Below, in pieces: positions 1-64,000 of a stretch of DNA of 64,000 nt; within the stretch, counting starts at the first letter, position 1; every line of letters starts with the position of its first letter. The notes below the pieces were generated by a model, which did not search any database, was not told the DNA's origin, and saw nothing but the letters and a program-made list of their open reading frames with translations. The position numbers and the translations under genes are program-made. The stretch lies in contig CAVZDU010000001.1 in assembly GCA_963774265.1 (NCBI GenBank), positions 512,001-576,000 of the forward strand, given 5' to 3'. This DNA comes from an uncultured Chloroflexia bacterium (GTDB lineage Bacteria; Chloroflexota; Anaerolineae; CG2-30-64-16).

Positions 1-387
1 ATCGAAGATCCGTGGATCGTTGCGCGTTACGAATAGGCCAAGCTTGGAGGCCGGGCCTGGTGGGAACAAGGTTGCAGTCGGCGTTGGGGTGGCTGTGGGC
101 GCTGGTGTGTCGGTCGGAAGGAGCGTGACCGAGGCGGTTGGGGTCGCGGCCGTGGTCGCAGTCGCCGCAGTCGTCGGCGTCGCCGGCGGACTGACCGGGG
201 TGCTCGACAGGGTAGGCGTGCCCGTCGGGGTGGGGATGCGCGGAGTCCGGGTCGGTGTGGGGGTGGGCGCCGGCGCGATTGCGCGACAGCCGCCGATGGC
301 GGCCAGCGTGCCTGCGCCAATCAATGCCTGTATGGCAGCCCGTCGGCTTAGCCTGCGGGCTGAATTCTTTTGGTTGTAATCTGTCAT
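1..387 (-). CDS. Exported Pro/Thr-rich lipoprotein with a twin-arginine-like signal (partial, runs off the window start)
   Basis: Not in the ORF track because it is open at the edge. ATG at 387 gives [34 protein letters not shown], then a PTPT-rich linker, then [16 protein letters not shown]. Confidence 0.75.
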
Positions 388-414
388 TAAGTATCGGTCA
401 ACGCACCAACCGAT

Positions 415-1185
415 TCAGTTGATGCCAAGTCCCTCGTCCTTCGGAAGGATCACGATCGGAATACCTTTCGGATTCCAATCGGTGAACCACTTCGCATCCT
501 CGGGAGTCAGGCGAATGCACCCTTTGGAGGCCGGGTAGGCGCCGAGGGCATCCACCTGTTCGTACACCTTTTGTCCATCGACCAGCCGGTATGGGGTGCT
601 GTGAATCAGAATATGGCCGGCATCTTCGAAAAGATACCACCCTTCATCTGCATGGACGTCGGAAGCCTGAAAGGTGCCCCAGTAGTCACCCACGAGCCCA
701 TACCACGCGAGTGTGCGGTAACCACGCGACTCATCGCCGGTGCTAACAGGCATGATGCGCGTGGGCTGGCCCGGATTCCAGGCGATCATGGTCTGACTGT
801 CCAGGTCCACTACGACGAAGCGTCGGGACATGTCCATGCCGTAGCGCTCTGCGACACGCACCAGGTGTGGCATAAGTGGCTCCGCGGTTGGCCGCGCTGC
901 GGCTGGCGCCGGCGCCACCGTCGGCTGTGCTGTCGCCGTGGGGATGACGATCGCCAGGTCGACGGTCGCCGGGGTTGGGGTGGATGTTTCAGGGCGCGGC
1001 GTGCGCGTGGGCGTCGCAGTGGCATCAACGACAAGTGCACTGAGGATGCTATTCCAGCGCGGCCAGGCAGCGCCCCATGCGGCCCAGACCGTGCCGGCAA
1101 GTGCGATGAGAATGATCGCGGCCAGCATCAGGACAAAGAGAGTGCGGCGCGATGTGCGTAAAAGGTGTCGGTTATTTGAGATCAT
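415..1185 (-). CDS. L,D-transpeptidase (YkuD family), membrane-anchored, Pro/Thr linker
   Basis: N-terminal TM; VVVDLDSQTM, PVSTG and IHS...SKGCIRL (catalytic His/Cys motif). Confidence 0.85.
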   Translation of the reverse strand: MISNNRHLLRTSRRTLFVLMLAAIILIALAGTVWAAWGAAWPRWNSILSALVVDATATPTRTPRPETSTPTPATVDLAIVIPTATAQPTVAPAPAAARPTAEPLMPHLVRVAERYGMDMSRRFVVVDLDSQTMIAWNPGQPTRIMPVSTGDESRGYRTLAWYGLVGDYWGTFQASDVHADEGWYLFEDAGHILIHSTPYRLVDGQKVYEQVDALGAYPASKGCIRLTPEDAKWFTDWNPKGIPIVILPKDEGLGIN

Positions 1186-1222
1186 GCGGCATCGGAGAAA
1201 GCGCGGGATTGCCCGCGCACCT

Positions 1223-1855
1223 TCAGGCAGTCTTGTGTTGCTCGAACGCTTGCATCGCAGCCTCGAGCTCTTCCTGGCGAACAGCCACGGTCAGATCGCC
1301 GCGAGTGCGTTCGAGAACGCCGCGCAACATGTCCGTCGTCCGGCGCAGTCCGCCGGTGAGCGCATCAGGAAAGTCCATGGTGACGAGATGAATGTACACA
1401 TCGTCCATCACCGCGAGATACGGCTCGCCCTCCCGGGTGCGCCCGAGGCGAATTAGATCCAGCATGAAGCGGCGTAGTTCGCTGGCAGCTTCGGCGAGGC
1501 CGTTCAAATACGCCGCTGCCGGAACCCGCAAATCCGCGGGCTTTGGCAAGGCGTGGCCATGAACCATTGCGTACAATGTGTGGGCTTCGACCAGTTCTTT
1601 GAGCGCGTCCTGGGTGTAGCCAGCTTCGTAGAGATCGTGATACTTTGCCAGGTCGGCTGTCATCACGTCAGCGGCTTGCCGGGCGGTGTTGAGGAGGGTT
1701 TCCGCCTCTCCCCACTCATGCCGGTGAATGGCCCGGATGCTGAGCGCACAGTAACGGATCAGCTCGCGGCTGCGATTGAGTGTTGTATCGCGCACCGCGT
1801 TCTTCGCGGTAAACTCCGTACGAATGTCTTCGATAATCTCTGGCAGTTCAAGCAT
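1223..1855 (-). CDS. Translin/TRAX family protein
   Basis: SRELIR..AIH, KELVEA and YLNGLAEAASELRR match the translin/TRAX (COG2178-like) pattern. Confidence 0.85.
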   Translation of the reverse strand: MLELPEIIEDIRTEFTAKNAVRDTTLNRSRELIRYCALSIRAIHRHEWGEAETLLNTARQAADVMTADLAKYHDLYEAGYTQDALKELVEAHTLYAMVHGHALPKPADLRVPAAAYLNGLAEAASELRRFMLDLIRLGRTREGEPYLAVMDDVYIHLVTMDFPDALTGGLRRTTDMLRGVLERTRGDLTVAVRQEELEAAMQAFEQHKTA

Positions 1856-1863
1856 AGTTTTAC

Positions 1864-1892
1864 ATTATATCCAATAATGCAATGAGGCACAA
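1864..1892 (-). promoter_or_regulatory. sigma70-type promoter of the translin gene (near-leaderless)
   Basis: TTGTGC-17 nt-TATAAT on the minus strand; the ATG follows 8 nt after the -10. Confidence 0.55.
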
Positions 1893-1904
1893 CTCGCGAC
1901 CCTT

Positions 1905-1933
1905 TTGGCGAATGACCCGGCATGTGGTATTAT
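1905..1933 (+). promoter_or_regulatory. sigma70-type promoter with extended -10
   Basis: TTGGCG-17 nt-TATTAT with TGn, upstream of 2028. Confidence 0.45.
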
Positions 1934-2027
1934 TTTCATGCTTCCCCCCTGTTGCTAATGAGCGGGGTTGACACACTGGAGGCGTCACGTGGAACCGCGC
2001 GCCGTCCATTATGAGGTATAGAACCAA

Positions 2028-2573
2028 ATGCAGTTTCCCCCAGAACTATTGAATAAGGTCGGTGTGGCCCTGGAGCTGATCGTTGCGATCGTTGTGGCCC
2101 TCACCGTCGCCTTCTGGATTGCCCTGGTGGTCTGGGTGGTCCGTGACATCCGCCTTCGCACGCGTGACATCTTTGCCTGGATCCTTGCCGGACTGCTGGC
2201 CCTCGTGCTGGGACCGGTGGGTGTTGTGTTGTATCTGTTCCTGCGGCCTAAGGAGACTCTGGCTGAGGTGTATGACCGCCAGTTGGAGGAGGAAGCGCTG
2301 CTGCGCGATATCGCCCAGCGCAGAGCCTGCCCGCAATGTCAGGTGGTCACTGAGCCGGACTGGCTGGTATGCCCCCATTGCCGGACGGAGTTGCGCCGGT
2401 TGTGTGACTCTTGCGGTAAGCCCCTGGATTTGAACTGGGTTATGTGCCCGTTTTGCGCAACGCCGGTGACCGGGCAGCGACCTTTACAGCCGTCGTTGGC
2501 TGCTCCTGCACCGACGACCGCTGTGCAGGCCATGGCCACCGATGTGGCGCTTCAGCGCCCGGAAGCGTCATAA
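2028..2573 (+). CDS. Membrane protein with C-terminal double zinc ribbon
   Basis: Two N-terminal TM helices, then four CxxC pairs (CPQC, CPHC, CDSC, CPFC). Confidence 0.8.
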   Translation: MQFPPELLNKVGVALELIVAIVVALTVAFWIALVVWVVRDIRLRTRDIFAWILAGLLALVLGPVGVVLYLFLRPKETLAEVYDRQLEEEALLRDIAQRRACPQCQVVTEPDWLVCPHCRTELRRLCDSCGKPLDLNWVMCPFCATPVTGQRPLQPSLAAPAPTTAVQAMATDVALQRPEAS

Positions 2574-2582
2574 TACAAAACA

Positions 2583-2611
2583 AGGCCACGCCGTTTGTTC
2601 CGGCGTGGCCT
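2583..2611. terminator. Hairpin between convergent genes, probable terminator
   Basis: AGGCCACGCCG-TTTGTTC-CGGCGTGGCCT, perfect 11-bp stem. Confidence 0.65.
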
Positions 2612-2662
2612 GTCTTCACCCTTGCCCGATCCCCCTAAAAGCCAGCGCTGCGGCGAAAAACC

Positions 2663-3973
2663 CTATCCGAATGCGCGCCCGGCCGCGATGCGTGCGGCCA
2701 ACGCCGTCGCTACTTCCTCAGCACTTCCCGTGATCCGCTGCACCGTGGCCCCGTCGGTCACTAATTGCTTTTCCGTATCCGCATTCACTTCCTCTGGCGC
2801 GCCGATAATCGTGACGCTGCTCGCGGCTTCCGCCTCTTCTGCGTTGAACCCGAACATCGGAGTGAATGTCAAAATGAAGTCCTGCGCGAGAAGGAGATTC
2901 GCTCGGGTGCGCGGCCGGTCGTTCGGCCCGAACAGAACGTAGTGCGTCACGGACTTCCCCGGTGCTGGCGCAACGAGATCGACGGTGGCCGAGTTCATGC
3001 CATTCAGGTTCAACGCCTCGGACGCCACCTGTGTTCCCGCGATCACCACCCGATACGTGCCCGCCTCCAGTCCCGTAAATCGATATGTTCCGTCGGCCGC
3101 GACGATTTGTGTAGCGACTTCGACAGTTTCCTTCAACAGGGCGACGGTCCGACCCGCGCCGTTGGTTACCCGCCCGGAGATGATGCTCTCGCGCAGGGCG
3201 AGCGTCAGGTTCAGTTGCACCTGGTCGCGCCCGTTCACCCGCGTGAGCGCTGACCGAAAGTTCGTGCCCTCCACTGCAATCAGATACTCGCCCGCACCCA
3301 ACTCGGCGAAGCGGAACGTCTCGTCCACCCCGAGGGCTTTGCGTGCGACCTCTTGGTCCGTCTTTAGCAAGAGCGCCGTGCGCCCTGAGCCGTTGTGGAT
3401 GACGCCATAGATCACGCTGTCCGTATAGACCTGTTCGGCGGCTTGCGCCTTGACGTAGGTCACGCTGAAAGAGTGGTGGAACAAGGTGTTGCCTGGCGCT
3501 TCGTCGGGGTGGCCCGTGTGCATGCCCGTGACTCGGTCCGATGGCAGTTCTTGCCCTGTCAACCCCAGGCATTCGACGGCGCAGACCTGCCACTTCCACA
3601 TGGGAAGGTTGGTCCCCGGCTCATTGGCGGGCTTGTCAACCGTCACGATCTGTTCGCCGCCATCCCAGGTCACGCGCAGACGGGCTGCCTCCACGCGGCC
3701 CCCGTAGGGAGCGCCGCCGAGGGCTGGATCGAGCACGTCGAGATAGATGTGGTGGTTGCCGCCGTTCTCCTGGGGTGTCAGGTGATGCACGCGTACTGCC
3801 TGCCAGTAAAGCGCACCTGGCGCGACGCTGGCCGGCTGGATCTGAACACCATAGCTGGTTGCGTCATTGACCACTTCCTGCGGCGCCACCGAAACCGTTT
3901 GGGCTTGCGCCGGTTTTACGTCGCGCTGCCCGCGCAACCAGCCTATTAGATCCCATCCCTTGTCTGTGCTCAT
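2663..3973 (-). CDS. Envelope-type protein: unnamed N-terminal domain, two CarboxypepD_reg-like repeats, CWB2-like tail
   Basis: Repeats of ISGRV...DGTYRFTGLEAGTY type; tail HYVLF...GF..EEA..VTIIG...VQRITG. Confidence 0.7.
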   Translation of the reverse strand: MSTDKGWDLIGWLRGQRDVKPAQAQTVSVAPQEVVNDATSYGVQIQPASVAPGALYWQAVRVHHLTPQENGGNHHIYLDVLDPALGGAPYGGRVEAARLRVTWDGGEQIVTVDKPANEPGTNLPMWKWQVCAVECLGLTGQELPSDRVTGMHTGHPDEAPGNTLFHHSFSVTYVKAQAAEQVYTDSVIYGVIHNGSGRTALLLKTDQEVARKALGVDETFRFAELGAGEYLIAVEGTNFRSALTRVNGRDQVQLNLTLALRESIISGRVTNGAGRTVALLKETVEVATQIVAADGTYRFTGLEAGTYRVVIAGTQVASEALNLNGMNSATVDLVAPAPGKSVTHYVLFGPNDRPRTRANLLLAQDFILTFTPMFGFNAEEAEAASSVTIIGAPEEVNADTEKQLVTDGATVQRITGSAEEVATALAARIAAGRAFG

Positions 3974-3976
3974 CGC

Positions 3977-6900
3977 TTAGCCCTCCGCAAAAAGCTGTTC
4001 CAACGCGGTCGCAACCGAATAGGCGTCGCCTTGCAGCCGTGCCACCTGGCATCCCGCAGCACTGAGTGTGCTCTCGGCGCTGGCAGGCACACGATCTCCG
4101 ACGATCGTGACCCGGTTGGCAAGCTTCGCCTCATCGATGCTGAAGCCGCCGGATAGGTCGCCGGTCAGGTAGTGACTTGCCAGAGCAAGCAGAAGCCTTG
4201 CCTCAGCATGGCCTGTCTGATCCGCTGCGGGTGGCGGCGCAAAGAGCAGGTAGTGAGACAAGAGCTTTGCAGGCCCAGGAGGCAAGGTGACATCGCGGAC
4301 GACCGTTGCATCCTCCGGAAGCACGATATCATCTACTATCGCATTGCCATCGCTTACTGCTATGGCGTAGGTCCCCGCGGCAAGGCCGGTGAATTTGAAC
4401 ACACCCTTGCTATCCGCCTCGCTGTGCGCTACTTCCACGTCATCTTTGAGCAAACGCACGAGGGTGTAGGGGAGAGGTGTGCCGTTGGCGTTCAGCACAC
4501 GGCCCTGCAGCGTGCCTCGCGGCCCCTGACTGGGCCAGAGACCGTCGGCCACCTGTTCGCGCTCACCATCAAGTTGAATGCCGGACGCAATTTGCCCCAG
4601 GCCCGCCACCTCAATCGCGTACACACCCGCGGGTAGGTTGGCGAAACGATACGTTCCATCTGCCGCAGTGCGCGTCTCGGCCACCACGCTGCCTTCGCGT
4701 CGCAGGGTAACCGTGCGATCTGCTTGGGGCTGACCCGCACCGTCGGCAATTCGGCCGCGGATCGCGCTCCGCCTGCCAACAGATAGATCTATGGGCGCCA
4801 GCGTCAGGCGGTTTTCGCCGGTGAGGCCAAGATCAGAGAACACCTGTCCCTCTACCTCCAGCCGATAGCGTCCGGGTGGCAGATTGTCAAAGGAGAAGGC
4901 GCCCTGCTGGTCGAGAGGTGCTTGACGGGTCCAGGCCCACGCTGCGGGCGAATACAGGACGGCCACAAGTCCCTCCGGTGCGCCGACGACCGTGCCGCCC
5001 AAGTGGCTGCGCAGGGAAAAGAGCACCTTGAAAAGCGTGCCGGGCGAAACGGCAATGTCCTGTGAAATGACGCCGATGCCCTCCAGGGAGAGCTGGTATG
5101 CGCCGTCAGCCACAGAGGCAAACGCAAACGCGCCGTTGGCAGCCAGCACAGTCTGGCGCGTGGGCGGCGTGGCGCCGGAACCCGCAACACCGGTCAACGT
5201 CACCTTGCGTCCCGCCTGGCCGCCGTAGATGACGCCGTCGACCTGGGCTGGGCTACCGCCGATGGGCCGCAACTGAAAGTTGACCTCGTAAGATATGGGT
5301 TGCCCCTCGCGGCCCGGCACCTTGGCTGTCTCAAGACCATCTGCCTTGTCGCCCGGCCAGTCTTCCTGGATCACTTGCAGCGCAAACGTGCCGGGGGTAT
5401 GCAGAAACTCGTAATAGCCCGCCGGCTTATAGCCATCGCTGCCGGTGACTTTCACGGGGAACTGCGTGCCCGCTGCCGCGCCTTCCCACGACATCTGCAC
5501 CTTGATCCCGTTGAGCGGTGCGCCACTTGCATCGGTGAGAATTCCGTAAAGAATGCGCCGATTGTTGGTTTCTTCAGCGGGCAGCAGTCGTTTCTTGGCG
5601 ACTTCGTACCGATACCCCGCGGCTGTGCCCGTCGTAAGCTTCATGCTCTTGGCCTGCCAACCGTCCAGTGCGATGCCGTCGAGCGTGATGCCCGGCACCG
5701 ATAAACGGTAGGCGCCAAGCGTCAGGCTTGCGAATCGGAAACTTCCATCCGCGCCGGTCTTGTTTGTCGCCACAACTGACCCGTCACGCTGCAAGCTCAC
5801 TTCGATACCTGCAACCGTCGCGCCAGAGGGGTTCTGCACCGTTCCCGAGAGGACGCTGGCCCGTCCGCCGGTGAGGCGAATGGTGATGGCCTGTCCGCCA
5901 CCCTCAACTGCGCTCACACTTCGGCGCACGACGCCCCAGGGTGCGATCGCAATGTCATACGAGCCCGCGGCGAGCCCGCTGAAGGTGAACGAGCCGTCTT
6001 CCTTGGTTTGCATCTTGGAAATCTCATTGTTGGCGAGCAGAAGTTGCACGGTGAGATCGGCCAGCGGCTCATCGGTATCCGCGGGTGACTTTGCCTGAAA
6101 GGCTTGCGCCAGTGGTTCCATCCACCGGTACGCTCGGTAAGGCCTTGAGCGCCGCTACTACCGGCAGTTCGCCATGGAGGTTGAAGTCCTTGTTCCACCA
6201 GTCCGAGTACCACGATTGGCTTTCCCATCCCGGCGCAACGAAGCCGAGGCGGTAGTTTGCGATGAGCCAGTGACACATGGCAAAGAAATTACTGGGGCTG
6301 TGCTGGTTGTGGATCTGGCGCGTGCCCTGCATGAACTCAGCGATCCCGATGTTGCGGTCACGGTGGAGGTCGGGCGTGACCCGGGGATAACGCCGATCTT
6401 CTTTCCACCCTACGACCGGGCCACCCTCAGTGCCGATGATGGGCACCGGGAATCCCAACGCCTGACGTGCGATCTGATCTGTCAGCTGAAAGGCCAGGAA
6501 ACAGGAAGCGTCGTCTTCCAGGGTGTCGCCGGGGTTCTTGTCCGATGCGCGCCACTGGTTGATCTGGTCACGCGTTGCCCCTTCCCACGCCCAGGGCCCA
6601 TGCCGGTCGTACTCCTCCTGGCTGACGGGTTCTCCTTCCTGGTTAACTGGATCGTAGGGGTAGTCGAGCGGATGGTTCAGCGTGTAGTTGTGGACAGCGA
6701 TCCAGGCGCCCTTCTCGAATACGTCGGCGCGTCCCCGTTGAACCACTGCCTCTATCGGGTTGACCCGGCTGCCTACGGCCATCGCCGGGAGGGCAGGGAA
6801 CCCACCCAGTGCAAGCACCTTGTCCGCATCCACAATGAAATTGTCGACCACGATGTCCAGCCAGTTAGGCGGTACATGCCTGTCCTTCCACTCCACAGCC

Positions 6901-7232
6901 AGATCGGGTTCATTGTTGGTCTCGAAGTAGTGGACGCCCGCGGCAACGAGCCGCCTGATGGTGTCCTCTTCGCGGCCGCCGATGGTGCCCGGATTTGGCT
7001 CCGAACGGTACAGGCGCACGACAGGCATGATATCGGCCGCCAGCAGGCGCTGCGAAAGTTCCAGCGCAGACCCGCCGCCATCATCGAGCACCTTCACCCA
7101 TTTGATTTTCATGGCTTGGAGCTCGGCGATCCAGTAGTCGAGCGAAGCTCCTGAGGGGTGATAGACTGAAGCCGACCAATGAACGCCGCGGCGGTTGTCG
7201 GCCTTGGGGCGCGGGAAATCTTCAATGCGCAT
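3977..7232 (-). CDS. Large protein: clan GH-A-like TIM-barrel domain, multiple CarboxypepD_reg-like repeats, CWB2-like tail (one frameshift near 6080)
   Basis: ATG 7232 with GGAGG RBS. NNEPD, WIAVHNY and IIGTEGG motifs. ORFs 6069-7349 and 3977-6121 join as ..SLSGKVTR/(A)DTDEPLADL.. at ACCCGCGGATACC. Confidence 0.7.
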
Positions 7233-7411
7233 GAGGCCCTCCGATGCAGATAACCCCTTCGGGACCAGACCTGCGCTCTCGGCGATCGCCGCGCGCCGTC
7301 CGGCCTGAACGATGTGGTGATTATACCATAGCACCCACATTAAAAGCAAGTGTCTTTTATTAGACGAAGCAATTCATCTGTACCCACCTGCGGTCGCTGC
7401 AAATGTGGTGT

Positions 7412-7440
7412 TTGAAGCCCTGTGCGAAGCGTGGTAGGAT
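7412..7440 (+). promoter_or_regulatory. sigma70-type promoter with extended -10
   Basis: TTGAAG-17 nt-TAGGAT with TGn. A divergent TGGTATAAT lies on the minus strand at 7320-7328. Confidence 0.5.
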
Positions 7441-7454
7441 AATTGCACTTGAGA

Positions 7455-7515
7455 GGGGATGGGGCTCCCCGGGATCCAGCATCCGGTACGTCGCCAGACT
7501 GAGAACCTCTACCAG
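7455..7515 (+). ncRNA. Fluoride (crcB) riboswitch-like leader, divergent
   Basis: GGGGATGGGGCTCCCC...CTGAGAACCTCTACCAG resembles the GGCGATGGAGTTCGCC...CTAATGACTCCTACCAG architecture. It lies between the promoter and the RBS. P2 is weak. Confidence 0.5.
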
Positions 7516-7524
7516 GGATAACGC

Positions 7525-8166
7525 ATGATCTCACGCTTCATCCTGGTCCGGCACGGCCAAACCGAGTGGAACCGCGTCGAACGCTTCCGGGGACAGGCCG
7601 ACGTGACGCTCAATGAGACCGGCCTGGTCGAGGCCGCCGCCACCGGCCGGCGCATCGCAGCCGAGTGGCAGCTAACGGCCGTGTATACCAGCCCGTTGAG
7701 CCGCGCGGTCGTAACGGCCCAGGCCATCGCGGCGCCCCTTGACCTGCCGGTCCTGCCGCTCGATGGTCTGGCCGATATCCACTACGGTGACTGGCAAGGG
7801 CTCACACCGGAAGAGGCCCGAGCGCGTTGGCCCGACTTGATCCGCGCTTGGTACACGGCGCCTGCGACCGTTCAGATCCCCGGCGGCGAATCTTTGGCCG
7901 ACCTGCGCGAGCGCGCCATGGCCGCGATCCGCGAACTGGCAGCCCGTCATGCCGGCCAGACGATCGCGCTGGTCAGCCATACAGTCGTCAATCGGGTGAT
8001 CCTGCTGGCGATCCTGGGCCTGGGCAACGACCGTTTCTGGCGGCTACGGCAGGACAACTGCGCTATCAACGTGTTTGAGGCAGAGGGTGACGACTTCACC
8101 CTGGTAACGATGAACGATACGTGCCACCTGCGTGGTGGTCTATCAGACCCTGGTAGATATCGGTGA
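7525..8166 (+). CDS. Histidine phosphatase family (phosphoglycerate mutase/CobC-like)
   Basis: LVRHGQTEWN, SPLSRA, GGES and VSH motifs. Confidence 0.9.
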   Translation: MISRFILVRHGQTEWNRVERFRGQADVTLNETGLVEAAATGRRIAAEWQLTAVYTSPLSRAVVTAQAIAAPLDLPVLPLDGLADIHYGDWQGLTPEEARARWPDLIRAWYTAPATVQIPGGESLADLRERAMAAIRELAARHAGQTIALVSHTVVNRVILLAILGLGNDRFWRLRQDNCAINVFEAEGDDFTLVTMNDTCHLRGGLSDPGRYR

Positions 8167-8419
8167 TCCCAAGGAGTCGCGACATAGAGCCGGACGCGGG
8201 AGCCGTCCACACCGGACCGCGACCCTTCATTGCAGCGCTAGACGCTCTGGATGACCTGCGCCGCTTGGCGGTCACCAAAAACAACCCTCGAACTTCCTGA
8301 TCGTTCATCGTGAGGTTGGAACCCCGCAGCGTTTTCGTCAGGCACGACCAAGGTGGGAAAGGTATATGACCGGCACCAATGCGCGCCGAACCCATGCTCA
8401 CAGACTGACCAAACAACGA

Positions 8420-9244
8420 ATGGCGCGATCCCTGCCAAGGCTGAACCCATTCGCTGCGCTCTGGGTTTTCGTCGCCCTGCTCTCGGCCGGCTGTCAACCA
8501 ATCCCAGCCCCTCATCCGCCACAGCCGGTCACACTCACCGTCTCGGCAGCCGCGGATTTGACCTACGCCTTCAGCGAGATCGGCAAGCAGTTCGAAGCGG
8601 AGACCGGCCATAAGGTCGTCTTCAACTTCGGCTCCACCGGCCAGTTGGCTCAGCAGATCGAACAGGGCGCGCCGGTGGACCTGTTTGCGGCCGCCAACGC
8701 CAGCTACGTCGATGACCTGGAGCGGCAAGGACTGATCCTGCCCGATACAAAGCGGTTGTACGCGCGCGGTCGCATCACGCTCTGGACGCGGGCTGACAGT
8801 CCGTTGCAGATCACGCGGGTGGAGGAGTTGACGCGGCCCGAAATCGTGCGTATTGCCATCGCCAATCCCGACCACGCACCCTACGGCATGGCCGCGCGCC
8901 AGGCCATGCAGACGGCGGGTGTCTGGGAGGCGGTGCAGCCCAAGCTGGTGTTCGGCGAAAACGTGCGGCAGACGCTGCAGTATGCCGAGACGGGCAACGT
9001 GGATGTGGCGATCGTGGCGTTGTCGCTCAGCGTGCCTGCGGCGGCCGCACAAGGCGCGCCTGGCCGTTGGACCTTAATCCCCGAGGAACTGCACTCACCG
9101 ATTGACCAGGCGCTGGCGATAGTCAAGGGCACGCAATACGAGGAGGCTGGCCGCGCCTTTGCCGCCTATGTCAATGGCCCTGAGGGACGTCCGATTATGC
9201 GCAAGTACGGCTTTATCTTGCCGGGCGAGGAACCGACCCGATGA
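8420..9244 (+). CDS. modA: Molybdate ABC transporter substrate-binding lipoprotein
   Basis: Lipobox LSAGC; SAAADL, FGSTGQLAQQIEQGAPVDLFAAA, APYG and GENVRQ motifs. Confidence 0.88.
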   Translation: MARSLPRLNPFAALWVFVALLSAGCQPIPAPHPPQPVTLTVSAAADLTYAFSEIGKQFEAETGHKVVFNFGSTGQLAQQIEQGAPVDLFAAANASYVDDLERQGLILPDTKRLYARGRITLWTRADSPLQITRVEELTRPEIVRIAIANPDHAPYGMAARQAMQTAGVWEAVQPKLVFGENVRQTLQYAETGNVDVAIVALSLSVPAAAAQGAPGRWTLIPEELHSPIDQALAIVKGTQYEEAGRAFAAYVNGPEGRPIMRKYGFILPGEEPTR

Positions 9245-9348
9245 GTTGGCATCCGCGCTAGCTGTCACTGCAGGTGGATGAATTGCCCTGCCTCGCGATT
9301 CATGGCATCATTGCCGGTGGGGCGATGCAGCCCTTGGAGATACTCTGT

Positions 9349-11142
9349 ATGCACCCAGGCCTCAATCTGCTTCTTTGTTTTCTCCTGGCGCCCCTATTTG
9401 CGCTCGCTCAACTTGCACCACCTGTGATGACGATCCCGCAGATTCAGGGCCCCGGCGCAGCTTCCCCATACGCCGGCCAACGACTGGCGATCCCTTTGCG
9501 CGGCTGCATCACCGGCGTGACGGCCGAGGGTTTTTTCATGCAGGATCCCCTTGGTGATGGCGACGCGCGCACTTCCGATGGCGTCTATGTCTACCGGTAC
9601 AGCAAGTGGGTGAACCCACGCAAGCTGAAGCCGGGCGACTTGGTCGAAATCACCCGTTACGAGGTGCAGGAGTACTACGGCCAGACCGAGATTGCCGGTT
9701 TGAGCGATGACAAGTCGCTGACCTACCGCGTGCTCGGCAGTTGCAAGCTGCCCGCACCGGTGCGCATCGCGGCGCCGGAGGACCCGGGCGAGGACCTGGC
9801 CTTGCGCTATGAGGCGGTCGAAGCGCAGCGGGTGACCCTCGATCTCGATGCCTCCGTTGTCGGTCCAACGCAGCGTTTCGAGTCCCGCCATCCTGCCGGC
9901 GATCCGGAAATCACAGTCGTGGGGAGCGGCAGCCCTTATTACGGTCAGCGCATCTTTGCCGGCCAGTTGCCCATCGATCGTGGGGCCCTGGCGCTATCGG
10001 GCGGCCTGGGGCTTGACCTCCCGCAGGCCGGCACGTTCGATCGGATTGTGGCCAAGGGCCTGACTGGCATCCTTGCCTACCAGTTCGGCCGCTATGTCCT
10101 CCTGGTGGAAGATCCTGGCCTGCTCAGCGTCGCGCGTGTGGACAGGCAACCTGTATCTGTTGCACCGTCCGGGCCTGACGAGTGGACCGTTTGCACCTTC
10201 AACGCCAAGAACCTCTTCGATGCCGTTGACGATGGTGACGGCGACCTGGGAGATTGGACGCCGGCAACTGAGTTCGCGTATCGCAGAGACATTGAGAGCA
10301 CCGCCGCATTGCTCCGCGGCACACTGGGCGGCTGCACGATCATCGCTTTGCAGGAGATTGAGGGGAAAGACGGAGTGTGGACGGACCTGGCGCGCGCTGC
10401 CGGCCCGAACTACCGTTTCGACTACTGGGAGAGCGTGGATGGACGCGACATCACCGTTGGGTTGCTGTACGATAGCACACGGGTGGAACTGTTGCGCAGC
10501 GTGCCAGCGCAAGCATGCGGTGCGGTGGATTATGGGGTCGATGTCAGCATGGCGCGCGGGAACCGCGTGCGGGCTGTCCCGTGTGCGGCGGGGACCTACC
10601 CGTTGTACGACCGTCCACCGCATGTTGCGGATGTGGTCGTCGCAAACGCGGCAGGCGACAGGCATATGGAGGTGCGCCTGGTCGTGGTGCATCTGAAGTC
10701 TAAACGCGGGGACGAGGCGGCGAACCTCGGCCGGCGTGTGCAGCAGGCCGGGCATGTGGCCTCACTCCTTGATGCGGCACATGCCATCGCCCTGGGCGAC
10801 TTCAACGATGATCTCGGATCGCGGCCTGTGGCCCAGCTCGATTCGTTTGTCAACCTCTACCGCAGGCACACCTCACCGGCCGATCGCTACAGCTACATCT
10901 ACAGCGGGCGCGCGCAGGCCGTTGACCATATCATCATCTCACCCGAGTTGGATCGCTATTACGCGGATGGCGGCGCGGTGCACGTCAATGCAGACTTTGG
11001 GGAGCCACTCGCTGGAGCGGCTGGACGCACTTCCGACCACGATCCGGTCGTGGCGCGGTTCCTCTTCCGCCCGACAGGTGTCAGCGATGCCTTGATCGGC
11101 GCAGCTTGCGGCGCTTACAGCCAATCCTTCCGTTTGAAATAG
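9349..11142 (+). CDS. Extracellular endonuclease/exonuclease/phosphatase (ExeM/NucH-like) with OB-fold region
   Basis: Signal peptide; IPQIQG, GFFMQD, TFN..N, LQEIE, GDFND, YSY, DHI and SDHDP motifs. Confidence 0.85.
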   Translation: MHPGLNLLLCFLLAPLFALAQLAPPVMTIPQIQGPGAASPYAGQRLAIPLRGCITGVTAEGFFMQDPLGDGDARTSDGVYVYRYSKWVNPRKLKPGDLVEITRYEVQEYYGQTEIAGLSDDKSLTYRVLGSCKLPAPVRIAAPEDPGEDLALRYEAVEAQRVTLDLDASVVGPTQRFESRHPAGDPEITVVGSGSPYYGQRIFAGQLPIDRGALALSGGLGLDLPQAGTFDRIVAKGLTGILAYQFGRYVLLVEDPGLLSVARVDRQPVSVAPSGPDEWTVCTFNAKNLFDAVDDGDGDLGDWTPATEFAYRRDIESTAALLRGTLGGCTIIALQEIEGKDGVWTDLARAAGPNYRFDYWESVDGRDITVGLLYDSTRVELLRSVPAQACGAVDYGVDVSMARGNRVRAVPCAAGTYPLYDRPPHVADVVVANAAGDRHMEVRLVVVHLKSKRGDEAANLGRRVQQAGHVASLLDAAHAIALGDFNDDLGSRPVAQLDSFVNLYRRHTSPADRYSYIYSGRAQAVDHIIISPELDRYYADGGAVHVNADFGEPLAGAAGRTSDHDPVVARFLFRPTGVSDALIGAACGAYSQSFRLK

Positions 11143-12161
11143 ATGACCAGGCCCGTCGTAACCAGAACGATGAGCGAAAACGCCCACAAGCTGCCTATGC
11201 CCCAGCGCAGTTCGGGCATGTTTTGGAAATTCATGCCGTAGAAGCCCGTGATCAGGCTGCCTGCCATCAGGATGATCGACGCGATGGTCAGCACCTTCAC
11301 GATCTGGTTCAGGTGGTTGGACTGGAGGGAGAGATAAGAATCGAGTGCGCTGGATAATAAATCGCGATAGGTATCGATGCTGTCTGTCACGCGCACGATG
11401 TGATCGTAGATATCCTGCAGGTAAGCCACATCTGCGGGTCGAAAGATCGGCAATTCCCGGCGCAACAATACGTTGAGCACATCGCGTTCTGGCGCCACGA
11501 TCCGGCGCATGGAAAGCAGATCTTTCTTGAGGCGGAAGATACTCTGAATCGACTGTTCGTTGAATTGCTCGAAGATCGTATCTTCCAGCTCCTCGACCCG
11601 GTCCGCCACGCGATCCATGAGTGGGAAATAATCGTCGACAACGGCATCGAGGAACGAATGCACGAGTGCGCCAACGGTGTTGCCTAACGGGCTGTCAGGC
11701 ATCTGCCACCGGGCCAGTGTATCCCGAACGTGTTGAATGTCGCCCCCATGCACCGTGACAAGGTAGTTCTGGCCGACAAACATGTTGATCGCTTCTGTCA
11801 GGACATGATCTTGCGCTGGATCGAAACGCGCTTCGTAGAACACGATGAAATAGTATGCATGTCGTCCTGGGCGGGTGGAGACTCCGTTTTGGGACGTGAG
11901 GTCTTCTTCAGGCCTCAGGGTGTGCTGAAGGACTGTGTGCTCGTAAGCGTCCACCTTCGGCCGCTCATGGGCCCGTGTGGCATCCTCGATGGCCAGGGGA
12001 TGGAACCCGAATTCCTCGCGCAGCAACCGGTTGTCTTCGTCGTTCGGTGACTGAATGTCAAGCCAGGTCACCGTGTCCGGAGCAGCGAGCACATCGCTGA
12101 TCGCAGTCGGTGCGAGGTCGCTCGAGAAGCTGCCGTTTCGGCAAATGATCAGAGTCCGCAT
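11115..12161 (-). CDS. corA: Mg2+/Co2+ transporter CorA
   Basis: FHPLAIED, RPKVD and GFYGMNF signature followed by MPEL; two C-terminal TMs. Confidence 0.92.
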   Translation of the reverse strand: MRTLIICRNGSFSSDLAPTAISDVLAAPDTVTWLDIQSPNDEDNRLLREEFGFHPLAIEDATRAHERPKVDAYEHTVLQHTLRPEEDLTSQNGVSTRPGRHAYYFIVFYEARFDPAQDHVLTEAINMFVGQNYLVTVHGGDIQHVRDTLARWQMPDSPLGNTVGALVHSFLDAVVDDYFPLMDRVADRVEELEDTIFEQFNEQSIQSIFRLKKDLLSMRRIVAPERDVLNVLLRRELPIFRPADVAYLQDIYDHIVRVTDSIDTYRDLLSSALDSYLSLQSNHLNQIVKVLTIASIILMAGSLITGFYGMNFQNMPELRWGIGSLWAFSLIVLVTTGLVIYFKRKDWL

Positions 12162-12225
12162 TGCATCATCACCTCACGGAGTACATCATACTCTTTTCGG
12201 CTCTGTGTGTCACGTCAACTTTTGT

Positions 12226-12254
12226 TTGACCCTGCCCGAGACATAAACTATACT
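12226..12254 (+). promoter_or_regulatory. sigma70-type promoter, very short leader
   Basis: TTGACC-17 nt-TATACT; the ATG follows 10 nt later. Confidence 0.6.
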
Positions 12255-12264
12255 GATTTCTTGC

Positions 12265-13890
12265 ATGATGCACCAACCTGAGCGTTCCCTCGGTGTTCGG
12301 AGTGGCGATCCGACACTCTTGCTGGCATTTCTGCTGCCTGTCTTCGCCTGGGCCCCGCTGACCTACCCTGGCTATTTTGCGTTTCGCAGCGGCTTCGTGC
12401 CTGTATTCAACCTGGCGGATTTTCTGGCCAATTTTGGCGACTGGCGTTGGGCGCCAGGGGTCGGTGTTGGCCATGACTTGTTGCGCGGGGAACGCAGCCT
12501 GCCTTACCTGATGGGAGCGCTGCCCGCCACGCTCGGCGCAACGCCTGCCGACGCGACGAAACTGCTCTTCGGCTTGTGTATTCTTGTGGCGAGCGTAGGA
12601 ATGGTTGGGTGGGCGCGGCGCCGGCTGGGCAGCTGGCCCGCCCTTGTTGCTGCGACAGCTTACATGTGCAGCCCCATTGCCCTTGCGACGATCTATGGCC
12701 GGGGCGCCTTCGGGGAAGCTGTCTTGCTAGGCCTGGCGCCGTGGATCATTTGGTCGGCTGAGGCGTTTCTGTGGGGCAAGCGCCGTGCGGCGATCGGACT
12801 TGTCGCCGGCGTTGCGGCTGCCCTGTGGACGCAGACAGGACTCGCGTTGTGGCTTGTGGCCATCCTGGTGGCTTATATCCTGACCTTCGCATTTCGGGAC
12901 GCTGTCCGCGGATCGCGTAGGGTGCATGCCTCCCTGGCCGTGCTGGTCGGCCTTGTACTGGGCTTATTGGGGCTGCTACCGATCTTTCTCAGCAAGGGAT
13001 TTGGAGGTGGTGCCCCCACTGATTTCCTTGGGCAGTTCATGGGCTTGCACGAGATCCTGGGCATGTCTGAACTCAGCATGGCGCCCGGATTGGGTCTGGG
13101 AGTGGTTGCGATCGGCCTGGCTCTTTTCGCTTTCTTGCTGCCGTCACCTTCTCCGCTACCGCAAGAGCCTCCTGAGGTGCCTATCGATAGCGAACTGAGG
13201 CGAGTTCGCAGTTACGCGCTCGTTGTTGTTATCCTGCTGGTGTTCCTGTCGGTGGGCCTGTCTGCGCCAGTGTGGCGCGTCCTGCCATTCCTTACGAGAA
13301 CGCTGACTTATCCGTGGCAGCTACTGTTGTTGGCTGGTCCCTGGCTCGCCTGGCTGGCCGGGCTGGGTGCGCGGCAACTCGGGGCGCTGCAGCCCAAATC
13401 AGGGCAGGCGGCTGCCGCCGTGTCCCTATTCGCCGGCGTTCTGGCCCTCGTGCTGCTGGAGGCATATACTGATTTGCGCCCCGTAACGACTGCCGAACCG
13501 GTGGGCCGTGCCCCCCTCGCCATCTACGGCGACAACGAGATTGCGCTGCTCAGCGTGGAAACGGAAGGCACTCCCGGGCCGGGGAGACGTGTTGTGCTCG
13601 AAGCGCATTGGCAGGCGCTCCGGCCTCTAGCCGACGACTACACGGTTTTCGTTCATGTGGTGGGGGCGAACGAGCAGCGCTACGCACAGCATGACGGGAT
13701 GCCGCTGGACGGTCAATTGCCGACAACACGTTGGCTGCCGGGCGCTATCCTCACGGACCGCTACGAAGTCGTGCTCTCGCCTGATGCACCCAGTGGCTCC
13801 GATTATCGCTACTGGCTGGGATGGTACTTGGGCCAAACCGGGGAGCGGTTGGCCGTAGGCGAAGATGACAAATACGTGGTCACGCCATAA
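12265..13890 (+). CDS. Polytopic GT-C-like membrane protein (divergent PTPS-related family) with C-terminal extracellular domain
   Basis: About 12 TMs; YGRGAFGE and YPWQ echo YxRxAxxE and QFPWR; C-terminal DYTVFVH...DGMP..W.PG...GWY domain. Confidence 0.65.
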   Translation: MMHQPERSLGVRSGDPTLLLAFLLPVFAWAPLTYPGYFAFRSGFVPVFNLADFLANFGDWRWAPGVGVGHDLLRGERSLPYLMGALPATLGATPADATKLLFGLCILVASVGMVGWARRRLGSWPALVAATAYMCSPIALATIYGRGAFGEAVLLGLAPWIIWSAEAFLWGKRRAAIGLVAGVAAALWTQTGLALWLVAILVAYILTFAFRDAVRGSRRVHASLAVLVGLVLGLLGLLPIFLSKGFGGGAPTDFLGQFMGLHEILGMSELSMAPGLGLGVVAIGLALFAFLLPSPSPLPQEPPEVPIDSELRRVRSYALVVVILLVFLSVGLSAPVWRVLPFLTRTLTYPWQLLLLAGPWLAWLAGLGARQLGALQPKSGQAAAAVSLFAGVLALVLLEAYTDLRPVTTAEPVGRAPLAIYGDNEIALLSVETEGTPGPGRRVVLEAHWQALRPLADDYTVFVHVVGANEQRYAQHDGMPLDGQLPTTRWLPGAILTDRYEVVLSPDAPSGSDYRYWLGWYLGQTGERLAVGEDDKYVVTP

Positions 13891-13905
13891 CACGAAACAG
13901 GTATT

Positions 13906-15849
13906 GTGATTATGCAACCGGGATCGAACATCAGCACTGAGCCGAAGACCGATGCGGCGGAAGAACATCCGGCTGCGCGGCAGGGTTGGCTGACCATTGG
14001 CCTCTTGCTGCTCTTTGGGTTGGCTGCCATCGCGCCCTTGTTGCAGCCCGGTTACTTTTGGGGCGCGCACGACGCGCGCCACGATGTCTACTTCATCTTT
14101 CAGTACGGGCTCTCGTTCAAAGAAGGCATCCTCTGGCCGCGCTGGTCGCCCGACTGGACGTTCGGCTATGGCTACCCCTTCTTCACGATTTACGCGCCGC
14201 TTGCGACGTTCGTCGGCGTACTGTTCAATCAGGTGGTGGGCCTCGGCTATGAAGCAAGCGTGAAAGCTGTGCTTGCGTTGTCCGTGATCGGTTCTGGGTT
14301 GGCGATGTACGGGTTTGTCCGTTCCTTCCTTGGACGGCGCGTGGGGCTCGTGGCGGCAGTGGCTTACATGGTGGTTCCGTATCACCTGGTAAATGTGTAC
14401 GTGCGCGCGGCGATGGCCGAATCTTTTGCTCTGGCGTTGTTGCCGCTGGCGCTCTGGGCCTTTCGGGAGGCTGTTTGCCATCCTCGATTGCGGTCAGTTA
14501 TAGCCGCGGCACTCGCGCTCGCCGCGCTCATGTGGACCAGTAATCTTGTCGCCCTCGTGTTCACGCCGGCTCTGGCAGCTTACGTCGTTGCTCTCATCTT
14601 GCTTGAGGCACGCCGCCGGCGGGTGTTGGGTGGGACTGCCGGCAGTCCCTTGCGAGCCCTGTGGACGAGCGAGACCCTGCGCTCGGTCATGGCCCCCGGA
14701 TTGGCCTTGGTGTTTGGTCTTGGCCTCAGTGCGGCCTTCTTTGTCCCGGCATTGATCGAGCAAGGCTTCATCAACAAGACCCAGTGGTTCGGAGAGTATT
14801 ACAATCCGGAACAGCATTTCGTTTACTTCAATCAGTTGTTCGATCCTTCTTGGGGGTTCGGGATCAGCCAGCCGGGACCGGATGACGCGGCGCAAGGCAG
14901 CCTGAGTTATCAACTGGGCGCGGCCGCCACGCTCTTCACACTCATCAGCCTGGCGCTCAGTGGTCGCTTCAAACCGCGCTTGCGCGGCGAGCTGCGCTTC
15001 TGGGGCGTTTGGCTGTTGGTGAGCGTCTTCCTGACCTTGCCGGCTTCAGTGTTGCTATGGCGGACCATACCCATCGTCGGTTACGCCCAGTTCCCCTGGC
15101 GGTATCTGATGCTGGCGATCCTTCCGTTGAGCATTCTTCCCGCCGCACTCGTGGAGCTTGGTTCTACGGTGTCTGAAGATATCGGAGTTGCCTCACCGGG
15201 TGCTTACGGCCCTTGGCCCGCAGTCCTGCTGAGTGCACTGCTGCTTCTATCGAGTTACCCTTATCTGAAGGTCGAGATTCGTGAGCCAACGCCCGAACAG
15301 GGTCCCGTGTCCATGGCCGCGCTCATGCGTTTCCAGCGCACCAGCGATGAGATGACCGGGGTCACCGCATGGGTTGATTCCGTTCGCCGGCCGATGTGGT
15401 CGGATATGGCGGAACTGTGGGTGCATGGGAAGGAAGTGACCACGCGCGTCGACTATTCCCGTGTGCCGCAGAATGAAACGCTCGCAGTGAACTCCGAAGA
15501 CGTTGGCACGGCGCACGAGCAGATTTTCTTCTACGCCAAAAATCCGGGTCAGGCTATTACATTCAACCGTTTTTGGTATCCGGGCTGGACCGCGTGGCTG
15601 CTCGACGGCAAGAACGGCCGCCCCGTCGGTAAGTTGGACCTGCAGCGCGAGGACGGTCCCCTGGCGCGAATCGTAGTCCCAATTCCTGCAGGCGAGGGCT
15701 ACATCCTGTTGCGGTTCGAGGACACGCCGTTGCGAGCGGCGGCCAAATGGGCCACTTACGGTACGTTTTTTGTCTTGTTGCTGACCGTTGGCGTGACGTT
15801 CCTTCGGCGACGGTCAGCCGCGGAGCATGAGCAAGCGAGGCTTCAATGA
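13906..15849 (+). CDS. 6-pyruvoyl-tetrahydropterin-synthase-related membrane protein (GT-C-type glycosyltransferase-like)
   Basis: HDARH, PRW.PD..FGYGYPFF..YAPL, PYH..YVRAA.AE, QFPWRY and YPGW motifs. Confidence 0.8.
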   Translation: MIMQPGSNISTEPKTDAAEEHPAARQGWLTIGLLLLFGLAAIAPLLQPGYFWGAHDARHDVYFIFQYGLSFKEGILWPRWSPDWTFGYGYPFFTIYAPLATFVGVLFNQVVGLGYEASVKAVLALSVIGSGLAMYGFVRSFLGRRVGLVAAVAYMVVPYHLVNVYVRAAMAESFALALLPLALWAFREAVCHPRLRSVIAAALALAALMWTSNLVALVFTPALAAYVVALILLEARRRRVLGGTAGSPLRALWTSETLRSVMAPGLALVFGLGLSAAFFVPALIEQGFINKTQWFGEYYNPEQHFVYFNQLFDPSWGFGISQPGPDDAAQGSLSYQLGAAATLFTLISLALSGRFKPRLRGELRFWGVWLLVSVFLTLPASVLLWRTIPIVGYAQFPWRYLMLAILPLSILPAALVELGSTVSEDIGVASPGAYGPWPAVLLSALLLLSSYPYLKVEIREPTPEQGPVSMAALMRFQRTSDEMTGVTAWVDSVRRPMWSDMAELWVHGKEVTTRVDYSRVPQNETLAVNSEDVGTAHEQIFFYAKNPGQAITFNRFWYPGWTAWLLDGKNGRPVGKLDLQREDGPLARIVVPIPAGEGYILLRFEDTPLRAAAKWATYGTFFVLLLTVGVTFLRRRSAAEHEQARLQ

Positions 15850-16815
15850 TACGAACAGAAGGTCTAACCAAGCATTTCCGGAGCGACGGCCGCGAAATTC
15901 ACGCCGTCGATGGCCTGGACCTGCAAGTGAGCGAGGGCGAGGTGTTCGGCTTTCTTGGCCCCAACGGTGCGGGCAAGACGACCACGGTGCGCCTGCTCAC
16001 CGGTCTGATCGGACCCACGAGTGGGCGCGCCTGGGTGAACGGCCTCGAGTTGGGCCGGGACGACGAAAAGATCCGGGCCAGCGTGGGCATCCTGACGGAG
16101 TCTCCCGGGCTGTATGAGCGCCTGAGCGCCAGATACAATCTCGAGATCTTCGCTGAGTTGTATGGCTGCCGAGATACGCAGGGGCAGGTTCAGAAGTACC
16201 TGCGCCTGCTAGACCTGTGGGATCGGCGCGACACAGAAGCCGGCACTTTTTCCAAAGGCATGAAGCAGAAACTGGCAATCGCACGGGCACTGCTCCATGA
16301 GCCGCCTGTCGTCTTTCTTGATGAACCGACCTGCGGCGCTGGATCCTGAGGCCGCCAAAACGGTGCGCGACTTCATCGAGACGCTCCGCGGCCAGGGTCG
16401 AACGATCTTCCTATGCACGCACAACCTGGACGAGGCCGAGCGGCTGTGCGACCGCATTGGGGTGTTCAAGCAACGACTGATTGCAGTCGACGCGCCGGAC
16501 ACCTTGCGCCGCCAGTTGTTCGGCCGGCAAACGGTCATCCACCTGGCGCCGGGCAGCCCGCTGGACCAGTTGGCCCTTGTCGTGGGCGGCTTAGCCGGCG
16601 TGAAGCACGTGCAGCCGATGGCGCCTGATAACAGCGGCTCAGCGCAATTGGTCATCAGTCTCAGTGATCCGGCGAGTCAGAACCCGGCAATCGTGCGAGC
16701 ATTGATCGAGCACGGCGCAGACGTTCAGTTTGTCAACGAGCTCAAGCATTCCTTGGAGGATGTCTACTTGAGCCTGATTCACGATGGTGCAGGGAATCAG
16801 GGAGGTGCGCGATGA
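15846..16815 (+). CDS. ABC-2 type exporter ATP-binding subunit (frameshift near 16332)
   Basis: GPNGAGKT, FSKGMKQK and FLDEPT. Removing one G from ACCTGCGGCGCTG restores DEPTSALDPE and joins it to the frame carrying CTHNLDEA. Confidence 0.88.
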
Positions 16816-17603
16816 ACGCTGTGATGACGGTCATCAAGAAGGAATGGGCAGAGGTCCGCAAAAACAAGCTCGTGCTATCAGTGGTATTGTTCGTGCCGTT
16901 GCTGATGACGATCATTCCGTTGGTCATGCTGGCACTGATGGGGCGAATTGGGGTCAGCCAGAGCGATTACGACGAGCTGGGCCGGATGTTGAATAATCCG
17001 ATCTTTGCGGAGCTCACCCCGGTGGAGGCTATGCAGTCGGTAATGGCTTCGAACTTCCTGGTGCTTTTTCTGATGATGCCGCTCATGGTGCCCGTCACCA
17101 TCGCGGCTTACAGCATCGTGGGAGAGAAGGTGACCCGCTCGCTGGAGCCGCTGCTAGCCACGCCGATCAGCACCACCAAACTGCTGCTCGCCAAAGGGCT
17201 AGCCGCTGCACTGCCCGGCATCATTACCGCCTGGGTCAGCTACGGGCTGTTCCTGATAGGAGCGCGTATCTTCGCGGTCAGTGACAGGGTGTTCAATATC
17301 TTCATTAACCCGATGTGGCTGGTCGCCATGCTGGTCCTTGCACCCTTGCTGACCATTATGGCCGTGAACGTGGGCATCATCGTCAGCAGTCGAACGTCGG
17401 ACCCGTGCGCCGCGGAGCAACTGGGGAGCCTGATCATTTTGCCGTTGATGATCCTTTTCATCGGTCCGATGGTCGGGTTCATCCAACTTAGCAGCACGAC
17501 CTTCTGGATCAGTGCGTTGATTGCTTTGCTCGCCGATGTAGTCCTGGTTTACCTGGGCGTCAAGCTCTTCCAGCGGGAAACCATCCTGACGCGCTGGAAG
17601 TGA
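16812..17603 (+). CDS. ABC-2 type exporter permease
   Basis: Six TMs, GEK..RSLEPLLATP motif; ATGA overlap with the ATPase gene. Confidence 0.85.
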   Translation: MNAVMTVIKKEWAEVRKNKLVLSVVLFVPLLMTIIPLVMLALMGRIGVSQSDYDELGRMLNNPIFAELTPVEAMQSVMASNFLVLFLMMPLMVPVTIAAYSIVGEKVTRSLEPLLATPISTTKLLLAKGLAAALPGIITAWVSYGLFLIGARIFAVSDRVFNIFINPMWLVAMLVLAPLLTIMAVNVGIIVSSRTSDPCAAEQLGSLIILPLMILFIGPMVGFIQLSSTTFWISALIALLADVVLVYLGVKLFQRETILTRWK

Positions 17604-17696
17604 TGCCAGGCTACGGACAAAAGTACACGGGGAACTTATCCTCGAGTTTCCTCGTATTGTTGCTGCGTTCTTTTTTCATTGGGAGGAGGCGGCCTC

Positions 17697-19835
17697 ATGA
17701 GCCGTAGCCGTCGGATTTATCTCTATAGCGTGGCTTTGTTTGGGCTGGTGGCCTCGCTGGTCGGTCTTATCTCATTTTTGTGGCGCGTCGGAAGCACGCG
17801 TGTGGCTGCGCTGTTAGCCCTGGAGCCGCCGGAAGGGCTGCTCGGCACGTCCGCATTGCCGTGGCTGCTCCTGTTCCTGCTTGCGCTCGCCACGTGGATT
17901 TTTCACATCGTCATGGCGAACCAGGCCGCACGGCCGCTCACCATGGCTGCGGCCGCCGAGCGCGCGTCGCCGGAGCGCAAGGGCTATTTGTATCTGGGGC
18001 GACTGGCGGCCGTGGCCGCCCTGGTTGTGCAACTCTGGCTGCTGATCCGCGCAGTGGTGAGTGCGTTTCTCGATAGCGGCGTGGAAGGGTTGCGCACAGA
18101 GGCTGCGTGGTCAACCGCTTTGGTGGCTGGCGTGGCGGTCGCCTTGGCCTACTGGTTAGTCTTGCGCTACGAGGCCCGTCGTGATGGGGACCTCGGACAA
18201 GAGCGGGTTGGCGCCGTGCTCTGGCGGCGCGCCTACACTTACCTGGCCGCCCTGGCCGGCGCCGCGTTGGCGTTTGGCGGCGGCGGCGAGCTTCTGCGAG
18301 TGGGCATCCGCCTCCTTTTGACCCCCCTCAGCGGTGATGTGTCGTGGCACGCGACCGCCGCAGGCGCGTTGGCAGCACTGGTCCTCGGACTGCCGCTTTC
18401 CAGCCTGGCTTGGGCCGCGGCGAATCGGGCCGCAAGAGCGAATCCTGCTGCCGAGACGAATGCGCTCAGCCGCGTCTTGCTACGCCACACCGGGGTGCTG
18501 GTGGCCACTCTCATAACGTTGGTCGCGTTCGGTTATCTGATAGAGCAGGTCATCTTGCGCGCCATCAGCCGGCCTGAGGGCGCAGCCGGTCGGCCATTGT
18601 TCGGGATCTTTGACTGGCCTTGGGCGCTGGCATATCTGCCGGTCGCTGCAGTGATGTGGATCAACTCCGCTGCCGGAGCACGCTCCGATGCAGCACGGGC
18701 AGGGGAGCGGCCGCGGACCGCGACGATCCGCCGGACGGTCCGTTACCTCCTGTCAGCTGCGTCGCTGGTTGCGTTTTGGTATGGCCTGACACAATTTGCC
18801 CGCCTCATCTTGCAGGTATTTTTGGGTGCTGACGCAAGCAGCGCGACTGCGGCGCAGTGGGTGCAGAGCTTCGCAACCTCCGCGGCGTTCCTGCTCGTGG
18901 GTGCACCGTCCTGGTGGGGACACTGGTGGTCGCAACAGACTCGCGCTCGTGCCGCCGGCGTCCAGGGTTATCATGAGCGAGCGTCGGCTGTGCGCCGCGT
19001 TTATCTGGTGGCGGTCGTGGCCATGGGTGCGATGGTGGTTGTCGCTGCAGCGGGTTTTGGCGTGTTCATGGCATTGAACTGGCAGTCTGCGGGCGCGCTT
19101 GGAGGCGTTCGTGCGGCAGTTGCCGGGGCAAGCGCCGCCGCGCTGGTCGCTCTCTTCTGGACGTTGGTTCAAGGTTTCACTCTGCGCGGGGATATGCGAT
19201 GGCTGGCGCGGGAACGTGCCGCGATAGCGCCTGGCCCATTGGCTGCGCCGGCGACGGCCGCATCCGCCACCACCACGGAGCTCGCTACTGGTTTCCAGGC
19301 GGCGACGGTCATCGCTCCGGTGACGGCATCGGCCGTTGCGACTGAGATTCGACAATATCGTCGAGAGGAGCTTGCACCCATGGCCGCCGAAGCTGGTCTT
19401 TCGATTGAGTCGGAATGGCGTCCCACAAATGCACTGGCAGTCATCGATGGCGTCGATGGCGCGCTTGGCGCGGCGCTCCTCGCAGCCTTGCGTGCGGCCT
19501 TCCCCGATGTCGTGCTGTGGCCCGTGGGGCTGAACGCGGCCGCCCAGGTGGCCATGCTGGATAGCCTGGGTGATGAGCCACCAGCTGTACCTGGTGATGC
19601 GCTGGCACGGGCCGCCGGCATCCTTGCGCCGTCCGATGTGATGCTCCCCGGTGCATTGGAAGGTGAGGTAACGCTAGAACTGATCGAGGCGCTCTCGGCC
19701 AGCTCCGCCAGGATCGTGTTGCTGCCTCCCCGGGATGAGCGACTGCGTTGGGTGGCCGCACCGAGTTGGCCGTTTGAGAAATGGGTGGAAAACGCAGTAA
19801 TCGAGGCAGGCAACATCCTGAATACAGCATCGTAG
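17697..19835 (+). CDS. DUF5671-type polytopic membrane protein with C-terminal soluble domain
   Basis: Repeated RRxYxY-TM units (RRIYLY, RRAYTY, RRTVRY, RRVYL); GGAGG RBS before ATG 17697. Confidence 0.7.
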   Translation: MSRSRRIYLYSVALFGLVASLVGLISFLWRVGSTRVAALLALEPPEGLLGTSALPWLLLFLLALATWIFHIVMANQAARPLTMAAAAERASPERKGYLYLGRLAAVAALVVQLWLLIRAVVSAFLDSGVEGLRTEAAWSTALVAGVAVALAYWLVLRYEARRDGDLGQERVGAVLWRRAYTYLAALAGAALAFGGGGELLRVGIRLLLTPLSGDVSWHATAAGALAALVLGLPLSSLAWAAANRAARANPAAETNALSRVLLRHTGVLVATLITLVAFGYLIEQVILRAISRPEGAAGRPLFGIFDWPWALAYLPVAAVMWINSAAGARSDAARAGERPRTATIRRTVRYLLSAASLVAFWYGLTQFARLILQVFLGADASSATAAQWVQSFATSAAFLLVGAPSWWGHWWSQQTRARAAGVQGYHERASAVRRVYLVAVVAMGAMVVVAAAGFGVFMALNWQSAGALGGVRAAVAGASAAALVALFWTLVQGFTLRGDMRWLARERAAIAPGPLAAPATAASATTTELATGFQAATVIAPVTASAVATEIRQYRREELAPMAAEAGLSIESEWRPTNALAVIDGVDGALGAALLAALRAAFPDVVLWPVGLNAAAQVAMLDSLGDEPPAVPGDALARAAGILAPSDVMLPGALEGEVTLELIEALSASSARIVLLPPRDERLRWVAAPSWPFEKWVENAVIEAGNILNTAS

Positions 19836-19837
19836 TG

Positions 19838-19880
19838 ACCGACTTTGATCATCTTTGTTTGCGAGACGATCAAAGTCGGT
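19838..19880. terminator. Long hairpin between convergent genes
   Basis: ACCGACTTTGATC / GATCAAAGTCGGT, perfect 13-bp inverted repeat. Confidence 0.65.
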
Positions 19881-19909
19881 GGTTGCGGCTAACGTAAGTT
19901 ATGCCGGTG

Positions 19910-21175
19910 TTATGCGATCTCTCGGAGACACGCCAGGCAATAGTCAACTTCCTCACGCGTGTTGTAATGCGCCAGCCCCGCGCGCACGACCCCGCCGTGC
20001 TCCTCGATCCCCAGTCGTTCCGTCACGGCGATAGCATAGAAGTTGCCTGACCAGACATACACGCCGCGTCGCGCCAAATGTTCGGCGACTTCATCGGGGT
20101 GTCTTCCGGCGATCCGGAACGCGGCAGTCGGCGTCCGCGAGCCAAATCGGCCCGGGTCACTGATGCCGTAGAAGGTCAGGCCTGGGATGGCTAATAGCCC
20201 TTCAACGAAGGTCGTGAACAACTCGCGTTCGTAGCTTCTGATAGCGACCATCGCCTTCTTGAGCGCCAGGCGTCGACCGGTGAAGCCAGGGAACTGACCC
20301 GCCGCCGCATCCCCGCAGTGCGCTCCCACTTGCGCCAGGTAATCCACCGCGGCCATCACACCGGCCTGCGCTTCATGAATCTGGGTGCCGGTTTCGAACT
20401 TATCGGGCGCTCCGTCGCCGGCAGGGCGCACCTTGTATGCACGCAGACTCTCCAACAACTCGTGGCGTCCCCACAGTACACCCGAGTGCGGCCCAAAGAA
20501 TTTGTAGGGCGAGCATACCAGAAAGTCACAGCCGAGGGCCTGCACATCAACCGGTCCGTGGGGCACGTAGTGCACCGCGTCCACCCACAGGAGCGCGCCT
20601 GTCTTATGCACGACCTGTGCGATATCGGCGATGGGGTTGATGGTGCCGACCGCGTTGGACGCATAGCCGACCGCCACAAGTTTTGTTCGCGCGCTCAGCT
20701 TACTCTGCAGGTCGTCCAGTCGGAGGGTGCAATCGAGGGGATCGAAGTCGATCTCTTTGACGAGCACACCCTTCTCCGTCAGCGCCTGCCAGGGGGCGCG
20801 ATTCGCGTCGTGGTCGAGCCGCGTGATGAGAACTTCGTCGCCTTGCTTGAGGTCGCGTCCTAACGTGCGGCTCATCGCGAACGTCAGGGTGGTCATGTTG
20901 GGACCGAACACAATCTCGCGCGGTGAGGCCGCATTGAGCAGGTCGGCCATGGCCTCGTGCGCGGCGTGCAGCACTGCGTCACTCTCGCAACTGGTGCGGA
21001 ACGCGCCCCCGTGGTTGGCGTTTGTGTGGATCAGGTAGCGCGTCATGGCGTCGACCACCTGTTGCGGCACCTGCGTGCCACCCGGACCATCAAAGTAGAC
21101 CGCCGGTCGGCCAGCGTCAATGAGCGAAAGCGCCGGGAACTGGCCTCGGACAAAGGAAAGATCGAATTCTGACAT
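19910..21175 (-). CDS. Cysteine desulfurase-like protein (class V PLP aminotransferase)
   Basis: Start MSEFDLSFVRGQFPAL with GGAG RBS; YFDGPGGTQ, DHDAN, VDAVH, SPYKFFGPH and FETGT motifs. Confidence 0.88.
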   Translation of the reverse strand: MSEFDLSFVRGQFPALSLIDAGRPAVYFDGPGGTQVPQQVVDAMTRYLIHTNANHGGAFRTSCESDAVLHAAHEAMADLLNAASPREIVFGPNMTTLTFAMSRTLGRDLKQGDEVLITRLDHDANRAPWQALTEKGVLVKEIDFDPLDCTLRLDDLQSKLSARTKLVAVGYASNAVGTINPIADIAQVVHKTGALLWVDAVHYVPHGPVDVQALGCDFLVCSPYKFFGPHSGVLWGRHELLESLRAYKVRPAGDGAPDKFETGTQIHEAQAGVMAAVDYLAQVGAHCGDAAAGQFPGFTGRRLALKKAMVAIRSYERELFTTFVEGLLAIPGLTFYGISDPGRFGSRTPTAAFRIAGRHPDEVAEHLARRGVYVWSGNFYAIAVTERLGIEEHGGVVRAGLAHYNTREEVDYCLACLREIA

Positions 21176-21296
21176 ATCGTATCTCCTGAAGGGATGAAAG
21201 CACCATGATCTTACCGCCAGGCTGGCCGCCGGGCAAACAAGAGCGTGTGATATAATGACTTCGTGCTGTTCAGATATTGTCCGTGAGGTTGACCCC

Positions 21297-21890
21297 GTGG
21301 CAACCCAGGTTCGCCTGTTCGTCAGCGCCGCGCCGGCAGAGGATGGGGCGAGAGAACTTCTCGGTCGCGCCCTTGCGGAGTTTCCCGTCAACGTCGGCTG
21401 GATCATCAAGCGCACGCCGGATCTTGACTCTGTGGCTGAGTGTCACTTGTTTGTTCTGGTACTTGGCCGCGACATCGTCGCGCCGGTCGGCCTCGAACTG
21501 TGGTGGGCGCGGCGCACCGAGAAGCCAATCATGGGTTACGCGGCCGAAGGAAGCCGCACACCTGCCTGCCAGGTTTTCCTTCAAGACAATCTCCCCCTGG
21601 ATTGGCGCATGTATGGCAACCCCACAGGCCTGCGACGAGCATTTCTGCTCGACATGAGCCGTTTCCTGCTTGCGCACAGCGAGCGCTACGGCGTGACCGT
21701 TGTCGAAGTGGAGATTCTGCGTGGGTATATGACCCGCCTGGAAAAGTCGATATCCGTATCAGCTTCCCATGATCAGGCGGACGAAGGGCCACTGACCAAG
21801 GCACTCGGTGCGGGCGGAGGCGGGGTGATCCTCGCCCCCGGTAAGGACACGCCGCGTGGCGCGCGCGTCATAGGTGAGGATAAGTCCTGA
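21297..21890 (+). CDS. Hypothetical protein, possible DUF4062/TIR-like alpha/beta fold
   Basis: RLFVS, CHLFVLVLG and GLEL..AR pattern; TGATATAAT extended -10 at 21248-21256 and GAGG before GTG 21297. Confidence 0.5.
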   Translation: MATQVRLFVSAAPAEDGARELLGRALAEFPVNVGWIIKRTPDLDSVAECHLFVLVLGRDIVAPVGLELWWARRTEKPIMGYAAEGSRTPACQVFLQDNLPLDWRMYGNPTGLRRAFLLDMSRFLLAHSERYGVTVVEVEILRGYMTRLEKSISVSASHDQADEGPLTKALGAGGGGVILAPGKDTPRGARVIGEDKS

Positions 21891-21897
21891 CTACGGC

Positions 21898-23761
21898 ATG
21901 AACACCCCATCCAAACTTTCGACGGGCTCGACGCCACCTCCATCGCCCATCGTGGCGCGCCTCCGTGCTCACCGGCTAAGCAGTCCTGTGGATCGCCATT
22001 TGTGGCTTGCGCTGCTGCTGACCCTGCCGGCGATGCTGACATTGCTCGCGCCCGGTTATTTCATGAAGGCGCACGATGCGCGGCACAGCATCTTCTTTCT
22101 CGTTGAGTTTGACCAGAGTATTCGTGAGGGTGCGCTGTGGCCCATTTGGGGGCCGGATCACTCTGTCGGTTTTGGCTACCCAACATTCCTGGTCTACGCG
22201 CCCCTGGCTTACTATGTTGGTGAGGTCTTCCATCTGCTCGGCATGGGCTTCGCGGCTGCGATCAAAGCCACCTGGGCGCTTGGGTTCTTGGTCGGCGCCG
22301 CAGGCGCCTATCGGCTCGCCCGGTGTTGGTTCAGACCGGCGATCGCACTGGTCGCCAGCCTGGCTTTCACCTACGCCCCTTATCACTTGTCACAGATCTA
22401 TGTTCGCGCCGCACTGGCCGAGTTCATGGCGCTGGCCTGGCTGCCCTGGACGGCGCTGGCAATGCTGCTCTTGTGGGACGATCCCCGTCCGCGTCGGCGC
22501 CGCGCTTGTCGCCCTGTCACTGGCCGCCCTGATGCTGTTCCACACGGTGTCAACATTGACTTTCGTTCCCTTGTTGGCCGGTCTGTTGATCGTAGTGTTC
22601 TGGCGGGACTGGAGGCAAGGACGACCATCGGGGCGTGGTTTGTTCGCACGGATCCGCGAACCGGCGGCCGTTTGGACACTACTTGCCTTGACACTGGCCG
22701 GGCTGCTTGCCTGCATCTTCTTTGTTCCTCTGCTGCTGGATCGGGCCGGCGTGGCCGAATGGCAGTGGGTGAACGAAACCTATAGCTACCGCCTGCACTT
22801 CGTTTACCCCAGTCAGTTCCTCGACCCGACATGGGGCTACGGCTATTCGGTCGAAGGACCGGGCGATGGGATGAGTTTTCAGGTCGGCATCGTGACATTC
22901 CTGCTGGCCGTCTTGGGCGCCGCTGCAGGGCTGAGCAAGCGGCGTGGGCATCCGATGCCACGGGCGCTTGCCGCGTATTTCGTGGTGGCAACGGTGATCG
23001 CGATCTTCATGATGACGCCCCTGGCCGGACGGCTATGGGATGTCCTGCCGCTCGTTGCAATGATCCAGTTCCCTTGGCGGTTACTGTCGGTCACGGTGTT
23101 TACCGGCGCACTCCTCGCGGCGCGCGGTGTGGACTGGCTAAGCAGCCGCGATCATGTGAGTACAGAAGGATCCGTCAGTCCTTTTGTGTATGGCATCTGT
23201 CTGGCATTGGTGCTGAGCAGTATGCCGTTCACCCGACCCGTCCTTGTCCCGTTGCGGCCGGCAGACGAAAGCCCGCTTGCCGTCTTGGATTTCGAGATGA
23301 CTTACCCCGATATGCGCGGCATGACGAGCTTTTCCGAACGTCTGCCCGCCGACGAGGATTCACCGCTAATCGCCCAGTATCTCGCCGGTCAGCCGCTCCA
23401 GAAAGCAACTATCGCTTCAGGTGCAGGTGAGATCCTGGAACAGGAGGCGGGCGCGCTCTTTGCGCGGGCACGGGTGCGATCGGATGCTCCCATAACCCTG
23501 CGCTTCTACACGTATTTCTTCGCGGGTTGGCGTGCGACGATAGACGGTACTCCTGTCGTGATCCGACCGGATGGGCCGAACGGCTTGATCGCCCTGGATG
23601 TGCCATCGGGAGAGCACGAGGTGGTCGTACGTTTCGGGTCGACGCCTCCCAGGGTGGCCGGGGCCCTACTTTCCGGGCTGGGGCTTGTTGGCGTCGCGCT
23701 GCTGTTTGCGCTGGAACGGAGAAAGTCAGCCCTTATGGGTGGACATGCGAATTTGCGTTAG
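21898..23761 (+). CDS. Second PTPS-related GT-C-like membrane protein (frameshift near 22498)
   Basis: HDARH, GFGYP..YAPL and PYH..YVRAALAE, then after a +1 shift QFPWR and YFFAGW; clear paralog of 13906-15849. Confidence 0.8.
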
Positions 23762-23791
23762 TTATCACTGATTATTATAATCTATTTACAT

Positions 23792-24919
23792 ATGAGCCAA
23801 CCGGAGCCACCCCGGCCATTATACGGCCAACAACGGAGTTGTCCCCATTGCGGGACACGAGTTGCTCAGAAAGCGGAATCCTGTTTCTTCTGCGGTGCAG
23901 TTCTCGAAACCGCGCCGCGTCGTCGTTTGCGTTTGCCCTGGGCTGATCTCTTCCTTTTCGCTGCCATTGCTGGCGTGTTAGCCGTCTGGTGGTTGCACGC
24001 ACCTGAGTCGCCGGACTCGCGGCAGGATGTCCTCAGCACTCAACGAACGGTCGAGACGCCGACAGTCGCTATGGTGGCAGCACTTGAGTTGGACGACCCA
24101 ACCGCCACGCCCCAGCCCACGCCGATGCCCACTGCGACCACAGTTCCCACCGAGACATTTGTTCCTGTCCCGCTCACGCCGGTGGGTCCGGTCCGCCACA
24201 AAGTCAAGTCAGGCGATACGGTGTCCGCTATCGCGGCCCTCTACGGCTCGACCAGCGGCGAAGTAATCCAGGCAAACGGTTTGAGTGCCGATGGCCGGCT
24301 GAGTGTCGGCCAGGAACTGCTGATACCCGGGGCCGGCGGGTCAGGGGGCGCCGGGCCAACCACGACGCCGGGACCGGCTGGCCTGATGGTCACCGTGAAG
24401 TCTGGCGACACGATTAGCGGGTTGGCAGAACGCCACCAATCACGGATCGATTGGATCATGCAGGCAAACGGCATCAAGGCGGGCGAGACGCTGCACATCG
24501 GGCGCGCTCTCCTGATACCCTTGATTCCTGCAACACCCACCCCGACGCCGACAATCCCTACGACACCGCTACCCGACACGCCCACAGCGACCCCGGGATT
24601 GGCAGCGCCACAACTCCTGACGCCTGGTGATGCGGCGACCATTGCCGGTGAAGACTCGGTGTTGCTGAGTTGGACATCTGTGGGTGTGCTGGCGCCGGAA
24701 GAGTGGTATGTGGTGACGCTCAAGTCACCGGAGAAAGAGACGTCGATCGCCACGTGGTGGACGAAGAGCACCTCTTGGCGGTTGCCCGCGGAGTATCGTC
24801 CAACCGGCAGCGCGGGGGTGGATTACACCTGGCGCGTGCAGGTTCGCAAGGGCGGCGCGGACCAGCCAGGCGAAACCGTCAGTCCGCCGAGCGCAGGACG
24901 GCGCTTCACCTGGCGCTAA
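23792..24919 (+). CDS. Zinc ribbon, TM, two LysM domains and C-terminal beta-sandwich protein
   Basis: CPHC/CFFC; HKVKSGDT and VTVKSGDT LysM repeats; promoter TTGCGT-17-TATAAT at 23753-23781. Confidence 0.85.
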   Translation: MSQPEPPRPLYGQQRSCPHCGTRVAQKAESCFFCGAVLETAPRRRLRLPWADLFLFAAIAGVLAVWWLHAPESPDSRQDVLSTQRTVETPTVAMVAALELDDPTATPQPTPMPTATTVPTETFVPVPLTPVGPVRHKVKSGDTVSAIAALYGSTSGEVIQANGLSADGRLSVGQELLIPGAGGSGGAGPTTTPGPAGLMVTVKSGDTISGLAERHQSRIDWIMQANGIKAGETLHIGRALLIPLIPATPTPTPTIPTTPLPDTPTATPGLAAPQLLTPGDAATIAGEDSVLLSWTSVGVLAPEEWYVVTLKSPEKETSIATWWTKSTSWRLPAEYRPTGSAGVDYTWRVQVRKGGADQPGETVSPPSAGRRFTWR

Positions 24920-25631
24920 ACACCCCGTACAGATTCAGGTTTCCCTCGTGGCCATCGGAGAAAAAGGTCTCGGTGCAAATCAGACCGGCTTCGGTGGCCG
25001 TAGTTTTTAGCGCTGGCTCGTCGATGAAGGCGCAGTAGCGCAGGCCGGGTGCACCCTCCCCCCAACCCATGAGGTGGTCCCCTGATTCTACGCTGTTTTC
25101 CGATATCCCGGCCACTTCCCATGGTGCTATACGCCTACGTAGTCGCTCCGACGTCATAAACTGCCAGGTTGAGATGATCAGGCAGCGGTCGGGCGCGAGC
25201 AGGTCTGCACACTGCCTTAGGAATCGTCTTCGATTTTGGGCGCCGGGGATGTGGTGCAAAACAGCGAGACTGACCAGTGAGTCGAACGTGCCCGTGATCG
25301 TCTGGGTCCAGTCATCAGTGAACAGGTCCGAGACGATGAAGTGCGAGGGAATTTGAGGATGCGCCTGCGCGGTCGAAAGCGCCTGCAGGAGGAGGTTCTC
25401 GCTGCTGTCCACTCCCGTATACTTCCCCTGCCAATTGTTTGCGCCCAGGAAGCCGAGTAACCGGGCATTCCCGCAGCCTAAATCCAATACGTTGGAAGCA
25501 GTCTGCAGATAAGGTAGAATACGATCAAAGCCCGGGGGCCAGGACCGGCGCGTGCGGGCAAAATCGCCGGCGAACTGGGTATAAAACTGTCGATTCAGCG
25601 TCAAGAGCGCTGCGACGGTCTGAGGTTGCAT
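24906..25631 (-). CDS. Class I SAM-dependent methyltransferase, Trm9/ALKBH8-like
   Basis: FY..FA.DF..TR..W, LDLGCGN, FD..VSLAVLHH...RR, LIISTW and RYCAF motifs. Confidence 0.8.
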   Translation of the reverse strand: MQPQTVAALLTLNRQFYTQFAGDFARTRRSWPPGFDRILPYLQTASNVLDLGCGNARLLGFLGANNWQGKYTGVDSSENLLLQALSTAQAHPQIPSHFIVSDLFTDDWTQTITGTFDSLVSLAVLHHIPGAQNRRRFLRQCADLLAPDRCLIISTWQFMTSERLRRRIAPWEVAGISENSVESGDHLMGWGEGAPGLRYCAFIDEPALKTTATEAGLICTETFFSDGHEGNLNLYGVFSAR

Positions 25632-27360
25632 GGATACTAAGACTCAACAGACGTGGCGGCCTCGCGGCCGTGACTTCGACGTAGCGCAACATAGAGAGAC
25701 GCTGCAGTCGATCTTCGATGCTGTGCGACACGCGCGGCACTGGGATGGGCACAGCTTGTCGCGCATCTTAGCACAGCATCCGCGGGTCGACAAGGCCTCG
25801 GTCGCGGCCGGGGAGAACGGCTACTACTCGAAGATTGACCTGGTGCAGGCCTACAAACAGCTTACCTCGACGGGTGAGTTGCCCTTCGAGCGGCATGTAA
25901 TGCGCCGATTGCAGATGAAGCCGGTCCGGACCTCATCGGGCGTGGCGCCCGTCACGGTGTTGACCAGGCCCGCCGGTTGTCCAGGGCATTGCATTTTCTG
26001 CCCGGACGCCGAGGGTATGCCAAAAAGCTATCTGCCGAACGAGCCGGGTGCGCGTCGCGCAGCTCAGTGCGAATTTGACCCGTACCGGCAGGTGATGACA
26101 CGTCTTGCGACATTCAAGGCCATGGGCCACACCGCCGACAAGGTGGAGTTGTTGATTCTCGGCGGCACTTGGAGCGCTTACACCAGGCCGTATCGCCAAT
26201 GGTTCGTGCAGCGCTGTCTGCAGGCGATGAATGAAGCCGCGGGAGAACCAGCGTCGCCGGACAGCAGCGTCGCAGGTACTGAAGCCGTCGACTGGCCGGT
26301 CTTGCAGGCAACGCAGGCAATGAATGAGCATGCCGTGCATCGCAACGTCGGGCTGGTGGTGGAAACTCGCCCGGATTGGGTGACTCCGGCTGAGGTCACT
26401 CACATGCGCCGGCTCGGCGTGACAAAGGTCCAACTGGGCGTGCAGAGCCTCGATGACCGTATCCTGGCGCTTAATCAAAGGGGGCACGACGTGGCTGCTG
26501 TGCGTCGCGCAGTTCGTCTGCTCCGCGCGGGAGGGTTCAAGTTGCACTTGCACTGGATGCCCAATCTCCTTGGCGCCACGCCTGAATCGGATCGGGAGGA
26601 CTTTGATCGCCTGTGGTCGGACCCTGCACTTCGGCCTGACGAGCTTAAGATTTATCCCTGCTCCATCATCGAAGGGACTACCCTGTATGACCTGTGGCAA
26701 GCGGGTCACTTCAGGCCCTATACGGATGATGAACTGGTCGCGTTGGTGGCCGATTGCAAGGTGACGATTCCGCCATATTGCCGGGTCAACCGGGTGTTCC
26801 GTGATATTCCGGCTGATGACATTGTGGCCGGCAGCAAACGTTCCAATCTCAGGCAATTGGTGCAGGGGCACCTTTCCCAGGGCGGGAGGCGCTGCATCTG
26901 TATCCGCTGTCGTGAGATTCGCGATACGCGCTTCGGCGAGAGCGACCTGGCGTTGGCCGGGTATGACTATGACACGGACACGACGCGCGAGCACTTCTTG
27001 AGTTATGACACTCCAGACGGCCGTCTCGCCGGCTTCTTGCGCCTGTCACTGCCCCGCATCGGATCGGACGGCTCAGTTCCACCGGAAGTTGCTGAGGTGT
27101 GGACTGCCATGCCCGAGATTGCCGGAACGGCCATGATTCGCGAGGTGCATGTGTACGGTCCGGCTTTGAGTATTGGCTCGGATAACGCTGGCGAAGCGCA
27201 GCACTCGGGTCTTGGGCGCCAACTCATCGAGGAGGCCAAGCAGCGCGCGCGTGTGGCCGGTTTTGACCGCCTGGCCGTGATTTCAGCAATCGGCACGCGC
27301 CGCTACTACGAGGTCCAGGGCTTTGAGCGCTTTGATCTCTACATGGTTGCTTCGCTTTAG
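25630..27360 (+). CDS. elp3: Elp3-family radical SAM/KAT tRNA U34 acetyltransferase
   Basis: KPVRT.SGV, CPGHCIFCP, PKSY, GGT, ETRPD, LGVQS, LKIYP, R..RDIP, C.CIRCRE, IREVHVYG, QH.G.G and ISAIGTR.YY motifs. Confidence 0.93.
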   Translation: MDTKTQQTWRPRGRDFDVAQHRETLQSIFDAVRHARHWDGHSLSRILAQHPRVDKASVAAGENGYYSKIDLVQAYKQLTSTGELPFERHVMRRLQMKPVRTSSGVAPVTVLTRPAGCPGHCIFCPDAEGMPKSYLPNEPGARRAAQCEFDPYRQVMTRLATFKAMGHTADKVELLILGGTWSAYTRPYRQWFVQRCLQAMNEAAGEPASPDSSVAGTEAVDWPVLQATQAMNEHAVHRNVGLVVETRPDWVTPAEVTHMRRLGVTKVQLGVQSLDDRILALNQRGHDVAAVRRAVRLLRAGGFKLHLHWMPNLLGATPESDREDFDRLWSDPALRPDELKIYPCSIIEGTTLYDLWQAGHFRPYTDDELVALVADCKVTIPPYCRVNRVFRDIPADDIVAGSKRSNLRQLVQGHLSQGGRRCICIRCREIRDTRFGESDLALAGYDYDTDTTREHFLSYDTPDGRLAGFLRLSLPRIGSDGSVPPEVAEVWTAMPEIAGTAMIREVHVYGPALSIGSDNAGEAQHSGLGRQLIEEAKQRARVAGFDRLAVISAIGTRRYYEVQGFERFDLYMVASL

Positions 27361-27473
27361 CATGGGTCAATGGCGCCGGAACTGTTTTTGATGGACGGTC
27401 CGATATGCTATACTTGCGCTGTTTTATGAGGCGAGCGTGAGCCCACCAATTGCACGGAAAGAAGGAGCAACAC

Positions 27474-27695
27474 ATGAACGCTGGGAAGTTCCTGGAGGGC
27501 CTGGTGTTGGGTGCGTTGACCGGCGCGGCGATGACCTTGTTGATGGCGCCTGAGTCAGGCAAGGACATGCAAGAGACGATCAAGCAGCGGTTCAATATGG
27601 TGGTTGACGAGGGCAAGCGCGCCTCGGCGGAACGACGCGCGGAACTCGAATCTCAGTTCGCCCAGGCCCGGCAGTCCGCTCGGCCGATCCTGTAA
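27474..27695 (+). CDS. YtxH domain protein
   Basis: FL.GLVLGAL.GAA..LL.AP.SG pattern; AAGGAG RBS. Confidence 0.8.
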   Translation: MNAGKFLEGLVLGALTGAAMTLLMAPESGKDMQETIKQRFNMVVDEGKRASAERRAELESQFAQARQSARPIL

Positions 27696-27743
27696 GGGGA
27701 GATCCGATAGACGCAGCCACGGGCTGATGAGGGAGGCATACTC

Positions 27744-28499
27744 TTGTTGACCGGTAAGCTGGAGGCCGCGCAGGCGCGCATTCGCGACCGCTGGTACCCT
27801 CACTTCTCATGGCTCGTAAATGATGAGACCCCATGGGTTGATTGCACCAAGCCATTGGCTGATTCAGCGTTCGCGTTGATCAGCACCTGCGGGGTCTATT
27901 GCGCCGACAGCCAGTTGCCTTTCGACGCCTGGAACGATCTCGGGGATTCGTCGTTCCGCGAGATTAATCTGGACACGCCTTCCGATCGGCTTGCGATTGC
28001 TCACACACATTACGACCATAAGCAGGTGGCCGCTGATGTAAACGTTGCATTTCCCATTGCGCACTTCCGGCGGCTGGCGGACGAAAAGGTGATCAAGCGG
28101 CTCCATCCCTGGGCTTATAGCTTCATGGGATACTTGCCTGAGCCGCATCAATTAATCACCCGATCGGGCCCGCAGGTTGCCCGGCGTCTCGCTGTCGAGG
28201 GGGTTGATGCGGTGTTTCTGACGCCGTGTTGACCGATCTGTCAACAGTCCGTGGGACTGATTGCTCGGGCCATCGAGGCGGAAGGTATTCCAACTGTGTG
28301 CGTGGTGATGAATCGCGACATCGCGGAAAACGTGGGCATTCCACGTGCACTCTTTGTGCGCTTTCCCTATGGCGCCCCGCTTGGCCCCGCAGGCAGCCCC
28401 GACACGCAGATGGCGGTGATCCGCGATGCGCTTGCCCTGTTGATGTCCGCCACCGCGCCGGGTACAGTTGTTGAATCTACGGTCGAATGGCCGGAGTAA
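27744..28499 (+). CDS. Selenoprotein, GrdB/PrdB-like reductase selenoprotein B family (Sec at TGA 28230-28232)
   Basis: ORFs 27744-28232 and 28251-28499 share a frame. Read-through gives VDAVFLTPC-U-PICQQSVGLIARAIEAEGIPTV. HTHYD..ADVN..FP and FPYGAPLG motifs; downstream hairpin. Confidence 0.88.
28233..28268 (+). promoter_or_regulatory. Candidate bacterial SECIS element
   Basis: CCGA..CAA-CAGTCC-GTG-GGACTG-A-TTG..TCGG directly 3' of UGA; G-first apical loop 18 nt after the UGA. Confidence 0.7.
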
Positions 28500-28524
28500 T
28501 CTTGCATCACATATAGGAGAAACC

Positions 28525-28779
28525 ATGCGGATCACGATCGAATTCTGCGTGGCGTGAAACTACACGCCTCGGGCCGCCAGTTTGGCGGAAACGCTGGCTA
28601 ACACGTTCAAGCCGGTCGTCGGAGGACGACACCCTATTGAAGCGATCGTGCTTGTTCCCTCCGGCAACGGTCGGTACGAAGTTACAATCGACGACGAATT
28701 AGTCTATTCTAAGGCGGCCACCGGCGTACATACGACTAACGATTTCATCGTCGACAAGGTGCGTGCACGGCTGAAGTAA
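28525..28779 (+). CDS. Selenoprotein, SelW/SelT/SelH (Rdx) family (Sec at TGA 28555-28557)
   Basis: AGGAGA RBS; MRITIEFCVA-U-NYTPRAASLAE (CxxU), then G.YEV..D.ELVYSK. Confidence 0.9.
28574..28588 (+). promoter_or_regulatory. Candidate bacterial SECIS apical hairpin
   Basis: CCGCCA-GTT-TGGCGG; G-first loop 22 nt after the UGA. Confidence 0.6.
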
Positions 28780-28853
28780 CCCGATAACCTGAGCCGTGAT
28801 CGATTTCTCGCTGATAATCACAAACGGCGTCATGCCAGAGGGGGAACGCGTTC

Positions 28854-29780
28854 ATGGCGGGTGAAACTTGCTGCGTGTGCAATAAATCGGTCACTGGCGC
28901 GGCCAGGATGCTTGGTGGCCGGGCGTTTTGCGAAGATCACTACGCTCGGGTGGGCCAGAATCGCCGCGGTATGTGGTTGGCCATCCTGATCCTGATTATC
29001 GGCCTCGCCGCGTTCGTCGCGGCGGTGTTTTACGCTGCGCCGGCCGTGCGCACAAATCTGCAGGGCCCACTGCTCACCATCGTCGGCCTCCTGCTGGCCC
29101 TGGTCCCGGCAGCGGTGTGGTTGAGCGTGTTCTATCTTCAGGATCGCGCCGAGCCGGAGCCGAAACAATTCGTCCTCGGTGTTTTCATCTTGGGCACATT
29201 GCTGGCGGCAGCAGTCGGCCAGCCCCTGATCCAGGGTGTATTTGGGATCAACCAGTGGGCTGGCAGCAGTCTCTTCCTGCGGCTGCTAGCGGGCATCTGC
29301 ATCGTGGGCATCACGCAGGAATTCCTCAAATACGCCGCTGTCCGGTACAGCATCTTCCGCAGCGTGGAATTCGACGAGCGCATCGATGGCATCATCTATG
29401 GCGCCGCCGCTGGTTTGGGCTATGCGACTTTCCTAAACGTCCAGTATGTCCTGCAGAACGGCGGCGTCGATCTGGGCATCGGCGCGGTGCGCATCGCCGT
29501 CCTCGCGTTGGCACATGCTTCATTTGCCGGTATTACTGGCTACTTCTTGGGTCGTGCCAAATTCGAGAACCGCGGCCCCTTCTGGCTTCCGGCTGGCCTG
29601 CTGCTAGCGGCGATTCTGAACGGCGTCGTCAGCACGCTCATCAGCGAGATCACGCGTAGTGGTCTGCGTCCGACCCCGTTGAACGGATTGATATTTGCCG
29701 CGGTCGTAGCTGCGACCACCTTCATCATCCTGTTCGTCATCATGCAACGTAGCGCGCGGCCCGGCGCCGCTTCTGCGTAA
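28854..29780 (+). CDS. prsW: PrsW-family intramembrane protease with N-terminal Zn-finger-like motif
   Basis: EPEP, QEFLK, DGIIYG..GLGYA..N and HASF motifs; N-terminal CxxC...CxxH. Confidence 0.8.
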   Translation: MAGETCCVCNKSVTGAARMLGGRAFCEDHYARVGQNRRGMWLAILILIIGLAAFVAAVFYAAPAVRTNLQGPLLTIVGLLLALVPAAVWLSVFYLQDRAEPEPKQFVLGVFILGTLLAAAVGQPLIQGVFGINQWAGSSLFLRLLAGICIVGITQEFLKYAAVRYSIFRSVEFDERIDGIIYGAAAGLGYATFLNVQYVLQNGGVDLGIGAVRIAVLALAHASFAGITGYFLGRAKFENRGPFWLPAGLLLAAILNGVVSTLISEITRSGLRPTPLNGLIFAAVVAATTFIILFVIMQRSARPGAASA

Positions 29781-29792
29781 AGGAATAACTCG

Positions 29793-30401
29793 ATGACAGC
29801 AACGAGTATCAAGCTGCGACGCACGCTGTTCCGCGAGGAAGAGCCGGAATGGTTGGTTTGGGCCCTGGTGATTGCGCTGCTGGCCGTGGGACTCATCGTG
29901 CGCACCATCGTCGTGAATCGTTCGACCGCTTTCAGCGCGGGCAACTTGTCTGTCAGCTACCCTGCCTCCTGGACCCAGATACAGAGTGATGCGGAAAACG
30001 AAATGCTCGCGGTGAGCGAGCCTTTCGACGCGGGATTATTCCCGGCGCACTTCACGCTGCAGCAGATGCCGGTGACGGACATCAGCACCAGCGCCCGGAC
30101 TCTTGGCGACTTCGCCCTGAAGTGGGCCGATCGTAAGGCGAAGGATTTGCTCGGCTATAGGGTGTTGAGCATCGAGGAAACAAAGGTGCGGGGCAAGGAC
30201 GCCGTGCGGGTGGAATACGTGTACGTCACTGAGCCGGCGATAGCTACGCCCAACAGCGTGCCCATTGTCGCCGAGGGCGCAGACGTCTTGATCCGCCAGG
30301 ATAACGTCATGACTGTGGCAAGCCTGGTGGCTTCAGCGGACGCGTTCAAAGGCCTCGACGGCGTGTGGAATCGCATCGTTGGTTCGCTTGAGCTGAAGTA
30401 G
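29793..30401 (+). CDS. Membrane-anchored PsbP/DcrB-like hypothetical protein
   Basis: One TM, then SVSYPASW and a C-terminal 'WNRIVGSLEL' pattern. Confidence 0.5.
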   Translation: MTATSIKLRRTLFREEEPEWLVWALVIALLAVGLIVRTIVVNRSTAFSAGNLSVSYPASWTQIQSDAENEMLAVSEPFDAGLFPAHFTLQQMPVTDISTSARTLGDFALKWADRKAKDLLGYRVLSIEETKVRGKDAVRVEYVYVTEPAIATPNSVPIVAEGADVLIRQDNVMTVASLVASADAFKGLDGVWNRIVGSLELK

Positions 30402-30407
30402 GAGACG

Positions 30408-31983
30408 ATGATGAGACGCCAAACCCGGACAATCCTATTCGCGGCGCTGACTCTCCTTTCCCTTGCGGTCGGACTCGTCGGCAGCGCACCGCAGGTCGAG
30501 GCCCTGGATCGGGAAATCGCCCAGCGCATCTTGCGTTCCTCCGTCAAGCTGATGACGCCGTTCGATGCGGATGACAACGCCGGCAGCCTGTGCTCGGGCA
30601 CGATGCTCGATCGGGAGGGCTACATCCTGACCAACTTCCATTGTATCGGCTACCCAACCTCGGGAGGTTCGGATTCGGAGTTGGAGGACCTGGGCTTGCG
30701 ACCGGGCGACTTTTTTAACGCGAAAGGCTTGTCGGTGGTGGCCATCACGGATGACGCGGCGCAAGCTCCCAAAGCCGGCTTATGTTGCCCGGGCCCTATC
30801 GTACGACGCAGAACTGGATCTCGCGGTGCTCAAAATCATCGCGTACTACAACAGCAAGCAGGAGATCACCGCCACGCTGCCCGTTGTTTCGATGGACCTT
30901 GCCGACTCGGATACCGTCGAAACACTCGATGATGTGATCGTGATAGGCTACCCCGGAATTGCGGGCGATACGGTGACCGCGACGGAAGGCCGGATTTCGG
31001 GCTTCATGGATGAAGACGGTGACGACGAGTTCGACTGGTTCAAGACCGATGTGCTGGTCAACCAGGGCAACTCAGGTGGATCTGCTGTCAACGCTGCAGG
31101 TCAACTGATTGGCGTACCGACGGCGCGCATTCAGGACCAGGCGGGCAACGTCATATACCTGGTCCGCCCGACGAACCGTGCCGTGCCCTACATCGAGGAG
31201 GCGCGCAAGGTTGGCGCCAGCGGCGGTAAGATCAGCACCAAGCCGCCCAGCAGTTCGTCGGCCAAACCGAGCGGCAAGGCAGGTTTTGGGGAGATCGTAT
31301 TTGGGACAGCCTTCGACGAGAGTGATGGTATTCTTGGCGAGGCAACCAGCTTCCAGTCCGGCATCGCCGAGGTGCATGCGGGTCTGCCATATGAAGGCAT
31401 GCGCAACGGTATGGATTGGGGTTACGCGTGGCAATACGAAGGACAAGACGTCACCGGTGACCCCGAGTTGGAGTGGGAATTCGGCGCATCCGGTATTCTC
31501 GACCTCACTCTGAGCGGCAAAAAAGGCCTGACCGATGGCAGCTATGGCCTGCAGGTCTATCTGCGAGGGGATCTTGTCCAGGAGGCGGGCTTCACCGTGG
31601 GCAAGCGGCAGGCCAACAACCGGCCGCCTCAGAAGCCACAATCGCCCGCCGACGATGGCGTGATCATCACGGGGGTCGTTGTCGACTATGCAACGCAGCG
31701 GCCTATTCAGAACGCAGTCGTTGTCTTCCTGTTTCCCGAGTTGACTGTTGATGACTTCGACGCGGACGAAAGTGAAGACAAGACTGAGACGGTGTTGTCG
31801 TACGGCGTTACGGACGCAGAGGGTGTTTATACGATCGACACGCCCCTGCCGCGCGGCGAGTCTTATACGGCGATCGTGGGAGCCAAAGGCTACCAACGCA
31901 TCGCTGAGGACTTCGCGTTGGAAATCACCGAGGATGACCCCGACCTGATCGAGCTCGATCCATTGGAGTTAGATCGCCTATAG
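30408..31983 (+). CDS. Secreted trypsin-like serine protease with C-terminal beta-sandwich/CarboxypepD_reg-like domains (frameshift near 30759)
   Basis: Signal peptide; TNFHC, LDLAVL and GNSGG triad motifs split over two frames at GACGCGGCGCAAG. Confidence 0.82.
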
Positions 31984-31992
31984 TCTCCATAT

Positions 31993-32045
31993 TTTGGAAC
32001 GACCCGCCCGGCGTGCGTCGCAGCCGCCAGGCGGGTCGTTCCAAA
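31993..32045. terminator. Long hairpin between convergent genes
   Basis: TTTGGAACGACCCGCC / GGCGGGTCGTTCCAAA, perfect 16-bp arms with extra inner pairing. Confidence 0.7.
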
Positions 32046-32063
32046 CTGCACATCTCCCCGGCG

Positions 32064-32651
32064 CTACAACAGTGTTCTCTTCAAAAACGCGACGACTACG
32101 TGGGCGGGAATAGCGAATCCCACATCTGGGCCGTTCATCATGGTGTTGATGCCCAGAAGCCTGCCCCGCACATCGACCAACGGACCGCCCGAATGGCCGG
32201 GTCGCATGTGCAAGCTTACTACAATCCAGTCCTGCTTGCTCATGGGCATCTCGGGCCACTGTCGGCCCATGCCGATAATGACGCCCCCAGTCGCAGCATC
32301 CGTTACACCCAGGGGATGCCCGAGTGCCATCACCCATTGGCCAGGACGCACCATGCGTGAGTCGGCGAGTTGGATCGTAGGTAGGCCTTTTCCTTGGATT
32401 CTTAAAGCCGCGAGGTCAAGCTCGCGATCCACGGTCAGGATTTCTGCCCCAAGCACTTGCCCGTCTGCCAACTCCACCCGGAGGGGCCCGCGGCTGGCAA
32501 CGTGTGCGTTTGTCACAATCAACCCCTCGGGGTGCCAGATTGTCCCCGCGCCCGCGCCCCGCCTGCCGTTACGCACCTGCACCAGGCCCGCAAGCGCGGT
32601 GTCAATGACGTTGGCTGCTTCTGAGTTGATCTCAACTGCAGGGTTGAACAT
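32064..32651 (-). CDS. Trypsin-like (S1C) serine protease without PDZ
   Basis: TNAHV, DLAAL and PGHSGGP motifs. Confidence 0.85.
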   Translation of the reverse strand: MFNPAVEINSEAANVIDTALAGLVQVRNGRRGAGAGTIWHPEGLIVTNAHVASRGPLRVELADGQVLGAEILTVDRELDLAALRIQGKGLPTIQLADSRMVRPGQWVMALGHPLGVTDAATGGVIIGMGRQWPEMPMSKQDWIVVSLHMRPGHSGGPLVDVRGRLLGINTMMNGPDVGFAIPAHVVVAFLKRTLL

Positions 32652-32713
32652 AAGAATCTCCCGTTCGACGGGCCATCGTGAGGATGGAAGTTTTCCCGTC
32701 CCCACGGGGCAGG

Positions 32714-33613
32714 TCACCCCTGCTCCCCGATCAGAACATTGACCTCGGTCAATTGACCGCCGCGCAGGATGCGCGCTGAGACGGTTTTTCCCACGCGATC
32801 TCCACTCAGCAGTCCCAACAGGTCATCCGATTGAGTCACGCGCTGGCCGTCAAACAGAATCAGCGTGTCACCCATGAACAGCCCACTGCGCTCCGCCGGA
32901 CTGTCGGCCTCGACCGCCCCAAGTAGCAACCCGGTTTCTTGGCCGGCCTGTTGGACCACGGAGGTTGGCAGTCGGACGGTTTGTGCGCTCACGCCCAGGT
33001 AGCCGCGCTTAACTCGTCCGTGCGCCAGGAGCGCATCGGCCACCCGCCCGATTGTCGCCGTGGGGATGGTCAGGGTGATGCCGCGCAGCATCGCCGATGT
33101 GTTTAGGCCCAGGAAGCGGCCAGACGCATCGACCAATGGGCCGCCGGAGAAACCGGGATACATCAGTGCGTCGGTCTGAAGGTAGTGGTCCAGTTGACCG
33201 CCCGCAGGTGTGCGCCACTCTTTTTTAAGGGCGCTGATGATGCCGAGGGTGGCCATGACGCTCTGGCCCGGTCGTCCCAGGGCAAGCGCAAGATGTCCCA
33301 CATGTAGAGATTCGGCACCCGCCCAGGTCGGTGCGACCAGGCTCTGGCCAGGCGTGCGCAGCAACGCCAGATCAGTGGTGGGATCGCGGCCAACCAGGCT
33401 TGCGGCCACCGTTCGTCCATCGGGGAGCCCAATGCCGATGTTTTCATCGGTCTCGACAACATGGTGTGCGGTGATGATCAGTCCATCTGTGGACCAGACG
33501 ATGCCGCTGGCAGGCAGCCGTTGGCGCCCTTCCACCCGCACGATGCTGGGCCCCGCAGTTTCGACAGCCGACGCCAGCGCGTCGGAAAGGGATGCAAGTA
33601 CTTCCGTAGTCAT
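32714..33613 (-). CDS. HtrA-like S1C serine protease with PDZ domain
   Basis: TAHHV, TDLALL, PGFSGGP, GYLGV and SPA..GL..GD motifs; GGAGG RBS. Confidence 0.87.
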   Translation of the reverse strand: MTTEVLASLSDALASAVETAGPSIVRVEGRQRLPASGIVWSTDGLIITAHHVVETDENIGIGLPDGRTVAASLVGRDPTTDLALLRTPGQSLVAPTWAGAESLHVGHLALALGRPGQSVMATLGIISALKKEWRTPAGGQLDHYLQTDALMYPGFSGGPLVDASGRFLGLNTSAMLRGITLTIPTATIGRVADALLAHGRVKRGYLGVSAQTVRLPTSVVQQAGQETGLLLGAVEADSPAERSGLFMGDTLILFDGQRVTQSDDLLGLLSGDRVGKTVSARILRGGQLTEVNVLIGEQG

Positions 33614-33723
33614 GGATGCCTCCGATACGGTATTTTCGAGGGTATGATACAAGATCACGAACCTCGACGCATCGCCCGTTGGGTTGGGAAGGGACCTGTC
33701 AATAAGGCTAGGTGGCGGCGGGA

Positions 33724-34374
33724 CTATAGAAAGATGAGGCCGAGGCGGGTCGCGTGGACGACGGCTTCTGTGCGGCTGCCAACGCCGAGTTTACCGAGTA
33801 TGGCATTAACGTGAAATTTAACGGTGTGCTCGCTGATGTCGAGGCGCTGGGCGATGGTCTTGTTGGGGAGGCCCTCAGCCAGGAGGCGCAGTACCTCGCG
33901 CTCGCGCGCAGTCAGGTCCTCAGGGAGAGCCGCTTGCTCTTCCTGAGACCAGGGCGGTGAGGCGTTGGGCGTCTGTGACTCCGTCAACAGGGTGCGATAC
34001 GCCGCGTCGATCACCAGGAATCCCTGCGCGATTGCGACGACGGCTGCGGCGATGCTTGCGGGCTCGGCATCCCGACGAAGCATCCCCTGCACTCCTGTAC
34101 GCCACCCTTGCTGTGCACCTTCCTCGGTGGTGGTGAGCACTGCGACCGGTGCGGTGAGGCGGCTCTCAGCCAGCCGAGCGAGTGCGGTCTCGGGATCCCA
34201 GCCCATATCCCACAACACCACATCTGGACGGTGTACGTCCACCGCGTTGGCGAGATCGTCTGAGCCGGCAACACGGCCAACGACGTTTATATCTTCTTGA
34301 TCGGTCAGCAAGGTCGCCAGCCCGGCGCGTGCCAGTGGGTCATCCGCGACGACCAGCACGCGGACGGCGCTCAC
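33724..34374 (-). CDS. NarL/LuxR-family response regulator
   Basis: VADD and VLWD receiver; LTAREREVL..GL.NK.IA..L.ISE.TVK.H HTH. GTG start overlaps the upstream stop. Confidence 0.9.
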   Translation of the reverse strand: MSAVRVLVVADDPLARAGLATLLTDQEDINVVGRVAGSDDLANAVDVHRPDVVLWDMGWDPETALARLAESRLTAPVAVLTTTEEGAQQGWRTGVQGMLRRDAEPASIAAAVVAIAQGFLVIDAAYRTLLTESQTPNASPPWSQEEQAALPEDLTAREREVLRLLAEGLPNKTIAQRLDISEHTVKFHVNAILGKLGVGSRTEAVVHATRLGLIFL

Positions 34375-35468
34375 GCTGCCTCTCCATCCGGCAGAAAGTC
34401 GACGAGCAGGATGTCGGGCGGGCACCAAATGCGTACGGGCGGCTCTGCAGAACCGATGCCGGCCGTAACAAACAGGTGTGTGCGATCGAAAACGAAGTGG
34501 CTGCCGTCATACTGCCTGCCATACTTCGACGGCATAACCAGGGCGCCGATCCCGGGCACGCGCATCTGCCCACCATGGTAGTGGCCCGCGAAGACGGCAT
34601 CAAACGTCAATCCCTGGGGGCGATGGATGTTGTCTGGCGTATGAGTGAGCAAGAACGCCAGGTCACCCGGCATCCGATGGGGCTGGCGCCGCCCCCCGTC
34701 TCTCCACGGGTGCTCATCGCCCGCCAGGAGGATGGAAGCGCCATCGTTCAAGGGAATGCGCACACTTCCATTGCCCAGCATGCACATACCTGCTGCTTGG
34801 GCAGCCTCCTGCACAGCCGTCGCGTCTGCCCATGTGTCGTGATTGCCCAACACGCCGAACGAGCCGAGCCGGCCGCGCGCCATAGGCAGCACTTCAGAGA
34901 GCAGCGGGATGAATTCGGCATGAGTCACGAAATCGCCGGTGCACAAGAGGAGATCTGGCTGTGTCGCCGAGACGCGGCGCATGGCGTCCTGAAAGTAGCT
35001 GAGCGGAAGATGGCTGTTCAGGTGGAAATCGCTGACGTGCGCGACGCGCACCGTGGGCCCGCGCCAGTTCGGCACGCGCACCTCGTACTGCCGCAAGATG
35101 AGATCGGTGGTCGTCTGTGGCTTACTGAACCGGACGCTCGGCCCTGCTTCGGCGATGGGCGGGTCCCCGCGGTGTCTGGCGCGTAGGACCAGTCGGCGTA
35201 CTTCACCCAGGAAGGCCAGCACTACGGCGCTTGCGGGCAGCAGCATCCAGTGGGTGCGATCTGTCAGCGAGCCGAGCAGTGCGCTGAAACCGACGGACAG
35301 CAGGCCCCCCGCGCGCACCAGGAAGCCTTTGTGTCGCTTGTCGCGCAGCTGAATCAACAAACGGTTGAGGATGAACAGGTAAGATGCTGCGCCTGCCACT
35401 GCCCAGGTGAGCATTGATAGCAACCGCATCACGCGCTTCATGGCCTTGTCTCGGTCGGTGGTCTTCAT
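34371..35468 (-). CDS. Membrane-anchored calcineurin-like metallophosphoesterase
   Basis: SDFH, TGDF, LGNHD, HTPD and GHYHGGQ motifs. Confidence 0.88.
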   Translation of the reverse strand: MKTTDRDKAMKRVMRLLSMLTWAVAGAASYLFILNRLLIQLRDKRHKGFLVRAGGLLSVGFSALLGSLTDRTHWMLLPASAVVLAFLGEVRRLVLRARHRGDPPIAEAGPSVRFSKPQTTTDLILRQYEVRVPNWRGPTVRVAHVSDFHLNSHLPLSYFQDAMRRVSATQPDLLLCTGDFVTHAEFIPLLSEVLPMARGRLGSFGVLGNHDTWADATAVQEAAQAAGMCMLGNGSVRIPLNDGASILLAGDEHPWRDGGRRQPHRMPGDLAFLLTHTPDNIHRPQGLTFDAVFAGHYHGGQMRVPGIGALVMPSKYGRQYDGSHFVFDRTHLFVTAGIGSAEPPVRIWCPPDILLVDFLPDGEAA

Positions 35469-37054
35469 TGCGGTGCTGCGCTGCGCGGCAGTGAGGGCGC
35501 GTCAGGCCGCATTGTTTCGCCGCGAACCACGGGCACGAGCATCTGATCCACTGGTGCGTATTGGTCTGTCAGGATTACGAGTCGGCCTTCGGAGAGCAGG
35601 GTGTTCAGGTCTTCATCAGGCAGTACCATATCGGCCAGCAACGTTTCCCCATCGCCTGCATCGATGCTGCGGAACTGCTCCAGGTCAAGAGGCTCTGCCG
35701 ATGCGACGATCACGAACGTCACGCGAGGAGATTTCTGCCACATCCGTAGGGCCGGCACGACGTAGACATGTTCGAAGGTTTTTGTGAGGGTGGTGACGTA
35801 CGCTCGCAGAAAGTCGCGGCGAGGGCCGTCGATCAGGTTAACCAGGTAGAGGCCATCATCCGCTAGCCACGCCCGGACCCGCTCGTTGAACTCCAGCGTC
35901 GTCAGGTGATACGGCACAGAATAGTCGTTGAACGCATCACCCATGATTAACGAATACCGCTTAGCAGGCTGGCGCTGGAGGAACATGCGCGCGTCTTCGT
36001 TGAAGCTCTTGATGAGGCTGTCGCGGGCCAGGCCCAGCGAGGCATAAGCCGTTTGCGTCACGCCTGGGTCAATCTCGATCACATCCAGATCGCTGTCAGG
36101 AAACAGCGCTTCCATGTAGCGCGGAAACGTATAGCCACCGCCACCGATGAAAAGTGCGGTCAGCCTATTGTGCCTCAATGATTGATAGTGGGTGGCTTCG
36201 GCATATACTTTCTCGTAGCCGTAGACCAACTGAGTAGGGTCCTCCAGCGAGCTGTAGCTGTGGACAAGCCGGTCAAGCACGAGGGTGCGCACCGGCCGAC
36301 CGGCATTCTCACTCTCGTGCACGGTTATGCAAAAGTAATTGGTTTCCAGCGTACAACGAGAACTTGTCCATCCCCGGGCTGTGGCCACCGAAGTGGCCAC
36401 ACCGATAAGCACGACGGCGAGGATGGCTGCGACCACACGCCCGCGCACCTGCAAGCCGACGAGGAAAAAACCGACCGCCATGACCAGTAACACGACGGCT
36501 ACGCCCCAGATGATTGCGTGGGTGCCAAACCAGGCGATCAGCAGAAAGCCCGTCGCAAACGTCCCGACAATGCTGCCGACCGTGCCGGCTGCGGAGATTC
36601 GACCTACGGTGCTGCCCGTGCGAGCGAGGTCGAGCACCGACAGCTTGGTCACCACGGGGGAAATCGTGCCGAGCAGGGTTGCCGGGATGAAGAAGAGCGC
36701 AGTGATCAGGATGATAATGCGAAGGACAATTGGCCATTCAGTGGGGAGCCGCGTTCCCACCGTGTCCACCAGGAACACGCCGATGCTGGTCAGACCCCCG
36801 AGCAGGAACAACAGCCCCAGCAGCCGGTGCGAAGCCCATCGGTCGGCGAGCCGGCCGCCGATGTAGTTGCCCAGGCTCATACCTGCCAGTATGATGCCAA
36901 TGATCGTGGTCCAGGTGTAGAGGGACACGCCGACGTAGGGCGCCACGATGCGGCCTGCGACCAGCTCCAGGGTCATCATGCACGCGCTCGAAGTAAAAAC
37001 GATCAGTGTCGCCGCCCATAGCCGTGGCGCGCGCATTTGCGTATCCGTTTCCAT
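35465..37054 (-). CDS. Fused MFS-like/spermidine synthase protein
   Basis: Seven TMs, then IGGGG, IEIDP, DAR, GDAF, HL.T.EF and LTD.YAPV motifs. Confidence 0.85.
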   Translation of the reverse strand: METDTQMRAPRLWAATLIVFTSSACMMTLELVAGRIVAPYVGVSLYTWTTIIGIILAGMSLGNYIGGRLADRWASHRLLGLLFLLGGLTSIGVFLVDTVGTRLPTEWPIVLRIIILITALFFIPATLLGTISPVVTKLSVLDLARTGSTVGRISAAGTVGSIVGTFATGFLLIAWFGTHAIIWGVAVVLLVMAVGFFLVGLQVRGRVVAAILAVVLIGVATSVATARGWTSSRCTLETNYFCITVHESENAGRPVRTLVLDRLVHSYSSLEDPTQLVYGYEKVYAEATHYQSLRHNRLTALFIGGGGYTFPRYMEALFPDSDLDVIEIDPGVTQTAYASLGLARDSLIKSFNEDARMFLQRQPAKRYSLIMGDAFNDYSVPYHLTTLEFNERVRAWLADDGLYLVNLIDGPRRDFLRAYVTTLTKTFEHVYVVPALRMWQKSPRVTFVIVASAEPLDLEQFRSIDAGDGETLLADMVLPDEDLNTLLSEGRLVILTDQYAPVDQMLVPVVRGETMRPDAPSLPRSAAPQ

Positions 37055-37073
37055 GCAACCTCAGCGGATGTCG

Positions 37074-37943
37074 TTAGAGTGCGTCGATTATAGGTGCATC
37101 CTCCCTGCGAGGCAACTCATTTTCGTCGCATTGGCAGCGCGGGCAAAAGTGTGTGCTGCGCTGAGTCACGCGGATGCGCACAATTGGTGAGCCGCAGTTC
37201 GGACACGGTTTGCCCAGTCGGCCGTAAACGCGCAAATCGTTACGGAAATAGCCGTCTTCGCCGTAGGGCGTCCGATAGTCGCGCAGGAGCGTACCTCGCT
37301 TCTGGATCGCCTCCGTTAGCACCTGGCGGATGCTAAGGAACAGGCGCTCAAGTTCTTGGTCCGAAAGTGAAGACGCCCTGCGCAACGGGTGGATGCCGGC
37401 GCGAAAGAGCGACTCATCCGCATAGATGTTCCCGACGCCTGCGACGACCGTTTGATCCAGCAGCAACGCCTTGATGACAACCTTGCGCCGGCGGAGCCGA
37501 TCCGCAAACTCCTGGAACGTGAAGTCCCACGCCAGCGGCTCCGGCCCCAGCTTACCTGTAACTTCATCGATATGGGAAACCAACCAGATGCGGCCAAATT
37601 TCCGGGCATCGGTGAAAACCAGCGCGTCGCCGTCAGCCAGGGGGAACCACGCCCTGACGTGGCCATCCGCGAGCAGCGGGCTTTCACCTCCACCCACGGT
37701 CAGGCTTCCGGTCATGCGCAGATGCACGACCAGCGTTTGTCCATCATCGAGGTGGATCAGCAAGAACTTACCGCGACGGCTGACGTCGATGACTTGCCGT
37801 CCCTCGATCCTTTCAGACAAGCAACTGGGTTCGGGTGTGGCCAGCGTGCGCGGCCACAGGATATGCGCGCCAACAAAGCGCCGGTTGACCAGCTCTGCTC
37901 GCAGATCAGCGGCGATGGTTTCGACTTCAGGCAGTTCAGGCAT
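37074..37943 (-). CDS. mutM: Formamidopyrimidine-DNA glycosylase
   Basis: MPELPEVE, RRGK, HLRMTG, GVGNIYADE and C-terminal CPNC/CPRC zinc finger. Confidence 0.96.
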   Translation of the reverse strand: MPELPEVETIAADLRAELVNRRFVGAHILWPRTLATPEPSCLSERIEGRQVIDVSRRGKFLLIHLDDGQTLVVHLRMTGSLTVGGGESPLLADGHVRAWFPLADGDALVFTDARKFGRIWLVSHIDEVTGKLGPEPLAWDFTFQEFADRLRRRKVVIKALLLDQTVVAGVGNIYADESLFRAGIHPLRRASSLSDQELERLFLSIRQVLTEAIQKRGTLLRDYRTPYGEDGYFRNDLRVYGRLGKPCPNCGSPIVRIRVTQRSTHFCPRCQCDENELPRREDAPIIDAL

Positions 37944-38018
37944 ATTGAAGAATCCACAATACAAAAACGCCGGTGGCGCTGCCACACGCGGCAGCGCCAC
38001 CGGCTATCATTTATCAGT

Positions 38019-39977
38019 TCAGTGTCCTACATCCCACATGGCTTCGCGCGGCAGCGGCAGCAGACTCGCTGCATCCCCGGTTACGTCTTGCAGGGTCAGG
38101 AGCCAGCCTTCGCCTGTGTCGTGGAACGCCATTACCTGCGTATCTGACACCCAGCGCGGGCCTACCATACTTACGCTATTTGTCAGTCGTTGCGGCGCCT
38201 GCCCCGGCTCGCCGATGAAAACCTGGAAGTTGTCCTGATATAGAAAACGATCGCCTTGCGGCGACCAACTGATGAATTCGCCCTGCGCCATCGTCGCGTA
38301 GAGCTGTGGATTCGCACCATCCTTGTCGGCGAGGTAGAGTTCATTCATGGCTAATGATTCCGAAATAAATCGGGTATACGCCAATCGATCGCCCCTCGGC
38401 GACCAATAAACTTGAAACGCGTCGATCTGACCGATCTTATCCACTTTCCCCGATTCACTTATCTTGTAGAGGGTTGTGCCGTTTGGTGGCGTTGGGAGAC
38501 CGTAGTCGGTCTCAGGGATAGCCACCCAGGCCGCCCCGCCGTCGGGCGTCCAGGAGACCTGGCTTTCATAGCTATTCTTGCCGGGGCTTGCCGGAAAGGT
38601 GAGCACTGTTCGCCCTTTGCCGCTGGCCACGTCGTACAGGCTCATGCTACCCTCGGGACTCGCCTCTGTACCGTACTGAACCAGGAGATATTGTGAACCA
38701 TCGGGCGAGTCATAGGGTCGGTTGGCGCGACCCAGCTCGTTCATAAAGCTCAGTGCGCCGCTCTCCACGTCAATCCGCCATAGTTCGGTTTTCACTGGCA
38801 GCTCGGGCTGCTGCGGGTCAGGAATCAAGGACAGTGTGACGGACAGGATGTTGCCCTGCGGCGCCCAACGTGTGTCGCTAATGGCGCGTCTGACGTAGCC
38901 TGTTGGCAGATGGTCGGTCGGCAGCGTCGCGTCTTCGAGCAGCAACTTGGGCTCGCCCCCCGTCCAGCGCACGGCCCACACCTGCAGGCCCGCATCGTTG
39001 AAAATGCGGTAGACGATCCAGGTCTGATCCGGTGAAAGCTGGGGTGTGTTGACACCGCGTGCCTGCACCAGTTGCCGCGTCCCACCGTCGCGATCCACCG
39101 CCCAGAGAGCGTTGAGATCAGCATAAGCGAATCGAATTCCCGACGGTAGCGTGGTGGCCAAGGGCCGCGCAGGGGGCGCCGGCTCAGGGGTCAACAACTC
39201 AGGTGCGATGCCCACCGGCTCATTCGGGCCGCCGCCACCGCGCCCCATCGCCGCCGCCGCCAGTTCGGGAACGGGCTCAGTCGGAGCGGCTTGGGCCGAC
39301 AGCATGGGAGCAGCGGTCGCGTCAACGGTCGCTTCGGGTGCGCTGGCGGCTGCCCCTGCAAGATCGGCAGCCGATTCTGTGGCGCCCATCGCACTGGCAG
39401 GCGCAGCCTCTTTAGCAGACCGCGCTTCCGGTTCGGGAGAGGCCGCCATAGCCAGGGCAGCCTCTTGCGAAGGCTCCACGACGGCAGCCGGCGCCTGCTC
39501 TTGCGTTTTCGCTTGAGGCGCCTCCGCAGCGGTTGGCGCCACTGGGGCCGCCGCAAGCGGTTTCTCCGTCGCGGGGACGGTTGTCGGTTGTACGCGTGCG
39601 ACAGTCTGGTTAGGGCTCCACGGCGCCTGCTCGGGGCGCAGTATGGTAACGGCCACGAACGCGACCAAAGCGATGGCAGCGACCGCGCCCAAACCGCGTG
39701 CAAGCCCGCCAAACCAGCCCGGCGCAACGATGGGCCGGCGTATGCCGGCCTTGGCCTCTGACAGGGTGAATGCGCGAGGAACGGCGACGCGCGGCAGCGA
39801 GTGCAATATAATTACGGTTTGGCGCAGGCTGCCAAGCTCTGCGCGGCACTCCGTGCATTGCTGCAGGTGCGCGTCTATGGTCGCTCGCTCGGCCGGAGAA
39901 ACCTGTTGATCCAGGTAGGCTGAAAGCAGCTCGACCTGGAGGTGGCCCCGGACCGGCCCTCCGAAGATAGATCTCAT
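38019..39977 (-). CDS. Zinc-binding (zf-HC2) anti-sigma factor with TM, Ala/Pro linker and TolB-like beta-propeller
   Basis: LSAYLD..HLQQCTEC; repeated WSP/SPD units; downstream of the ECF sigma gene. Confidence 0.82.
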   Translation of the reverse strand: MRSIFGGPVRGHLQVELLSAYLDQQVSPAERATIDAHLQQCTECRAELGSLRQTVIILHSLPRVAVPRAFTLSEAKAGIRRPIVAPGWFGGLARGLGAVAAIALVAFVAVTILRPEQAPWSPNQTVARVQPTTVPATEKPLAAAPVAPTAAEAPQAKTQEQAPAAVVEPSQEAALAMAASPEPEARSAKEAAPASAMGATESAADLAGAAASAPEATVDATAAPMLSAQAAPTEPVPELAAAAMGRGGGGPNEPVGIAPELLTPEPAPPARPLATTLPSGIRFAYADLNALWAVDRDGGTRQLVQARGVNTPQLSPDQTWIVYRIFNDAGLQVWAVRWTGGEPKLLLEDATLPTDHLPTGYVRRAISDTRWAPQGNILSVTLSLIPDPQQPELPVKTELWRIDVESGALSFMNELGRANRPYDSPDGSQYLLVQYGTEASPEGSMSLYDVASGKGRTVLTFPASPGKNSYESQVSWTPDGGAAWVAIPETDYGLPTPPNGTTLYKISESGKVDKIGQIDAFQVYWSPRGDRLAYTRFISESLAMNELYLADKDGANPQLYATMAQGEFISWSPQGDRFLYQDNFQVFIGEPGQAPQRLTNSVSMVGPRWVSDTQVMAFHDTGEGWLLTLQDVTGDAASLLPLPREAMWDVGH

Positions 39978-40080
39978 TGATGACTCACGATCAAAAGTGC
40001 AAGATTTGTCAGCTTACATGGACGATTGGGGCGCAGGCAGGCCTAATCTCCGCCTTGTGATGATGCCTACGCTATATGTG

Positions 40081-40815
40081 CTAACTATCAGTGAGACGGT
40101 AGCTCGCGGGTAAAAGTTCCTGGTGCTCCATCAGGAGGTCGCGCACCTTGGCGCGGGCCCGGCTCAGCCGGGACTTTACGGTTCCCAGGGCCGCACCGGT
40201 GGCGTCGGCGATTTCCTGATAGTCGAGCCCTTCGACATCTGAGAGCACCAGCGCGGTCCGCTGGTCGGGCGGCAATTGCCCGATGGCCCCCTGGATCGCC
40301 ACCGCCAGCTCCTGGCGCATCACGTAAGCGTCAGGTCGCTCTGAGTTGTCGATCAGCCGAGAGTCGTACTCGGGATCATCCTCATCCTCGTCGCTCTCCA
40401 GGGGTGTGGTGGGCCGCCGCTTGCGTGCGCGCAACGCGTCATAGCACGTATTCGTGACGATACGCAGCAACCAGGACTTAAACGAACCGCCGCGATACTG
40501 GTTTAGCCGCTGGAAAGCCTTGACAAAGGCATCCTGCGTGGCATCCGCAGATAGGTCCGCATCTCCAGTAAGGCGGTAGGCGATGTTGTAGGCAAGGCTT
40601 TGATAGTGGAGAACGAGCTGATTGAACGCCGGAAGGTCCCCACGCTGCGCGGCAGCCAGAAGGGCGGCCTCATCATATTCGGGCCTGCCCGGCGACCCGC
40701 GGCGCCCGCCGCGATATCCGTCGTCAGCCAGCGACGCCGCCAGCACGACGAACGAGGCGCTGGTCTGCCAGGCTAGCTTGTAGAGATCAAACATCCGAAT
40801 CACCGGTTGTGACAA
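40081..40815 (-). CDS. ECF RNA polymerase sigma factor (start uncertain)
   Basis: AFNQLV, DATQDAF, SFKSWLLRI..N and Y.EIA...GTVKSRLSRAR motifs. Confidence 0.92.
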   Translation of the reverse strand: MSQPVIRMFDLYKLAWQTSASFVVLAASLADDGYRGGRRGSPGRPEYDEAALLAAAQRGDLPAFNQLVLHYQSLAYNIAYRLTGDADLSADATQDAFVKAFQRLNQYRGGSFKSWLLRIVTNTCYDALRARKRRPTTPLESDEDEDDPEYDSRLIDNSERPDAYVMRQELAVAIQGAIGQLPPDQRTALVLSDVEGLDYQEIADATGAALGTVKSRLSRARAKVRDLLMEHQELLPASYRLTDS

Positions 40816-40822
40816 GAAAAAC

Positions 40823-40851
40823 TTGACGCAGCATGCGCCTTCTGCTATACT
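40823..40851 (+). promoter_or_regulatory. sigma70 promoter of tRNA-Leu
   Basis: TTGACG-17 nt-TATACT with TGn. Confidence 0.75.
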
Positions 40852-40864
40852 CGTCTCTTGCTAC

Positions 40865-40947
40865 GCCGAAGTGGCGGAACGGTAGACGCGACGGTCTCAA
40901 ACACCGTTGGGGGTTGCCCCATGTGGGTTCGATTCCCACCTTCGGCA
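40865..40947 (+). tRNA. tRNA-Leu (anticodon CAA), CCA not encoded
   Basis: Acceptor GCCGAAG/CTTCGGC; anticodon arm ACGGT-CTCAAAC-ACCGT; long variable arm; T arm GTGGG-TTCGATT-CCCAC. Confidence 0.96.
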
Positions 40948-41180
40948 CTTTTGGCGGAATCCTCGCAGGTCACTTTATCTCATTATGTTGCGGGGTCCGC
41001 TACCACCCATGTGGAGCCATTATAGCAGTCTTGTCGCGAACCAGGCAAAGCCTGCATCCCAAACATGCACATGGGAATCTATACCAAATGCACGATGCTT
41101 CGGGTGGAGCGTCTGAACTGCCCTGCATGAGCTGTAAGGCGGCGAGGGTGCAACACCCCGGATCTCTGTACGAAAGTTAC

Positions 41181-42479
41181 ATGTCAGAACATCGAAGCTC
41201 TAACCGCGGCCCGATGGGCTTGCGGTCATTTCGTTTGTGCTCATTCCTCTTGCTGTTAGCCATCCTTGTATTCGCCGCCGCCTGCTCTTCATCTGCGGGT
41301 GGTTCAGGCTCTGCGACGGCTCGCGAGGCAGCCCTGCGACAGATTGCTGCGGAATATGCGCGCACGGGTGACCTGACGCAGGCGCAGGCCGCGTTGGACA
41401 GGCTGAATCTTGCCAACCCCGGCCAGTTGCTCCTGTCCCTGGCAGAGGCGGACGTCGCCACCGGCCGCGCCCGCGAGGAAATCGAGGCGACTGCCGCACT
41501 TGCTGAGATGTTGGGAGCGCGCAGTCAGAAGCTCACCGCCTATCTCTCGCCGACGATGGCGCCGGTCCCCACTCGGGAAGCTGTCCCTCCAACCGCTGCC
41601 CCAACCGTTGTGGTCGCGACGATAGAGCCGGCTTCGCCCATCCCGCCTTCACCGACGAGTATGGCGACGGCAACATTGGCGCCTACTGCTATTGAGCCGC
41701 CGCCCACCGCCAGCTCGACGCCCGAACCGCAAGAGCCGCGCGTCATAGCAGATGGCAATGTGAATTTACGCAGTGGTCCCGGCAGGGCCTACCCGGTGAT
41801 CGGCCAGCTGCGCGGGGGCCAGGAGACGCCGATTATCGGTCGTAACGCGAGCGGCGATTGGTGGCAGATAGAGTTCACGGGCGCACGCCAGGCGTGGGTT
41901 GCCGGCACGGTGGTTCGCGTCCTGGGTGCAATCGACACGGTCGCCGTGGCCAAGAATATTCCTGCGCCGCCCACCGCTGCCCCGCGGCCCACTGCCGCGC
42001 CCCAACCGACTGCGCCTCCCGCCGCGCCGGCAGGACCGCATTTCACGCTTGTGGTGCGGCGTCTGTGGACCCTGGAGGAAACGGGGGGCCATCTTGCAGG
42101 TGGAATATCGGTGAATTGCGGTTATGCGCATAATCTTCATGTCTACGTAAAGGATGCGGCCGGCAATTTACTCAACGGCGTGACCATCAGAGAGGCGGGT
42201 GGCGTTCAGCAGGAGCTGGCGAGCGGAAGCAAGGCGCCCGGGATGGCTGAGTTCGACCTGTATCCTCCCGGCAAAGATGTCTATATCATTCGTGATGTCG
42301 ACGGACGGCAGGCAACCAGTGACACCGGCGCGGCGCCGACCCTTACCGCCCCGATACCTTACGATATTCTGAGGGGTTCGCATTACTGCACGGACGATGC
42401 CGACTGCGCACACTTTGTCTCGGAGGGTGGCTGCAACGGTCACTATACCTGGGATATGGAATTCCGGCGGAACTACTAG
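41181..42479 (+). CDS. Lipoprotein with Pro/Thr linker, bacterial SH3 domain and C-terminal unnamed domain
   Basis: FAAAC lipobox; VNLRSGPG..Y..IG..GRN...WWQI...WV. The longer track ORF from 40833 runs through the tRNA and is not the real start. Confidence 0.82.
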   Translation: MSEHRSSNRGPMGLRSFRLCSFLLLLAILVFAAACSSSAGGSGSATAREAALRQIAAEYARTGDLTQAQAALDRLNLANPGQLLLSLAEADVATGRAREEIEATAALAEMLGARSQKLTAYLSPTMAPVPTREAVPPTAAPTVVVATIEPASPIPPSPTSMATATLAPTAIEPPPTASSTPEPQEPRVIADGNVNLRSGPGRAYPVIGQLRGGQETPIIGRNASGDWWQIEFTGARQAWVAGTVVRVLGAIDTVAVAKNIPAPPTAAPRPTAAPQPTAPPAAPAGPHFTLVVRRLWTLEETGGHLAGGISVNCGYAHNLHVYVKDAAGNLLNGVTIREAGGVQQELASGSKAPGMAEFDLYPPGKDVYIIRDVDGRQATSDTGAAPTLTAPIPYDILRGSHYCTDDADCAHFVSEGGCNGHYTWDMEFRRNY

Positions 42480-42544
42480 ACGCCGCTGCCTTTGATGCCT
42501 GAGTTGCCCGTCGCACGTTAGCGGGTAAATGAGGAGAATTGCTA

Positions 42545-44317
42545 GTGAAAGAATCTATGATGGAAAACACGCCGCTATTCTCGGTCCTGACCGAGGAGCA
42601 GCGTTCCCTGATCGCAGACCGCATGGTCGCCGAAACGCGTCGCGCTGGCGAGATCGTGTACCAGCAGGGACGACCCGCTTCAGCCCTCTACCTGATCCGT
42701 TCCGGCTGGGCTCGACTGCTCAGCGACCAACTCGGCGTGCTCAGCAATGTGGGCTCAGGCTCGTTGCTGGGCGAAACCGATATGGTCCTCGGTCGAAGCT
42801 ACAGCGTCTCCGCGGAGGCTGCGTCTGACTTGTCGCTGTGGGCCTTGCGGGATACGGATCTGAAAGCGGTCTTCGAGCAGAATCCCACCATTGCACGGGC
42901 CCTCAAGGTGGCATTGGGCGTAAGCGAGGACCAGACGCTGGAGCGGCATCTCCGCAAGCTCGAGCTGATGCATGGGTTGCAACCTCACGAGTTGCGCGAT
43001 GTGGCTGCGCATCTGCGGCCAGAGCATTTTGACGCCGGTCAGACCGTCTACCGCCAGGGTGCGGAGGGGGAGGCGCTCTACCTGCTTGACCAGGGTCAGG
43101 TGCAGGTCAGTAGCAATGCAGGCGTCATTGCCACAATCGGCGCCGGCGACGTCTTCGGCGAAGGTGCATTCCTCACCGGGGAGACGCGCAGCACGACCAT
43201 TACGGCGCTTACGGACGTAGTCGCCTGGTCGCTCGGCCGGACCGATTTCGAGCAATTGGCGTTGCGCTACCCGTCCCTGGCATTGAACCTCAGCCGGACG
43301 ATGAGCCGCAGGTTGCGCGAACGCAATCTCCGCGCCGCTGTTATTACGACGGCTCCGGCCGTCACTCCCGCCGTGACGTCATTGCCGGCGGCCGCTCCTG
43401 TGGTGATGCCGCCGCCCGCGGCCCCACCCTCGGCGGTGCCTGGCGCCTTGACCGGTCTTCATCGTGCTGCTGGAGCGGCCCCCTCCTGGTGGAGCCAGAG
43501 CAGCACGGGCGCGAAGGTGCGCCTGGTTGCTGTGATCGTCCTGTTGCTTTGGGTGCTCGGTGCGGCCGCCATTGCGGTGATCAACTCGCTCGTCGCTCAG
43601 AACACGGGCGTGAGTCGCTCAGCACCCATCGCTGCCGGGTTCCAGGAACGTGCAGTCCGCGTGGCGCTGGCTGCAGATCTGCCGGTGGATGTGACGGCAA
43701 CCTACACGCCTTGGCCGACCGAGACGCCCATTCCGACCGCGACGTTCACGCCCACTCCGATACCTACAGAGACGCCCATTCCGACCGCGACATTTACCCC
43801 GACGGATACCCCGGTGCCGCCGACGGACACGCCGGCGCCGACGCGTGTGCCGGTGAGGTCAGTCGCCCGCGCAGCCGCCGCACCTGCGGTGCAGGCTGCC
43901 GTAGCTGCCGCACCCGCTCCTGCGCCGAAGTCAAGCACACAGTTCACCGTGATCGAATCTCGCCGTCTTAGCCCTTGCGAGAACCGCGGCATGCACAACA
44001 TCTTTATGAAGGTAGTAGATGGGGCCGGCAACCCGGTCGACGGGGTTACGTTGGTGCAGACCCCCAATGGGCAGCCTGGCAACGTGCTGGATAAGCAGGT
44101 TTCGGGCTCCAAGGGGCCGGGGCAGGCCGAGTTCTTGCTGTGGAAGATGGCCGAGTACAGCGTCTATGTGAGCGGAGATGGTGTGAACCCCGGCAACAGC
44201 GAGATCGCTCAGCCGCTCCATTCGAATTTCACCGACGAGGCGGAGTGTAGTTCGGGCGGTGGTGGCAACACCCTGTTCCACAACTCCTTCAGCGTGGTGT
44301 TTCGCAAGAATTTCTAA
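42545..44317 (+). CDS. Two cNMP-binding domains, TM, Pro/Thr linker and extracellular unnamed domain
   Basis: YQQG..LYLI.SG..LGE and YRQG..LYLL.QG..FGE..R.T domains; GAGGAG RBS. Confidence 0.82.
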   Translation: MKESMMENTPLFSVLTEEQRSLIADRMVAETRRAGEIVYQQGRPASALYLIRSGWARLLSDQLGVLSNVGSGSLLGETDMVLGRSYSVSAEAASDLSLWALRDTDLKAVFEQNPTIARALKVALGVSEDQTLERHLRKLELMHGLQPHELRDVAAHLRPEHFDAGQTVYRQGAEGEALYLLDQGQVQVSSNAGVIATIGAGDVFGEGAFLTGETRSTTITALTDVVAWSLGRTDFEQLALRYPSLALNLSRTMSRRLRERNLRAAVITTAPAVTPAVTSLPAAAPVVMPPPAAPPSAVPGALTGLHRAAGAAPSWWSQSSTGAKVRLVAVIVLLLWVLGAAAIAVINSLVAQNTGVSRSAPIAAGFQERAVRVALAADLPVDVTATYTPWPTETPIPTATFTPTPIPTETPIPTATFTPTDTPVPPTDTPAPTRVPVRSVARAAAAPAVQAAVAAAPAPAPKSSTQFTVIESRRLSPCENRGMHNIFMKVVDGAGNPVDGVTLVQTPNGQPGNVLDKQVSGSKGPGQAEFLLWKMAEYSVYVSGDGVNPGNSEIAQPLHSNFTDEAECSSGGGGNTLFHNSFSVVFRKNF

Positions 44318-44339
44318 ACCACAGACCTTACGCCTTCAG

Positions 44340-44366
44340 GCCCCGAGTCCAACTCGGGGCTTTTTT
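44340..44366 (+). terminator. Rho-independent terminator
   Basis: GCCCCGAGT-CCA-ACTCGGGGC-TTTTTT. Confidence 0.88.
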
Positions 44367-44373
44367 GTTCTCG

Positions 44374-44403
44374 TTGACACCGGCAAGGCGGAAATGCTAA
44401 ACT
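44374..44403 (+). promoter_or_regulatory. sigma70-type promoter
   Basis: TTGACA-18 nt-TAAACT with TGn. Confidence 0.55.
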
Positions 44404-44460
44404 GGTCGCGAGCGCATCTATCGGCCGCCGCCTGGACTATGTGTCGGATGGAGTAGCACC

Positions 44461-45603
44461 ATGTTGGACTACACGTTGACCGGGGAACAGGAGATGATCC
44501 GGGATCTGGCCCGGAGCTTCGCAAAGAAAGAGATCCTCCCCGTCGCCGAATTGTACGACCGCAACGATGAATACCCCTGGCCCGTCGTCAAGAAAGCCCA
44601 GAAACTCGGGCTGATCAGCTCGAATGTTCCCGAGCGTTACGGCGGTCCTGGCTTTGGAGTAGTGGAAGAATGCATCATCAACGAGGAGCTCGCCTGGGGC
44701 TGCTCCGGCATTCAGACCGCGTTGATGCTAAACAACGTTGCCGCCTGGCCCATCATCCTGGTCGGAACAGAGGACCAGAAGCAGCGCTATCTGCCGAGGC
44801 TTACACAGGGCGGTGAATTGGGCGCTTATGCCCTGACCGAACCTGCTGCGGGTTCCGACGTTGCGGGCCTCCTCACAGCAGCCGTCAGGCAGGGCGAAGA
44901 ATATCTCCTCACCGGCACGAAAACCTGGATCACTAACGCACCGGTTGCTAGCTTTTTCATCGCTTTTGCCAAAACCGACTTCGAGGCGCGACATCGCGGC
45001 ATGAGTGCCTTTATCGTGGATCGGGAATGGCCAGGCGTCACTTTGAGCAAGCCGATGAAGAAGATGGGCCAGCACGCCGCGTGGACGGGCGAAATCGTCA
45101 TGGAAGACGTGCGTGTGCCAGCAGAAAACCGGTTGGGGAATGAAGGCGACGGCTTTGCGATCGCAATGAGGGTGTTCGACCGTTCTCGACCGCCTGTGGC
45201 TGCGGCCGCGGTCGGAGTTGCTCGCCGCGCCCTCGACGAAGCAACCCGATACGCGATGCAACGCAAGGCCTTCGGCAAGCGTATCGTCGAGCACCAGGGC
45301 ATCGGCTTCATGCTGGCCGACATGGCCATGAGTATCGAGGCCGCTGAACACCTGGTTCGTCATTCGGCCTGGCTGATCGATCAAGGCTTACCCAACGTGA
45401 AGGAAGCGGCTATGGCGAAGGCCTTTGCTGCTGACGCATGTATGAAAGTCACGACCGACGCGGTTCAGGTTTTTGGTGGTTACGGGTACAGTGCAGAGTA
45501 TCCGGTCGAGAAGCTGATGCGCGATGCCAAGATTTATCAGATCTACGAGGGCACGAGTCAGATCCAGCGTGTGATTATTGCACGTGAGCTGACCAGGCGT
45601 TAG
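44461..45603 (+). CDS. Acyl-CoA dehydrogenase
   Basis: ALTEPAAGSD, GTKTWITN, RKAFG, QVFGGYGY and IYEGT motifs. Confidence 0.95.
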   Translation: MLDYTLTGEQEMIRDLARSFAKKEILPVAELYDRNDEYPWPVVKKAQKLGLISSNVPERYGGPGFGVVEECIINEELAWGCSGIQTALMLNNVAAWPIILVGTEDQKQRYLPRLTQGGELGAYALTEPAAGSDVAGLLTAAVRQGEEYLLTGTKTWITNAPVASFFIAFAKTDFEARHRGMSAFIVDREWPGVTLSKPMKKMGQHAAWTGEIVMEDVRVPAENRLGNEGDGFAIAMRVFDRSRPPVAAAAVGVARRALDEATRYAMQRKAFGKRIVEHQGIGFMLADMAMSIEAAEHLVRHSAWLIDQGLPNVKEAAMAKAFAADACMKVTTDAVQVFGGYGYSAEYPVEKLMRDAKIYQIYEGTSQIQRVIIARELTRR

Positions 45604-45621
45604 GAGCGGGATAGAGGTGCT

Positions 45622-48222
45622 TTGTTGAATCGCACAGCCACCACCGCCTTAAACGTCACACTGAAAGGCTTCGAACGCACCCGTAGGCCGAAAACCGCAG
45701 GACGTCTGCGCCTGGATGGATTGCACGAATGGGTCGAGATCTTTCGCGATTCATGGGGCGTCCCCCACATCTACGCGCACAGCGCACATGACCTCCTCTT
45801 CGCGCAGGGCTTCGTTCACGCGCAGGATCGGCTATGGCAGATGGACTTCCAACGACGGGTGGTCGCTGGACGCCTGGCCGAGGTGCTGGGAGATATCGCC
45901 CTCCAGACAGATCGCGGCCTCCGCATTCTTGGCATGTATCGAGTCGCTGAGGCTGAAGTCGGCCTGCTCGGGGATGAAAGCCGGGTCGAGCTGGAGGCGT
46001 ACACGGCCGGCGTCAATGCGTGCATTGCGCGGCAGCCGCTTCCGGTTGAGTTCACGCTGCTGCGTTATCAACCCGAGCCGTGGACCCCGGCCGATTCGCT
46101 GTGCTGGGCGAAAATGATCTCGTGGGGCCTGTCCATCAACTGGGAGACAGAGCTGCTGCGGGCGCGTCTGATTGCCGAATTGGGTCCCGATCTGGCCGCA
46201 GAGCTGGAGCCGCCGCAGCCGTTTGGCACCTGGCCGATTGTCACAGCGGGCTTGGGCGGTAAGCTCTCCGAGCGCAGTTCCGAACAAAACGAAGGAACGC
46301 AGGGGGCGCTTGCGCCGCACGCGCTGCCGCACAGTGCAAGCAGGGATGCTCACCGCCCCCGGCCGACCGTCTCCGCGGGAATGGACCCTGACCCACGGTC
46401 CGCGGGTGGTTCGATGGGCAGCAACAACTGGGTCCTCGCCGGCTCGCGCACCGTGACCGGCAAACCAATCCTTGCCAACGACATGCATCTGCCACTCACG
46501 GCGCCTGCCATCTGGTACGAGAACCACCTGGTGTCGGCTGGCGAACCCGACGCGCTCGATGTCACAGGCATCACCTTTCCCGGCATCCCCTACGTTATCG
46601 CCGGGCACAACGGGCGGGTGGCCTGGGGCTTCACCAACGGCTACCCCGATGTGCAGGACCTTTACATGGAGCGCCTGCGCCGCACTCCGAGCGGAGTGCA
46701 GTTCGAGTACGACGGTGAGTGGCATGATGCGGAGGTGCATCGGGAGGAAATCCGGGTCAAGGGCAGCCCGTCCGTTGTTCAGGAAGTGATCGTCACCCGC
46801 CATGGTCCGATTATCAATGAATTGGCGCCAGGCCTGGCCACGGGCTTGGGGTCGGACGGTCTGCCTGAAGAGCCTCTCGCACTGCGATGGACCTCCCTCG
46901 ATCCCGCGACGATGGTTGAGGCTCTGCGCGTTATGAACCACAGCCGGACCTGTGATGAGTTTCGTGAGGCCCTGCGGCACTGGGTCGCGCCGGTGCAGAA
47001 CGTTGTCTATGCTGACACACACGGCGACATCGGCTACAGCTATCCTGGTCGTGTGCCGATCCGCGCAAAAGGAGATGGTCGTGTTCCTGTCCCTGGCTGG
47101 ACGAGCGAGCACGAATGGCTCGGCTACATCCCGTTTGACGAGCTGCCGCATCAAAAGAATCCGGCCTCCGGCTACGTGATCTCCGCGAATAACAGAGCGG
47201 TCGACGACAGATATCCATACTTCCTTGGCCGTGAGTTCGGTATGGGCGACAGGGCCGAGAGGATCCTTGCTTTGGTCGAGTCCACCCCGAGGATGGATGT
47301 CATTGATATTCGCAGGATGCACCTGGATCAAATCTCACCATCTCTGGGCCGGCTCGCGAGGCGCCTGGCCAGCCTGGAGGTTGCTGACCCTGCCTTGCAG
47401 GGCCTGGTGACCCTGGTCAAAGGGTGGGATGGCTGGCTGTCGGCCGACAGCCCGGCGACCTCCGTGTGTGAAGTGTTCGGACTGCTGTTGCAAAAGGTGG
47501 TCATGGAGGCGAAGCTCGACGCCGGGCGACAGGCCGACAGCGCCGGGCACACCCTTACACAGCGAGTCATGGGGGTCGGGCCCATGCCGGGTATACAAGA
47601 GGCCACCTTCTTCTCGCATCGCCTGTGGGAATGGATGTACACCGCGCTCGAACGGCCGGATTGGCACTGGTTTGACCTCGGCGGCGGGGAGAGGCGCGAC
47701 GATGTGATGCGCCTGGCGCTGCAGCGAACGTACGACTATCTGCAAGATCGGCTGGGTGAGCCCCAAATGCCGGATTATCACAGTTGGGCGTGGGGACGGC
47801 TGCACATGTTGACGTTTGGGCACGTGGCCGGCCGCGTGCCGGCCCTCGCGGGGCATTTCAACCGCGGCCCGTACCCGGTCGGGGGCGACGGGAATACCAT
47901 TTTTGCGACTGGCGGTGGGTTGACCGTCGAAGCGAGCACCGCGGTTATTGGGCCGCCGTTCAGGTTCATCGCGGATCTGTCAGATCTCTCGAAATGTTAT
48001 GGCTTGTTAGCGCCCGGCAATTCTGGCCGGCCGGACAGTCCGCACTACGATGATCAGATCGAGGCATGGTTCAAGGGGCAATACCATCCGATGCTCTACG
48101 CACGCGACGATGTTGAGCACGGCGCGCGCCATTGGTTGCTGCTTTCCCCGCAACAGCAAGTCACCGCCGCGTCAGGCCCCAGAGGAAGGCGGCTGCGGCT
48201 GCGACGAAAAGGCCAGTCGTGA
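45622..48222 (+). CDS. Penicillin acylase family (Ntn hydrolase, S45)
   Basis: RD.WGVPHI, AQDRLWQM, GSNNW, ANDMH, SANN and GNSG..SPHY.DQ motifs. Confidence 0.93.
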   Translation: MLNRTATTALNVTLKGFERTRRPKTAGRLRLDGLHEWVEIFRDSWGVPHIYAHSAHDLLFAQGFVHAQDRLWQMDFQRRVVAGRLAEVLGDIALQTDRGLRILGMYRVAEAEVGLLGDESRVELEAYTAGVNACIARQPLPVEFTLLRYQPEPWTPADSLCWAKMISWGLSINWETELLRARLIAELGPDLAAELEPPQPFGTWPIVTAGLGGKLSERSSEQNEGTQGALAPHALPHSASRDAHRPRPTVSAGMDPDPRSAGGSMGSNNWVLAGSRTVTGKPILANDMHLPLTAPAIWYENHLVSAGEPDALDVTGITFPGIPYVIAGHNGRVAWGFTNGYPDVQDLYMERLRRTPSGVQFEYDGEWHDAEVHREEIRVKGSPSVVQEVIVTRHGPIINELAPGLATGLGSDGLPEEPLALRWTSLDPATMVEALRVMNHSRTCDEFREALRHWVAPVQNVVYADTHGDIGYSYPGRVPIRAKGDGRVPVPGWTSEHEWLGYIPFDELPHQKNPASGYVISANNRAVDDRYPYFLGREFGMGDRAERILALVESTPRMDVIDIRRMHLDQISPSLGRLARRLASLEVADPALQGLVTLVKGWDGWLSADSPATSVCEVFGLLLQKVVMEAKLDAGRQADSAGHTLTQRVMGVGPMPGIQEATFFSHRLWEWMYTALERPDWHWFDLGGGERRDDVMRLALQRTYDYLQDRLGEPQMPDYHSWAWGRLHMLTFGHVAGRVPALAGHFNRGPYPVGGDGNTIFATGGGLTVEASTAVIGPPFRFIADLSDLSKCYGLLAPGNSGRPDSPHYDDQIEAWFKGQYHPMLYARDDVEHGARHWLLLSPQQQVTAASGPRGRRLRLRRKGQS

Positions 48223-49934
48223 CGGCGGTGGAGCCATCTGTTGAACGTAACACCACCCCCGCGATCAGAAGGCCTGCGGCGAATATCCCCCAGGTGAGCC
48301 TGTCCACAGCGCGTTCGAGACGGCGCACGGCCTTTGCAGCATCTGGGGCGAGCGCGGTTTGCTGCGTCAGCTCTCCCCGCTCGGCCGCGGTAAGGAGTCG
48401 ATCCAGCCGAGCAGGCAGCAGGAGCGCCAACTGCACCATTCTGCCCAACTCATCCAGGATGCCGCGCCAGTCGCGCGTGAGCTGGGCTGAAGCCAGTCGC
48501 TCGGCGAAGGGCAGTGTCGCGGCCCACGGATCGAAGTGTGGGTCGAGGGTCGTTGCCATGCCCGAGAGGATGGCGACCGCGCGCATGGCAAAAAGCACGT
48601 CCGTGGGAAATTGGAATGGCATCTCGTAGATGAGATCGCTGTACTCGCGTACCATGAACTGCGCCTGCTGCATGGCGACATCGCTGAGCTGCCCCATCCG
48701 TACGCCGCCGAACCGGGCGAACATGACCTCGTGCAATTCTTCGATGCGCTGTCGGTCCGCCCCAGGTAGCAACACCCCGGCATCGTAGTAGGCTTGCACC
48801 AGTCTCCGCGCATCTCGCGTCCCCACCGCAATGGCCACATCTCGCATGGCGCCGCGCATGCTCTCAGGGATCACCGCAACCATGCCGAAGTCAACGAAGA
48901 TCAGCCAGAATGGTCGGGGTGCATCGGGTCGGGCCTTGGGGTCCGGGTCCAGCGGGTGGATGAACAGGTTGCCCGGGTGCGGATCGGCATGGACGAAGCT
49001 GTGGACGAAGATTTGCTCCAGGTAGGTATCGTATAGCCTGCGGGCGACCTCCGCTCGGCTGATGCCTGCCGCTTCAATCGCCTTCAAATCATCGACCTTG
49101 ATGCTGGCGACATTCTCCAGGGTCAACACGCGTCGTGTGGTGTACTCCCAGAAGACATCTGCAATGTAGATGCCGTGATCGTTCGCGAAGTCACCTGCAA
49201 AACGGTCCGCATTGCGGCCTTCAGCGACGAAATCCAGTTCCAGCGCGCGTGGTGCGCGCGAATTCCTCATATAGCCGGTCAAGGTCCGCATGCCGGGTGA
49301 TCGGTCCGTAGAATTTGAGCCAGTTGGCGGCGAGCCGCAGCGCCGCCAGATCCGTCTCGACGAGCGACTCGATCCGCGGCCGTTGCACCTTGACCACCAC
49401 TTCCTCTCCGGTGTGTAATCGCGCCTGATGCACCTGGGCCAACGATGCCGCCGCTTGGGGCACGGGGGAGAGCCAGGCGTAGACCTCTTCGACCGATCGT
49501 TTGAATTCCTCCTCGATGACCCTGCGCACGTCGTCTAGCGTCTCGGCAGGCACCTCATCTTGCAGGCCGCGCAACTCCGCGGTGACCTCCGGTGGCAAGA
49601 CATCCACGCGAATGCTGAGAAACTGACCGAGCTTGATCAGTACACCGCCATAATGCAGCGCAAGCACACGGTAATGTCGGGCATGGCCGCGCCAACGCGG
49701 CAGGGTTGTGGAGCGCACGTAAGTGCGGAAGCCGGGCACATGCCCCAGGATCAGGTCCCAGGCGATAAACGAGAGGAAAACGCGGGCGAAGAAGAAGGCG
49801 ACGCGCAGGTAGCGGCCGCGATCGAGGGCTGGTGCAATGTTCTCCGAGGTTTGCACCAACTGGGCAAGCTCATCCAACACTGCCTGCCCGCCGGGCGCCG
49901 TTCTGGCGCGTCGAAAGCGGCGCCCTATCGTCAT
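48161..49934 (-). CDS. ABC1/UbiB (AarF) family kinase (frameshift near 49243)
   Basis: IKLGQ, LQD, AAS.AQVH and VVKVQRP in one frame; ELDF..EG, HADPHPGN and DFGM in the other. Confidence 0.9.
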
Positions 49935-49940
49935 GGTGTC

Positions 49941-50016
49941 ATTGTACCCCTCTTCATTTGCGTGTCAACAAATCACGGCGCAAGGGTTTTGACAGAAGCA
50001 CATTGGCGTCTATAAT
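49941..50016. promoter_or_regulatory. Back-to-back sigma70 promoters
   Basis: Plus strand TTGACA(49989)-16-TATAAT(50011). Minus strand TTGACA(49968)-16-TACAAT(49946), with ATG 49934 only 6 nt after the -10. Confidence 0.7.
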
Positions 50017-50062
50017 CGCACCAATACAATTATACACGCCCCCGGCGTGAGACGTACGGGAC

Positions 50063-50755
50063 ATGATTGAAGCATTCCGCTTGATCTTTGGTGGTGATTC
50101 AGGCCTATTCGAAATCGTGCTGCTTTCGCTGCGGGTATCGGGCATCGCGTTGGCGCTCAGCACGCTGATCGGTATTCCATTAGGCGCCGTGTTAGGGCTG
50201 GGACGTTTTGGGGGTCGCCGCGCGCTCGTTGCGCTCATGTACACCGGCATGGGCTTTCCGCCGGTGGTTGTGGGCCTTTTTGTCTATTTGCTGCTTTCGC
50301 GCAGCGGTCCGTTGGGTCAACTCAATTCGTCTCTTATCCCGGACCTGTTTACGCCCGGCGCAATGGTCATCGCACAGTGCATAATCGCATTTCCCTTGGT
50401 CGCCGGGTTTACAATGGCCGCGGTCATGGGCGTCGACGCGGGTTTGCGCCAGCAAGTGCGGTCGCTCGGCGCTACAGATTGGCAGACGACGCTTACCGTG
50501 CTCCTCGAAGCGCGCGTCGGCGTAATTGTCTCGATCATCGCCGGTTTCGGGGGAATCATTTCCGAAGTCGGCGCGGTCATGCTCGTGGGCGGCAACATCG
50601 AAGGACGCACTCGCGTCCTGACAACGGCCATCGTGCTTGAAACGCGCCAGGGCAACTTCGACCTGGCGCTTGCGCTTGGCGCCATCCTGCTTGCGATCAC
50701 GTTTGTGGTCAATGTGGTCATGCTACGCCTGCAGGGAAAGGCTTTCAGCGAATGA
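50063..50755 (+). CDS. tupB: Tungstate ABC transporter permease
   Basis: PPVVVGL..YLLLSRSGPLG and ISEVGAVM.VGGNI...TRVLTTAI motifs. Confidence 0.88.
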   Translation: MIEAFRLIFGGDSGLFEIVLLSLRVSGIALALSTLIGIPLGAVLGLGRFGGRRALVALMYTGMGFPPVVVGLFVYLLLSRSGPLGQLNSSLIPDLFTPGAMVIAQCIIAFPLVAGFTMAAVMGVDAGLRQQVRSLGATDWQTTLTVLLEARVGVIVSIIAGFGGIISEVGAVMLVGGNIEGRTRVLTTAIVLETRQGNFDLALALGAILLAITFVVNVVMLRLQGKAFSE

Positions 50756-51493
50756 ATCTCGATATGAACCCCTCTTACTATGTTCAAAATTTGACCAAGG
50801 TCTACCATGATCGACAGGTGCTGGGGATTGACCGGCTGGACATTCGCCCGGGGGAAATCCTGGCCATCGTGGGCCCAAGTGGTTCGGGGAAAAGCACTCT
50901 GTTGCGGCTCCTTAATTTTTTGGAGCCTCCCACTGCTGGGCGCATCGACTACCGGGGCGAGCAGTTTGAAGCTACCGGGAGTGTTTCACTGGATGTTCGT
51001 CGCAGCGTGACGACGGTGGCGCAGCGGCCGGTCCTTTTGAATCGCTCGGTCAAGGCGAACGTGGAGTTTGGCTTGCGCCTGCGGGGTCGGCGAGATAGTG
51101 TCGGAGAGGTGCGCGCGGCTCTGGAAAAGGTGGGTCTGGCTGCGTTGGAAGGGCAGCCGGCCCGCACCCTTTCAGGAGGCGAGGCGCAACGCGTGGCATT
51201 GGCTCGCGCAATGGTCATCCGGCCCGATGTCCTGCTGCTCGATGAGCCGACCGCCAACCTCGATCCATACAATGTTGGGGTCATTGAAGATGCGGTGCGT
51301 CGACTAAACGAAGAACAAGGCACCACAGTGATCTTGGTGACGCACAATGTTTTCCAGGCGCGCACGTCTCGCACACCGCGTCGCCCTGATCCTCGACGGC
51401 AAAATCGTGGAGGTCGAGAACACGGAGGTCTTCTTCGAGCACCCGAAGGATCCACGAACTACAGCGTTTGTCCGCGGTGAAATGGTTTACTAG
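50752..51493 (+). CDS. tupC: Tungstate ABC transporter ATPase (frameshift near 51363)
   Basis: GPSGSGKS, LSGGE, LDEPTANLDP and VTHN; the shifted frame continues RLAHRVAL...AFVRGEMVY to TAG 51493. Confidence 0.82.
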
Positions 51494-51552
51494 CGTGAGC
51501 CGGAGCGCGCAGGTGCGGCTTCAGTTGTTCCGGGTTGCTGTCAGCCGTTCCT

Positions 51553-52554
51553 TTATTTCCGGGTCTTCTGTTCGACTTGCTTCGTCCGCTCGCGTGGCTT
51601 GCCCAGGCCCCCAAAGAACAGGTCGCGAAACGTTGAACCGGCAGTGGGGACTTGCGGCTGCGGCCCTTCGGCGTCCCAGTTTCCGGTCAGGCTTGCAGCA
51701 AGCCAGCTATGCCCCGCGGCCAGGCCTCGATCGACGTCCACCGTGAGATCTGCGGCCTCGCCGGCCAGCAATTGCTCCCGATACGCTGACAACTCCCCAA
51801 TCACCGCATCCAGCCAGTGCACCACATGCTCGCGATTTGCCAGTGGGCCCGCGAGTGCGGCTTTCCCCGATTCCGCCAATATGAGCGTGCTCGCATAGTA
51901 CTGATTACCGGCGAGCTTTCGCATATCCTTCCACCCGGCGCTGCGCGAGGTGACCGACATGAGCGCAGTGGCGAGGAGCGAAGGCAGATGCTCCACAGCG
52001 GCAGCCAGGCCGTCGTGCTCCTGTGCGTCCATGAAGAAGGGCTTGGCGCCCATCGCTTCAACGACATCCGCAGCCAGGCGAACTGCGGAGCCGTCGGTGC
52101 GGTTGTCGGGCGTCAGGCAGAATAGCTTGTTTTCGAAAAGATCGGGACGCGCACCTTCCACATCCAGGCGATCCGACAGGACGATGGGATGGCCGCCGAC
52201 GAAATGGACTTCAGGGGGCAACAATTCGGCGGCCCATTGCATCACCGGCTCTTTTACGTCTGCGGTGTCGATAATGACACAACCTGGTCGCAGGTCTTGC
52301 TTGATTGCATCCAGCGTGTCCCGAATTTCCTCAAGCGGCAATGCCAGGATGACCCGATCCGCGTTCATCACAGTGCTGATCAGATTCCACTCGGTGCGGT
52401 CTACGGCGCCGAGCTTCTTGGCCGTGCTCGCCACCTCAGGTCTGCGGTCATGGCCGACCACGGTCACCTTTTCCTGGAACTTATGCAGCGCCAATCCGGC
52501 GGATGCACCGACAAGGCCGAGGCCCACAATTGCGACTTGTAGTTTGTCAGGCAT
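51553..52554 (-). CDS. tyrA: Prephenate/arogenate dehydrogenase family
   Basis: IVGLGLVG, D...VK, FVGGHP and EHD...A...HLP motifs. Confidence 0.8.
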   Translation of the reverse strand: MPDKLQVAIVGLGLVGASAGLALHKFQEKVTVVGHDRRPEVASTAKKLGAVDRTEWNLISTVMNADRVILALPLEEIRDTLDAIKQDLRPGCVIIDTADVKEPVMQWAAELLPPEVHFVGGHPIVLSDRLDVEGARPDLFENKLFCLTPDNRTDGSAVRLAADVVEAMGAKPFFMDAQEHDGLAAAVEHLPSLLATALMSVTSRSAGWKDMRKLAGNQYYASTLILAESGKAALAGPLANREHVVHWLDAVIGELSAYREQLLAGEAADLTVDVDRGLAAGHSWLAASLTGNWDAEGPQPQVPTAGSTFRDLFFGGLGKPRERTKQVEQKTRK

Positions 52555-52566
52555 GGTGTGCTCTTT

Positions 52567-53127
52567 CTAATTATCGTCATCTGCGGCCTGTAAGGCTGCC
52601 AGGAGAGTCTGGGCCGGGGTGTGCGATGGGGAGGTTGCCAGGACTTCTTGGTGCCGGCGGATAAGGTCGACGGCTTGCGGTGAACAACCGGCTGCTGCGG
52701 CAAGCGCGGCGCTGCCGGCGGGATGGTTGGCATGAGCCCAGAGTGGATAACGCAGATCTGTGCGCAGTGGCTCGGCCAGAACCTTTAGATGTTGCCACGT
52801 GCGGCGTGCAAATGCCTTAATCAGGACGACGACTACACGATGGAATAGCGTCACTCCTCCTCGGTATTTGGCCGCATCGTGAAGGAGGGCTGCTTGTGCC
52901 AGTTCAGGCTGTTCATACCCCGCCGACTTGAGTGAGCGCCACACGTTCAGCGCATGTTTCTGCTCGGCACGTGGCATTTTTGCAAAAAGCTGCCAACCCG
53001 CTTGGGGCAGCAAGCGCCGTGCCTGCTCAAGCTCCTCCTGATTGGGTCCGCGCCAGGCTGCCAGGAGCGCTCGGCCGAACTGCTGAACGCGATACGCCGC
53101 GCGGCGCGACAGAGCGGCACTCATCAA
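52567..53127 (-). CDS. HD-domain protein
   Basis: H...ALLHD.AK...HP...IRRHQ...ADD pattern. Confidence 0.75.
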   Translation of the reverse strand: MMSAALSRRAAYRVQQFGRALLAAWRGPNQEELEQARRLLPQAGWQLFAKMPRAEQKHALNVWRSLKSAGYEQPELAQAALLHDAAKYRGGVTLFHRVVVVLIKAFARRTWQHLKVLAEPLRTDLRYPLWAHANHPAGSAALAAAAGCSPQAVDLIRRHQEVLATSPSHTPAQTLLAALQAADDDN

Positions 53128-53754
53128 ATGCCCAGCAGAAATCTGGACACGTTGGTGACCCCTTGTCCCAGGTAGCGGCCGAGAATATTAAGCTGCGGCG
53201 ACACCCAACTCAACAGAAACAAGCCCATCAAGATGAGGGGACCATATGCCTGCAACGGCCGCAGCACGCGCGCGGCGCTCTCTCCAACGATCCCGCTCAA
53301 TACACTATTCCCGTCCAACGGAGCGAGCGGAATGAGGTTGAAGAGAAACGAGCGCGACGTTCACGCCGACAAAAATGATTGCGAAACGGGCTACTTCCGG
53401 CGAAGCGCCCTCGAACACGCCCAGCCGCCAGGGAATGGCGATTAGCGCGGCCATGAGCAGGTTGCTGAGCGGACCTGCCGCCGAGACAATTGCATGGCCG
53501 ACCCGCGGCCCATAGCGCAGATGGTAGGGATTGACGGGCACGGGCTTCGCCCAACCGATGACACTGACCAGCAGCAGCAACGAGCCAAGGGGGTCGAGAT
53601 GTTTGAGCGGGTTAAGCGTCAACCGGCCCTGATTCTTCGCGGTGTTGTCACCAAGTCGATACGCCACCCAGGCATGCGCCAGCTCATGAATAGGAAACCC
53701 CACCAGCAGAATCACAATCTTCGCCAGGAGGGTCGGGAGATCGAGATCGTACAA
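53124..53754 (-). CDS. Site-2 protease, peptidase M50 (frameshift near 53349)
   Basis: IHELAH, LNPLKHLD and AAGP.SN; the shifted frame gives FNLIP.APLDG. Confidence 0.88.
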
Positions 53755-53879
53755 AGGAAACTCCAGCTATCTTTCTTGCAGCCAGTATAGCACACCGCAC
53801 GTCCGTTCCCAAGGCATCTCTCTTCCGTTTTATCGCGTTTATCGCGCTCGCAATGCCTGTGCTATTATGCCGGTCTCAC

Positions 53880-56165
53880 ATGGCGCGCGACATCCTCGAT
53901 CTTGCAACGGCTGCGTGGCAGATGGGTCAGGTCCGCCGCCAGCCATTCACACCTCAGCCCATCGACGACCGTTCAGCGGTTGCCGGGTGGCTGCCCGCAC
54001 GCGTCCCAGGCGATGTTCGCGCTGATCTCCTGGCGGCTGGCCGCGTTTCCTCCCTGGATACACCGGGCGGCATCGAGCAGAGTGCATGGGTCGACGACCA
54101 CGATTGGTGGTATCGCACCGGGCTGGAAGCGGTCGATGGCAACACGTCGGTTGTTTTGGAGGCAGACGGCGTCGACTATTACAGCAGCGTCTGGCTCGAC
54201 GGCTACTGCCTTGCGCGGCACGCCGGCATGTTTGCCCGGCAATCGATCGTCCTCTCGCCATATCTCAACGCAGCCGGCCCACACGAGCTGGCGATTCGTG
54301 TGTGGGGCGGCGGGGCGCTGCCGCGCCTGCCAAATTCCACGTCGCGTCGCACGATGCGCACTTTGCTGGGCCGGTTAGGTCTGGCGACCGAGTATTTTCC
54401 AGACCGGATGGCGACTCCAAAGGCGCAGTTCAGCTTCGGTTGGGACTTCGCGCCACGCGTCTTGAGCACAGGGATCTGGGATGATATTCGACTGGTGCGC
54501 TGCCGGGGCGCCTATCTGGCGGACGCTTGGGCCTGGGCCGAGCCGCTATCCGGATTTGACGATCCGACGCCGGTGCGATGGCACATTCGTGTCAGGGTGC
54601 AGCGGTTGCATGAGGCCGCCCTGCGGCTGGACCTGATGATCTGTGATGCCGGGGGCGAGGCCGTTGAGGTGTCGGCCGGCCCCTATGCCCTGGCCGATGA
54701 GGTGGAGCAGTCGTTCACCGTTGATGCGCCGGCCGCGCGGCGCTGGTGGCCCTGGGATCAGGGCCATCCTCATCTTTACCGGGTTATCGTTCGCATCAGC
54801 GACGAGTCCGGCCCGGTTGATGAGATTGGGGTCACGGCTGGTGTTCGTACTGTGGAGCGCGGCCGGCTGGCGAACGGCCAGCCGTGGCGTTTCATCCTCA
54901 ATGGTCGTCCCATGTTTCTGCGCGGCGCCAACTGGGTTCCCACAGACATCTTGCCCGGCCGAGCCGGCCCGCACGACTACGCGCGTATGATCGGCCTCGC
55001 AAGGGATGCGGGCGTCAACTTCCTGCGCATCTGGGGCGGCGGCATCCGTGAGAAGGCCGCGTTCTGGGAACAATGTGACCGCCAGGGCATCATGGCCATG
55101 CAGGAGTTCCCCCTCGCCTGTTCGTTTCTTGATCACTATGGACGTGACGCCCAATACCTGGAGGTGCTCGCGTCCGAAGCTCAGGGGATCGTGCGCGCGC
55201 TGCGCGGGCGCCCTGCCTTGATCGCCTGGTGTGGTGGCAATGAAATCAGTCCGCAACGCGAACGGGTCCCGCTGCGTATTATTGAGCAGGTGCTTGTGGC
55301 TGAGGATGGCACGCGGCCGTGGATTCCTGCCTCTCCCTCCCAGGGCGACGTGCATCAGTGGGATGTCTGGCATGGCTTGGCGCCGTGGCAATCGCTTGAC
55401 CAGGTCAGGGCGCCGTTCATGAGCGAGTTTGGCCTGCAGGCGTTGCCGGATGTCAGCACCATTGCGACCTTCTTCGGCGCCGCCGCGCCACAGTCGCTGG
55501 ACGATGTGCGTTGGGTCGAGCGCAAGCTCCAGGCCGGCAAGATCCGCCATTACAGCGGGCCGATGGATGAGGCCGATTTGGTGGCCACAATTGGGGCCAC
55601 GCAACGTGCCCAGGCAGCAGGGCTGCAAAGGGGGATAGAGGCGTGTCGTCTGAGAAGGGAAGGCTCAGGGCACGCACATCCGTGCGGCGGTGTCGCGTTT
55701 TGGCAGTTCAATGAGCCGTGGCCGGCGGTGACGTGGGCGGTGGTTGATCGATGCGGGCAGCCCAAGGCTGCATATGCGATGCTGTGTCGCTCCTACCAGC
55801 CGCTGCTGATTGCCGCCAGGTTCGAGTGGCGCAACTGGCGCTCCGGAGACACATTCAACGCGAAGATCTGGTGGGTCAATGATGGGCCGGATCACTTTAC
55901 GGGGTGTGCTGTGAAGGCGGTCCTGGATGAAGAGTTGGTCTTGTCTGCGGACGGTCTGGTGATCCAGCCCGCTTCTGCGCAACGAGCCGGCGCTTTTGCC
56001 GTCACCCTGGCCGCTCGACCGTCGCAGCTGGAATTGACCTTGCTCTGCGACACTCGTGTCATCGCCGTTAACAGCTACGATCTCCGTGCCTATTTGCCGC
56101 CCAGGCAGCCCACGCGAGTATGGTTCATGCGTCGGGCCGCAGACCTGATGTTGCGAATCGGTTGA
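53880..56165 (+). CDS. Glycoside hydrolase family 2, beta-mannosidase-like
   Basis: FGWDF, RGANW, RIWGGG, WCGGNE, SEFG and WQFNE motifs. Confidence 0.9.
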   Translation: MARDILDLATAAWQMGQVRRQPFTPQPIDDRSAVAGWLPARVPGDVRADLLAAGRVSSLDTPGGIEQSAWVDDHDWWYRTGLEAVDGNTSVVLEADGVDYYSSVWLDGYCLARHAGMFARQSIVLSPYLNAAGPHELAIRVWGGGALPRLPNSTSRRTMRTLLGRLGLATEYFPDRMATPKAQFSFGWDFAPRVLSTGIWDDIRLVRCRGAYLADAWAWAEPLSGFDDPTPVRWHIRVRVQRLHEAALRLDLMICDAGGEAVEVSAGPYALADEVEQSFTVDAPAARRWWPWDQGHPHLYRVIVRISDESGPVDEIGVTAGVRTVERGRLANGQPWRFILNGRPMFLRGANWVPTDILPGRAGPHDYARMIGLARDAGVNFLRIWGGGIREKAAFWEQCDRQGIMAMQEFPLACSFLDHYGRDAQYLEVLASEAQGIVRALRGRPALIAWCGGNEISPQRERVPLRIIEQVLVAEDGTRPWIPASPSQGDVHQWDVWHGLAPWQSLDQVRAPFMSEFGLQALPDVSTIATFFGAAAPQSLDDVRWVERKLQAGKIRHYSGPMDEADLVATIGATQRAQAAGLQRGIEACRLRREGSGHAHPCGGVAFWQFNEPWPAVTWAVVDRCGQPKAAYAMLCRSYQPLLIAARFEWRNWRSGDTFNAKIWWVNDGPDHFTGCAVKAVLDEELVLSADGLVIQPASAQRAGAFAVTLAARPSQLELTLLCDTRVIAVNSYDLRAYLPPRQPTRVWFMRRAADLMLRIG

Positions 56166-56204
56166 CATATCGTTCTCGATCGACTATTCTCTCCGAGAAA
56201 TCGT

Positions 56205-57162
56205 ATGCGAATTGTCGTCAATGGTTGGTTTTGGAATCAAATGGCTACGGGAAGCGGGCAGTATCTGACCGCGCTCACAGAGACGTTGCCAGCGCGCCGG
56301 GCGCTCGCATGAGTTCATCCTGGTTTGCTCCCAAACTAACAAGGGCGCAGAGCGATTGCCGGAGGGTTGGCAGGTGGCGCATCTGGCGACGCCGTTCGAC
56401 CGGATAGGCAAGAATCTGGCAAAGCTCTGGTTCGAGCAGGTGACGTTTCCGCGAACATGTGTTCGTAGCGGGGCAGATGTGGCGTTCGTGCCCTATTGGG
56501 GTTCGCCCTGGTGGCGACCGTGCCCGGTTGTCGTGACGGTGCATGACTTGATTCCTTTGTTGCTCCCCCTCTATCAGGGTGGGGCTGCCCAGCGGGCCTA
56601 TACGCAGTTGGTGTCCCGAACCGCGCGGCGCGCATCGGCCGTGCTGACCGACTCCGAGGCGAGTCGTCAGGACATCATTCGTCATTTGCGCATTCCCGCA
56701 GAGCAAGTTCATGCGGTGCACCTGGCGGTAGCGCCGTCCAGCACCGGCCCGCTCACGCCCGAGCATCTCGCGGCCGTACGAGTTCGGTATGGCCTGCCTG
56801 AAGGCCCCATTCTGTTATACTTAGGCGGCTTTGACGTGCGCAAGAATCTTTTGCGGACGCTTGAAGGCTACGGCCGTCTTGCTGCCAGGTGCGCAGCCGA
56901 AGGAACGACCTTTCCCACGCTCGTGATCGCGGGTAAGTTGCCGGCGGTCGATTCGGCCATTGCGCCGGATCCCAGGCCGATGGTTGAACGGTTTGGCTTG
57001 GCGAACCGTGTCCATTTTGCAGGTTGGGTGGAGGAAGCGGACAAGCCTGCCCTGTACGCCCTTGCAGAAGGGTTCCTGTTTCTCAGCGAGTATGAGGGGT
57101 TTGGCCTGCCGGTGCTCGAAGCCATGGCGGGCGACTCCACGATCACGAAAGCGCTGGAGTAA
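56205..57162 (+). pseudogene. GT4 (group 1) glycosyltransferase, frameshifted near 56295 and C-terminally truncated
   Basis: MRIVVNGWF..TGSGQY start; VVTVHDLIP, RKN and EGFGLPVLEAMA, then GDSTITKALE* instead of the usual tail. Promoter TTGACA-17-TATTCT at 56162-56190. Confidence 0.7.
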
Positions 57163-57165
57163 CTC

Positions 57166-58554
57166 GTGCCTGATAATGCAAAATTGTCCCGCGCCGCACA
57201 CAACATCCTGGTCCATTCTTTTGGCCTGAGGCGAGACCAGAACTTGTTAATTTTCGCTGACATCACATCGCTGGATGTGATTGAGGTTGTGGCGCGGGTC
57301 GCGCGCGATCTCCACGTCACTACGACTGCTCTATTCGTGCCGCGGGTGCTGCAGCTCGATATGGGTCCGTTTGAGAGCCTGCCCCTGCCTACGGAGGCGG
57401 CGGTGCGTGAAGCGGATGCGATCCTGAGCTGTTTGTCCGATCATCCTGAGCACTTGCACTACCGGATGCGCGTGCTTCACGCCAGTTGGGGTCGTCGGGC
57501 GAAGCTGGCTCATGCCCCAGGCATGAGCGTCGAGATGCTCAGAACGCTGGACACTGACTACGCTGCTATCAGCGAGCAAGCCCAAATCCTCAGCCTTGCC
57601 CTTATCCTGGGCAAGCGCGTCGAAATCGTGACTACCGACAGCAGCCGTCGCGAGCACCGGCTCAGTGTGCGGGTGGGCGGTTGGGCTTATCCGCCGGGGA
57701 TCAATGACGGAATGATCCGTGAAGGCTCGTGGAGCACGCTTCCGCCAGGGGAAGTCAATTTCGTGCCCCGTGATGGGGATGGCCGCATCGTGGTCAACGG
57801 CTCAGTTCCTGGCAAGGTGCTCGGGCCGGGTGAGGAGCTATTGCTGACGTTTCGCGAGGGTCGGGTGGTGACGATCGAGCCGGAGGATAGCCCGGTCGCG
57901 CGTTACTTATACGAGTCGCAATTCATCTATGCAGAGCGTCGGGGCGACACAAACTGGTCGAACCTGGCTGAGGTTGGCTTCGGTCTGAATCCGGCGGTGC
58001 AAGACTTGACGGGGTTGGGCGTGGTGGATGAGAAAAAGGCCCACACGATCCACATCGCGCTCGGTAACAGCGCCGGCCTCGGCGGCGATGTCGAGTCGGT
58101 GATTCATTGCGACATGGTCGTCAAGAAGCCTACGGTTTATGTCAACGGCCGGCTGATCATGAAACGCGGCGACTGGCGGATCAATGAAGGCGACTGGCGG
58201 CTTGACCATCGCAGCGTCACTGTGCCGGTCGGGTGGTGGGAGAGCGTGAGTCAGGTGGGGCGTAGCGCTGCACGTACTGAGCGTGAGGGAGGCCGGTTGA
58301 CGTGTGTGTGGAACGCGGGCCGCGGCCGTTGGGACAGTGCACCGATCGGAGTGGAGCAAACGGCGCGTCTCGCGGCTCGCCTTTATGACCTGCTGCCTGA
58401 GAATGGCAGTCCTGTTAGTAGAGACCATATGATTTCCATCGCTGAGCAGGCGGGCATCCCTGCGATGGTGCTGCCGCGCCTGTGTTGGGTAATGGCTCAG
58501 TTCGATCTGGTTCGCATGGCGACTGCCCGCGAGCCATCGCTGCTGGCAACATAA
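57166..58554 (+). CDS. M29/aminopeptidase T-like metalloenzyme with ~110-aa C-terminal extension
   Basis: LPPGEV, LAEVGFG.NP, DEK..T.HIALG and S.IHCD metal-ligand motifs. Confidence 0.78.
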   Translation: MPDNAKLSRAAHNILVHSFGLRRDQNLLIFADITSLDVIEVVARVARDLHVTTTALFVPRVLQLDMGPFESLPLPTEAAVREADAILSCLSDHPEHLHYRMRVLHASWGRRAKLAHAPGMSVEMLRTLDTDYAAISEQAQILSLALILGKRVEIVTTDSSRREHRLSVRVGGWAYPPGINDGMIREGSWSTLPPGEVNFVPRDGDGRIVVNGSVPGKVLGPGEELLLTFREGRVVTIEPEDSPVARYLYESQFIYAERRGDTNWSNLAEVGFGLNPAVQDLTGLGVVDEKKAHTIHIALGNSAGLGGDVESVIHCDMVVKKPTVYVNGRLIMKRGDWRINEGDWRLDHRSVTVPVGWWESVSQVGRSAARTEREGGRLTCVWNAGRGRWDSAPIGVEQTARLAARLYDLLPENGSPVSRDHMISIAEQAGIPAMVLPRLCWVMAQFDLVRMATAREPSLLAT

Positions 58555-58581
58555 AAGACCGATGGGATTGAGGGGAGCGCT

Positions 58582-60120
58582 ATGAACGCGGTCAAAACCC
58601 CGTGGCGTCAGGCGATGCCGGAATTCCTGCAGTTGCTCGATGGGACCCTTGGGCACACGGTCCGGCTGCACGAAGAAGTGCTGGGCTATGACCTCTACTT
58701 TGTAGACCTGTCGGATTGGAAGCTGCGCTTCTCCGACCGCACACCCGTGATCTGGGTCAAGGAATCGGACCTGGCGGCGATGCACCGCGCGCGATCTGGC
58801 CCAGAGGCTGACTGACCTGGTGCGTGCACAGTCGCTGGTGGAGCGAAACCCGATTCTCGTGGTGCAGGGACCAGGGGGAGAGCTGAAGCAGCAGCTCAAG
58901 CCTCTTCTCAGCCGCTGTTGGTGCTCGACGAGGGGGACGTAAGTGCCGTGCGCGAGTCGCGACGGCCCTCGGGCGAGTTGCTCGATCGTCTGGCGCCGCA
59001 GCTCGACCTGTCACTGCTGACCCCCTATGAGACCAGCAAGCCGGTTACCGGCTCGCGATTCTTCGGCCGCGAATTCGAGGTGCGCCGGATCCTGCAAACC
59101 GGTGACAGCAACTTCGCGATCATGGGGATTCGGCGCATCGGCAAGACGTCGCTGATGCGCGAGATCGAGCGGCAGCTTAAGGAACAGGCACAAGATGCGG
59201 AAAGCGACGAATCCTTGGAGCGCATCATCTTCATGGATTGCAGCGCGATCTCGTCCCCGAATAGCTTTATCCAGGAGGTCGTGCGCAAGCTGCGGCCGCA
59301 AGAACTGACCCGCCTCTCGTCCAAGCAGTACCCCATTTTCTTCCCTGACTTCTTGGAACGAATGTCGCAGCGCTATGGGGGTCCGATTGTCTTTTTCCTC
59401 GATGAGTTCGACAAGGTGCTCACCTGGCACTATGAGGATGACTCCCTGCTAAATGCGTTGCGCGCTTCCAGCAACCAGGGTTACTCGCGTTACATCGTCG
59501 GCGGTTTTCGCGATGTCATGCGTGCGTTCAGTGATCTGGATTCGCCTCTTTACAACTTTGCCAGGCCGATCCGGCTCAAGGAATTCAGCCGTGAGCAGGC
59601 TGCAGCGATGATCCTCGGTCCCCTGGAGAGGCTGGGGGTGCAATTCGAGCGCCGGAACGATGTGGTCAATCGCATTTTCGACGAGACTGCGGGCCAACCG
59701 AACCTTATCCAGTTCTACTGCAGCATCCTGGTCGAACGGCTGGACCGTGAGGCCAGCCGGTCCGTCTCGCCCGAGAGCCTGTTCGACGTGTACGGCAATG
59801 ATGATTTCCGTGCATTTGTGCTAAGCACGTTCATGGATAACACGACGCATCTGGAAAAGGCCATCGTGTTCGCCGTGATGGCGGACCTGGGTGCAGAGCA
59901 TCCTTTCGGCGTCCAGCAGATCGACGGCGCCTTGGAGCGTCGCGGCGTGGAGATCCCGCTTTCGGATCTGGATTTGGCTTGCCGTAACCTGGAGCTGGCA
60001 GGTACGTTTACTTCGCGCGGTCCATTGTTCCGTTTCGCCACGCCTGTCTTCCCGAGAATGCTGAGCGAGAATTACGACGTGGACTACCTGTTCCGCAAAG
60101 TGTTACAGGAAGGCATCTAG
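58582..60120 (+). CDS. STAND-like P-loop ATPase with N-terminal domain (two compensating frameshifts near 58790 and 58905)
   Basis: PY..PV..FFGR, GIRRIGKTS, FFLDEFD and T.GQPNLIQ motifs; the middle frame reads DLAQRLTDLVRAQSLVERNPILVV. Confidence 0.8.
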
Positions 60121-60123
60121 CTC

Positions 60124-62958
60124 ATGGCAGACGGTGCGCCACCCTGGCGTGTGGTTCCCTACGAAGAGGCATCGCCGTTCAAAAAGGTGCGTGTGCGCGA
60201 TGAAGCGCGGGTGCGCACGGTCGTGCGGCGCCTGATGAACGACGAGTGTGTTGCTCTGTTGGGCCCACCGATGAGCGAAAAAAGCCGCTTGCTGCGCGAC
60301 GTGGCTGAAGAGCTGCTGCAAAGCGGTCGTTACCGGCCGCTGCACATAGACTTGTGGCGCACCCGGTCGAACGATGAGGCGGCTTTCTTCACAAGCCTGG
60401 CGGATCTGATTGCCAGTGAGCTGGGAGACGCCGCTCCGCGCGCTCCCGTGGAGTGTGGCGAAGCAATCGCAGACGCGCGTAGCTTCCAGGGTTATCTGGC
60501 GCAGGCCGCGAATAGCAGCAATACGAACATCGCTCTGCTGATCGATCACCTGCAAGCGTTGCCTCATGATCTCGTGCACAGCTTGCTCGTCGCGCTGCGT
60601 GCCGCGTACATGGAGCGCGAGGCAGATGCGCCGCACAGCCTGGTCGCGGTGGTCGCTGGCGGCATGAACCTGGTAGGTCTCTCCACCGGCCCTACCTCGC
60701 CGTTCAACATCGCGAAACCCGTGGTCGCCGAGCCCTTGACGGTGGAGCAAAGCCGCGCGCTTGCGGCGGCATCGCTGGAGGCCCTAGAGTGTTCGGCATC
60801 GGCACGCGGCATGGAGCGTCTCGTCCAATGGGGTGCAGGCGACCGCTACCTGATCACGCGACTGTGTGCGGATAGCTCAGAATTGGTCCGGCTGCACCGC
60901 CATCGCCGGGTGACGTCGGCGATTGTGGAGCGGGCCGGCGCGGCGCTTGTCGCGCACGGATCGCCGCCGCCGGTGCGCGCTGCCATCCGCATGATCGAGG
61001 AGGACCCGGACACTGTTTTGGATGTCCTCCACCTGTTGGATAATGACTCGTTGCCGCGTACACGCTCGCGCCAGGCGCCCACTCGCACCGGCACGGATCG
61101 CCTGCAGCTTTCCGGAGCTGTCATCCTGGCCGACGGATGTTACATGTTCATGAACGAGGTCTACCGGAGGGCCTTGGCCGCGCATTTCACAACGGATCGG
61201 GTTGGTCACGTGTTGCGGATTGCCGGACGTTGGAGCGAGGCGATTGCCTATCTGGCGCCGCGGCGCGCCCAGTTGGCCCGCCCCCAGCTTCTTGAAGCCA
61301 TCGTTCAGTCGATTTATGCAAGTGACTCGTCAGAGCAGGCGTATGGGTTGCTGGCCGACGGTCTGCGCTTTGGTTTCGGCCTGGCCGACATTGGCATCTA
61401 CCGCGCGCATCCCGCCGCGGCGCTGCTGCAACAGGTCTACCCGGCGGCCAGCAACGGACAGCCGGTGCATGTTGACCTGCGCGATCCCGGCTGCGTCGAA
61501 GCCCAGACGTTCAACTTGGGTAACTATGCCCTGCGGGGCAGCGCAGACGAGGCGCGCCTGGTGGTTTGCCTTGCCTCCACCGTTCGATCGCTCGGCGTGG
61601 TAACTGTTGAGCACTACGTGCAGGACCGCGATCCTCACGAGCTTCCCGACGAACTGCCGGACCTGCTGCGTTTTCTGCAGCATGCAGCGGGTGCGCTGGA
61701 AAACGTGATCACCCGTGGGGCCTACCGCGCCATCGGACAGGCCGTCCTCGATGCCAAGGCCATGCAGCCAACCGTCGAGCGTGTTCTTGACACGGTTGCT
61801 GAGGCGCTAGGGTGCGACTACGGCGTGTTGTACCTGACGGATGATGCGCGCCGCCAGCTTGATATGGCAGCCGGCGTCGGCACAGTGGTCACCCAGGAAT
61901 GGCAGGCGCAAGCGCACTTTCCCCTGAACGGCCAGCATCCTGCTGTCACTGCACTGACAGGCGCCCGGATGATCACCGCGCGCGGCGGCGAGGATGCGCA
62001 GGACCGTGCTTTATTCGATCGTTTTGGCCTCCATCGCTACGTGCGCGTGTTTTTGCCTCTGGCGGCCGGGGGTGAACAGCTCGGCGTCTTGGAGCTCGGC
62101 TACGCGGTCGGGCGCGCGCGCCTCTCTGACGAGCACAAACGGACCCTCTCGGCCTTTGCCGATCAGGTGGCCATTGCCGTACACAACATGCTGCTGCTGC
62201 GGCGGACGGATGAGGCATTAGCCCGGAAGCTGGCAGAGCTGTCGGTTGGACGAGAAATTCAATTGAGCTTGCTGCCGAAAGCGTGTCCCACGATCCCCGG
62301 TTGGCAATTTGAGGCTGTCTATCAGGCCGCGCGTACGGTCGGAGGTGACTTCTACGATTTCTGTGATCTGCCCGGCCCACCCGCCCGCCTTGGCGTTGTG
62401 ATCGCTGACGTGGCCGATAAGGGTGTGCCTGCTGCGTTGTTCATGGCATTAAGCAGGACAATCATTCGCAGCGTAGCTTTTACCGGCCGAGGTCCTGCGT
62501 CCGCGCTCATGCGCGCAAACCAACTGATTCTGGCCGACAGTCAGTCCGATTTGTTCTTGAGCGCGGTATACCTGGTGATCGAAACCGGCACGGGTCGTGT
62601 TTCTTACACCAACGCGGGTCACACCCGGCCGCTGCTTTACCGTGCGGCGAGCGGCGTGCTGAGCGAACTGACCCAGCGCGGCATCATCTTGGGTACGTTT
62701 GAGGAGATCACGTTGCGGGATGACCGCGTGGATCTTGCGCCAGGCGATGTGTTGGTGCTCTACACCGATGGGGTCACCGACGCGCTCAACGCTGACGGTG
62801 AGGAGTTCGGCGAGCAACGCTTGTTCGATGTGATAACGGCACACGCCAGGGGCAGCGCGCAGGAGATCCTGTGGGCGATCACCGGTGCGCTGGCGGGTTT
62901 CATCGACGGCACGGAGCCGGCTGACGACGTGACGTGTGTCGTTATCAAGCGCGGTTAA
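60124..62958 (+). CDS. Degenerate STAND-like domain, GAF domain(s) and PP2C/SpoIIE phosphatase
   Basis: LLGPPMSEKS, LLIDHL and SPFNI; GAF FADQVAIA; PP2C VGGDFYD, IADVADKG, NAGH, YTDG and DD.T motifs. Confidence 0.85.
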   Translation: MADGAPPWRVVPYEEASPFKKVRVRDEARVRTVVRRLMNDECVALLGPPMSEKSRLLRDVAEELLQSGRYRPLHIDLWRTRSNDEAAFFTSLADLIASELGDAAPRAPVECGEAIADARSFQGYLAQAANSSNTNIALLIDHLQALPHDLVHSLLVALRAAYMEREADAPHSLVAVVAGGMNLVGLSTGPTSPFNIAKPVVAEPLTVEQSRALAAASLEALECSASARGMERLVQWGAGDRYLITRLCADSSELVRLHRHRRVTSAIVERAGAALVAHGSPPPVRAAIRMIEEDPDTVLDVLHLLDNDSLPRTRSRQAPTRTGTDRLQLSGAVILADGCYMFMNEVYRRALAAHFTTDRVGHVLRIAGRWSEAIAYLAPRRAQLARPQLLEAIVQSIYASDSSEQAYGLLADGLRFGFGLADIGIYRAHPAAALLQQVYPAASNGQPVHVDLRDPGCVEAQTFNLGNYALRGSADEARLVVCLASTVRSLGVVTVEHYVQDRDPHELPDELPDLLRFLQHAAGALENVITRGAYRAIGQAVLDAKAMQPTVERVLDTVAEALGCDYGVLYLTDDARRQLDMAAGVGTVVTQEWQAQAHFPLNGQHPAVTALTGARMITARGGEDAQDRALFDRFGLHRYVRVFLPLAAGGEQLGVLELGYAVGRARLSDEHKRTLSAFADQVAIAVHNMLLLRRTDEALARKLAELSVGREIQLSLLPKACPTIPGWQFEAVYQAARTVGGDFYDFCDLPGPPARLGVVIADVADKGVPAALFMALSRTIIRSVAFTGRGPASALMRANQLILADSQSDLFLSAVYLVIETGTGRVSYTNAGHTRPLLYRAASGVLSELTQRGIILGTFEEITLRDDRVDLAPGDVLVLYTDGVTDALNADGEEFGEQRLFDVITAHARGSAQEILWAITGALAGFIDGTEPADDVTCVVIKRG

Positions 62959-62985
62959 TCAAGCGCGGCTAATCAAGCGCGGTTA
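62944..62985. repeat. Three 14-bp tandem repeats ATCAAGCGCGGYTA
   Basis: Read directly; spans the stop codons of both convergent genes. Confidence 0.9.
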
Positions 62986-64000
62986 GGGATCGAGTCGCGC
63001 ACCTGTCACCGGCAGAAAGGCCGGTCCATTGACCACATCCGACCGGAACCGCGGAATGATCTGGTAGCCGCTGTCGGTCGTTTTCTCCCCAACATACTGT
63101 CCCAACACGCCTTGCGCCGCCCATGTCTCCCCGATGTTGACATACGGCCGGCGCCAGGACAGGCTCTCCGGGAAGTAGATGCGAATTATCCCGCCCCTGT
63201 CCTTGAGCACCAGCGCCTGGGGCTCGAATTTGATGACGGCCCCAACCACCTGCACGAGATGCCCTTCGTTGGCCTCAATGAGTCCAGCCGAGGTCACTGG
63301 CGCCGGAGTGATCGCTTTGCCGGGTCCAAGATAGGTCAGGTAGCTTGGGTCCGGGACAGACAATTCGGTCTCACCGTAGAAATTGCGCGTCCAACCAGTG
63401 ACCCGCACCTGGTCGCCCAGAGCCAGCTTGCCATACTCGCCCGATCGCAAGTAGATCTTGATGCCCCCCGTCGCGTCCTCCAAGTAGATCGTCTTCGGGA
63501 TGAGCCCCGGCGGAAACGTGACACTGCCGGTGATGGTTGCGCGCGTATCCTCGGGGGCCGCGCGTGCCGCGGCGACTGTTTGAGGGACTGTCGCAGTGGG
63601 GGCGACGTAACTCGTTCCGGATGACGGCGGCGATGACGGCCGCAGCCGGTTCGCTGCTCCAGGCGTAACCTCACAGTCGCCCGTCCATTCCCCTGTCCCG
63701 TCCCCGTCGCGGCAGTAGCTGCGATCATCACCGGGACCACCATTGTAGGTGAATTGGTCCGCCAGCGCCCCGTCGCTCCGCGTCAAGGTGATGGTGTCGC
63801 GCCAATCCCCAAGCGAAAGGCGAGTTTGCGCCCGATACAACAGCAGGAAGCTATGCGGCCAGATGACTGTGCCCGCGGGGAGCCTGTACGTACTGGTATC
63901 ATCCGAGATCGTCCAGCCATCCAGCGCCGCAGGCGATGGCGCGGCGTTATACAGTTCGATCCATTCATCCGCAAAAGTGGCCTCCCCATCGTTGTCCCAG
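62983..64000 (-). CDS. Lamin-tail domain plus two OB-fold protein (partial, starts beyond the window)
   Basis: Frame is open to the edge: DEWIELYN..LDGWTISD; OB-like IYLEDATGGI..GDQVRVTG; ends FLPVTGARLDP. Confidence 0.8.
   Translation of the reverse strand, partial: WDNDGEATFADEWIELYNAAPSPAALDGWTISDDTSTYRLPAGTVIWPHSFLLLYRAQTRLSLGDWRDTITLTRSDGALADQFTYNGGPGDDRSYCRDGDGTGEWTGDCEVTPGAANRLRPSSPPSSGTSYVAPTATVPQTVAAARAAPEDTRATITGSVTFPPGLIPKTIYLEDATGGIKIYLRSGEYGKLALGDQVRVTGWTRNFYGETELSVPDPSYLTYLGPGKAITPAPVTSAGLIEANEGHLVQVVGAVIKFEPQALVLKDRGGIIRIYFPESLSWRRPYVNIGETWAAQGVLGQYVGEKTTDSGYQIIPRFRSDVVNGPAFLPVTGARLDP

Follow-up and report, generated by a model that had tools for sequence, protein, structure and literature searches.

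The window analysed, a 64,000-nucleotide stretch from an uncultured, soil-type Chloroflexia bacterium, contains two divergent genes and, downstream of one of them, two candidate selenoprotein genes:

24906..25631, minus strand: Trm9-like class I SAM-dependent methyltransferase, 241 aa, assigned from a generic Pfam match and an alignment to Trm9
25629..25632, no strand: CATG, in which both divergent start codons overlap, read directly from the sequence
25630..27360, plus strand: elp3, 576 aa; the single-subunit product combines radical-SAM and GNAT/KAT domains and begins with a 95-residue extension
27744-28499, downstream of elp3: candidate selenoprotein gene 1, with a TGA read as U163 in TPCUPIC
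28525-28779, downstream of elp3: candidate selenoprotein gene 2, with CVAU

A sequence-only reading of this DNA had described a complete elp3 head-to-head with a methyltransferase gene, and both open reading frames are in place. The elp3 ATG occupies 25630-25632, while the methyltransferase ATG is the complement of 25629-25631. Since these start codons overlap in the palindrome CATG, the genes lie head to head without a spacer, and the promoter of each would therefore lie within the coding sequence of its partner. A search for sigma-70-like sites returned a single match (25492-25520, plus strand), no excess over the 0.8 expected by chance, and GAGG occurs 4 nt 5′ of the elp3 ATG. The same −1 spacing is found in two other loci, L011 and L012. 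We infer that elp3 and the methyltransferase gene are co-regulated. All of the methyltransferase motifs quoted in the earlier reading (FYTQFAGDFARTRRSW, LDLGCGN, FDSLVSLAVLHH...NRRR, LIISTW, and RYCAF) are present in the translation.

By sequence, the product of the gene at 25630-27360 can be assigned firmly to the Elp3 family, as had been proposed. In an NCBIfam scan, the protein scored 481.3 bits against TIGR01211 (curated cut-off, 350). The best PDB match was Dehalococcoides mccartyi Elp3 (DmcElp3; 5l7j), which aligned with residues 97-573 (E 1.6e-105) and belongs to the same enzyme family. In this alignment, the radical-SAM cysteines C117, C121, and C124 of GCPGHCIFCP match the DmcElp3 triad (4Fe-4S cluster), the C-x-C-x2-C zinc motif is conserved, and the acetyl-CoA motif QHxGxG is present, with QHSGLGRQL pairing with QHRGLGRKL. 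Pfam Radical_SAM exceeded its cut-off (40.8 bits vs. 29.5) and Radical_SAM_C was also found; the Pfam GNAT models by themselves were below cut-off (19.8 vs. 23.6). DmcElp3 lacks the first 95 residues, an extension whose protein sequence is conserved at 20 of the 80 related loci. The window Elp3 is thus a predicted tRNA U34 C5-carboxymethyl (cm5U) synthase.

For the methyltransferase, Pfam returned only generic models (Methyltransf_23, Methyltransf_12, Methyltransf_25, and Methyltransf_11), and the 15 NCBIfam families listed at E ≤ 0.01 were all far below cut-off (UbiG, 34.7 bits vs. 103). When the protein was searched against the PDB with phmmer, Yarrowia Trm9 (5cm2_Z) came first (1.1e-7, 34.9 bits), with the second match at 0.006. 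Three profiles were also used: A1 for the close family, A2 for the window-type family, and A3 for the Dehalococcoidia-type subfamily. Trm9 ranked 13th with A1 (30.4 bits) and was the top single-stretch PDB match of A2 (55.6 bits) and A3 (76.1 bits), where its lead over unrelated methyltransferases was 1-3 bits. It was also among the few PDB matches with alignments reaching the C-terminal half; the A2 alignment pairs methyltransferase residues 26-224 with 5cm2_Z. The AlphaFold model (pLDDT 92) has a Rossmann-type fold, and fold searches did not separate Trm9 from other class I methyltransferases, listing mostly small-molecule enzymes at equal scores. Trm9, the identity suggested by the earlier reading, is the best single-domain sequence match in the PDB by a small margin only, and neither the profile searches nor the fold searches set it apart from other methyltransferases. 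The gene is single-copy in its genome (297.5 bits vs. 44.2 for the next paralogue), and Yarrowia Trm9 outscores every paralogue. Among 120 homologues listed, 19 carry automatic JGI names of this kind (TRM9, n = 17; alkB family protein 8, n = 2). In one metagenomic protein (P0121), a methyltransferase of the same family is fused to a SpoU-type RNA 2′-O-methyltransferase domain, which fits an RNA substrate.

Letoquart et al. (2015; PMC4678810) describe eight residues of Saccharomyces Trm9 (ScTrm9) whose alanine mutants are non-functional. Six of these (R29, D72, H116, W145, W168, and R241) have conserved counterparts in the bacterial family:

ScTrm9 R29: R28 here, kept in at least 90% of A2 sequences
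ScTrm9 D72: D50 here, conserved, in motif I
ScTrm9 H115/H116: H126/H127 here, both invariant in A2
ScTrm9 W145: W156 here, invariant in A2
ScTrm9 W168: W190 here, kept in most of A2
ScTrm9 R241: R198 here, invariant in A2
ScTrm9 Y243: Cys200 here (RYCAF), Cys in most of A2 (RYCH) and Tyr in A3

Motif I (D-x-G-C-G-N-G) is represented by LDLGCGN at residues 49-55. ScTrm9 R29, H115/H116, R241, and W145 are described as proposed holders of the cm5U carboxylate and uracil ring, and Asn271 as a proposed reader of the uracil ring (PMC4678810). N271 lies beyond the end of the HMM alignment to 5cm2_Z; the bacterial family has a nearly invariant asparagine, N233 (LNLY), on the last strand. The active residues of Trm9 are thus mostly conserved; Tyr243 is replaced, and Asn271 falls outside the alignment. 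On these alignments, the protein encoded at 24906-25631 is Trm9-like and is predicted to methyl-esterify cm5U34 to mcm5U34.

We examined 80 loci with a related methyltransferase gene, whose record titles place them in Chloroflexota, Patescibacteria, Acidobacteriota, Myxococcota/Deltaproteobacteria, Gammaproteobacteria, and Spirochaetes. In 67, elp3 is adjacent, always on the opposite strand and divergent upstream. In 46 of the linked loci, fewer than 450 nt separate the methyltransferase gene from the first aligned Elp3 residue; the other 21 show alignment-based distances of 0.76-2.3 kb, and the only widely spaced locus examined, L052, has a dehydrogenase gene between them. Of the 13 loci without elp3, two had no upstream DNA. 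Ten of the remaining 11 were tested, and all ten genomes encode an Elp3 over cut-off elsewhere. Since elp3 is present in 67 of 80 loci while Elp3 exceeded its cut-off in none of 10 bacterial control genomes, the pairing is far beyond chance. Linkage to elp3 is thus conserved across phyla, and a complete 0.86-Mb Dojkabacteria genome (L078) retains the pair.

Co-occurrence followed the same pattern. We surveyed 151 Chloroflexota genomes using the Elp3 cut-off, E ≤ 1e-25 for the methyltransferase, and E ≤ 1e-100 for MnmG; related genomes in these counts are not independent samples. Elp3 was over cut-off in 30 genomes, and the methyltransferase was found in 17, all 17 of them Elp3-positive, and in none of the 121 Elp3-negative genomes. 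A more divergent member of the family (44-76 bits) adjoins elp3, again divergently, at five of six Dehalococcoidia-type Elp3 loci examined. One such member is 91% identical to a protein named by NCBI from Dehalococcoides mccartyi and reads RYYH. Comparison of the window-type and Dehalococcoidia-type subfamilies with hhalign (probability 99.5%, 25% identity) indicates that they are clearly one family. Together, gene linkage and co-occurrence point to functional coupling of the methyltransferase to Elp3. Our literature search found no paper describing an Elp3 and Trm9-like pair in bacteria.

The usual bacterial enzymes for this position were not detected. In the window's genome, the best scores fell short of the cut-offs for both MnmE (TIGR00450; 114.4 bits vs. 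252.6) and MnmG (TIGR00136; 40.3 bits vs. 524.85). MnmG was found in 71 of the 151 Chloroflexota genomes and in none of the 30 Elp3-positive ones, nor was it found in five of five further carrier genomes; 50 of the 151 had neither Elp3 nor MnmG at the thresholds used. The earlier reading had noted no Trm112-like gene in the window, and there is no Trm112 domain on the whole contig. Genome-wide, PF03966 matched only once, on another contig (C5), where it forms the central part of a 488-aa methyltransferase-Trm112-methyltransferase fusion, leaving no free-standing Trm112 in this 84%-complete genome, and PF03966 matches were absent from three of five complete or chromosome-level genomes carrying the family. 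At this level of completeness, the genome cannot by itself establish that MnmE, MnmG, and Trm112 are missing. As no free-standing Trm112 was found, the methyltransferase probably works without it. The genome does encode MnmA (336.9 bits) and the U34 tRNAs Lys-UUU, Glu-UUC, Gln-UUG, Arg-UCU, Gly-UCC, and Leu-UAA.

The two selenoprotein genes that had been reported to follow elp3 are supported as candidates. A link between them and the pair, raised as speculation in the same reading, is not supported: they occur with it at only 4-5 of the 80 loci, all of them from close relatives.

Eukaryotes and some archaea make the wobble base mcm5U with Elp3 and Trm9. We consider it likely that the pair forms a two-gene tRNA wobble-uridine modification module. 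Elp3 would act alone, without other Elongator subunits, as in archaea and Dehalococcoides. Using radical SAM chemistry and acetyl-CoA, it would carboxymethylate U34 at C5 (cm5U) in tRNAs reading split codon boxes. The Trm9-like enzyme would carry out SAM-dependent methylation of the cm5U carboxylate to give mcm5U, and MnmA could add a 2-thio group to form mcm5s2U on Glu, Gln, and Lys tRNAs. The module would operate in place of the MnmE/MnmG route, which was not found in this genome or in Elp3-bearing relatives. A bacterial cm5U to mcm5U module, as the sequence-only reading envisaged, is supported by the identity of both genes, their conserved pairing, the absence of MnmE and MnmG, and the retention of most active-site residues of Trm9; the substrate of the methyltransferase and its product, mcm5U, we infer.

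The methyltransferase could instead act on tRNA in the Elp3 pathway with a product other than mcm5U, for example by methylating the U34 side chain or the base at a different atom, or because Elp3 makes something other than cm5U. Linkage to elp3 supports this equally well. The change of the Y243 counterpart to Cys in the window protein and most of A2 would then mark altered specificity, and no Trm112 partner was found. Abbassi et al. (2020; PMC7663514) state that xcm5U lacks direct evidence in bacteria, and describe bacterial Elp3, there limited to Dehalococcoides, as having no in vivo evidence of its product. However, the counterparts of the proposed carboxylate and uracil holders are conserved, and Dehalococcoidia-type members of the same family retain the full RYYH, making a different product unlikely. 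That the enzyme has another target altogether, be it a different RNA, a small molecule, or a protein, which might even be Elp3, with elp3 nearby through a common regulatory region or joint gene transfer, appears improbable. The generic Pfam matches, the weak NCBIfam matches to small-molecule enzymes such as UbiG, the fold searches, and the loci with widely spaced genes, including the one with an intervening dehydrogenase gene, would be compatible with it. Yet proximity due to chance or regulation alone would not persist across several phyla, co-occurrence with Elp3 is strict even where the genes are unlinked, and the HH, W, W, and R-Y-x-H positions conserved in the family match those of Trm9.

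We also considered that the pair is a relic or inactive, with C5 of U34 left unmodified or modified by an unknown route. The activity of DmcElp3 in vitro is described as very weak (PMC7663514), and the 50 Chloroflexota genomes with neither Elp3 nor MnmG suggest that life without either is possible in the phylum. Against this, neither open reading frame is disrupted, the catalytic residues do not vary between phyla, and retention of the pair in the small Dojkabacteria genome argues for selection on function. We regard a relic as very improbable and favor the two-gene modification module.

This module resembles several known systems. Like eukaryotic Trm9-Trm112 (yeast; Yarrowia 5CM2) and ALKBH8-TRMT112, it includes a class I SAM methyltransferase with D-x-G-C-G-N-G, two histidines (HH) following strand 4, the tryptophans, an R-Y-x-H strand, an N-terminal Y...TR motif, and, by linkage and co-occurrence, a functional tie to Elp3. 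Unlike these enzymes, which have a Trm112 partner, the window methyltransferase comes from a genome with no free-standing Trm112, has Cys in place of Tyr243, lacks AlkB and RRM domains, and is paired divergently with elp3; overall similarity of the window subfamily to Trm9 is low (about 30-56 bits, vs. 76 for the A3 profile). In gene organization, the closest analogue is archaeal elp3-trm9, where a single-subunit Elp3 without Elp1, 2, 4, 5, or 6 is likewise clustered with a trm9-like gene. The clustered genes are those of Sulfolobus solfataricus; in Haloferax volcanii, HVO_1032 works with Trm112 (PMC2584109, Grosjean 2008; PMC6144793, van Tran 2018). Compared by description only, archaeal Trm9 differs in being characterized as a Trm112 partner, while the present family is bacterial and occurs in several phyla. 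The Dehalococcoides-type elp3 also has a divergent Trm9-like neighbor, although this partner belongs to the other subfamily (RYYH rather than the RYCA/RYCH of the window type). MnmE-MnmG, which with MnmC yields cmnm5U/mnm5U34, has the same role of placing a C5 side chain on the wobble uridine of the same tRNAs, also with MnmA thiolation, but its enzymes and chemistry are unrelated, and in our sample it is mutually exclusive with Elp3. In Gammaproteobacteria, CmoM (SmtA) methyl-esterifies cmo5U to mcmo5U. CmoM thus also performs SAM-dependent methyl esterification of a U34 side-chain carboxylate in bacteria, but in the CmoA/CmoB pathway rather than with Elp3, and NCBIfam listed no CmoM model for the window methyltransferase at E ≤ 0.01.

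Reviews describe mcm5U and mcm5s2U as eukaryotic and, in part, archaeal modifications. A broader possibility, on which we find the case evenly balanced, is that whole bacterial lineages replaced MnmE/MnmG with the archaeal/eukaryotic Elp3 route, finished by a Trm112-independent Trm9 to yield mcm5(s2)U. The unit inherited or moved between phyla, and perhaps domains, would be the compact divergent elp3-trm9 cassette, in which the start codons sometimes overlap. These lineages may include Anaerolineae-type and Dehalococcoidia-type Chloroflexota, many Patescibacteria, Thermoanaerobaculia, and others. If so, the map of wobble chemistry by organism would have to be redrawn, and decoding of split codon boxes in genome-reduced Patescibacteria would be explained. 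The family would also offer a Trm112-free Trm9 for structural and mechanistic work, and simple two-gene material with which to study or transplant the pathway.

The sequence-only reading of the window had proposed a complete Elp3 (radical SAM plus KAT) head-to-head with a Trm9-like methyltransferase as a module converting cm5U to mcm5U at tRNA U34. Three genes lie at this position:

24906-25631, minus strand: Trm9-like methyltransferase, 241 aa, long ORF
25630-27360, plus strand: elp3, 576 aa, long ORF
23792-24919, plus strand: zinc-ribbon and double-LysM protein, convergent with the methyltransferase gene and overlapping its 3′ end by 14 nt

The plus-strand protein scored 481.3 bits against the NCBIfam Elp3 model TIGR01211 (cut-off 350) and contains the Pfam domains Radical_SAM and Radical_SAM_C. 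Its top solved relative was Elp3 of Dehalococcoides mccartyi (DmcElp3; 5l7j; E 1.6e-105), followed by archaeal, mouse, human, and yeast Elp3. The alignment retained the Fe-S cysteines C117, C121, and C124, the C-x-C-x2-C zinc motif, and the acetyl-CoA motif QHxGxG. Together, the TIGR01211 score, the Pfam domains, and the 5l7j alignment bear out a complete Elp3 with radical-SAM and KAT domains. Unlike DmcElp3, the protein carries a 95-residue N-terminal extension. Since the extension shows protein-level conservation in 20 related loci (of the best 80 of more than 424) and the alignments of most close relatives begin at query residues 1-8, translation plausibly starts at or near 25630.

Read from the sequence, the ATG codons of elp3 and the methyltransferase gene share the palindrome CATG at 25629-25632. 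Thus, the two genes diverge with no spacer, confirming the head-to-head arrangement, and the promoter and ribosome-binding region of each must fall within the coding sequence of the other. GAGG is found 4 nt upstream of the elp3 ATG, and a promoter scan returned one sigma-70-like site (25492-25520, plus strand), a count no greater than chance. The two closest relatives, L011 and L012, show the same spacing. The zinc-ribbon/double-LysM gene is kept in place in 11 loci (of the best 80 of more than 424), all close relatives. A sequencing-run search matched soil and sediment metagenome DNA runs only, with small word shares; no RNA run was listed.

All of the methyltransferase motifs quoted in the earlier reading were found in the minus-strand translation. 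Pfam and NCBIfam identified the protein as a generic class I SAM methyltransferase and nothing more specific, and a language-model atlas returned only clusters of that generic name, from Chloroflexota and Actinomycetota. A phmmer search of the PDB placed Yarrowia lipolytica Trm9 (5cm2_Z) first (E 1.1e-7; runner-up 0.006). With profile A1, built from 23 close homologues, Trm9 fell to rank 13. With A2, built from 27 family members from several phyla, Trm9 was the best single-stretch match (55.6 bits, profile positions 26-224); two plant enzymes reached 58.9 and 55.7 bits, only by summing two domains (~35 plus ~20 bits), and the next single-domain match scored 52.6 bits. With A3, built from 21 Dehalococcoidia-type members, Trm9 ranked first at 76.1 bits, and the second match, at 74.8 bits, covered the SAM-binding half only. 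As these scores are close, the lead of Trm9 over other PDB methyltransferases is small, and in fold searches Trm9 was indistinguishable from other class I methyltransferases.

Across the window's genome, A2 matched the methyltransferase at 297.5 bits and the next paralogue at 44.2 bits, below the 55.6 bits of yeast-type Trm9; the family is thus single-copy and distinct in this genome. All homologues recovered were bacterial or metagenomic, and among the 120 listed, JGI automatic names were TRM9 for 17 and "alkB family protein 8" for two. Searching among longer proteins yielded two matches and no ALKBH8; this search, which carries little evidential weight, also revealed no fusion of the family to Elp3 or Trm112. 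One metagenomic relative (P0121, 527 aa) has a Trm9-like methyltransferase (residues 1 to ~250) fused to a SpoU-family RNA 2′-O-methyltransferase domain (382-516). Matches of this domain to the RlmB, TrmL, and TrmH models fell short of the respective cut-offs, giving no subfamily assignment.

What singles out Trm9 is the predicted active site, not the profile or fold scores. Eight alanine mutants of yeast Trm9 (ScTrm9) are reported to be zymocin-resistant: R29, D72, H116, W145, W168, R241, Y243, and N271 (Letoquart et al. 2015, PMC4678810). We mapped these residues through an HMM alignment of A2 to 5cm2_Z.

ScTrm9 residues and their counterparts in the window's methyltransferase
R29: R28, conserved
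D72: D50, conserved
H115/H116: H126/H127, conserved
W145: W156, conserved
W168: W190, conserved
R241: R198, conserved
Y243: C200, not conserved
N271: N233 (likely), beyond the A2-5cm2_Z alignment

A2 shows no variation at D50, H126, H127, W156, or R198, and the near-invariant N233 is on the last strand, at the place expected for N271. At the Y243 position, the window's protein (RYCAF) has cysteine, as does most of the family (RYCH). Two family members that do not adjoin elp3 (L063, 5044-5826; L086, 6001-6771) have NQDPN and NTNMN in place of the N-terminal T-R motif that holds the R29 counterpart, and may form a diverged subgroup.

Linkage to elp3 proved to be conserved. Scanning one genome per prokaryotic species recovered more than 424 stretches encoding methyltransferase relatives, of which the best 80 were kept. 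By record title, these came from Anaerolineae, Caldilineae, and other Chloroflexota; Patescibacteria (Pacebacteria, Saccharibacteria, Dojkabacteria, Woesebacteria); Thermoanaerobaculia and other Acidobacteriota; Myxococcales, Polyangiales, and Deltaproteobacteria; Gammaproteobacteria; Spirochaetes; and one Limisphaerales member. Among these best 80, elp3 was present in 67, always upstream of the methyltransferase gene on the opposite strand. The gap to the first aligned Elp3 residue was below 450 nt in 46 of the 67 and 0.76-2.3 kb in 21, the wide gaps being due in part to frameshifted assemblies. In the only wide-gap locus opened (L052, Candidatus Multivorans), a short-chain dehydrogenase/reductase gene (5140-5952, plus strand) sits between the two genes and runs in the direction of the methyltransferase gene. 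Similar gaps of 0.9-1.1 kb occur in L049, L055, L057, L060, L068, L070, and L082, which come from Multivorans, Thermoanaerobaculia, and another Acidobacteriota genome. Of the 13 loci in the best 80 that have no elp3, L033 and L037 contain no upstream DNA; ten of the other 11 (all but L072) were checked, and in every case an above-cut-off Elp3 is encoded elsewhere in the genome.

We also examined co-occurrence in 151 genomes of the window's phylum, Chloroflexota, given as counts without statistics because related genomes are not independent. Elp3 exceeded the cut-off in 30 genomes. The methyltransferase (E <= 1e-25) was detected in 17, all within these 30, and in none of the other 121. MnmG (E <= 1e-100) was detected in 71 of the 151 and in none of the 30 Elp3-positive genomes; 50 had neither Elp3 nor MnmG at these thresholds. 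Two genomes flagged as unpublished (G038 and G145) are counted here; both are MnmG-positive and lack Elp3.

The 13 Elp3-positive genomes that gave no strong methyltransferase match are small and of Dehalococcoidia type. In five of six such Elp3 loci opened, a weaker A2 match (44-76 bits) is directly divergent from elp3; the sixth, L093, has no A2 match beside elp3. The neighbor in L091 (224 aa) contains VASFHH, TVWN, and RYYH and shares 91% identity with a protein listed by NCBI under D. mccartyi. When aligned with hhalign, the window-type and Dehalococcoidia-type subfamilies matched with a probability of 99.5%, and their HH, W, W, and R-Y positions lined up.

The window's genome assembly (5.5 Mb, 10 contigs, 84% complete) yielded no MnmE or MnmG over the cut-offs, one of the points on which the proposal could be checked. 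It encodes MnmA (336.9 bits) and 50 tRNAs, including Lys-UUU, Glu-UUC, Gln-UUG, Arg-UCU, Gly-UCC, Leu-UAA, and tRNA-Sec. ARAGORN also called a tRNA with a CUA anticodon, labeled tRNA-Pyl, outside the window (G000:C1:1112899-1112990, contig C1 of this genome), for which a suppressor tRNA, a pyrrolysine tRNA, and a miscall are the candidate explanations.

Two further genes follow elp3:

27744-28499, plus strand: GrdB/PrdB-family protein, ~251 aa, with an in-frame TGA (U163) in the motif TPCUPIC
28525-28779, plus strand: SelW/SelT/Rdx-family small protein with a C-V-A-U redox motif, TGA read as selenocysteine

The two halves of the first product matched TIGR04483 at 90 and 35.9 bits, far under the cut-off of 300, making it a short, uncharacterised member of the GrdB/PrdB family. 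A tRNA-Sec gene is present on contig C2 (G000:C2:93922-94017). Two selenoprotein genes after elp3, as first read, are credible predictions, but their suggested link to the pair found no support: a PrdB-like gene follows elp3 in four and a SelW-like gene in five of the 80 loci (best 80 of more than 424), all close relatives. We attribute this to local synteny and rejected these genes as part of the module, to which they show no sign of belonging.

In the 84% complete genome, the sole Trm112 domain lies in the middle of a 488-aa methyltransferase-Trm112p zinc-ribbon-methyltransferase fusion (L010, 811-2277, contig C5), and we detected no free-standing copy. Among five complete or chromosome-level carriers of the family, Trm112 domains were absent from three and MnmG from all five. 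A homodimer prediction, bearing on self-association in place of Trm112, scored 0.00 and counts neither for nor against. Since the window's methyltransferase has cysteine in place of Tyr243 and no free-standing Trm112 was detected in its 84% complete genome, we place it outside the Trm9-Trm112 holoenzyme type as known from eukaryotes and archaea; it is a Trm9 homologue that probably works like Trm9.

Published work places bacterial Elp3 in one clade, Dehalococcoides, where xcm5U derivatives are described as lacking direct evidence (Abbassi et al. 2020, PMC7663514). A 2026 paper (PMC13315578) calls Elp3 conserved in "numerous bacteria" and mentions no bacterial Trm9 partner. In archaea, elp3 and trm9 are reported to cluster in Sulfolobus, and a Trm9-Trm112 is reported from Haloferax (Grosjean et al. 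2008, PMC2584109; van Tran et al. 2018, PMC6144793). We found no description of a bacterial elp3-Trm9-like pair in the literature searched.

The main rival to mcm5U34 formation is that the methyltransferase acts in the Elp3 pathway and makes a different product. The change of Tyr to Cys at C200 and the absence of Trm112 leave room for this explanation, which we consider unlikely. A target unrelated to tRNA is somewhat less probable still, as it fits badly with the strict co-occurrence of the methyltransferase and Elp3. That the pair is an inactive relic seems very improbable, fitting badly with the invariant catalytic residues and with retention of the pair in a 0.86-Mb genome.

The most likely mechanism, which we favor with reasonable though not high confidence, remains the formation of mcm5U34. 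Elp3 alone would form cm5U34, the Trm9-like enzyme would methyl-esterify it to mcm5U34, and MnmA may add s2. Together, these steps would replace the MnmEG route.

Follow-up and report, generated by a model that had tools for sequence, protein, structure and literature searches.

The window, the stretch of 64,000 nucleotides analysed here, comes from an uncultured Anaerolineae bacterium and carries three neighbouring + strand genes, pep, A and B, at 57166..62958. pep (57166..58554, + strand) encodes a protein of 462 aa that is M29/NicX-fold metalloenzyme-like by ORF, profile and AF2 fold. A (58582..60120, + strand) is recognised by Pfam and by its orthologues as a gene for a STAND-type P-loop NTPase, which is about 512 aa long when intact and is interrupted in the window. 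B (60124..62958, + strand) encodes a protein of 944 aa, in which ORF and Pfam analysis place a degenerate NTPase module, a GAF-like region, a GAF domain and a PP2C domain. pep (stop at 58554) and A (ATG at 58582) are 27 nt apart, A (stop TAG at 60118-60120) and B (ATG at 60124) only 3 nt, and an RBS-like GAGGGGAG precedes the A ATG. These gaps and the pep and B frames are as given in the preliminary description of this DNA. That description also counted A as a gene of the same row, but the frame 58582-60120 holds a TGA at 58813-58815, and two indels had been missed. As context only, a short glycosyltransferase gene of the GT4/GT1 type (56356..57162, + strand; Pfam) ends 3 nt before pep; this gene lies upstream of pep only in the window's own family and was not found there in L037, L039-L041, L045, L046 or L077. 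A promoter-like site was seen at 56162-56190; the scan total of such sites was no higher than expected by chance.

The trio, proposed from the window alone, is found widely. A lay directly after pep in all 22 assessable pep-anchored loci and B directly after A in 21 of 21; A and B were adjacent in 9/9 orthologous loci, and B followed A in all 19 metagenome loci extending more than 300 nt beyond A. The block GH2-GT-pep-A-B-LTD is syntenic across genera of the window's family, and linkage inside that family proves little, which would fit three genes that are mere neighbours by descent, with no functional link. We hold this to be very improbable. The trio is kept with every flanking gene changed in L039-L041, L045, L046 and L077, and it is intact in L077 at 34%, 33% and 25% identity; the order pep then A also occurs in Litorilinea, in Caldilineaceae and in an unclassified Chloroflexota MAG, all with different flanking genes. 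Moreover, the stop and start codons of the trio overlap or nearly abut, A and B being 2-3 nt apart or overlapping by 4-7 nt (window, L024, L040, L041, L046, L075, L076 and L077), and the A, B and pep trees have the same major clades. The earlier idea of one three-gene system stands for A and B, which are always paired, but not for pep, which is missing from 8 of 23 assessable metagenome loci and at L021, L075 and L076, and is nowhere in G012, the 97% complete genome of L021. These absences speak against pep as a fixed part of a switch, and pep is a frequent, dispensable accessory of A/B and not an obligate part.

The M29/NicX-fold protein pep

The AF2 model of pep (pLDDT 92.7) has a catalytic-type domain at residues 1-342 (57166-58191, + strand), delimited by structural matches. 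When the pep profile was compared with the PDB, NicX (7cn3) was matched at E 1.4e-16, AmpT (2ayi) at 8.8e-5 and PepS (4icq) at 2.2e-4, and Foldseek with the model returned NicX at 5.4e-19, PepS at 3.5e-15 and AmpT at 4.6e-14. In VIA, residues 1-342 gave Z 30.5 for NicX, 22.5 for AmpT and 22.2 for AmpS (1zjc), and the model also matched CgnE (6zsu; Z 16.6) and CgnB (6zsv; Z 16.1); NicX, CgnB and CgnE share the fold of this domain. By alignment, the metal ligands described earlier were indeed kept: E196 (57751), E269 (57970), H296 (58051), H314 (58105) and D316 (58111), all on the + strand, align with EE, E, H and HxD of AmpT, and each of these five M29 positions reaches 90% conservation or more across 38 relatives. 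pep thus has in common with the M29 aminopeptidases AmpT, AmpS and PepS the fold over residues 1-342 and the five ligand positions, whereas its sequence similarity to them is very low and its overall fold is nearer NicX.

The window pep itself falls below the Pfam M29 threshold (10.7 bits vs 27), while relatives of the same architecture lie above it (L046, 37.1 bits; P0100, 32.1 bits), and the M29 assignment rests on the profile, the predicted fold and these relatives. Given that no solved structure is closer than NicX by either sequence profile or fold, that CgnE and CgnB match the fold, and that the window protein misses the cut-off, pep may not be a peptidase: it could be an enzyme acting on small molecules, such as a NicX-like oxygenase, or a module that binds peptides without catalysis, in the manner of CgnB/CgnE, and would make or sense a metabolite for the B GAF domain. 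We consider this unlikely. The His of the NicX motif ISHIGWG is an invariant Glu in the pep family, as in aminopeptidases; the family retains the HIALG His, a residue missing from NicX; and the conservation of the five aminopeptidase-type positions and the relatives that pass the cut-off also argue for the M29 assignment.

pep further carries a C-terminal extension of about 120 residues (343-462; 58192..58551, + strand), placed by the AF2 model and DSSP; in the model, four beta strands come first, then three helices and a last strand. None of the M29/NicX structural matches reaches into it, and relatives of about 320 aa do not have it. The extra C-terminus noted before is real, but its proposed winged-helix nature drew nothing significant from the profile search against the PDB, where the best match, the Z-alpha winged helix of ZBP1, had an E of 0.9, and the Atlas search gave a lead at chance level only; from the model, the extension may be a winged helix. 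This added domain, together with the operon link to STAND genes, sets pep apart from the M29 aminopeptidases and NicX.

The STAND ATPase A and its interrupted frame

The open part of A passed the Pfam cut-offs for AAA_22 (40.2 bits; cut-off 27) and nSTAND1 (39.7 bits; cut-off 27.1). Motif read-out of 59125..59412 (+ strand) gave an intact Walker A, GIRRIGKT (59125-59148), and an intact Walker B, FFLDEFD (59392-59412), as previously described, and all 16 sequences compared have G182, K188, T189, D274 and E275.

Upstream of these motifs, orthologues and an AF2 model define an N-domain (58582..58986, + strand) that has 135 residues in orthologues and is cut by the two indels here. Only 74 representatives of this domain were found among 1.84 billion proteins; full-length A representatives have about 500-520 aa, with the domain at the N-terminus, and no Pfam family was common to the 18 members scanned. 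With the model of the G002 orthologue (pLDDT 86.5), the top VIA match was AF1548 (1y88; Z 8.2, 105 residues aligned, rmsd 3.6), followed by Cdn1, Can2, Card1, FokI, BspD6I and XisH at Z 5.8-6.7; judged from their names, the top 16 rows are mostly restriction-endonuclease-like nucleases. The best Foldseek match was XisH (2inb) at E 0.035. The suggestion of a nuclease-like N-terminus thus held at the fold level, but a conserved (D/E)xK was not found in the third strand, positions 59-61 being variable; conservation is confined to D42, K47 and D63. Taken as a modelled structure, a family-specific restriction-endonuclease-like fold is supported for the A N-domain at the fold level only.

By DNA alignment, A has a base too many near 58783 and one too few near 58897, and because of these indels about 37 codons of A (58783..58897, + strand) are out of frame. 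The longest open frame of A in the window is 58816/58918-60120 (434 or 400 aa), while the 11 A orthologues from other genomes are open over 514-572 aa. Both indels are absent from six aligned intact orthologues, in agreement with blastn against L024, and from the contigs of a relative (run X2). If both indels are real, A would be split in this strain into a stub of 77 residues and an N-terminally truncated ATPase, and the cassette could be dead or dying. This is possible, if doubtful: the TGA lies between indels that are missing from the six orthologues and from the relative's contigs, and the window strain was not found in public sequencing runs. However, translation of the shifted stretch in the frame of the orthologues still yields the conserved peptide (dN/dS 0.15-0.17 over 37 codons), and pep, B and the remainder of A are undamaged. 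In addition, one surplus base, not present in G002, splits an ABC1 kinase gene in the same window, and breaks of this kind are numerous in the same genes in MAGs of relatives with near-complete contigs (G007 and G001). We regard long-standing decay as less likely than a mistake in sequencing or assembly or a lesion of very recent origin.

The paralogous protein B

The N-terminus of B, residues 9-359 (60148..61200, + strand), was matched to the P-loop module of A by hhalign (profiles A4 vs A2; probability 98.2%, E 4.9e-14, 329 columns), with A 145-502 corresponding to B 9-359. Pfam gave ATPase_2 at an E of only 0.0033 for this region, and the Litorilinea B homologue (L040) matched AAA_35 at 40.1 bits (cut-off 27). 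By this sequence comparison the B N-terminus, earlier called NTPase-like, is a paralogue of the P-loop/winged-helix module of A and so probably a P-loop fold itself.

As described before, the motifs of this module are degenerate and are followed by a GAF domain and an intact PP2C domain. The Walker A-like sequence is GPPMSEKS (60262-60285, + strand) and the Walker B-like sequence LLIDHLQ (60535-60555, + strand, containing IDHL). The second Walker A glycine is replaced in 39/39 relatives (by Glu in 34), and Walker B reads DH in 35 of them, DS in two, DD in two and DE in none. The degenerate motifs are conserved throughout the clade and are therefore not decay; GKT and DE are kept in B proteins that carry a TIR, CHAT or TM tail or no tail. 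The GAF domain spans residues 549-688 (61768..62187, + strand; Pfam GAF_2 48.5 bits/1.3e-12 over residues 550-687, GAF_3 1.3e-10, GAF 2.5e-10). The PP2C domain, of the SpoIIE/RsbU type, spans residues 753-943 (62380..62952, + strand; Pfam SpoIIE 172 bits/1.7e-50, profile positions 2-191 of 192), with the Asp motifs GGDFYD (62341), ADVADKG (62404), YTDGVTD (62761) and ADDVT (62920) on the + strand.

The tail of B varies among relatives. In sister lineages it is a HATPase_c histidine kinase that takes the place of PP2C behind GAF and is followed by a REC-TCAD9 or REC-Trans_reg_C gene, and in a sister or more distant A/B clade B carries TIR (L023) or CHAT (L078 and L079). Pfam describes TCAD9 as "Ternary complex associated domain 9". 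B resembles RsbU/SpoIIE partner-switching proteins in ending with a complete SpoIIE-type PP2C after GAF. In contrast to partner-switching systems, no STAS or RsbW-type gene lies near the B PP2C or elsewhere in the window, and the sister lineages replace PP2C by the kinase with its adjacent receiver gene. On this contig, the closest STAS gene lies at a distance of about 357 kb; elsewhere in the genome, three PP2C genes have small STAS genes within 1-3.5 kb.

Signalling or conflict

We propose, with about even confidence, a signalling cassette built on two paralogous STAND-type modules, in which a heteromeric active/inactive switch gates phospho-signalling and pep provides an accessory input. 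A and B would assemble as a hetero-oligomer through their NTPase and winged-helix modules; A alone would turn over ATP, the B module being fixed in a degenerate state. The phosphatase activity of B would then be set jointly by the nucleotide state of A and by a ligand bound to the B GAF domain, and its target would be a phospho-Ser/Thr protein encoded elsewhere. pep would most likely trim or bind a peptide or protein N-terminus that serves as input, and its partner is plausibly the A N-domain, because pep occurs only beside A proteins that carry this domain. Points against a signalling switch include the lack of a STAS/RsbW-type partner near the B PP2C and the failure to find a REC-TCAD9 gene in the window's genome (84% complete).

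Alternatively, the cassette could be an NLR/STAND-type anti-invader system with the A N-domain as effector, B as sensing or regulatory subunit, pep for processing or as decoy, and phospho-outputs that relay an alarm. Such a conflict role, which we regard as somewhat unlikely, is kept alive by the TIR and CHAT relatives of B in the sister A/B clade, by the N-domain modelled as restriction-endonuclease-like (with Can2, Card1 and Cdn1 among its VIA matches) and by defence neighbours in some lineages: PtuA/PtuB (Septu), HmaB, HEC-05 and HmaC directly upstream in L040, a type IIG restriction enzyme in L076 and an HmaB-like methylase in L077. The REC-TCAD9 partners after B in the kinase variants and the nSTAND1 match of A point the same way, nSTAND1 being a clade named in counter-invader systems (PMC8195603). 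However, no PADLOC 2.0 model matched A or B except in effector domains, as the check proposed earlier has now shown, and no relatives of A were found in the viral contigs and phages searched, with one distant plasmid match. There is a single cassette per genome, with the A orthologue and B in single copy (two weak A-like matches lie elsewhere in the genome). Across genera of the family, the cassette stays syntenic with GH2, GT and LTD genes. With a dN/dS of 0.031, against 0.06-0.10 in pep and B, and with 92-96% identity inside the genus, A would be an unusual arms-race gene; its N-domain has no conserved (D/E)xK, and the B outputs in the window are ordinary signalling domains. Vertical descent of the cassette and strong purifying selection on its genes speak for signalling.

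Among known systems, single-chain STAND proteins (AAA_16/COG3899) with TPR, GAF and PP2C or kinase regions, such as the Leptospira-type kinase-AAA_16-GAF-PP2C giants and the MalT/PknK type, appear analogous in joining a STAND NTPase to a signalling output. They are reported (in part in PMC12599244) to be cytoplasmic, to combine the NTPase with GAF and with an RsbU-type PP2C or another signalling output on a single polypeptide, and to be largely unstudied in mechanism. Unlike these, B has an AAA_35-like NTPase with fixed degenerate Walker motifs, the separate active paralogue A with its nuclease-like N-domain always lies directly upstream of B, an M29-fold gene usually precedes A, and the cassette has no kinase or TPR region. 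The iSTAND ternary systems (MoxR-vWA plus inactive STAND; Kaur, Burroughs, Iyer and Aravind 2020, PMC7159879), in the main text of that study, likewise have three genes and combine an inactive STAND bearing effector or adaptor domains with a separate active AAA+ ATPase. There, however, the active partner is MoxR with a vWA protein and not a paralogous STAND such as A, the effectors (TIR, caspase, trypsin, EAD) stand at the iSTAND N-terminus, and the main text names no M29 or aminopeptidase and does not tie GAF, PP2C or histidine kinase to iSTAND (PMC7159879).

A third comparison concerns domain order within one chain. Avs-type antiviral STAND proteins and bacterial NLR-like proteins have an N-terminal nuclease effector followed by a STAND NTPase and a winged helix. 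A has the same order, from nuclease-fold N-domain to STAND NTPase to winged helix, and TIR/CHAT effectors occur in the A/B sister clade; in contrast to the Avs type, A has no C-terminal sensor repeats, its canonical (D/E)xK is not conserved, and a degenerate paralogue always accompanies it; A also descends vertically, shows strong conservation and is not represented in PADLOC. No printed description of the cassette was found, in keeping with the earlier statement that no described system of such composition was known to its author, and the trio is apparently a conserved, undescribed signalling unit.

Gene order and the reading frame of A

The cassette consists of three genes on the forward strand: pep (57166-58554), an open reading frame for a predicted M29/NicX-fold protein with a C-terminal extension; A, a STAND-type ATPase gene running from the ATG at 58582 to the TAG at 60118-60120, with an interrupted frame in the window; and B (60124-62958), an open reading frame for a degenerate NTPase module followed by GAF and PP2C domains. 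The gaps of 27 nt before A and 3 nt between A and B, as read in the preliminary description, were reproduced in window coordinates. That description had staked its proposal on the three genes occurring together elsewhere, and we found them together in every assessable locus collected from the pep side (23 loci from GTDB contigs, one genome per species, several genomes being shared with the A-side set): pep was followed by A in all 22 loci that could be judged (L028 stops within pep), and A by B in all 21 (L035 stops within A). From the A side, A and B were adjacent in all nine orthologous loci, with pep upstream in eight. Among 26 metagenome loci found with A, B came after A in all 19 that extend beyond A (the A of L095 is truncated after residue 207), while pep lay upstream of A in 15 of the 23 assessable. 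One relative, G012 (97% complete), has A and B, and pep was not found anywhere in its genome.

At locus L077 the trio is kept at 34%, 33% and 25% identity, and the A-B junction is always either a 2-3 nt gap or a 4-7 nt overlap. Trees of A, the B N-terminal module and pep recovered the same major clades, with B branches several-fold longer than those of A. Within the block, A shows the strongest conservation, with identities of 92-96% within the genus and 72-89% across the genera of the family, and a dN/dS of 0.031.

Linkage to the flanking genes (glycosyltransferase and GH2 upstream of the cassette, LTD downstream of it) was confined to closer relatives. The glycosyltransferase gene (268 aa, forward strand, partial GT4 and GT1 matches) ends at 57162, 3 nt before pep, carries a GGAG inside its last codons and is linked only in the family of the window; a TTGACA-17-TATTCT site lies upstream of it at 56162-56190 on the forward strand. 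Scans for repeats, promoters and terminators yielded no signal beyond chance, an Rfam search over 50-64 kb found no family, and no conserved small ORF was seen upstream of pep in seven distant loci. On the other side, a convergent gene for a lamin-tail-domain protein with an OB-fold match (62983-63999, reverse strand) runs off the window end, and it is kept beside the cassette in closer relatives.

The preliminary reading of three genes held for pep and B, which are open, but the frame of A contains a TGA at 58813-58815 between two indels. Alignment with six intact A orthologues places one additional base near 58783 of the window and one lost base near 58897; the segment between them encodes the orthologous peptide (ARDLAQ...VVQGPG...) in a different frame. 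The open A frames are 514-572 aa in 11 orthologues of other genomes, versus 434 aa in the genome of the window, a 5.5-Mb, 10-contig MAG that is 84% complete. The names carried by close homologues in their sources assign this genome to Anaerolineae, Chloroflexota. No public sequencing run with the source strain was found (at most 0.13 of the sampled words were shared); the four runs examined contained relatives only, and the contigs of a relative in run X2 carried neither indel. Read in the orthologous frame, the 37 shifted codons gave a dN/dS of 0.15-0.17 at a dS of 0.6-1.0, similar to the rest of the N-domain (0.09-0.24), so that any break is very recent. We lean towards an assembly error as the source of the break. 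A second frame-breaking indel of the assembly lies in an ABC1 atypical-kinase gene (48161-49934, reverse strand), where an extra base at 49244 relative to the related genome G002 splits the gene into overlapping ORFs of 376 and 237 aa (48161-49291 and 49221-49934) and divides the Pfam ABC1 domain at about position 105; the G002 gene is one ORF of 590 aa.

Other irregular frames were seen as well. An ABC-transporter ATPase ORF of 167 aa with a complete ABC_tran match overlaps the following 172-aa ORF, which has no Pfam match (15846-16815, forward strand), and this looks like another frame break. The 162-aa ORF at 27744-28232 (forward strand) matches only the C-terminal end of the glycine/sarcosine/betaine reductase selenoprotein B (GRDB); an in-frame TGA (selenocysteine) or a frame break may separate it from the part further upstream. 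Among relatives, the Caldilineaceae pep copy (L041:10001-11362) has one in-frame stop, the whole cassette of G007 (L044) is cut into many frame-shifted pieces, and so are pep and GH2 of G001 (L038); these frame-damaged copies sit in few-contig assemblies.

Paired NTPase modules and their outputs

The open part of A exceeded the Pfam cut-offs for nSTAND1 (PF20703; 39.7 bits against 27.1) and AAA_22 (40.2 bits against 27), and its Walker A (GxxxxGKT) and Walker B (hhhhDE) motifs were invariant in 16 sequences. The first approximately 360 residues of B are a paralogue of the NTPase and winged-helix module of A: hhalign matched the B module to the A family with a probability of 98.2% (E 4.9e-14, 329 columns), and the PYE motif, Walker A, Walker B, SPxxNxA and the C-terminal helix-strand motifs were in register. 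The window's own B module matched ATPase_2 alone (E 0.0033), and its homologue in Litorilinea (L040) reached AAA_35 (PF14516) at 40.1 bits, against a cut-off of 27. The N-terminus of B is thus homologous to a P-loop NTPase module, which argues against the possibility, raised in the preliminary description as fatal to its proposal, that it has some other fold.

The canonical GK[ST] and D-E motifs are absent from B, which carries GPPMSEKS and IDHL instead. We compared these positions in 42 relatives of the clade, from which two rows matching A and one frameshifted row were dropped. In all 39 remaining relatives the second Walker A glycine was replaced (by Glu in 34), and the Walker A lysine was lost in only one; Walker B read DH in 35, DS in two, DD in two and DE in none. 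Because the replaced motifs recur in 39 of 39 relatives, they do not represent decay. Downstream, B contains a GAF domain (GAF_2, residues 550-687, 48.5 bits against a cut-off of 28.6) and a PP2C/SpoIIE domain (PF07228) matched at 172.1 bits over profile positions 2-191 of 192, with the Asp motifs GGDFYD, ADVADKG, YTDGVTD and ADDVT present. The intact Walker motifs of the ATPase, the degenerate ones of the third protein, and its GAF and intact PP2C domains, all of which had been noticed at the outset, are thereby borne out, and the degeneracy proves to be a fixed character of the clade.

Of 151 genomes sampled from the class, 16 contained relatives of A at E <=1e-40, and the A tree has two deep clades with 100/100 support. 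In clade i, A carries a 135-residue N-domain, and B has degenerate motifs with GAF-type outputs: PP2C in the Anaerolineales group and L075, HATPase_c in L040, L041, L076 and L077, and GAF domains only in L046. A REC-TCAD9 gene comes after B in L040, L041, L046, L076 and also four metagenome loci, and a REC-Trans_reg_C gene does so in L077. In clade ii, the N-terminus of A differs (examples are BNR/sortilin propellers and unknown regions of approximately 330 aa), and B keeps canonical GKT and DE motifs and carries TIR (L023), CHAT (L078, L079), a TM tail (L022) or nothing further (L082). The pep gene was present in 16 of 18 clade i rows, including the deepest, and in none of the clade ii loci, and none of 400 further genomes sampled from the phylum had a pep-type protein at E <=1e-30.

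The PP2C-type locus L037 has a REC-TCAD9 gene on the other strand, two genes downstream (L037:6994-8574, reverse strand), so that this partner may not be restricted to the histidine-kinase variants. A search of the window's own genome (84% complete) for a TCAD9 or REC-TCAD9 homologue gave nothing over the cut-off. We also considered a recurrent gene pair seen in relatives, in which an ATPase of approximately 430-490 aa adjoins a protein of approximately 1060-1200 aa. Both proteins of these pairs are about 25% identical to the NTPase region of A, and neither matches B; they were set aside as a different family. They occur at L047-L054 (G014:C4, G024:C9, G018:C280, G019:C319, G012:C6, G016:C6, G021:C157 and G031:C17).

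The M29-like protein and the N-domain of A

Taken by itself, the pep protein of the window matched the Pfam family Peptidase M29 (PF02073) only over residues 5-50 (10.7 bits, E 0.23), missing the gathering cut-off of 27 bits, and single-sequence searches of Pfam, NCBIfam and PDB gave no significant match. Relatives of the same architecture passed this cut-off (L046 at 37.1 bits and P0100 at 32.1 bits), while L077 reached 25.3 bits. Many of the 124 pep homologues found are named aminopeptidase or aminopeptidase T by their sources. A PDB search with a 38-sequence pep profile returned NicX (7cn3, E 1.4e-16), AmpT (2ayi, 8.8e-5) and PepS (4icq, 2.2e-4). The AF2 model of pep had a pLDDT of 92.7, and in structure comparison with VIA its best fold match was NicX (Z 30.5, 317 residues, rmsd 3.1), followed by AmpT (Z 22.5, 307 residues aligned, rmsd 3.6), AmpS (Z 22.2), CgnE (Z 16.6) and CgnB (Z 16.1); Foldseek gave E values of about 1e-14 to 1e-15 against M29 structures. 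By these comparisons, the model of pep has the M29 fold.

M29 peptidases have five metal-ligand positions (Glu, Glu, His and His-x-Asp). In the profile alignment, five pep positions line up with EE / E / H / HxD of AmpT, and in 38 sequences E269, H296 and D316 were invariant and E196 and H314 at least 90% conserved. The metal ligands reported as kept at first reading are therefore present as positions across the family; the aminopeptidase activity of pep is putative. NicX was the best fold match, and a NicX-type 2,5-dihydroxypyridine dioxygenase was also considered. NicX has a His ligand at the ISHIGWG position and no His at the HIALG position. In the alignment to 7cn3, an invariant Glu of the pep family replaces the NicX His, and the family carries a His where NicX reads FLFSTG; the dioxygenase signature is absent from the family.

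All structural matches of pep were confined to residues 1-342 of the model. Residues 343-462 form an added domain, modelled as four strands, three helices and one strand, and relatives of approximately 320 aa are without it. The extra C-terminus of the preliminary description thus stands as a domain, but for its possible winged helix there were sequence leads at chance level only: the extension profile had no significant match in PDB, and the Atlas lead was a PqqD-like cluster at 0.76, below the meaningful level. A peptide-recognition (RRE-like) winged helix is therefore a speculative idea.

The first 135 residues of A form a family-specific domain with 74 representatives among 1.84 billion proteins; full-length representatives are approximately 500-520 aa, with the domain at their N-terminus. 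A Pfam scan of 18 members found no family common to more than one, and a PDB search with the domain profile gave no significant match. The AF2 model (pLDDT 86.5) has the topology alpha-beta-beta-beta-alpha-beta-alpha-beta-alpha. Among 48,161 chains searched, the top VIA row was AF1548 (Z 8.2, 105 residues aligned, rmsd 3.6), followed by Cdn1, Can2, Card1, FokI, BspD6I, VC1899 and XisH at Z 5.8-6.7, and the top 16 rows were mostly restriction-endonuclease-fold nucleases, although Z 5-7 is the range of a common arrangement. The best Foldseek match was XisH (E 0.035), and the Atlas leads were PD-(D/E)xK families at 0.77-0.81, a chance level. Because the nuclease-fold matches were consistent, a restriction-endonuclease-like fold is the best reading of this model, with Z values that may mean a common arrangement only. 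In the domain, D42 and D63 were invariant and K47 at least 90% conserved, while the third strand has no conserved (D/E)xK, as residues 59-61 and residue 45 vary. The suggestion of a nuclease-like N-terminus made earlier is thus retained at the level of fold resemblance and not for the (D/E)xK motif, and we do not call the domain an active nuclease; a rearranged site is conceivable.

A proposed heteromeric switch and its role

The observed linkage, paralogy, motif states and domain identities led us to a model in which A and B would form a hetero-oligomer through their paralogous modules. Only A would cycle ATP, and the B module would serve as a fixed-state partner that couples the state of A and a GAF ligand to the phosphatase. 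The pep protein would trim or bind a peptide or an N-terminus as the input, probably via the N-domain of A, because pep was found only beside A proteins of the N-domain type. A complex prediction of the G002 pep orthologue with the A N-domain gave no answer (score 0.00, controls absent) and speaks neither way.

We give about an even chance to regulatory signalling as the role of the cassette. This reading is based on the outputs of B, which are ordinary phospho-signalling domains, and on the cassette itself, a single-copy unit with vertical inheritance and strong purifying selection. Its absence from PADLOC models, viral contigs and phages, with one distant plasmid match, counts for signalling as well: among the system models of PADLOC-DB 2.0.0, pep and B had no match and A had weak P-loop-level matches to PDC-S27 and PDC-S01 (E about 2e-4 to 7e-4), cassette relatives matched the effector models TIR and CHAT only, and no A relatives were found in viral contigs or phages. 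In an RsbU-RsbV-RsbW partner-switching module, a STAS antagonist and an RsbW-type kinase are encoded beside the phosphatase. In contrast, no STAS gene is near the PP2C of B, and no STAS match was found in the window. Seven STAS matches lie elsewhere in the genome, and three of its other eight PP2C matches are 1-3.5 kb from small STAS genes.

A role in conflict is a possibility that we consider rather unlikely. It would fit the predicted nuclease-fold domain of A, the TIR and CHAT domains of the sister clade, the TCAD9 partner domain and the naming of nSTAND1 in counter-invader systems in the main text of PMC8195603. It would also fit the defence genes directly upstream in three distant loci: Septu (PtuA, PtuB) and Hma (HmaB, a HEC-05 GmrSD-type protein and HmaC) in a Litorilinea aerophila MAG (L040:47-9542), a divergent type IIG restriction-modification gene (L076:9416-12352) and an Hma-like methylase (L077). 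A still bolder scenario, which we regard as improbable, derives the cassette by domestication from a two-subunit (A/B) STAND machine, with TIR/CHAT death effectors retained in the sister branch. In it, B would have lost ATP hydrolysis and come to serve as the scaffold of GAF-gated phospho-outputs (PP2C, or a histidine kinase and its REC-kinase-like partner). A would have kept its ATPase activity and its nuclease-fold domain, the latter now a module at which an M29-type peptide-trimming enzyme docks or is sensed, and the whole would act in the cytoplasm as a receptor for peptides or N-termini, of a kind not known to have been described in bacteria.

Single-chain STAND-GAF-PP2C proteins are a catalogued architecture (PMC12599244), and an inactive STAND with a separate AAA+ ATPase was described for MoxR-vWA iSTAND systems (PMC7159879). 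The main texts of PMC7159879 and PMC8195603 mention no M29 protein or aminopeptidase, and their supplementary catalogues may list the architecture. Supplementary tables aside, our literature search found no account of the pep-A-B trio, nor of the split into an active and a degenerate paralogue, the nuclease-fold domain on the active member or the M29-fold partner, in line with the first impression that no such system was known.

By their domain make-up, all parts of the cassette are predicted to be soluble and cytoplasmic, and intact orthologues exist, which brings bench tests of the predictions within reach. STAND NTPases are commonly regarded as switches of a single chain that homo-oligomerise. 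In this cassette, an active paralogue and a permanently degenerate one are always encoded next to each other, with modular domains at the N-terminus of the former and at the C-terminus of the latter, and this constant pairing points to an obligate heteromeric STAND design, which resembles ORC and the clamp loaders, with their mixed active and inactive subunits, more than NLR. One clade places TIR or CHAT on this A/B scaffold and the other PP2C or histidine kinase, which offers a tangible and testable instance of exchange between immune-type and housekeeping-type signalling. Further, the linked M29-fold enzyme would add to such switches a peptidase-type input, of which, to our knowledge, there is no example among STAND-type switches.
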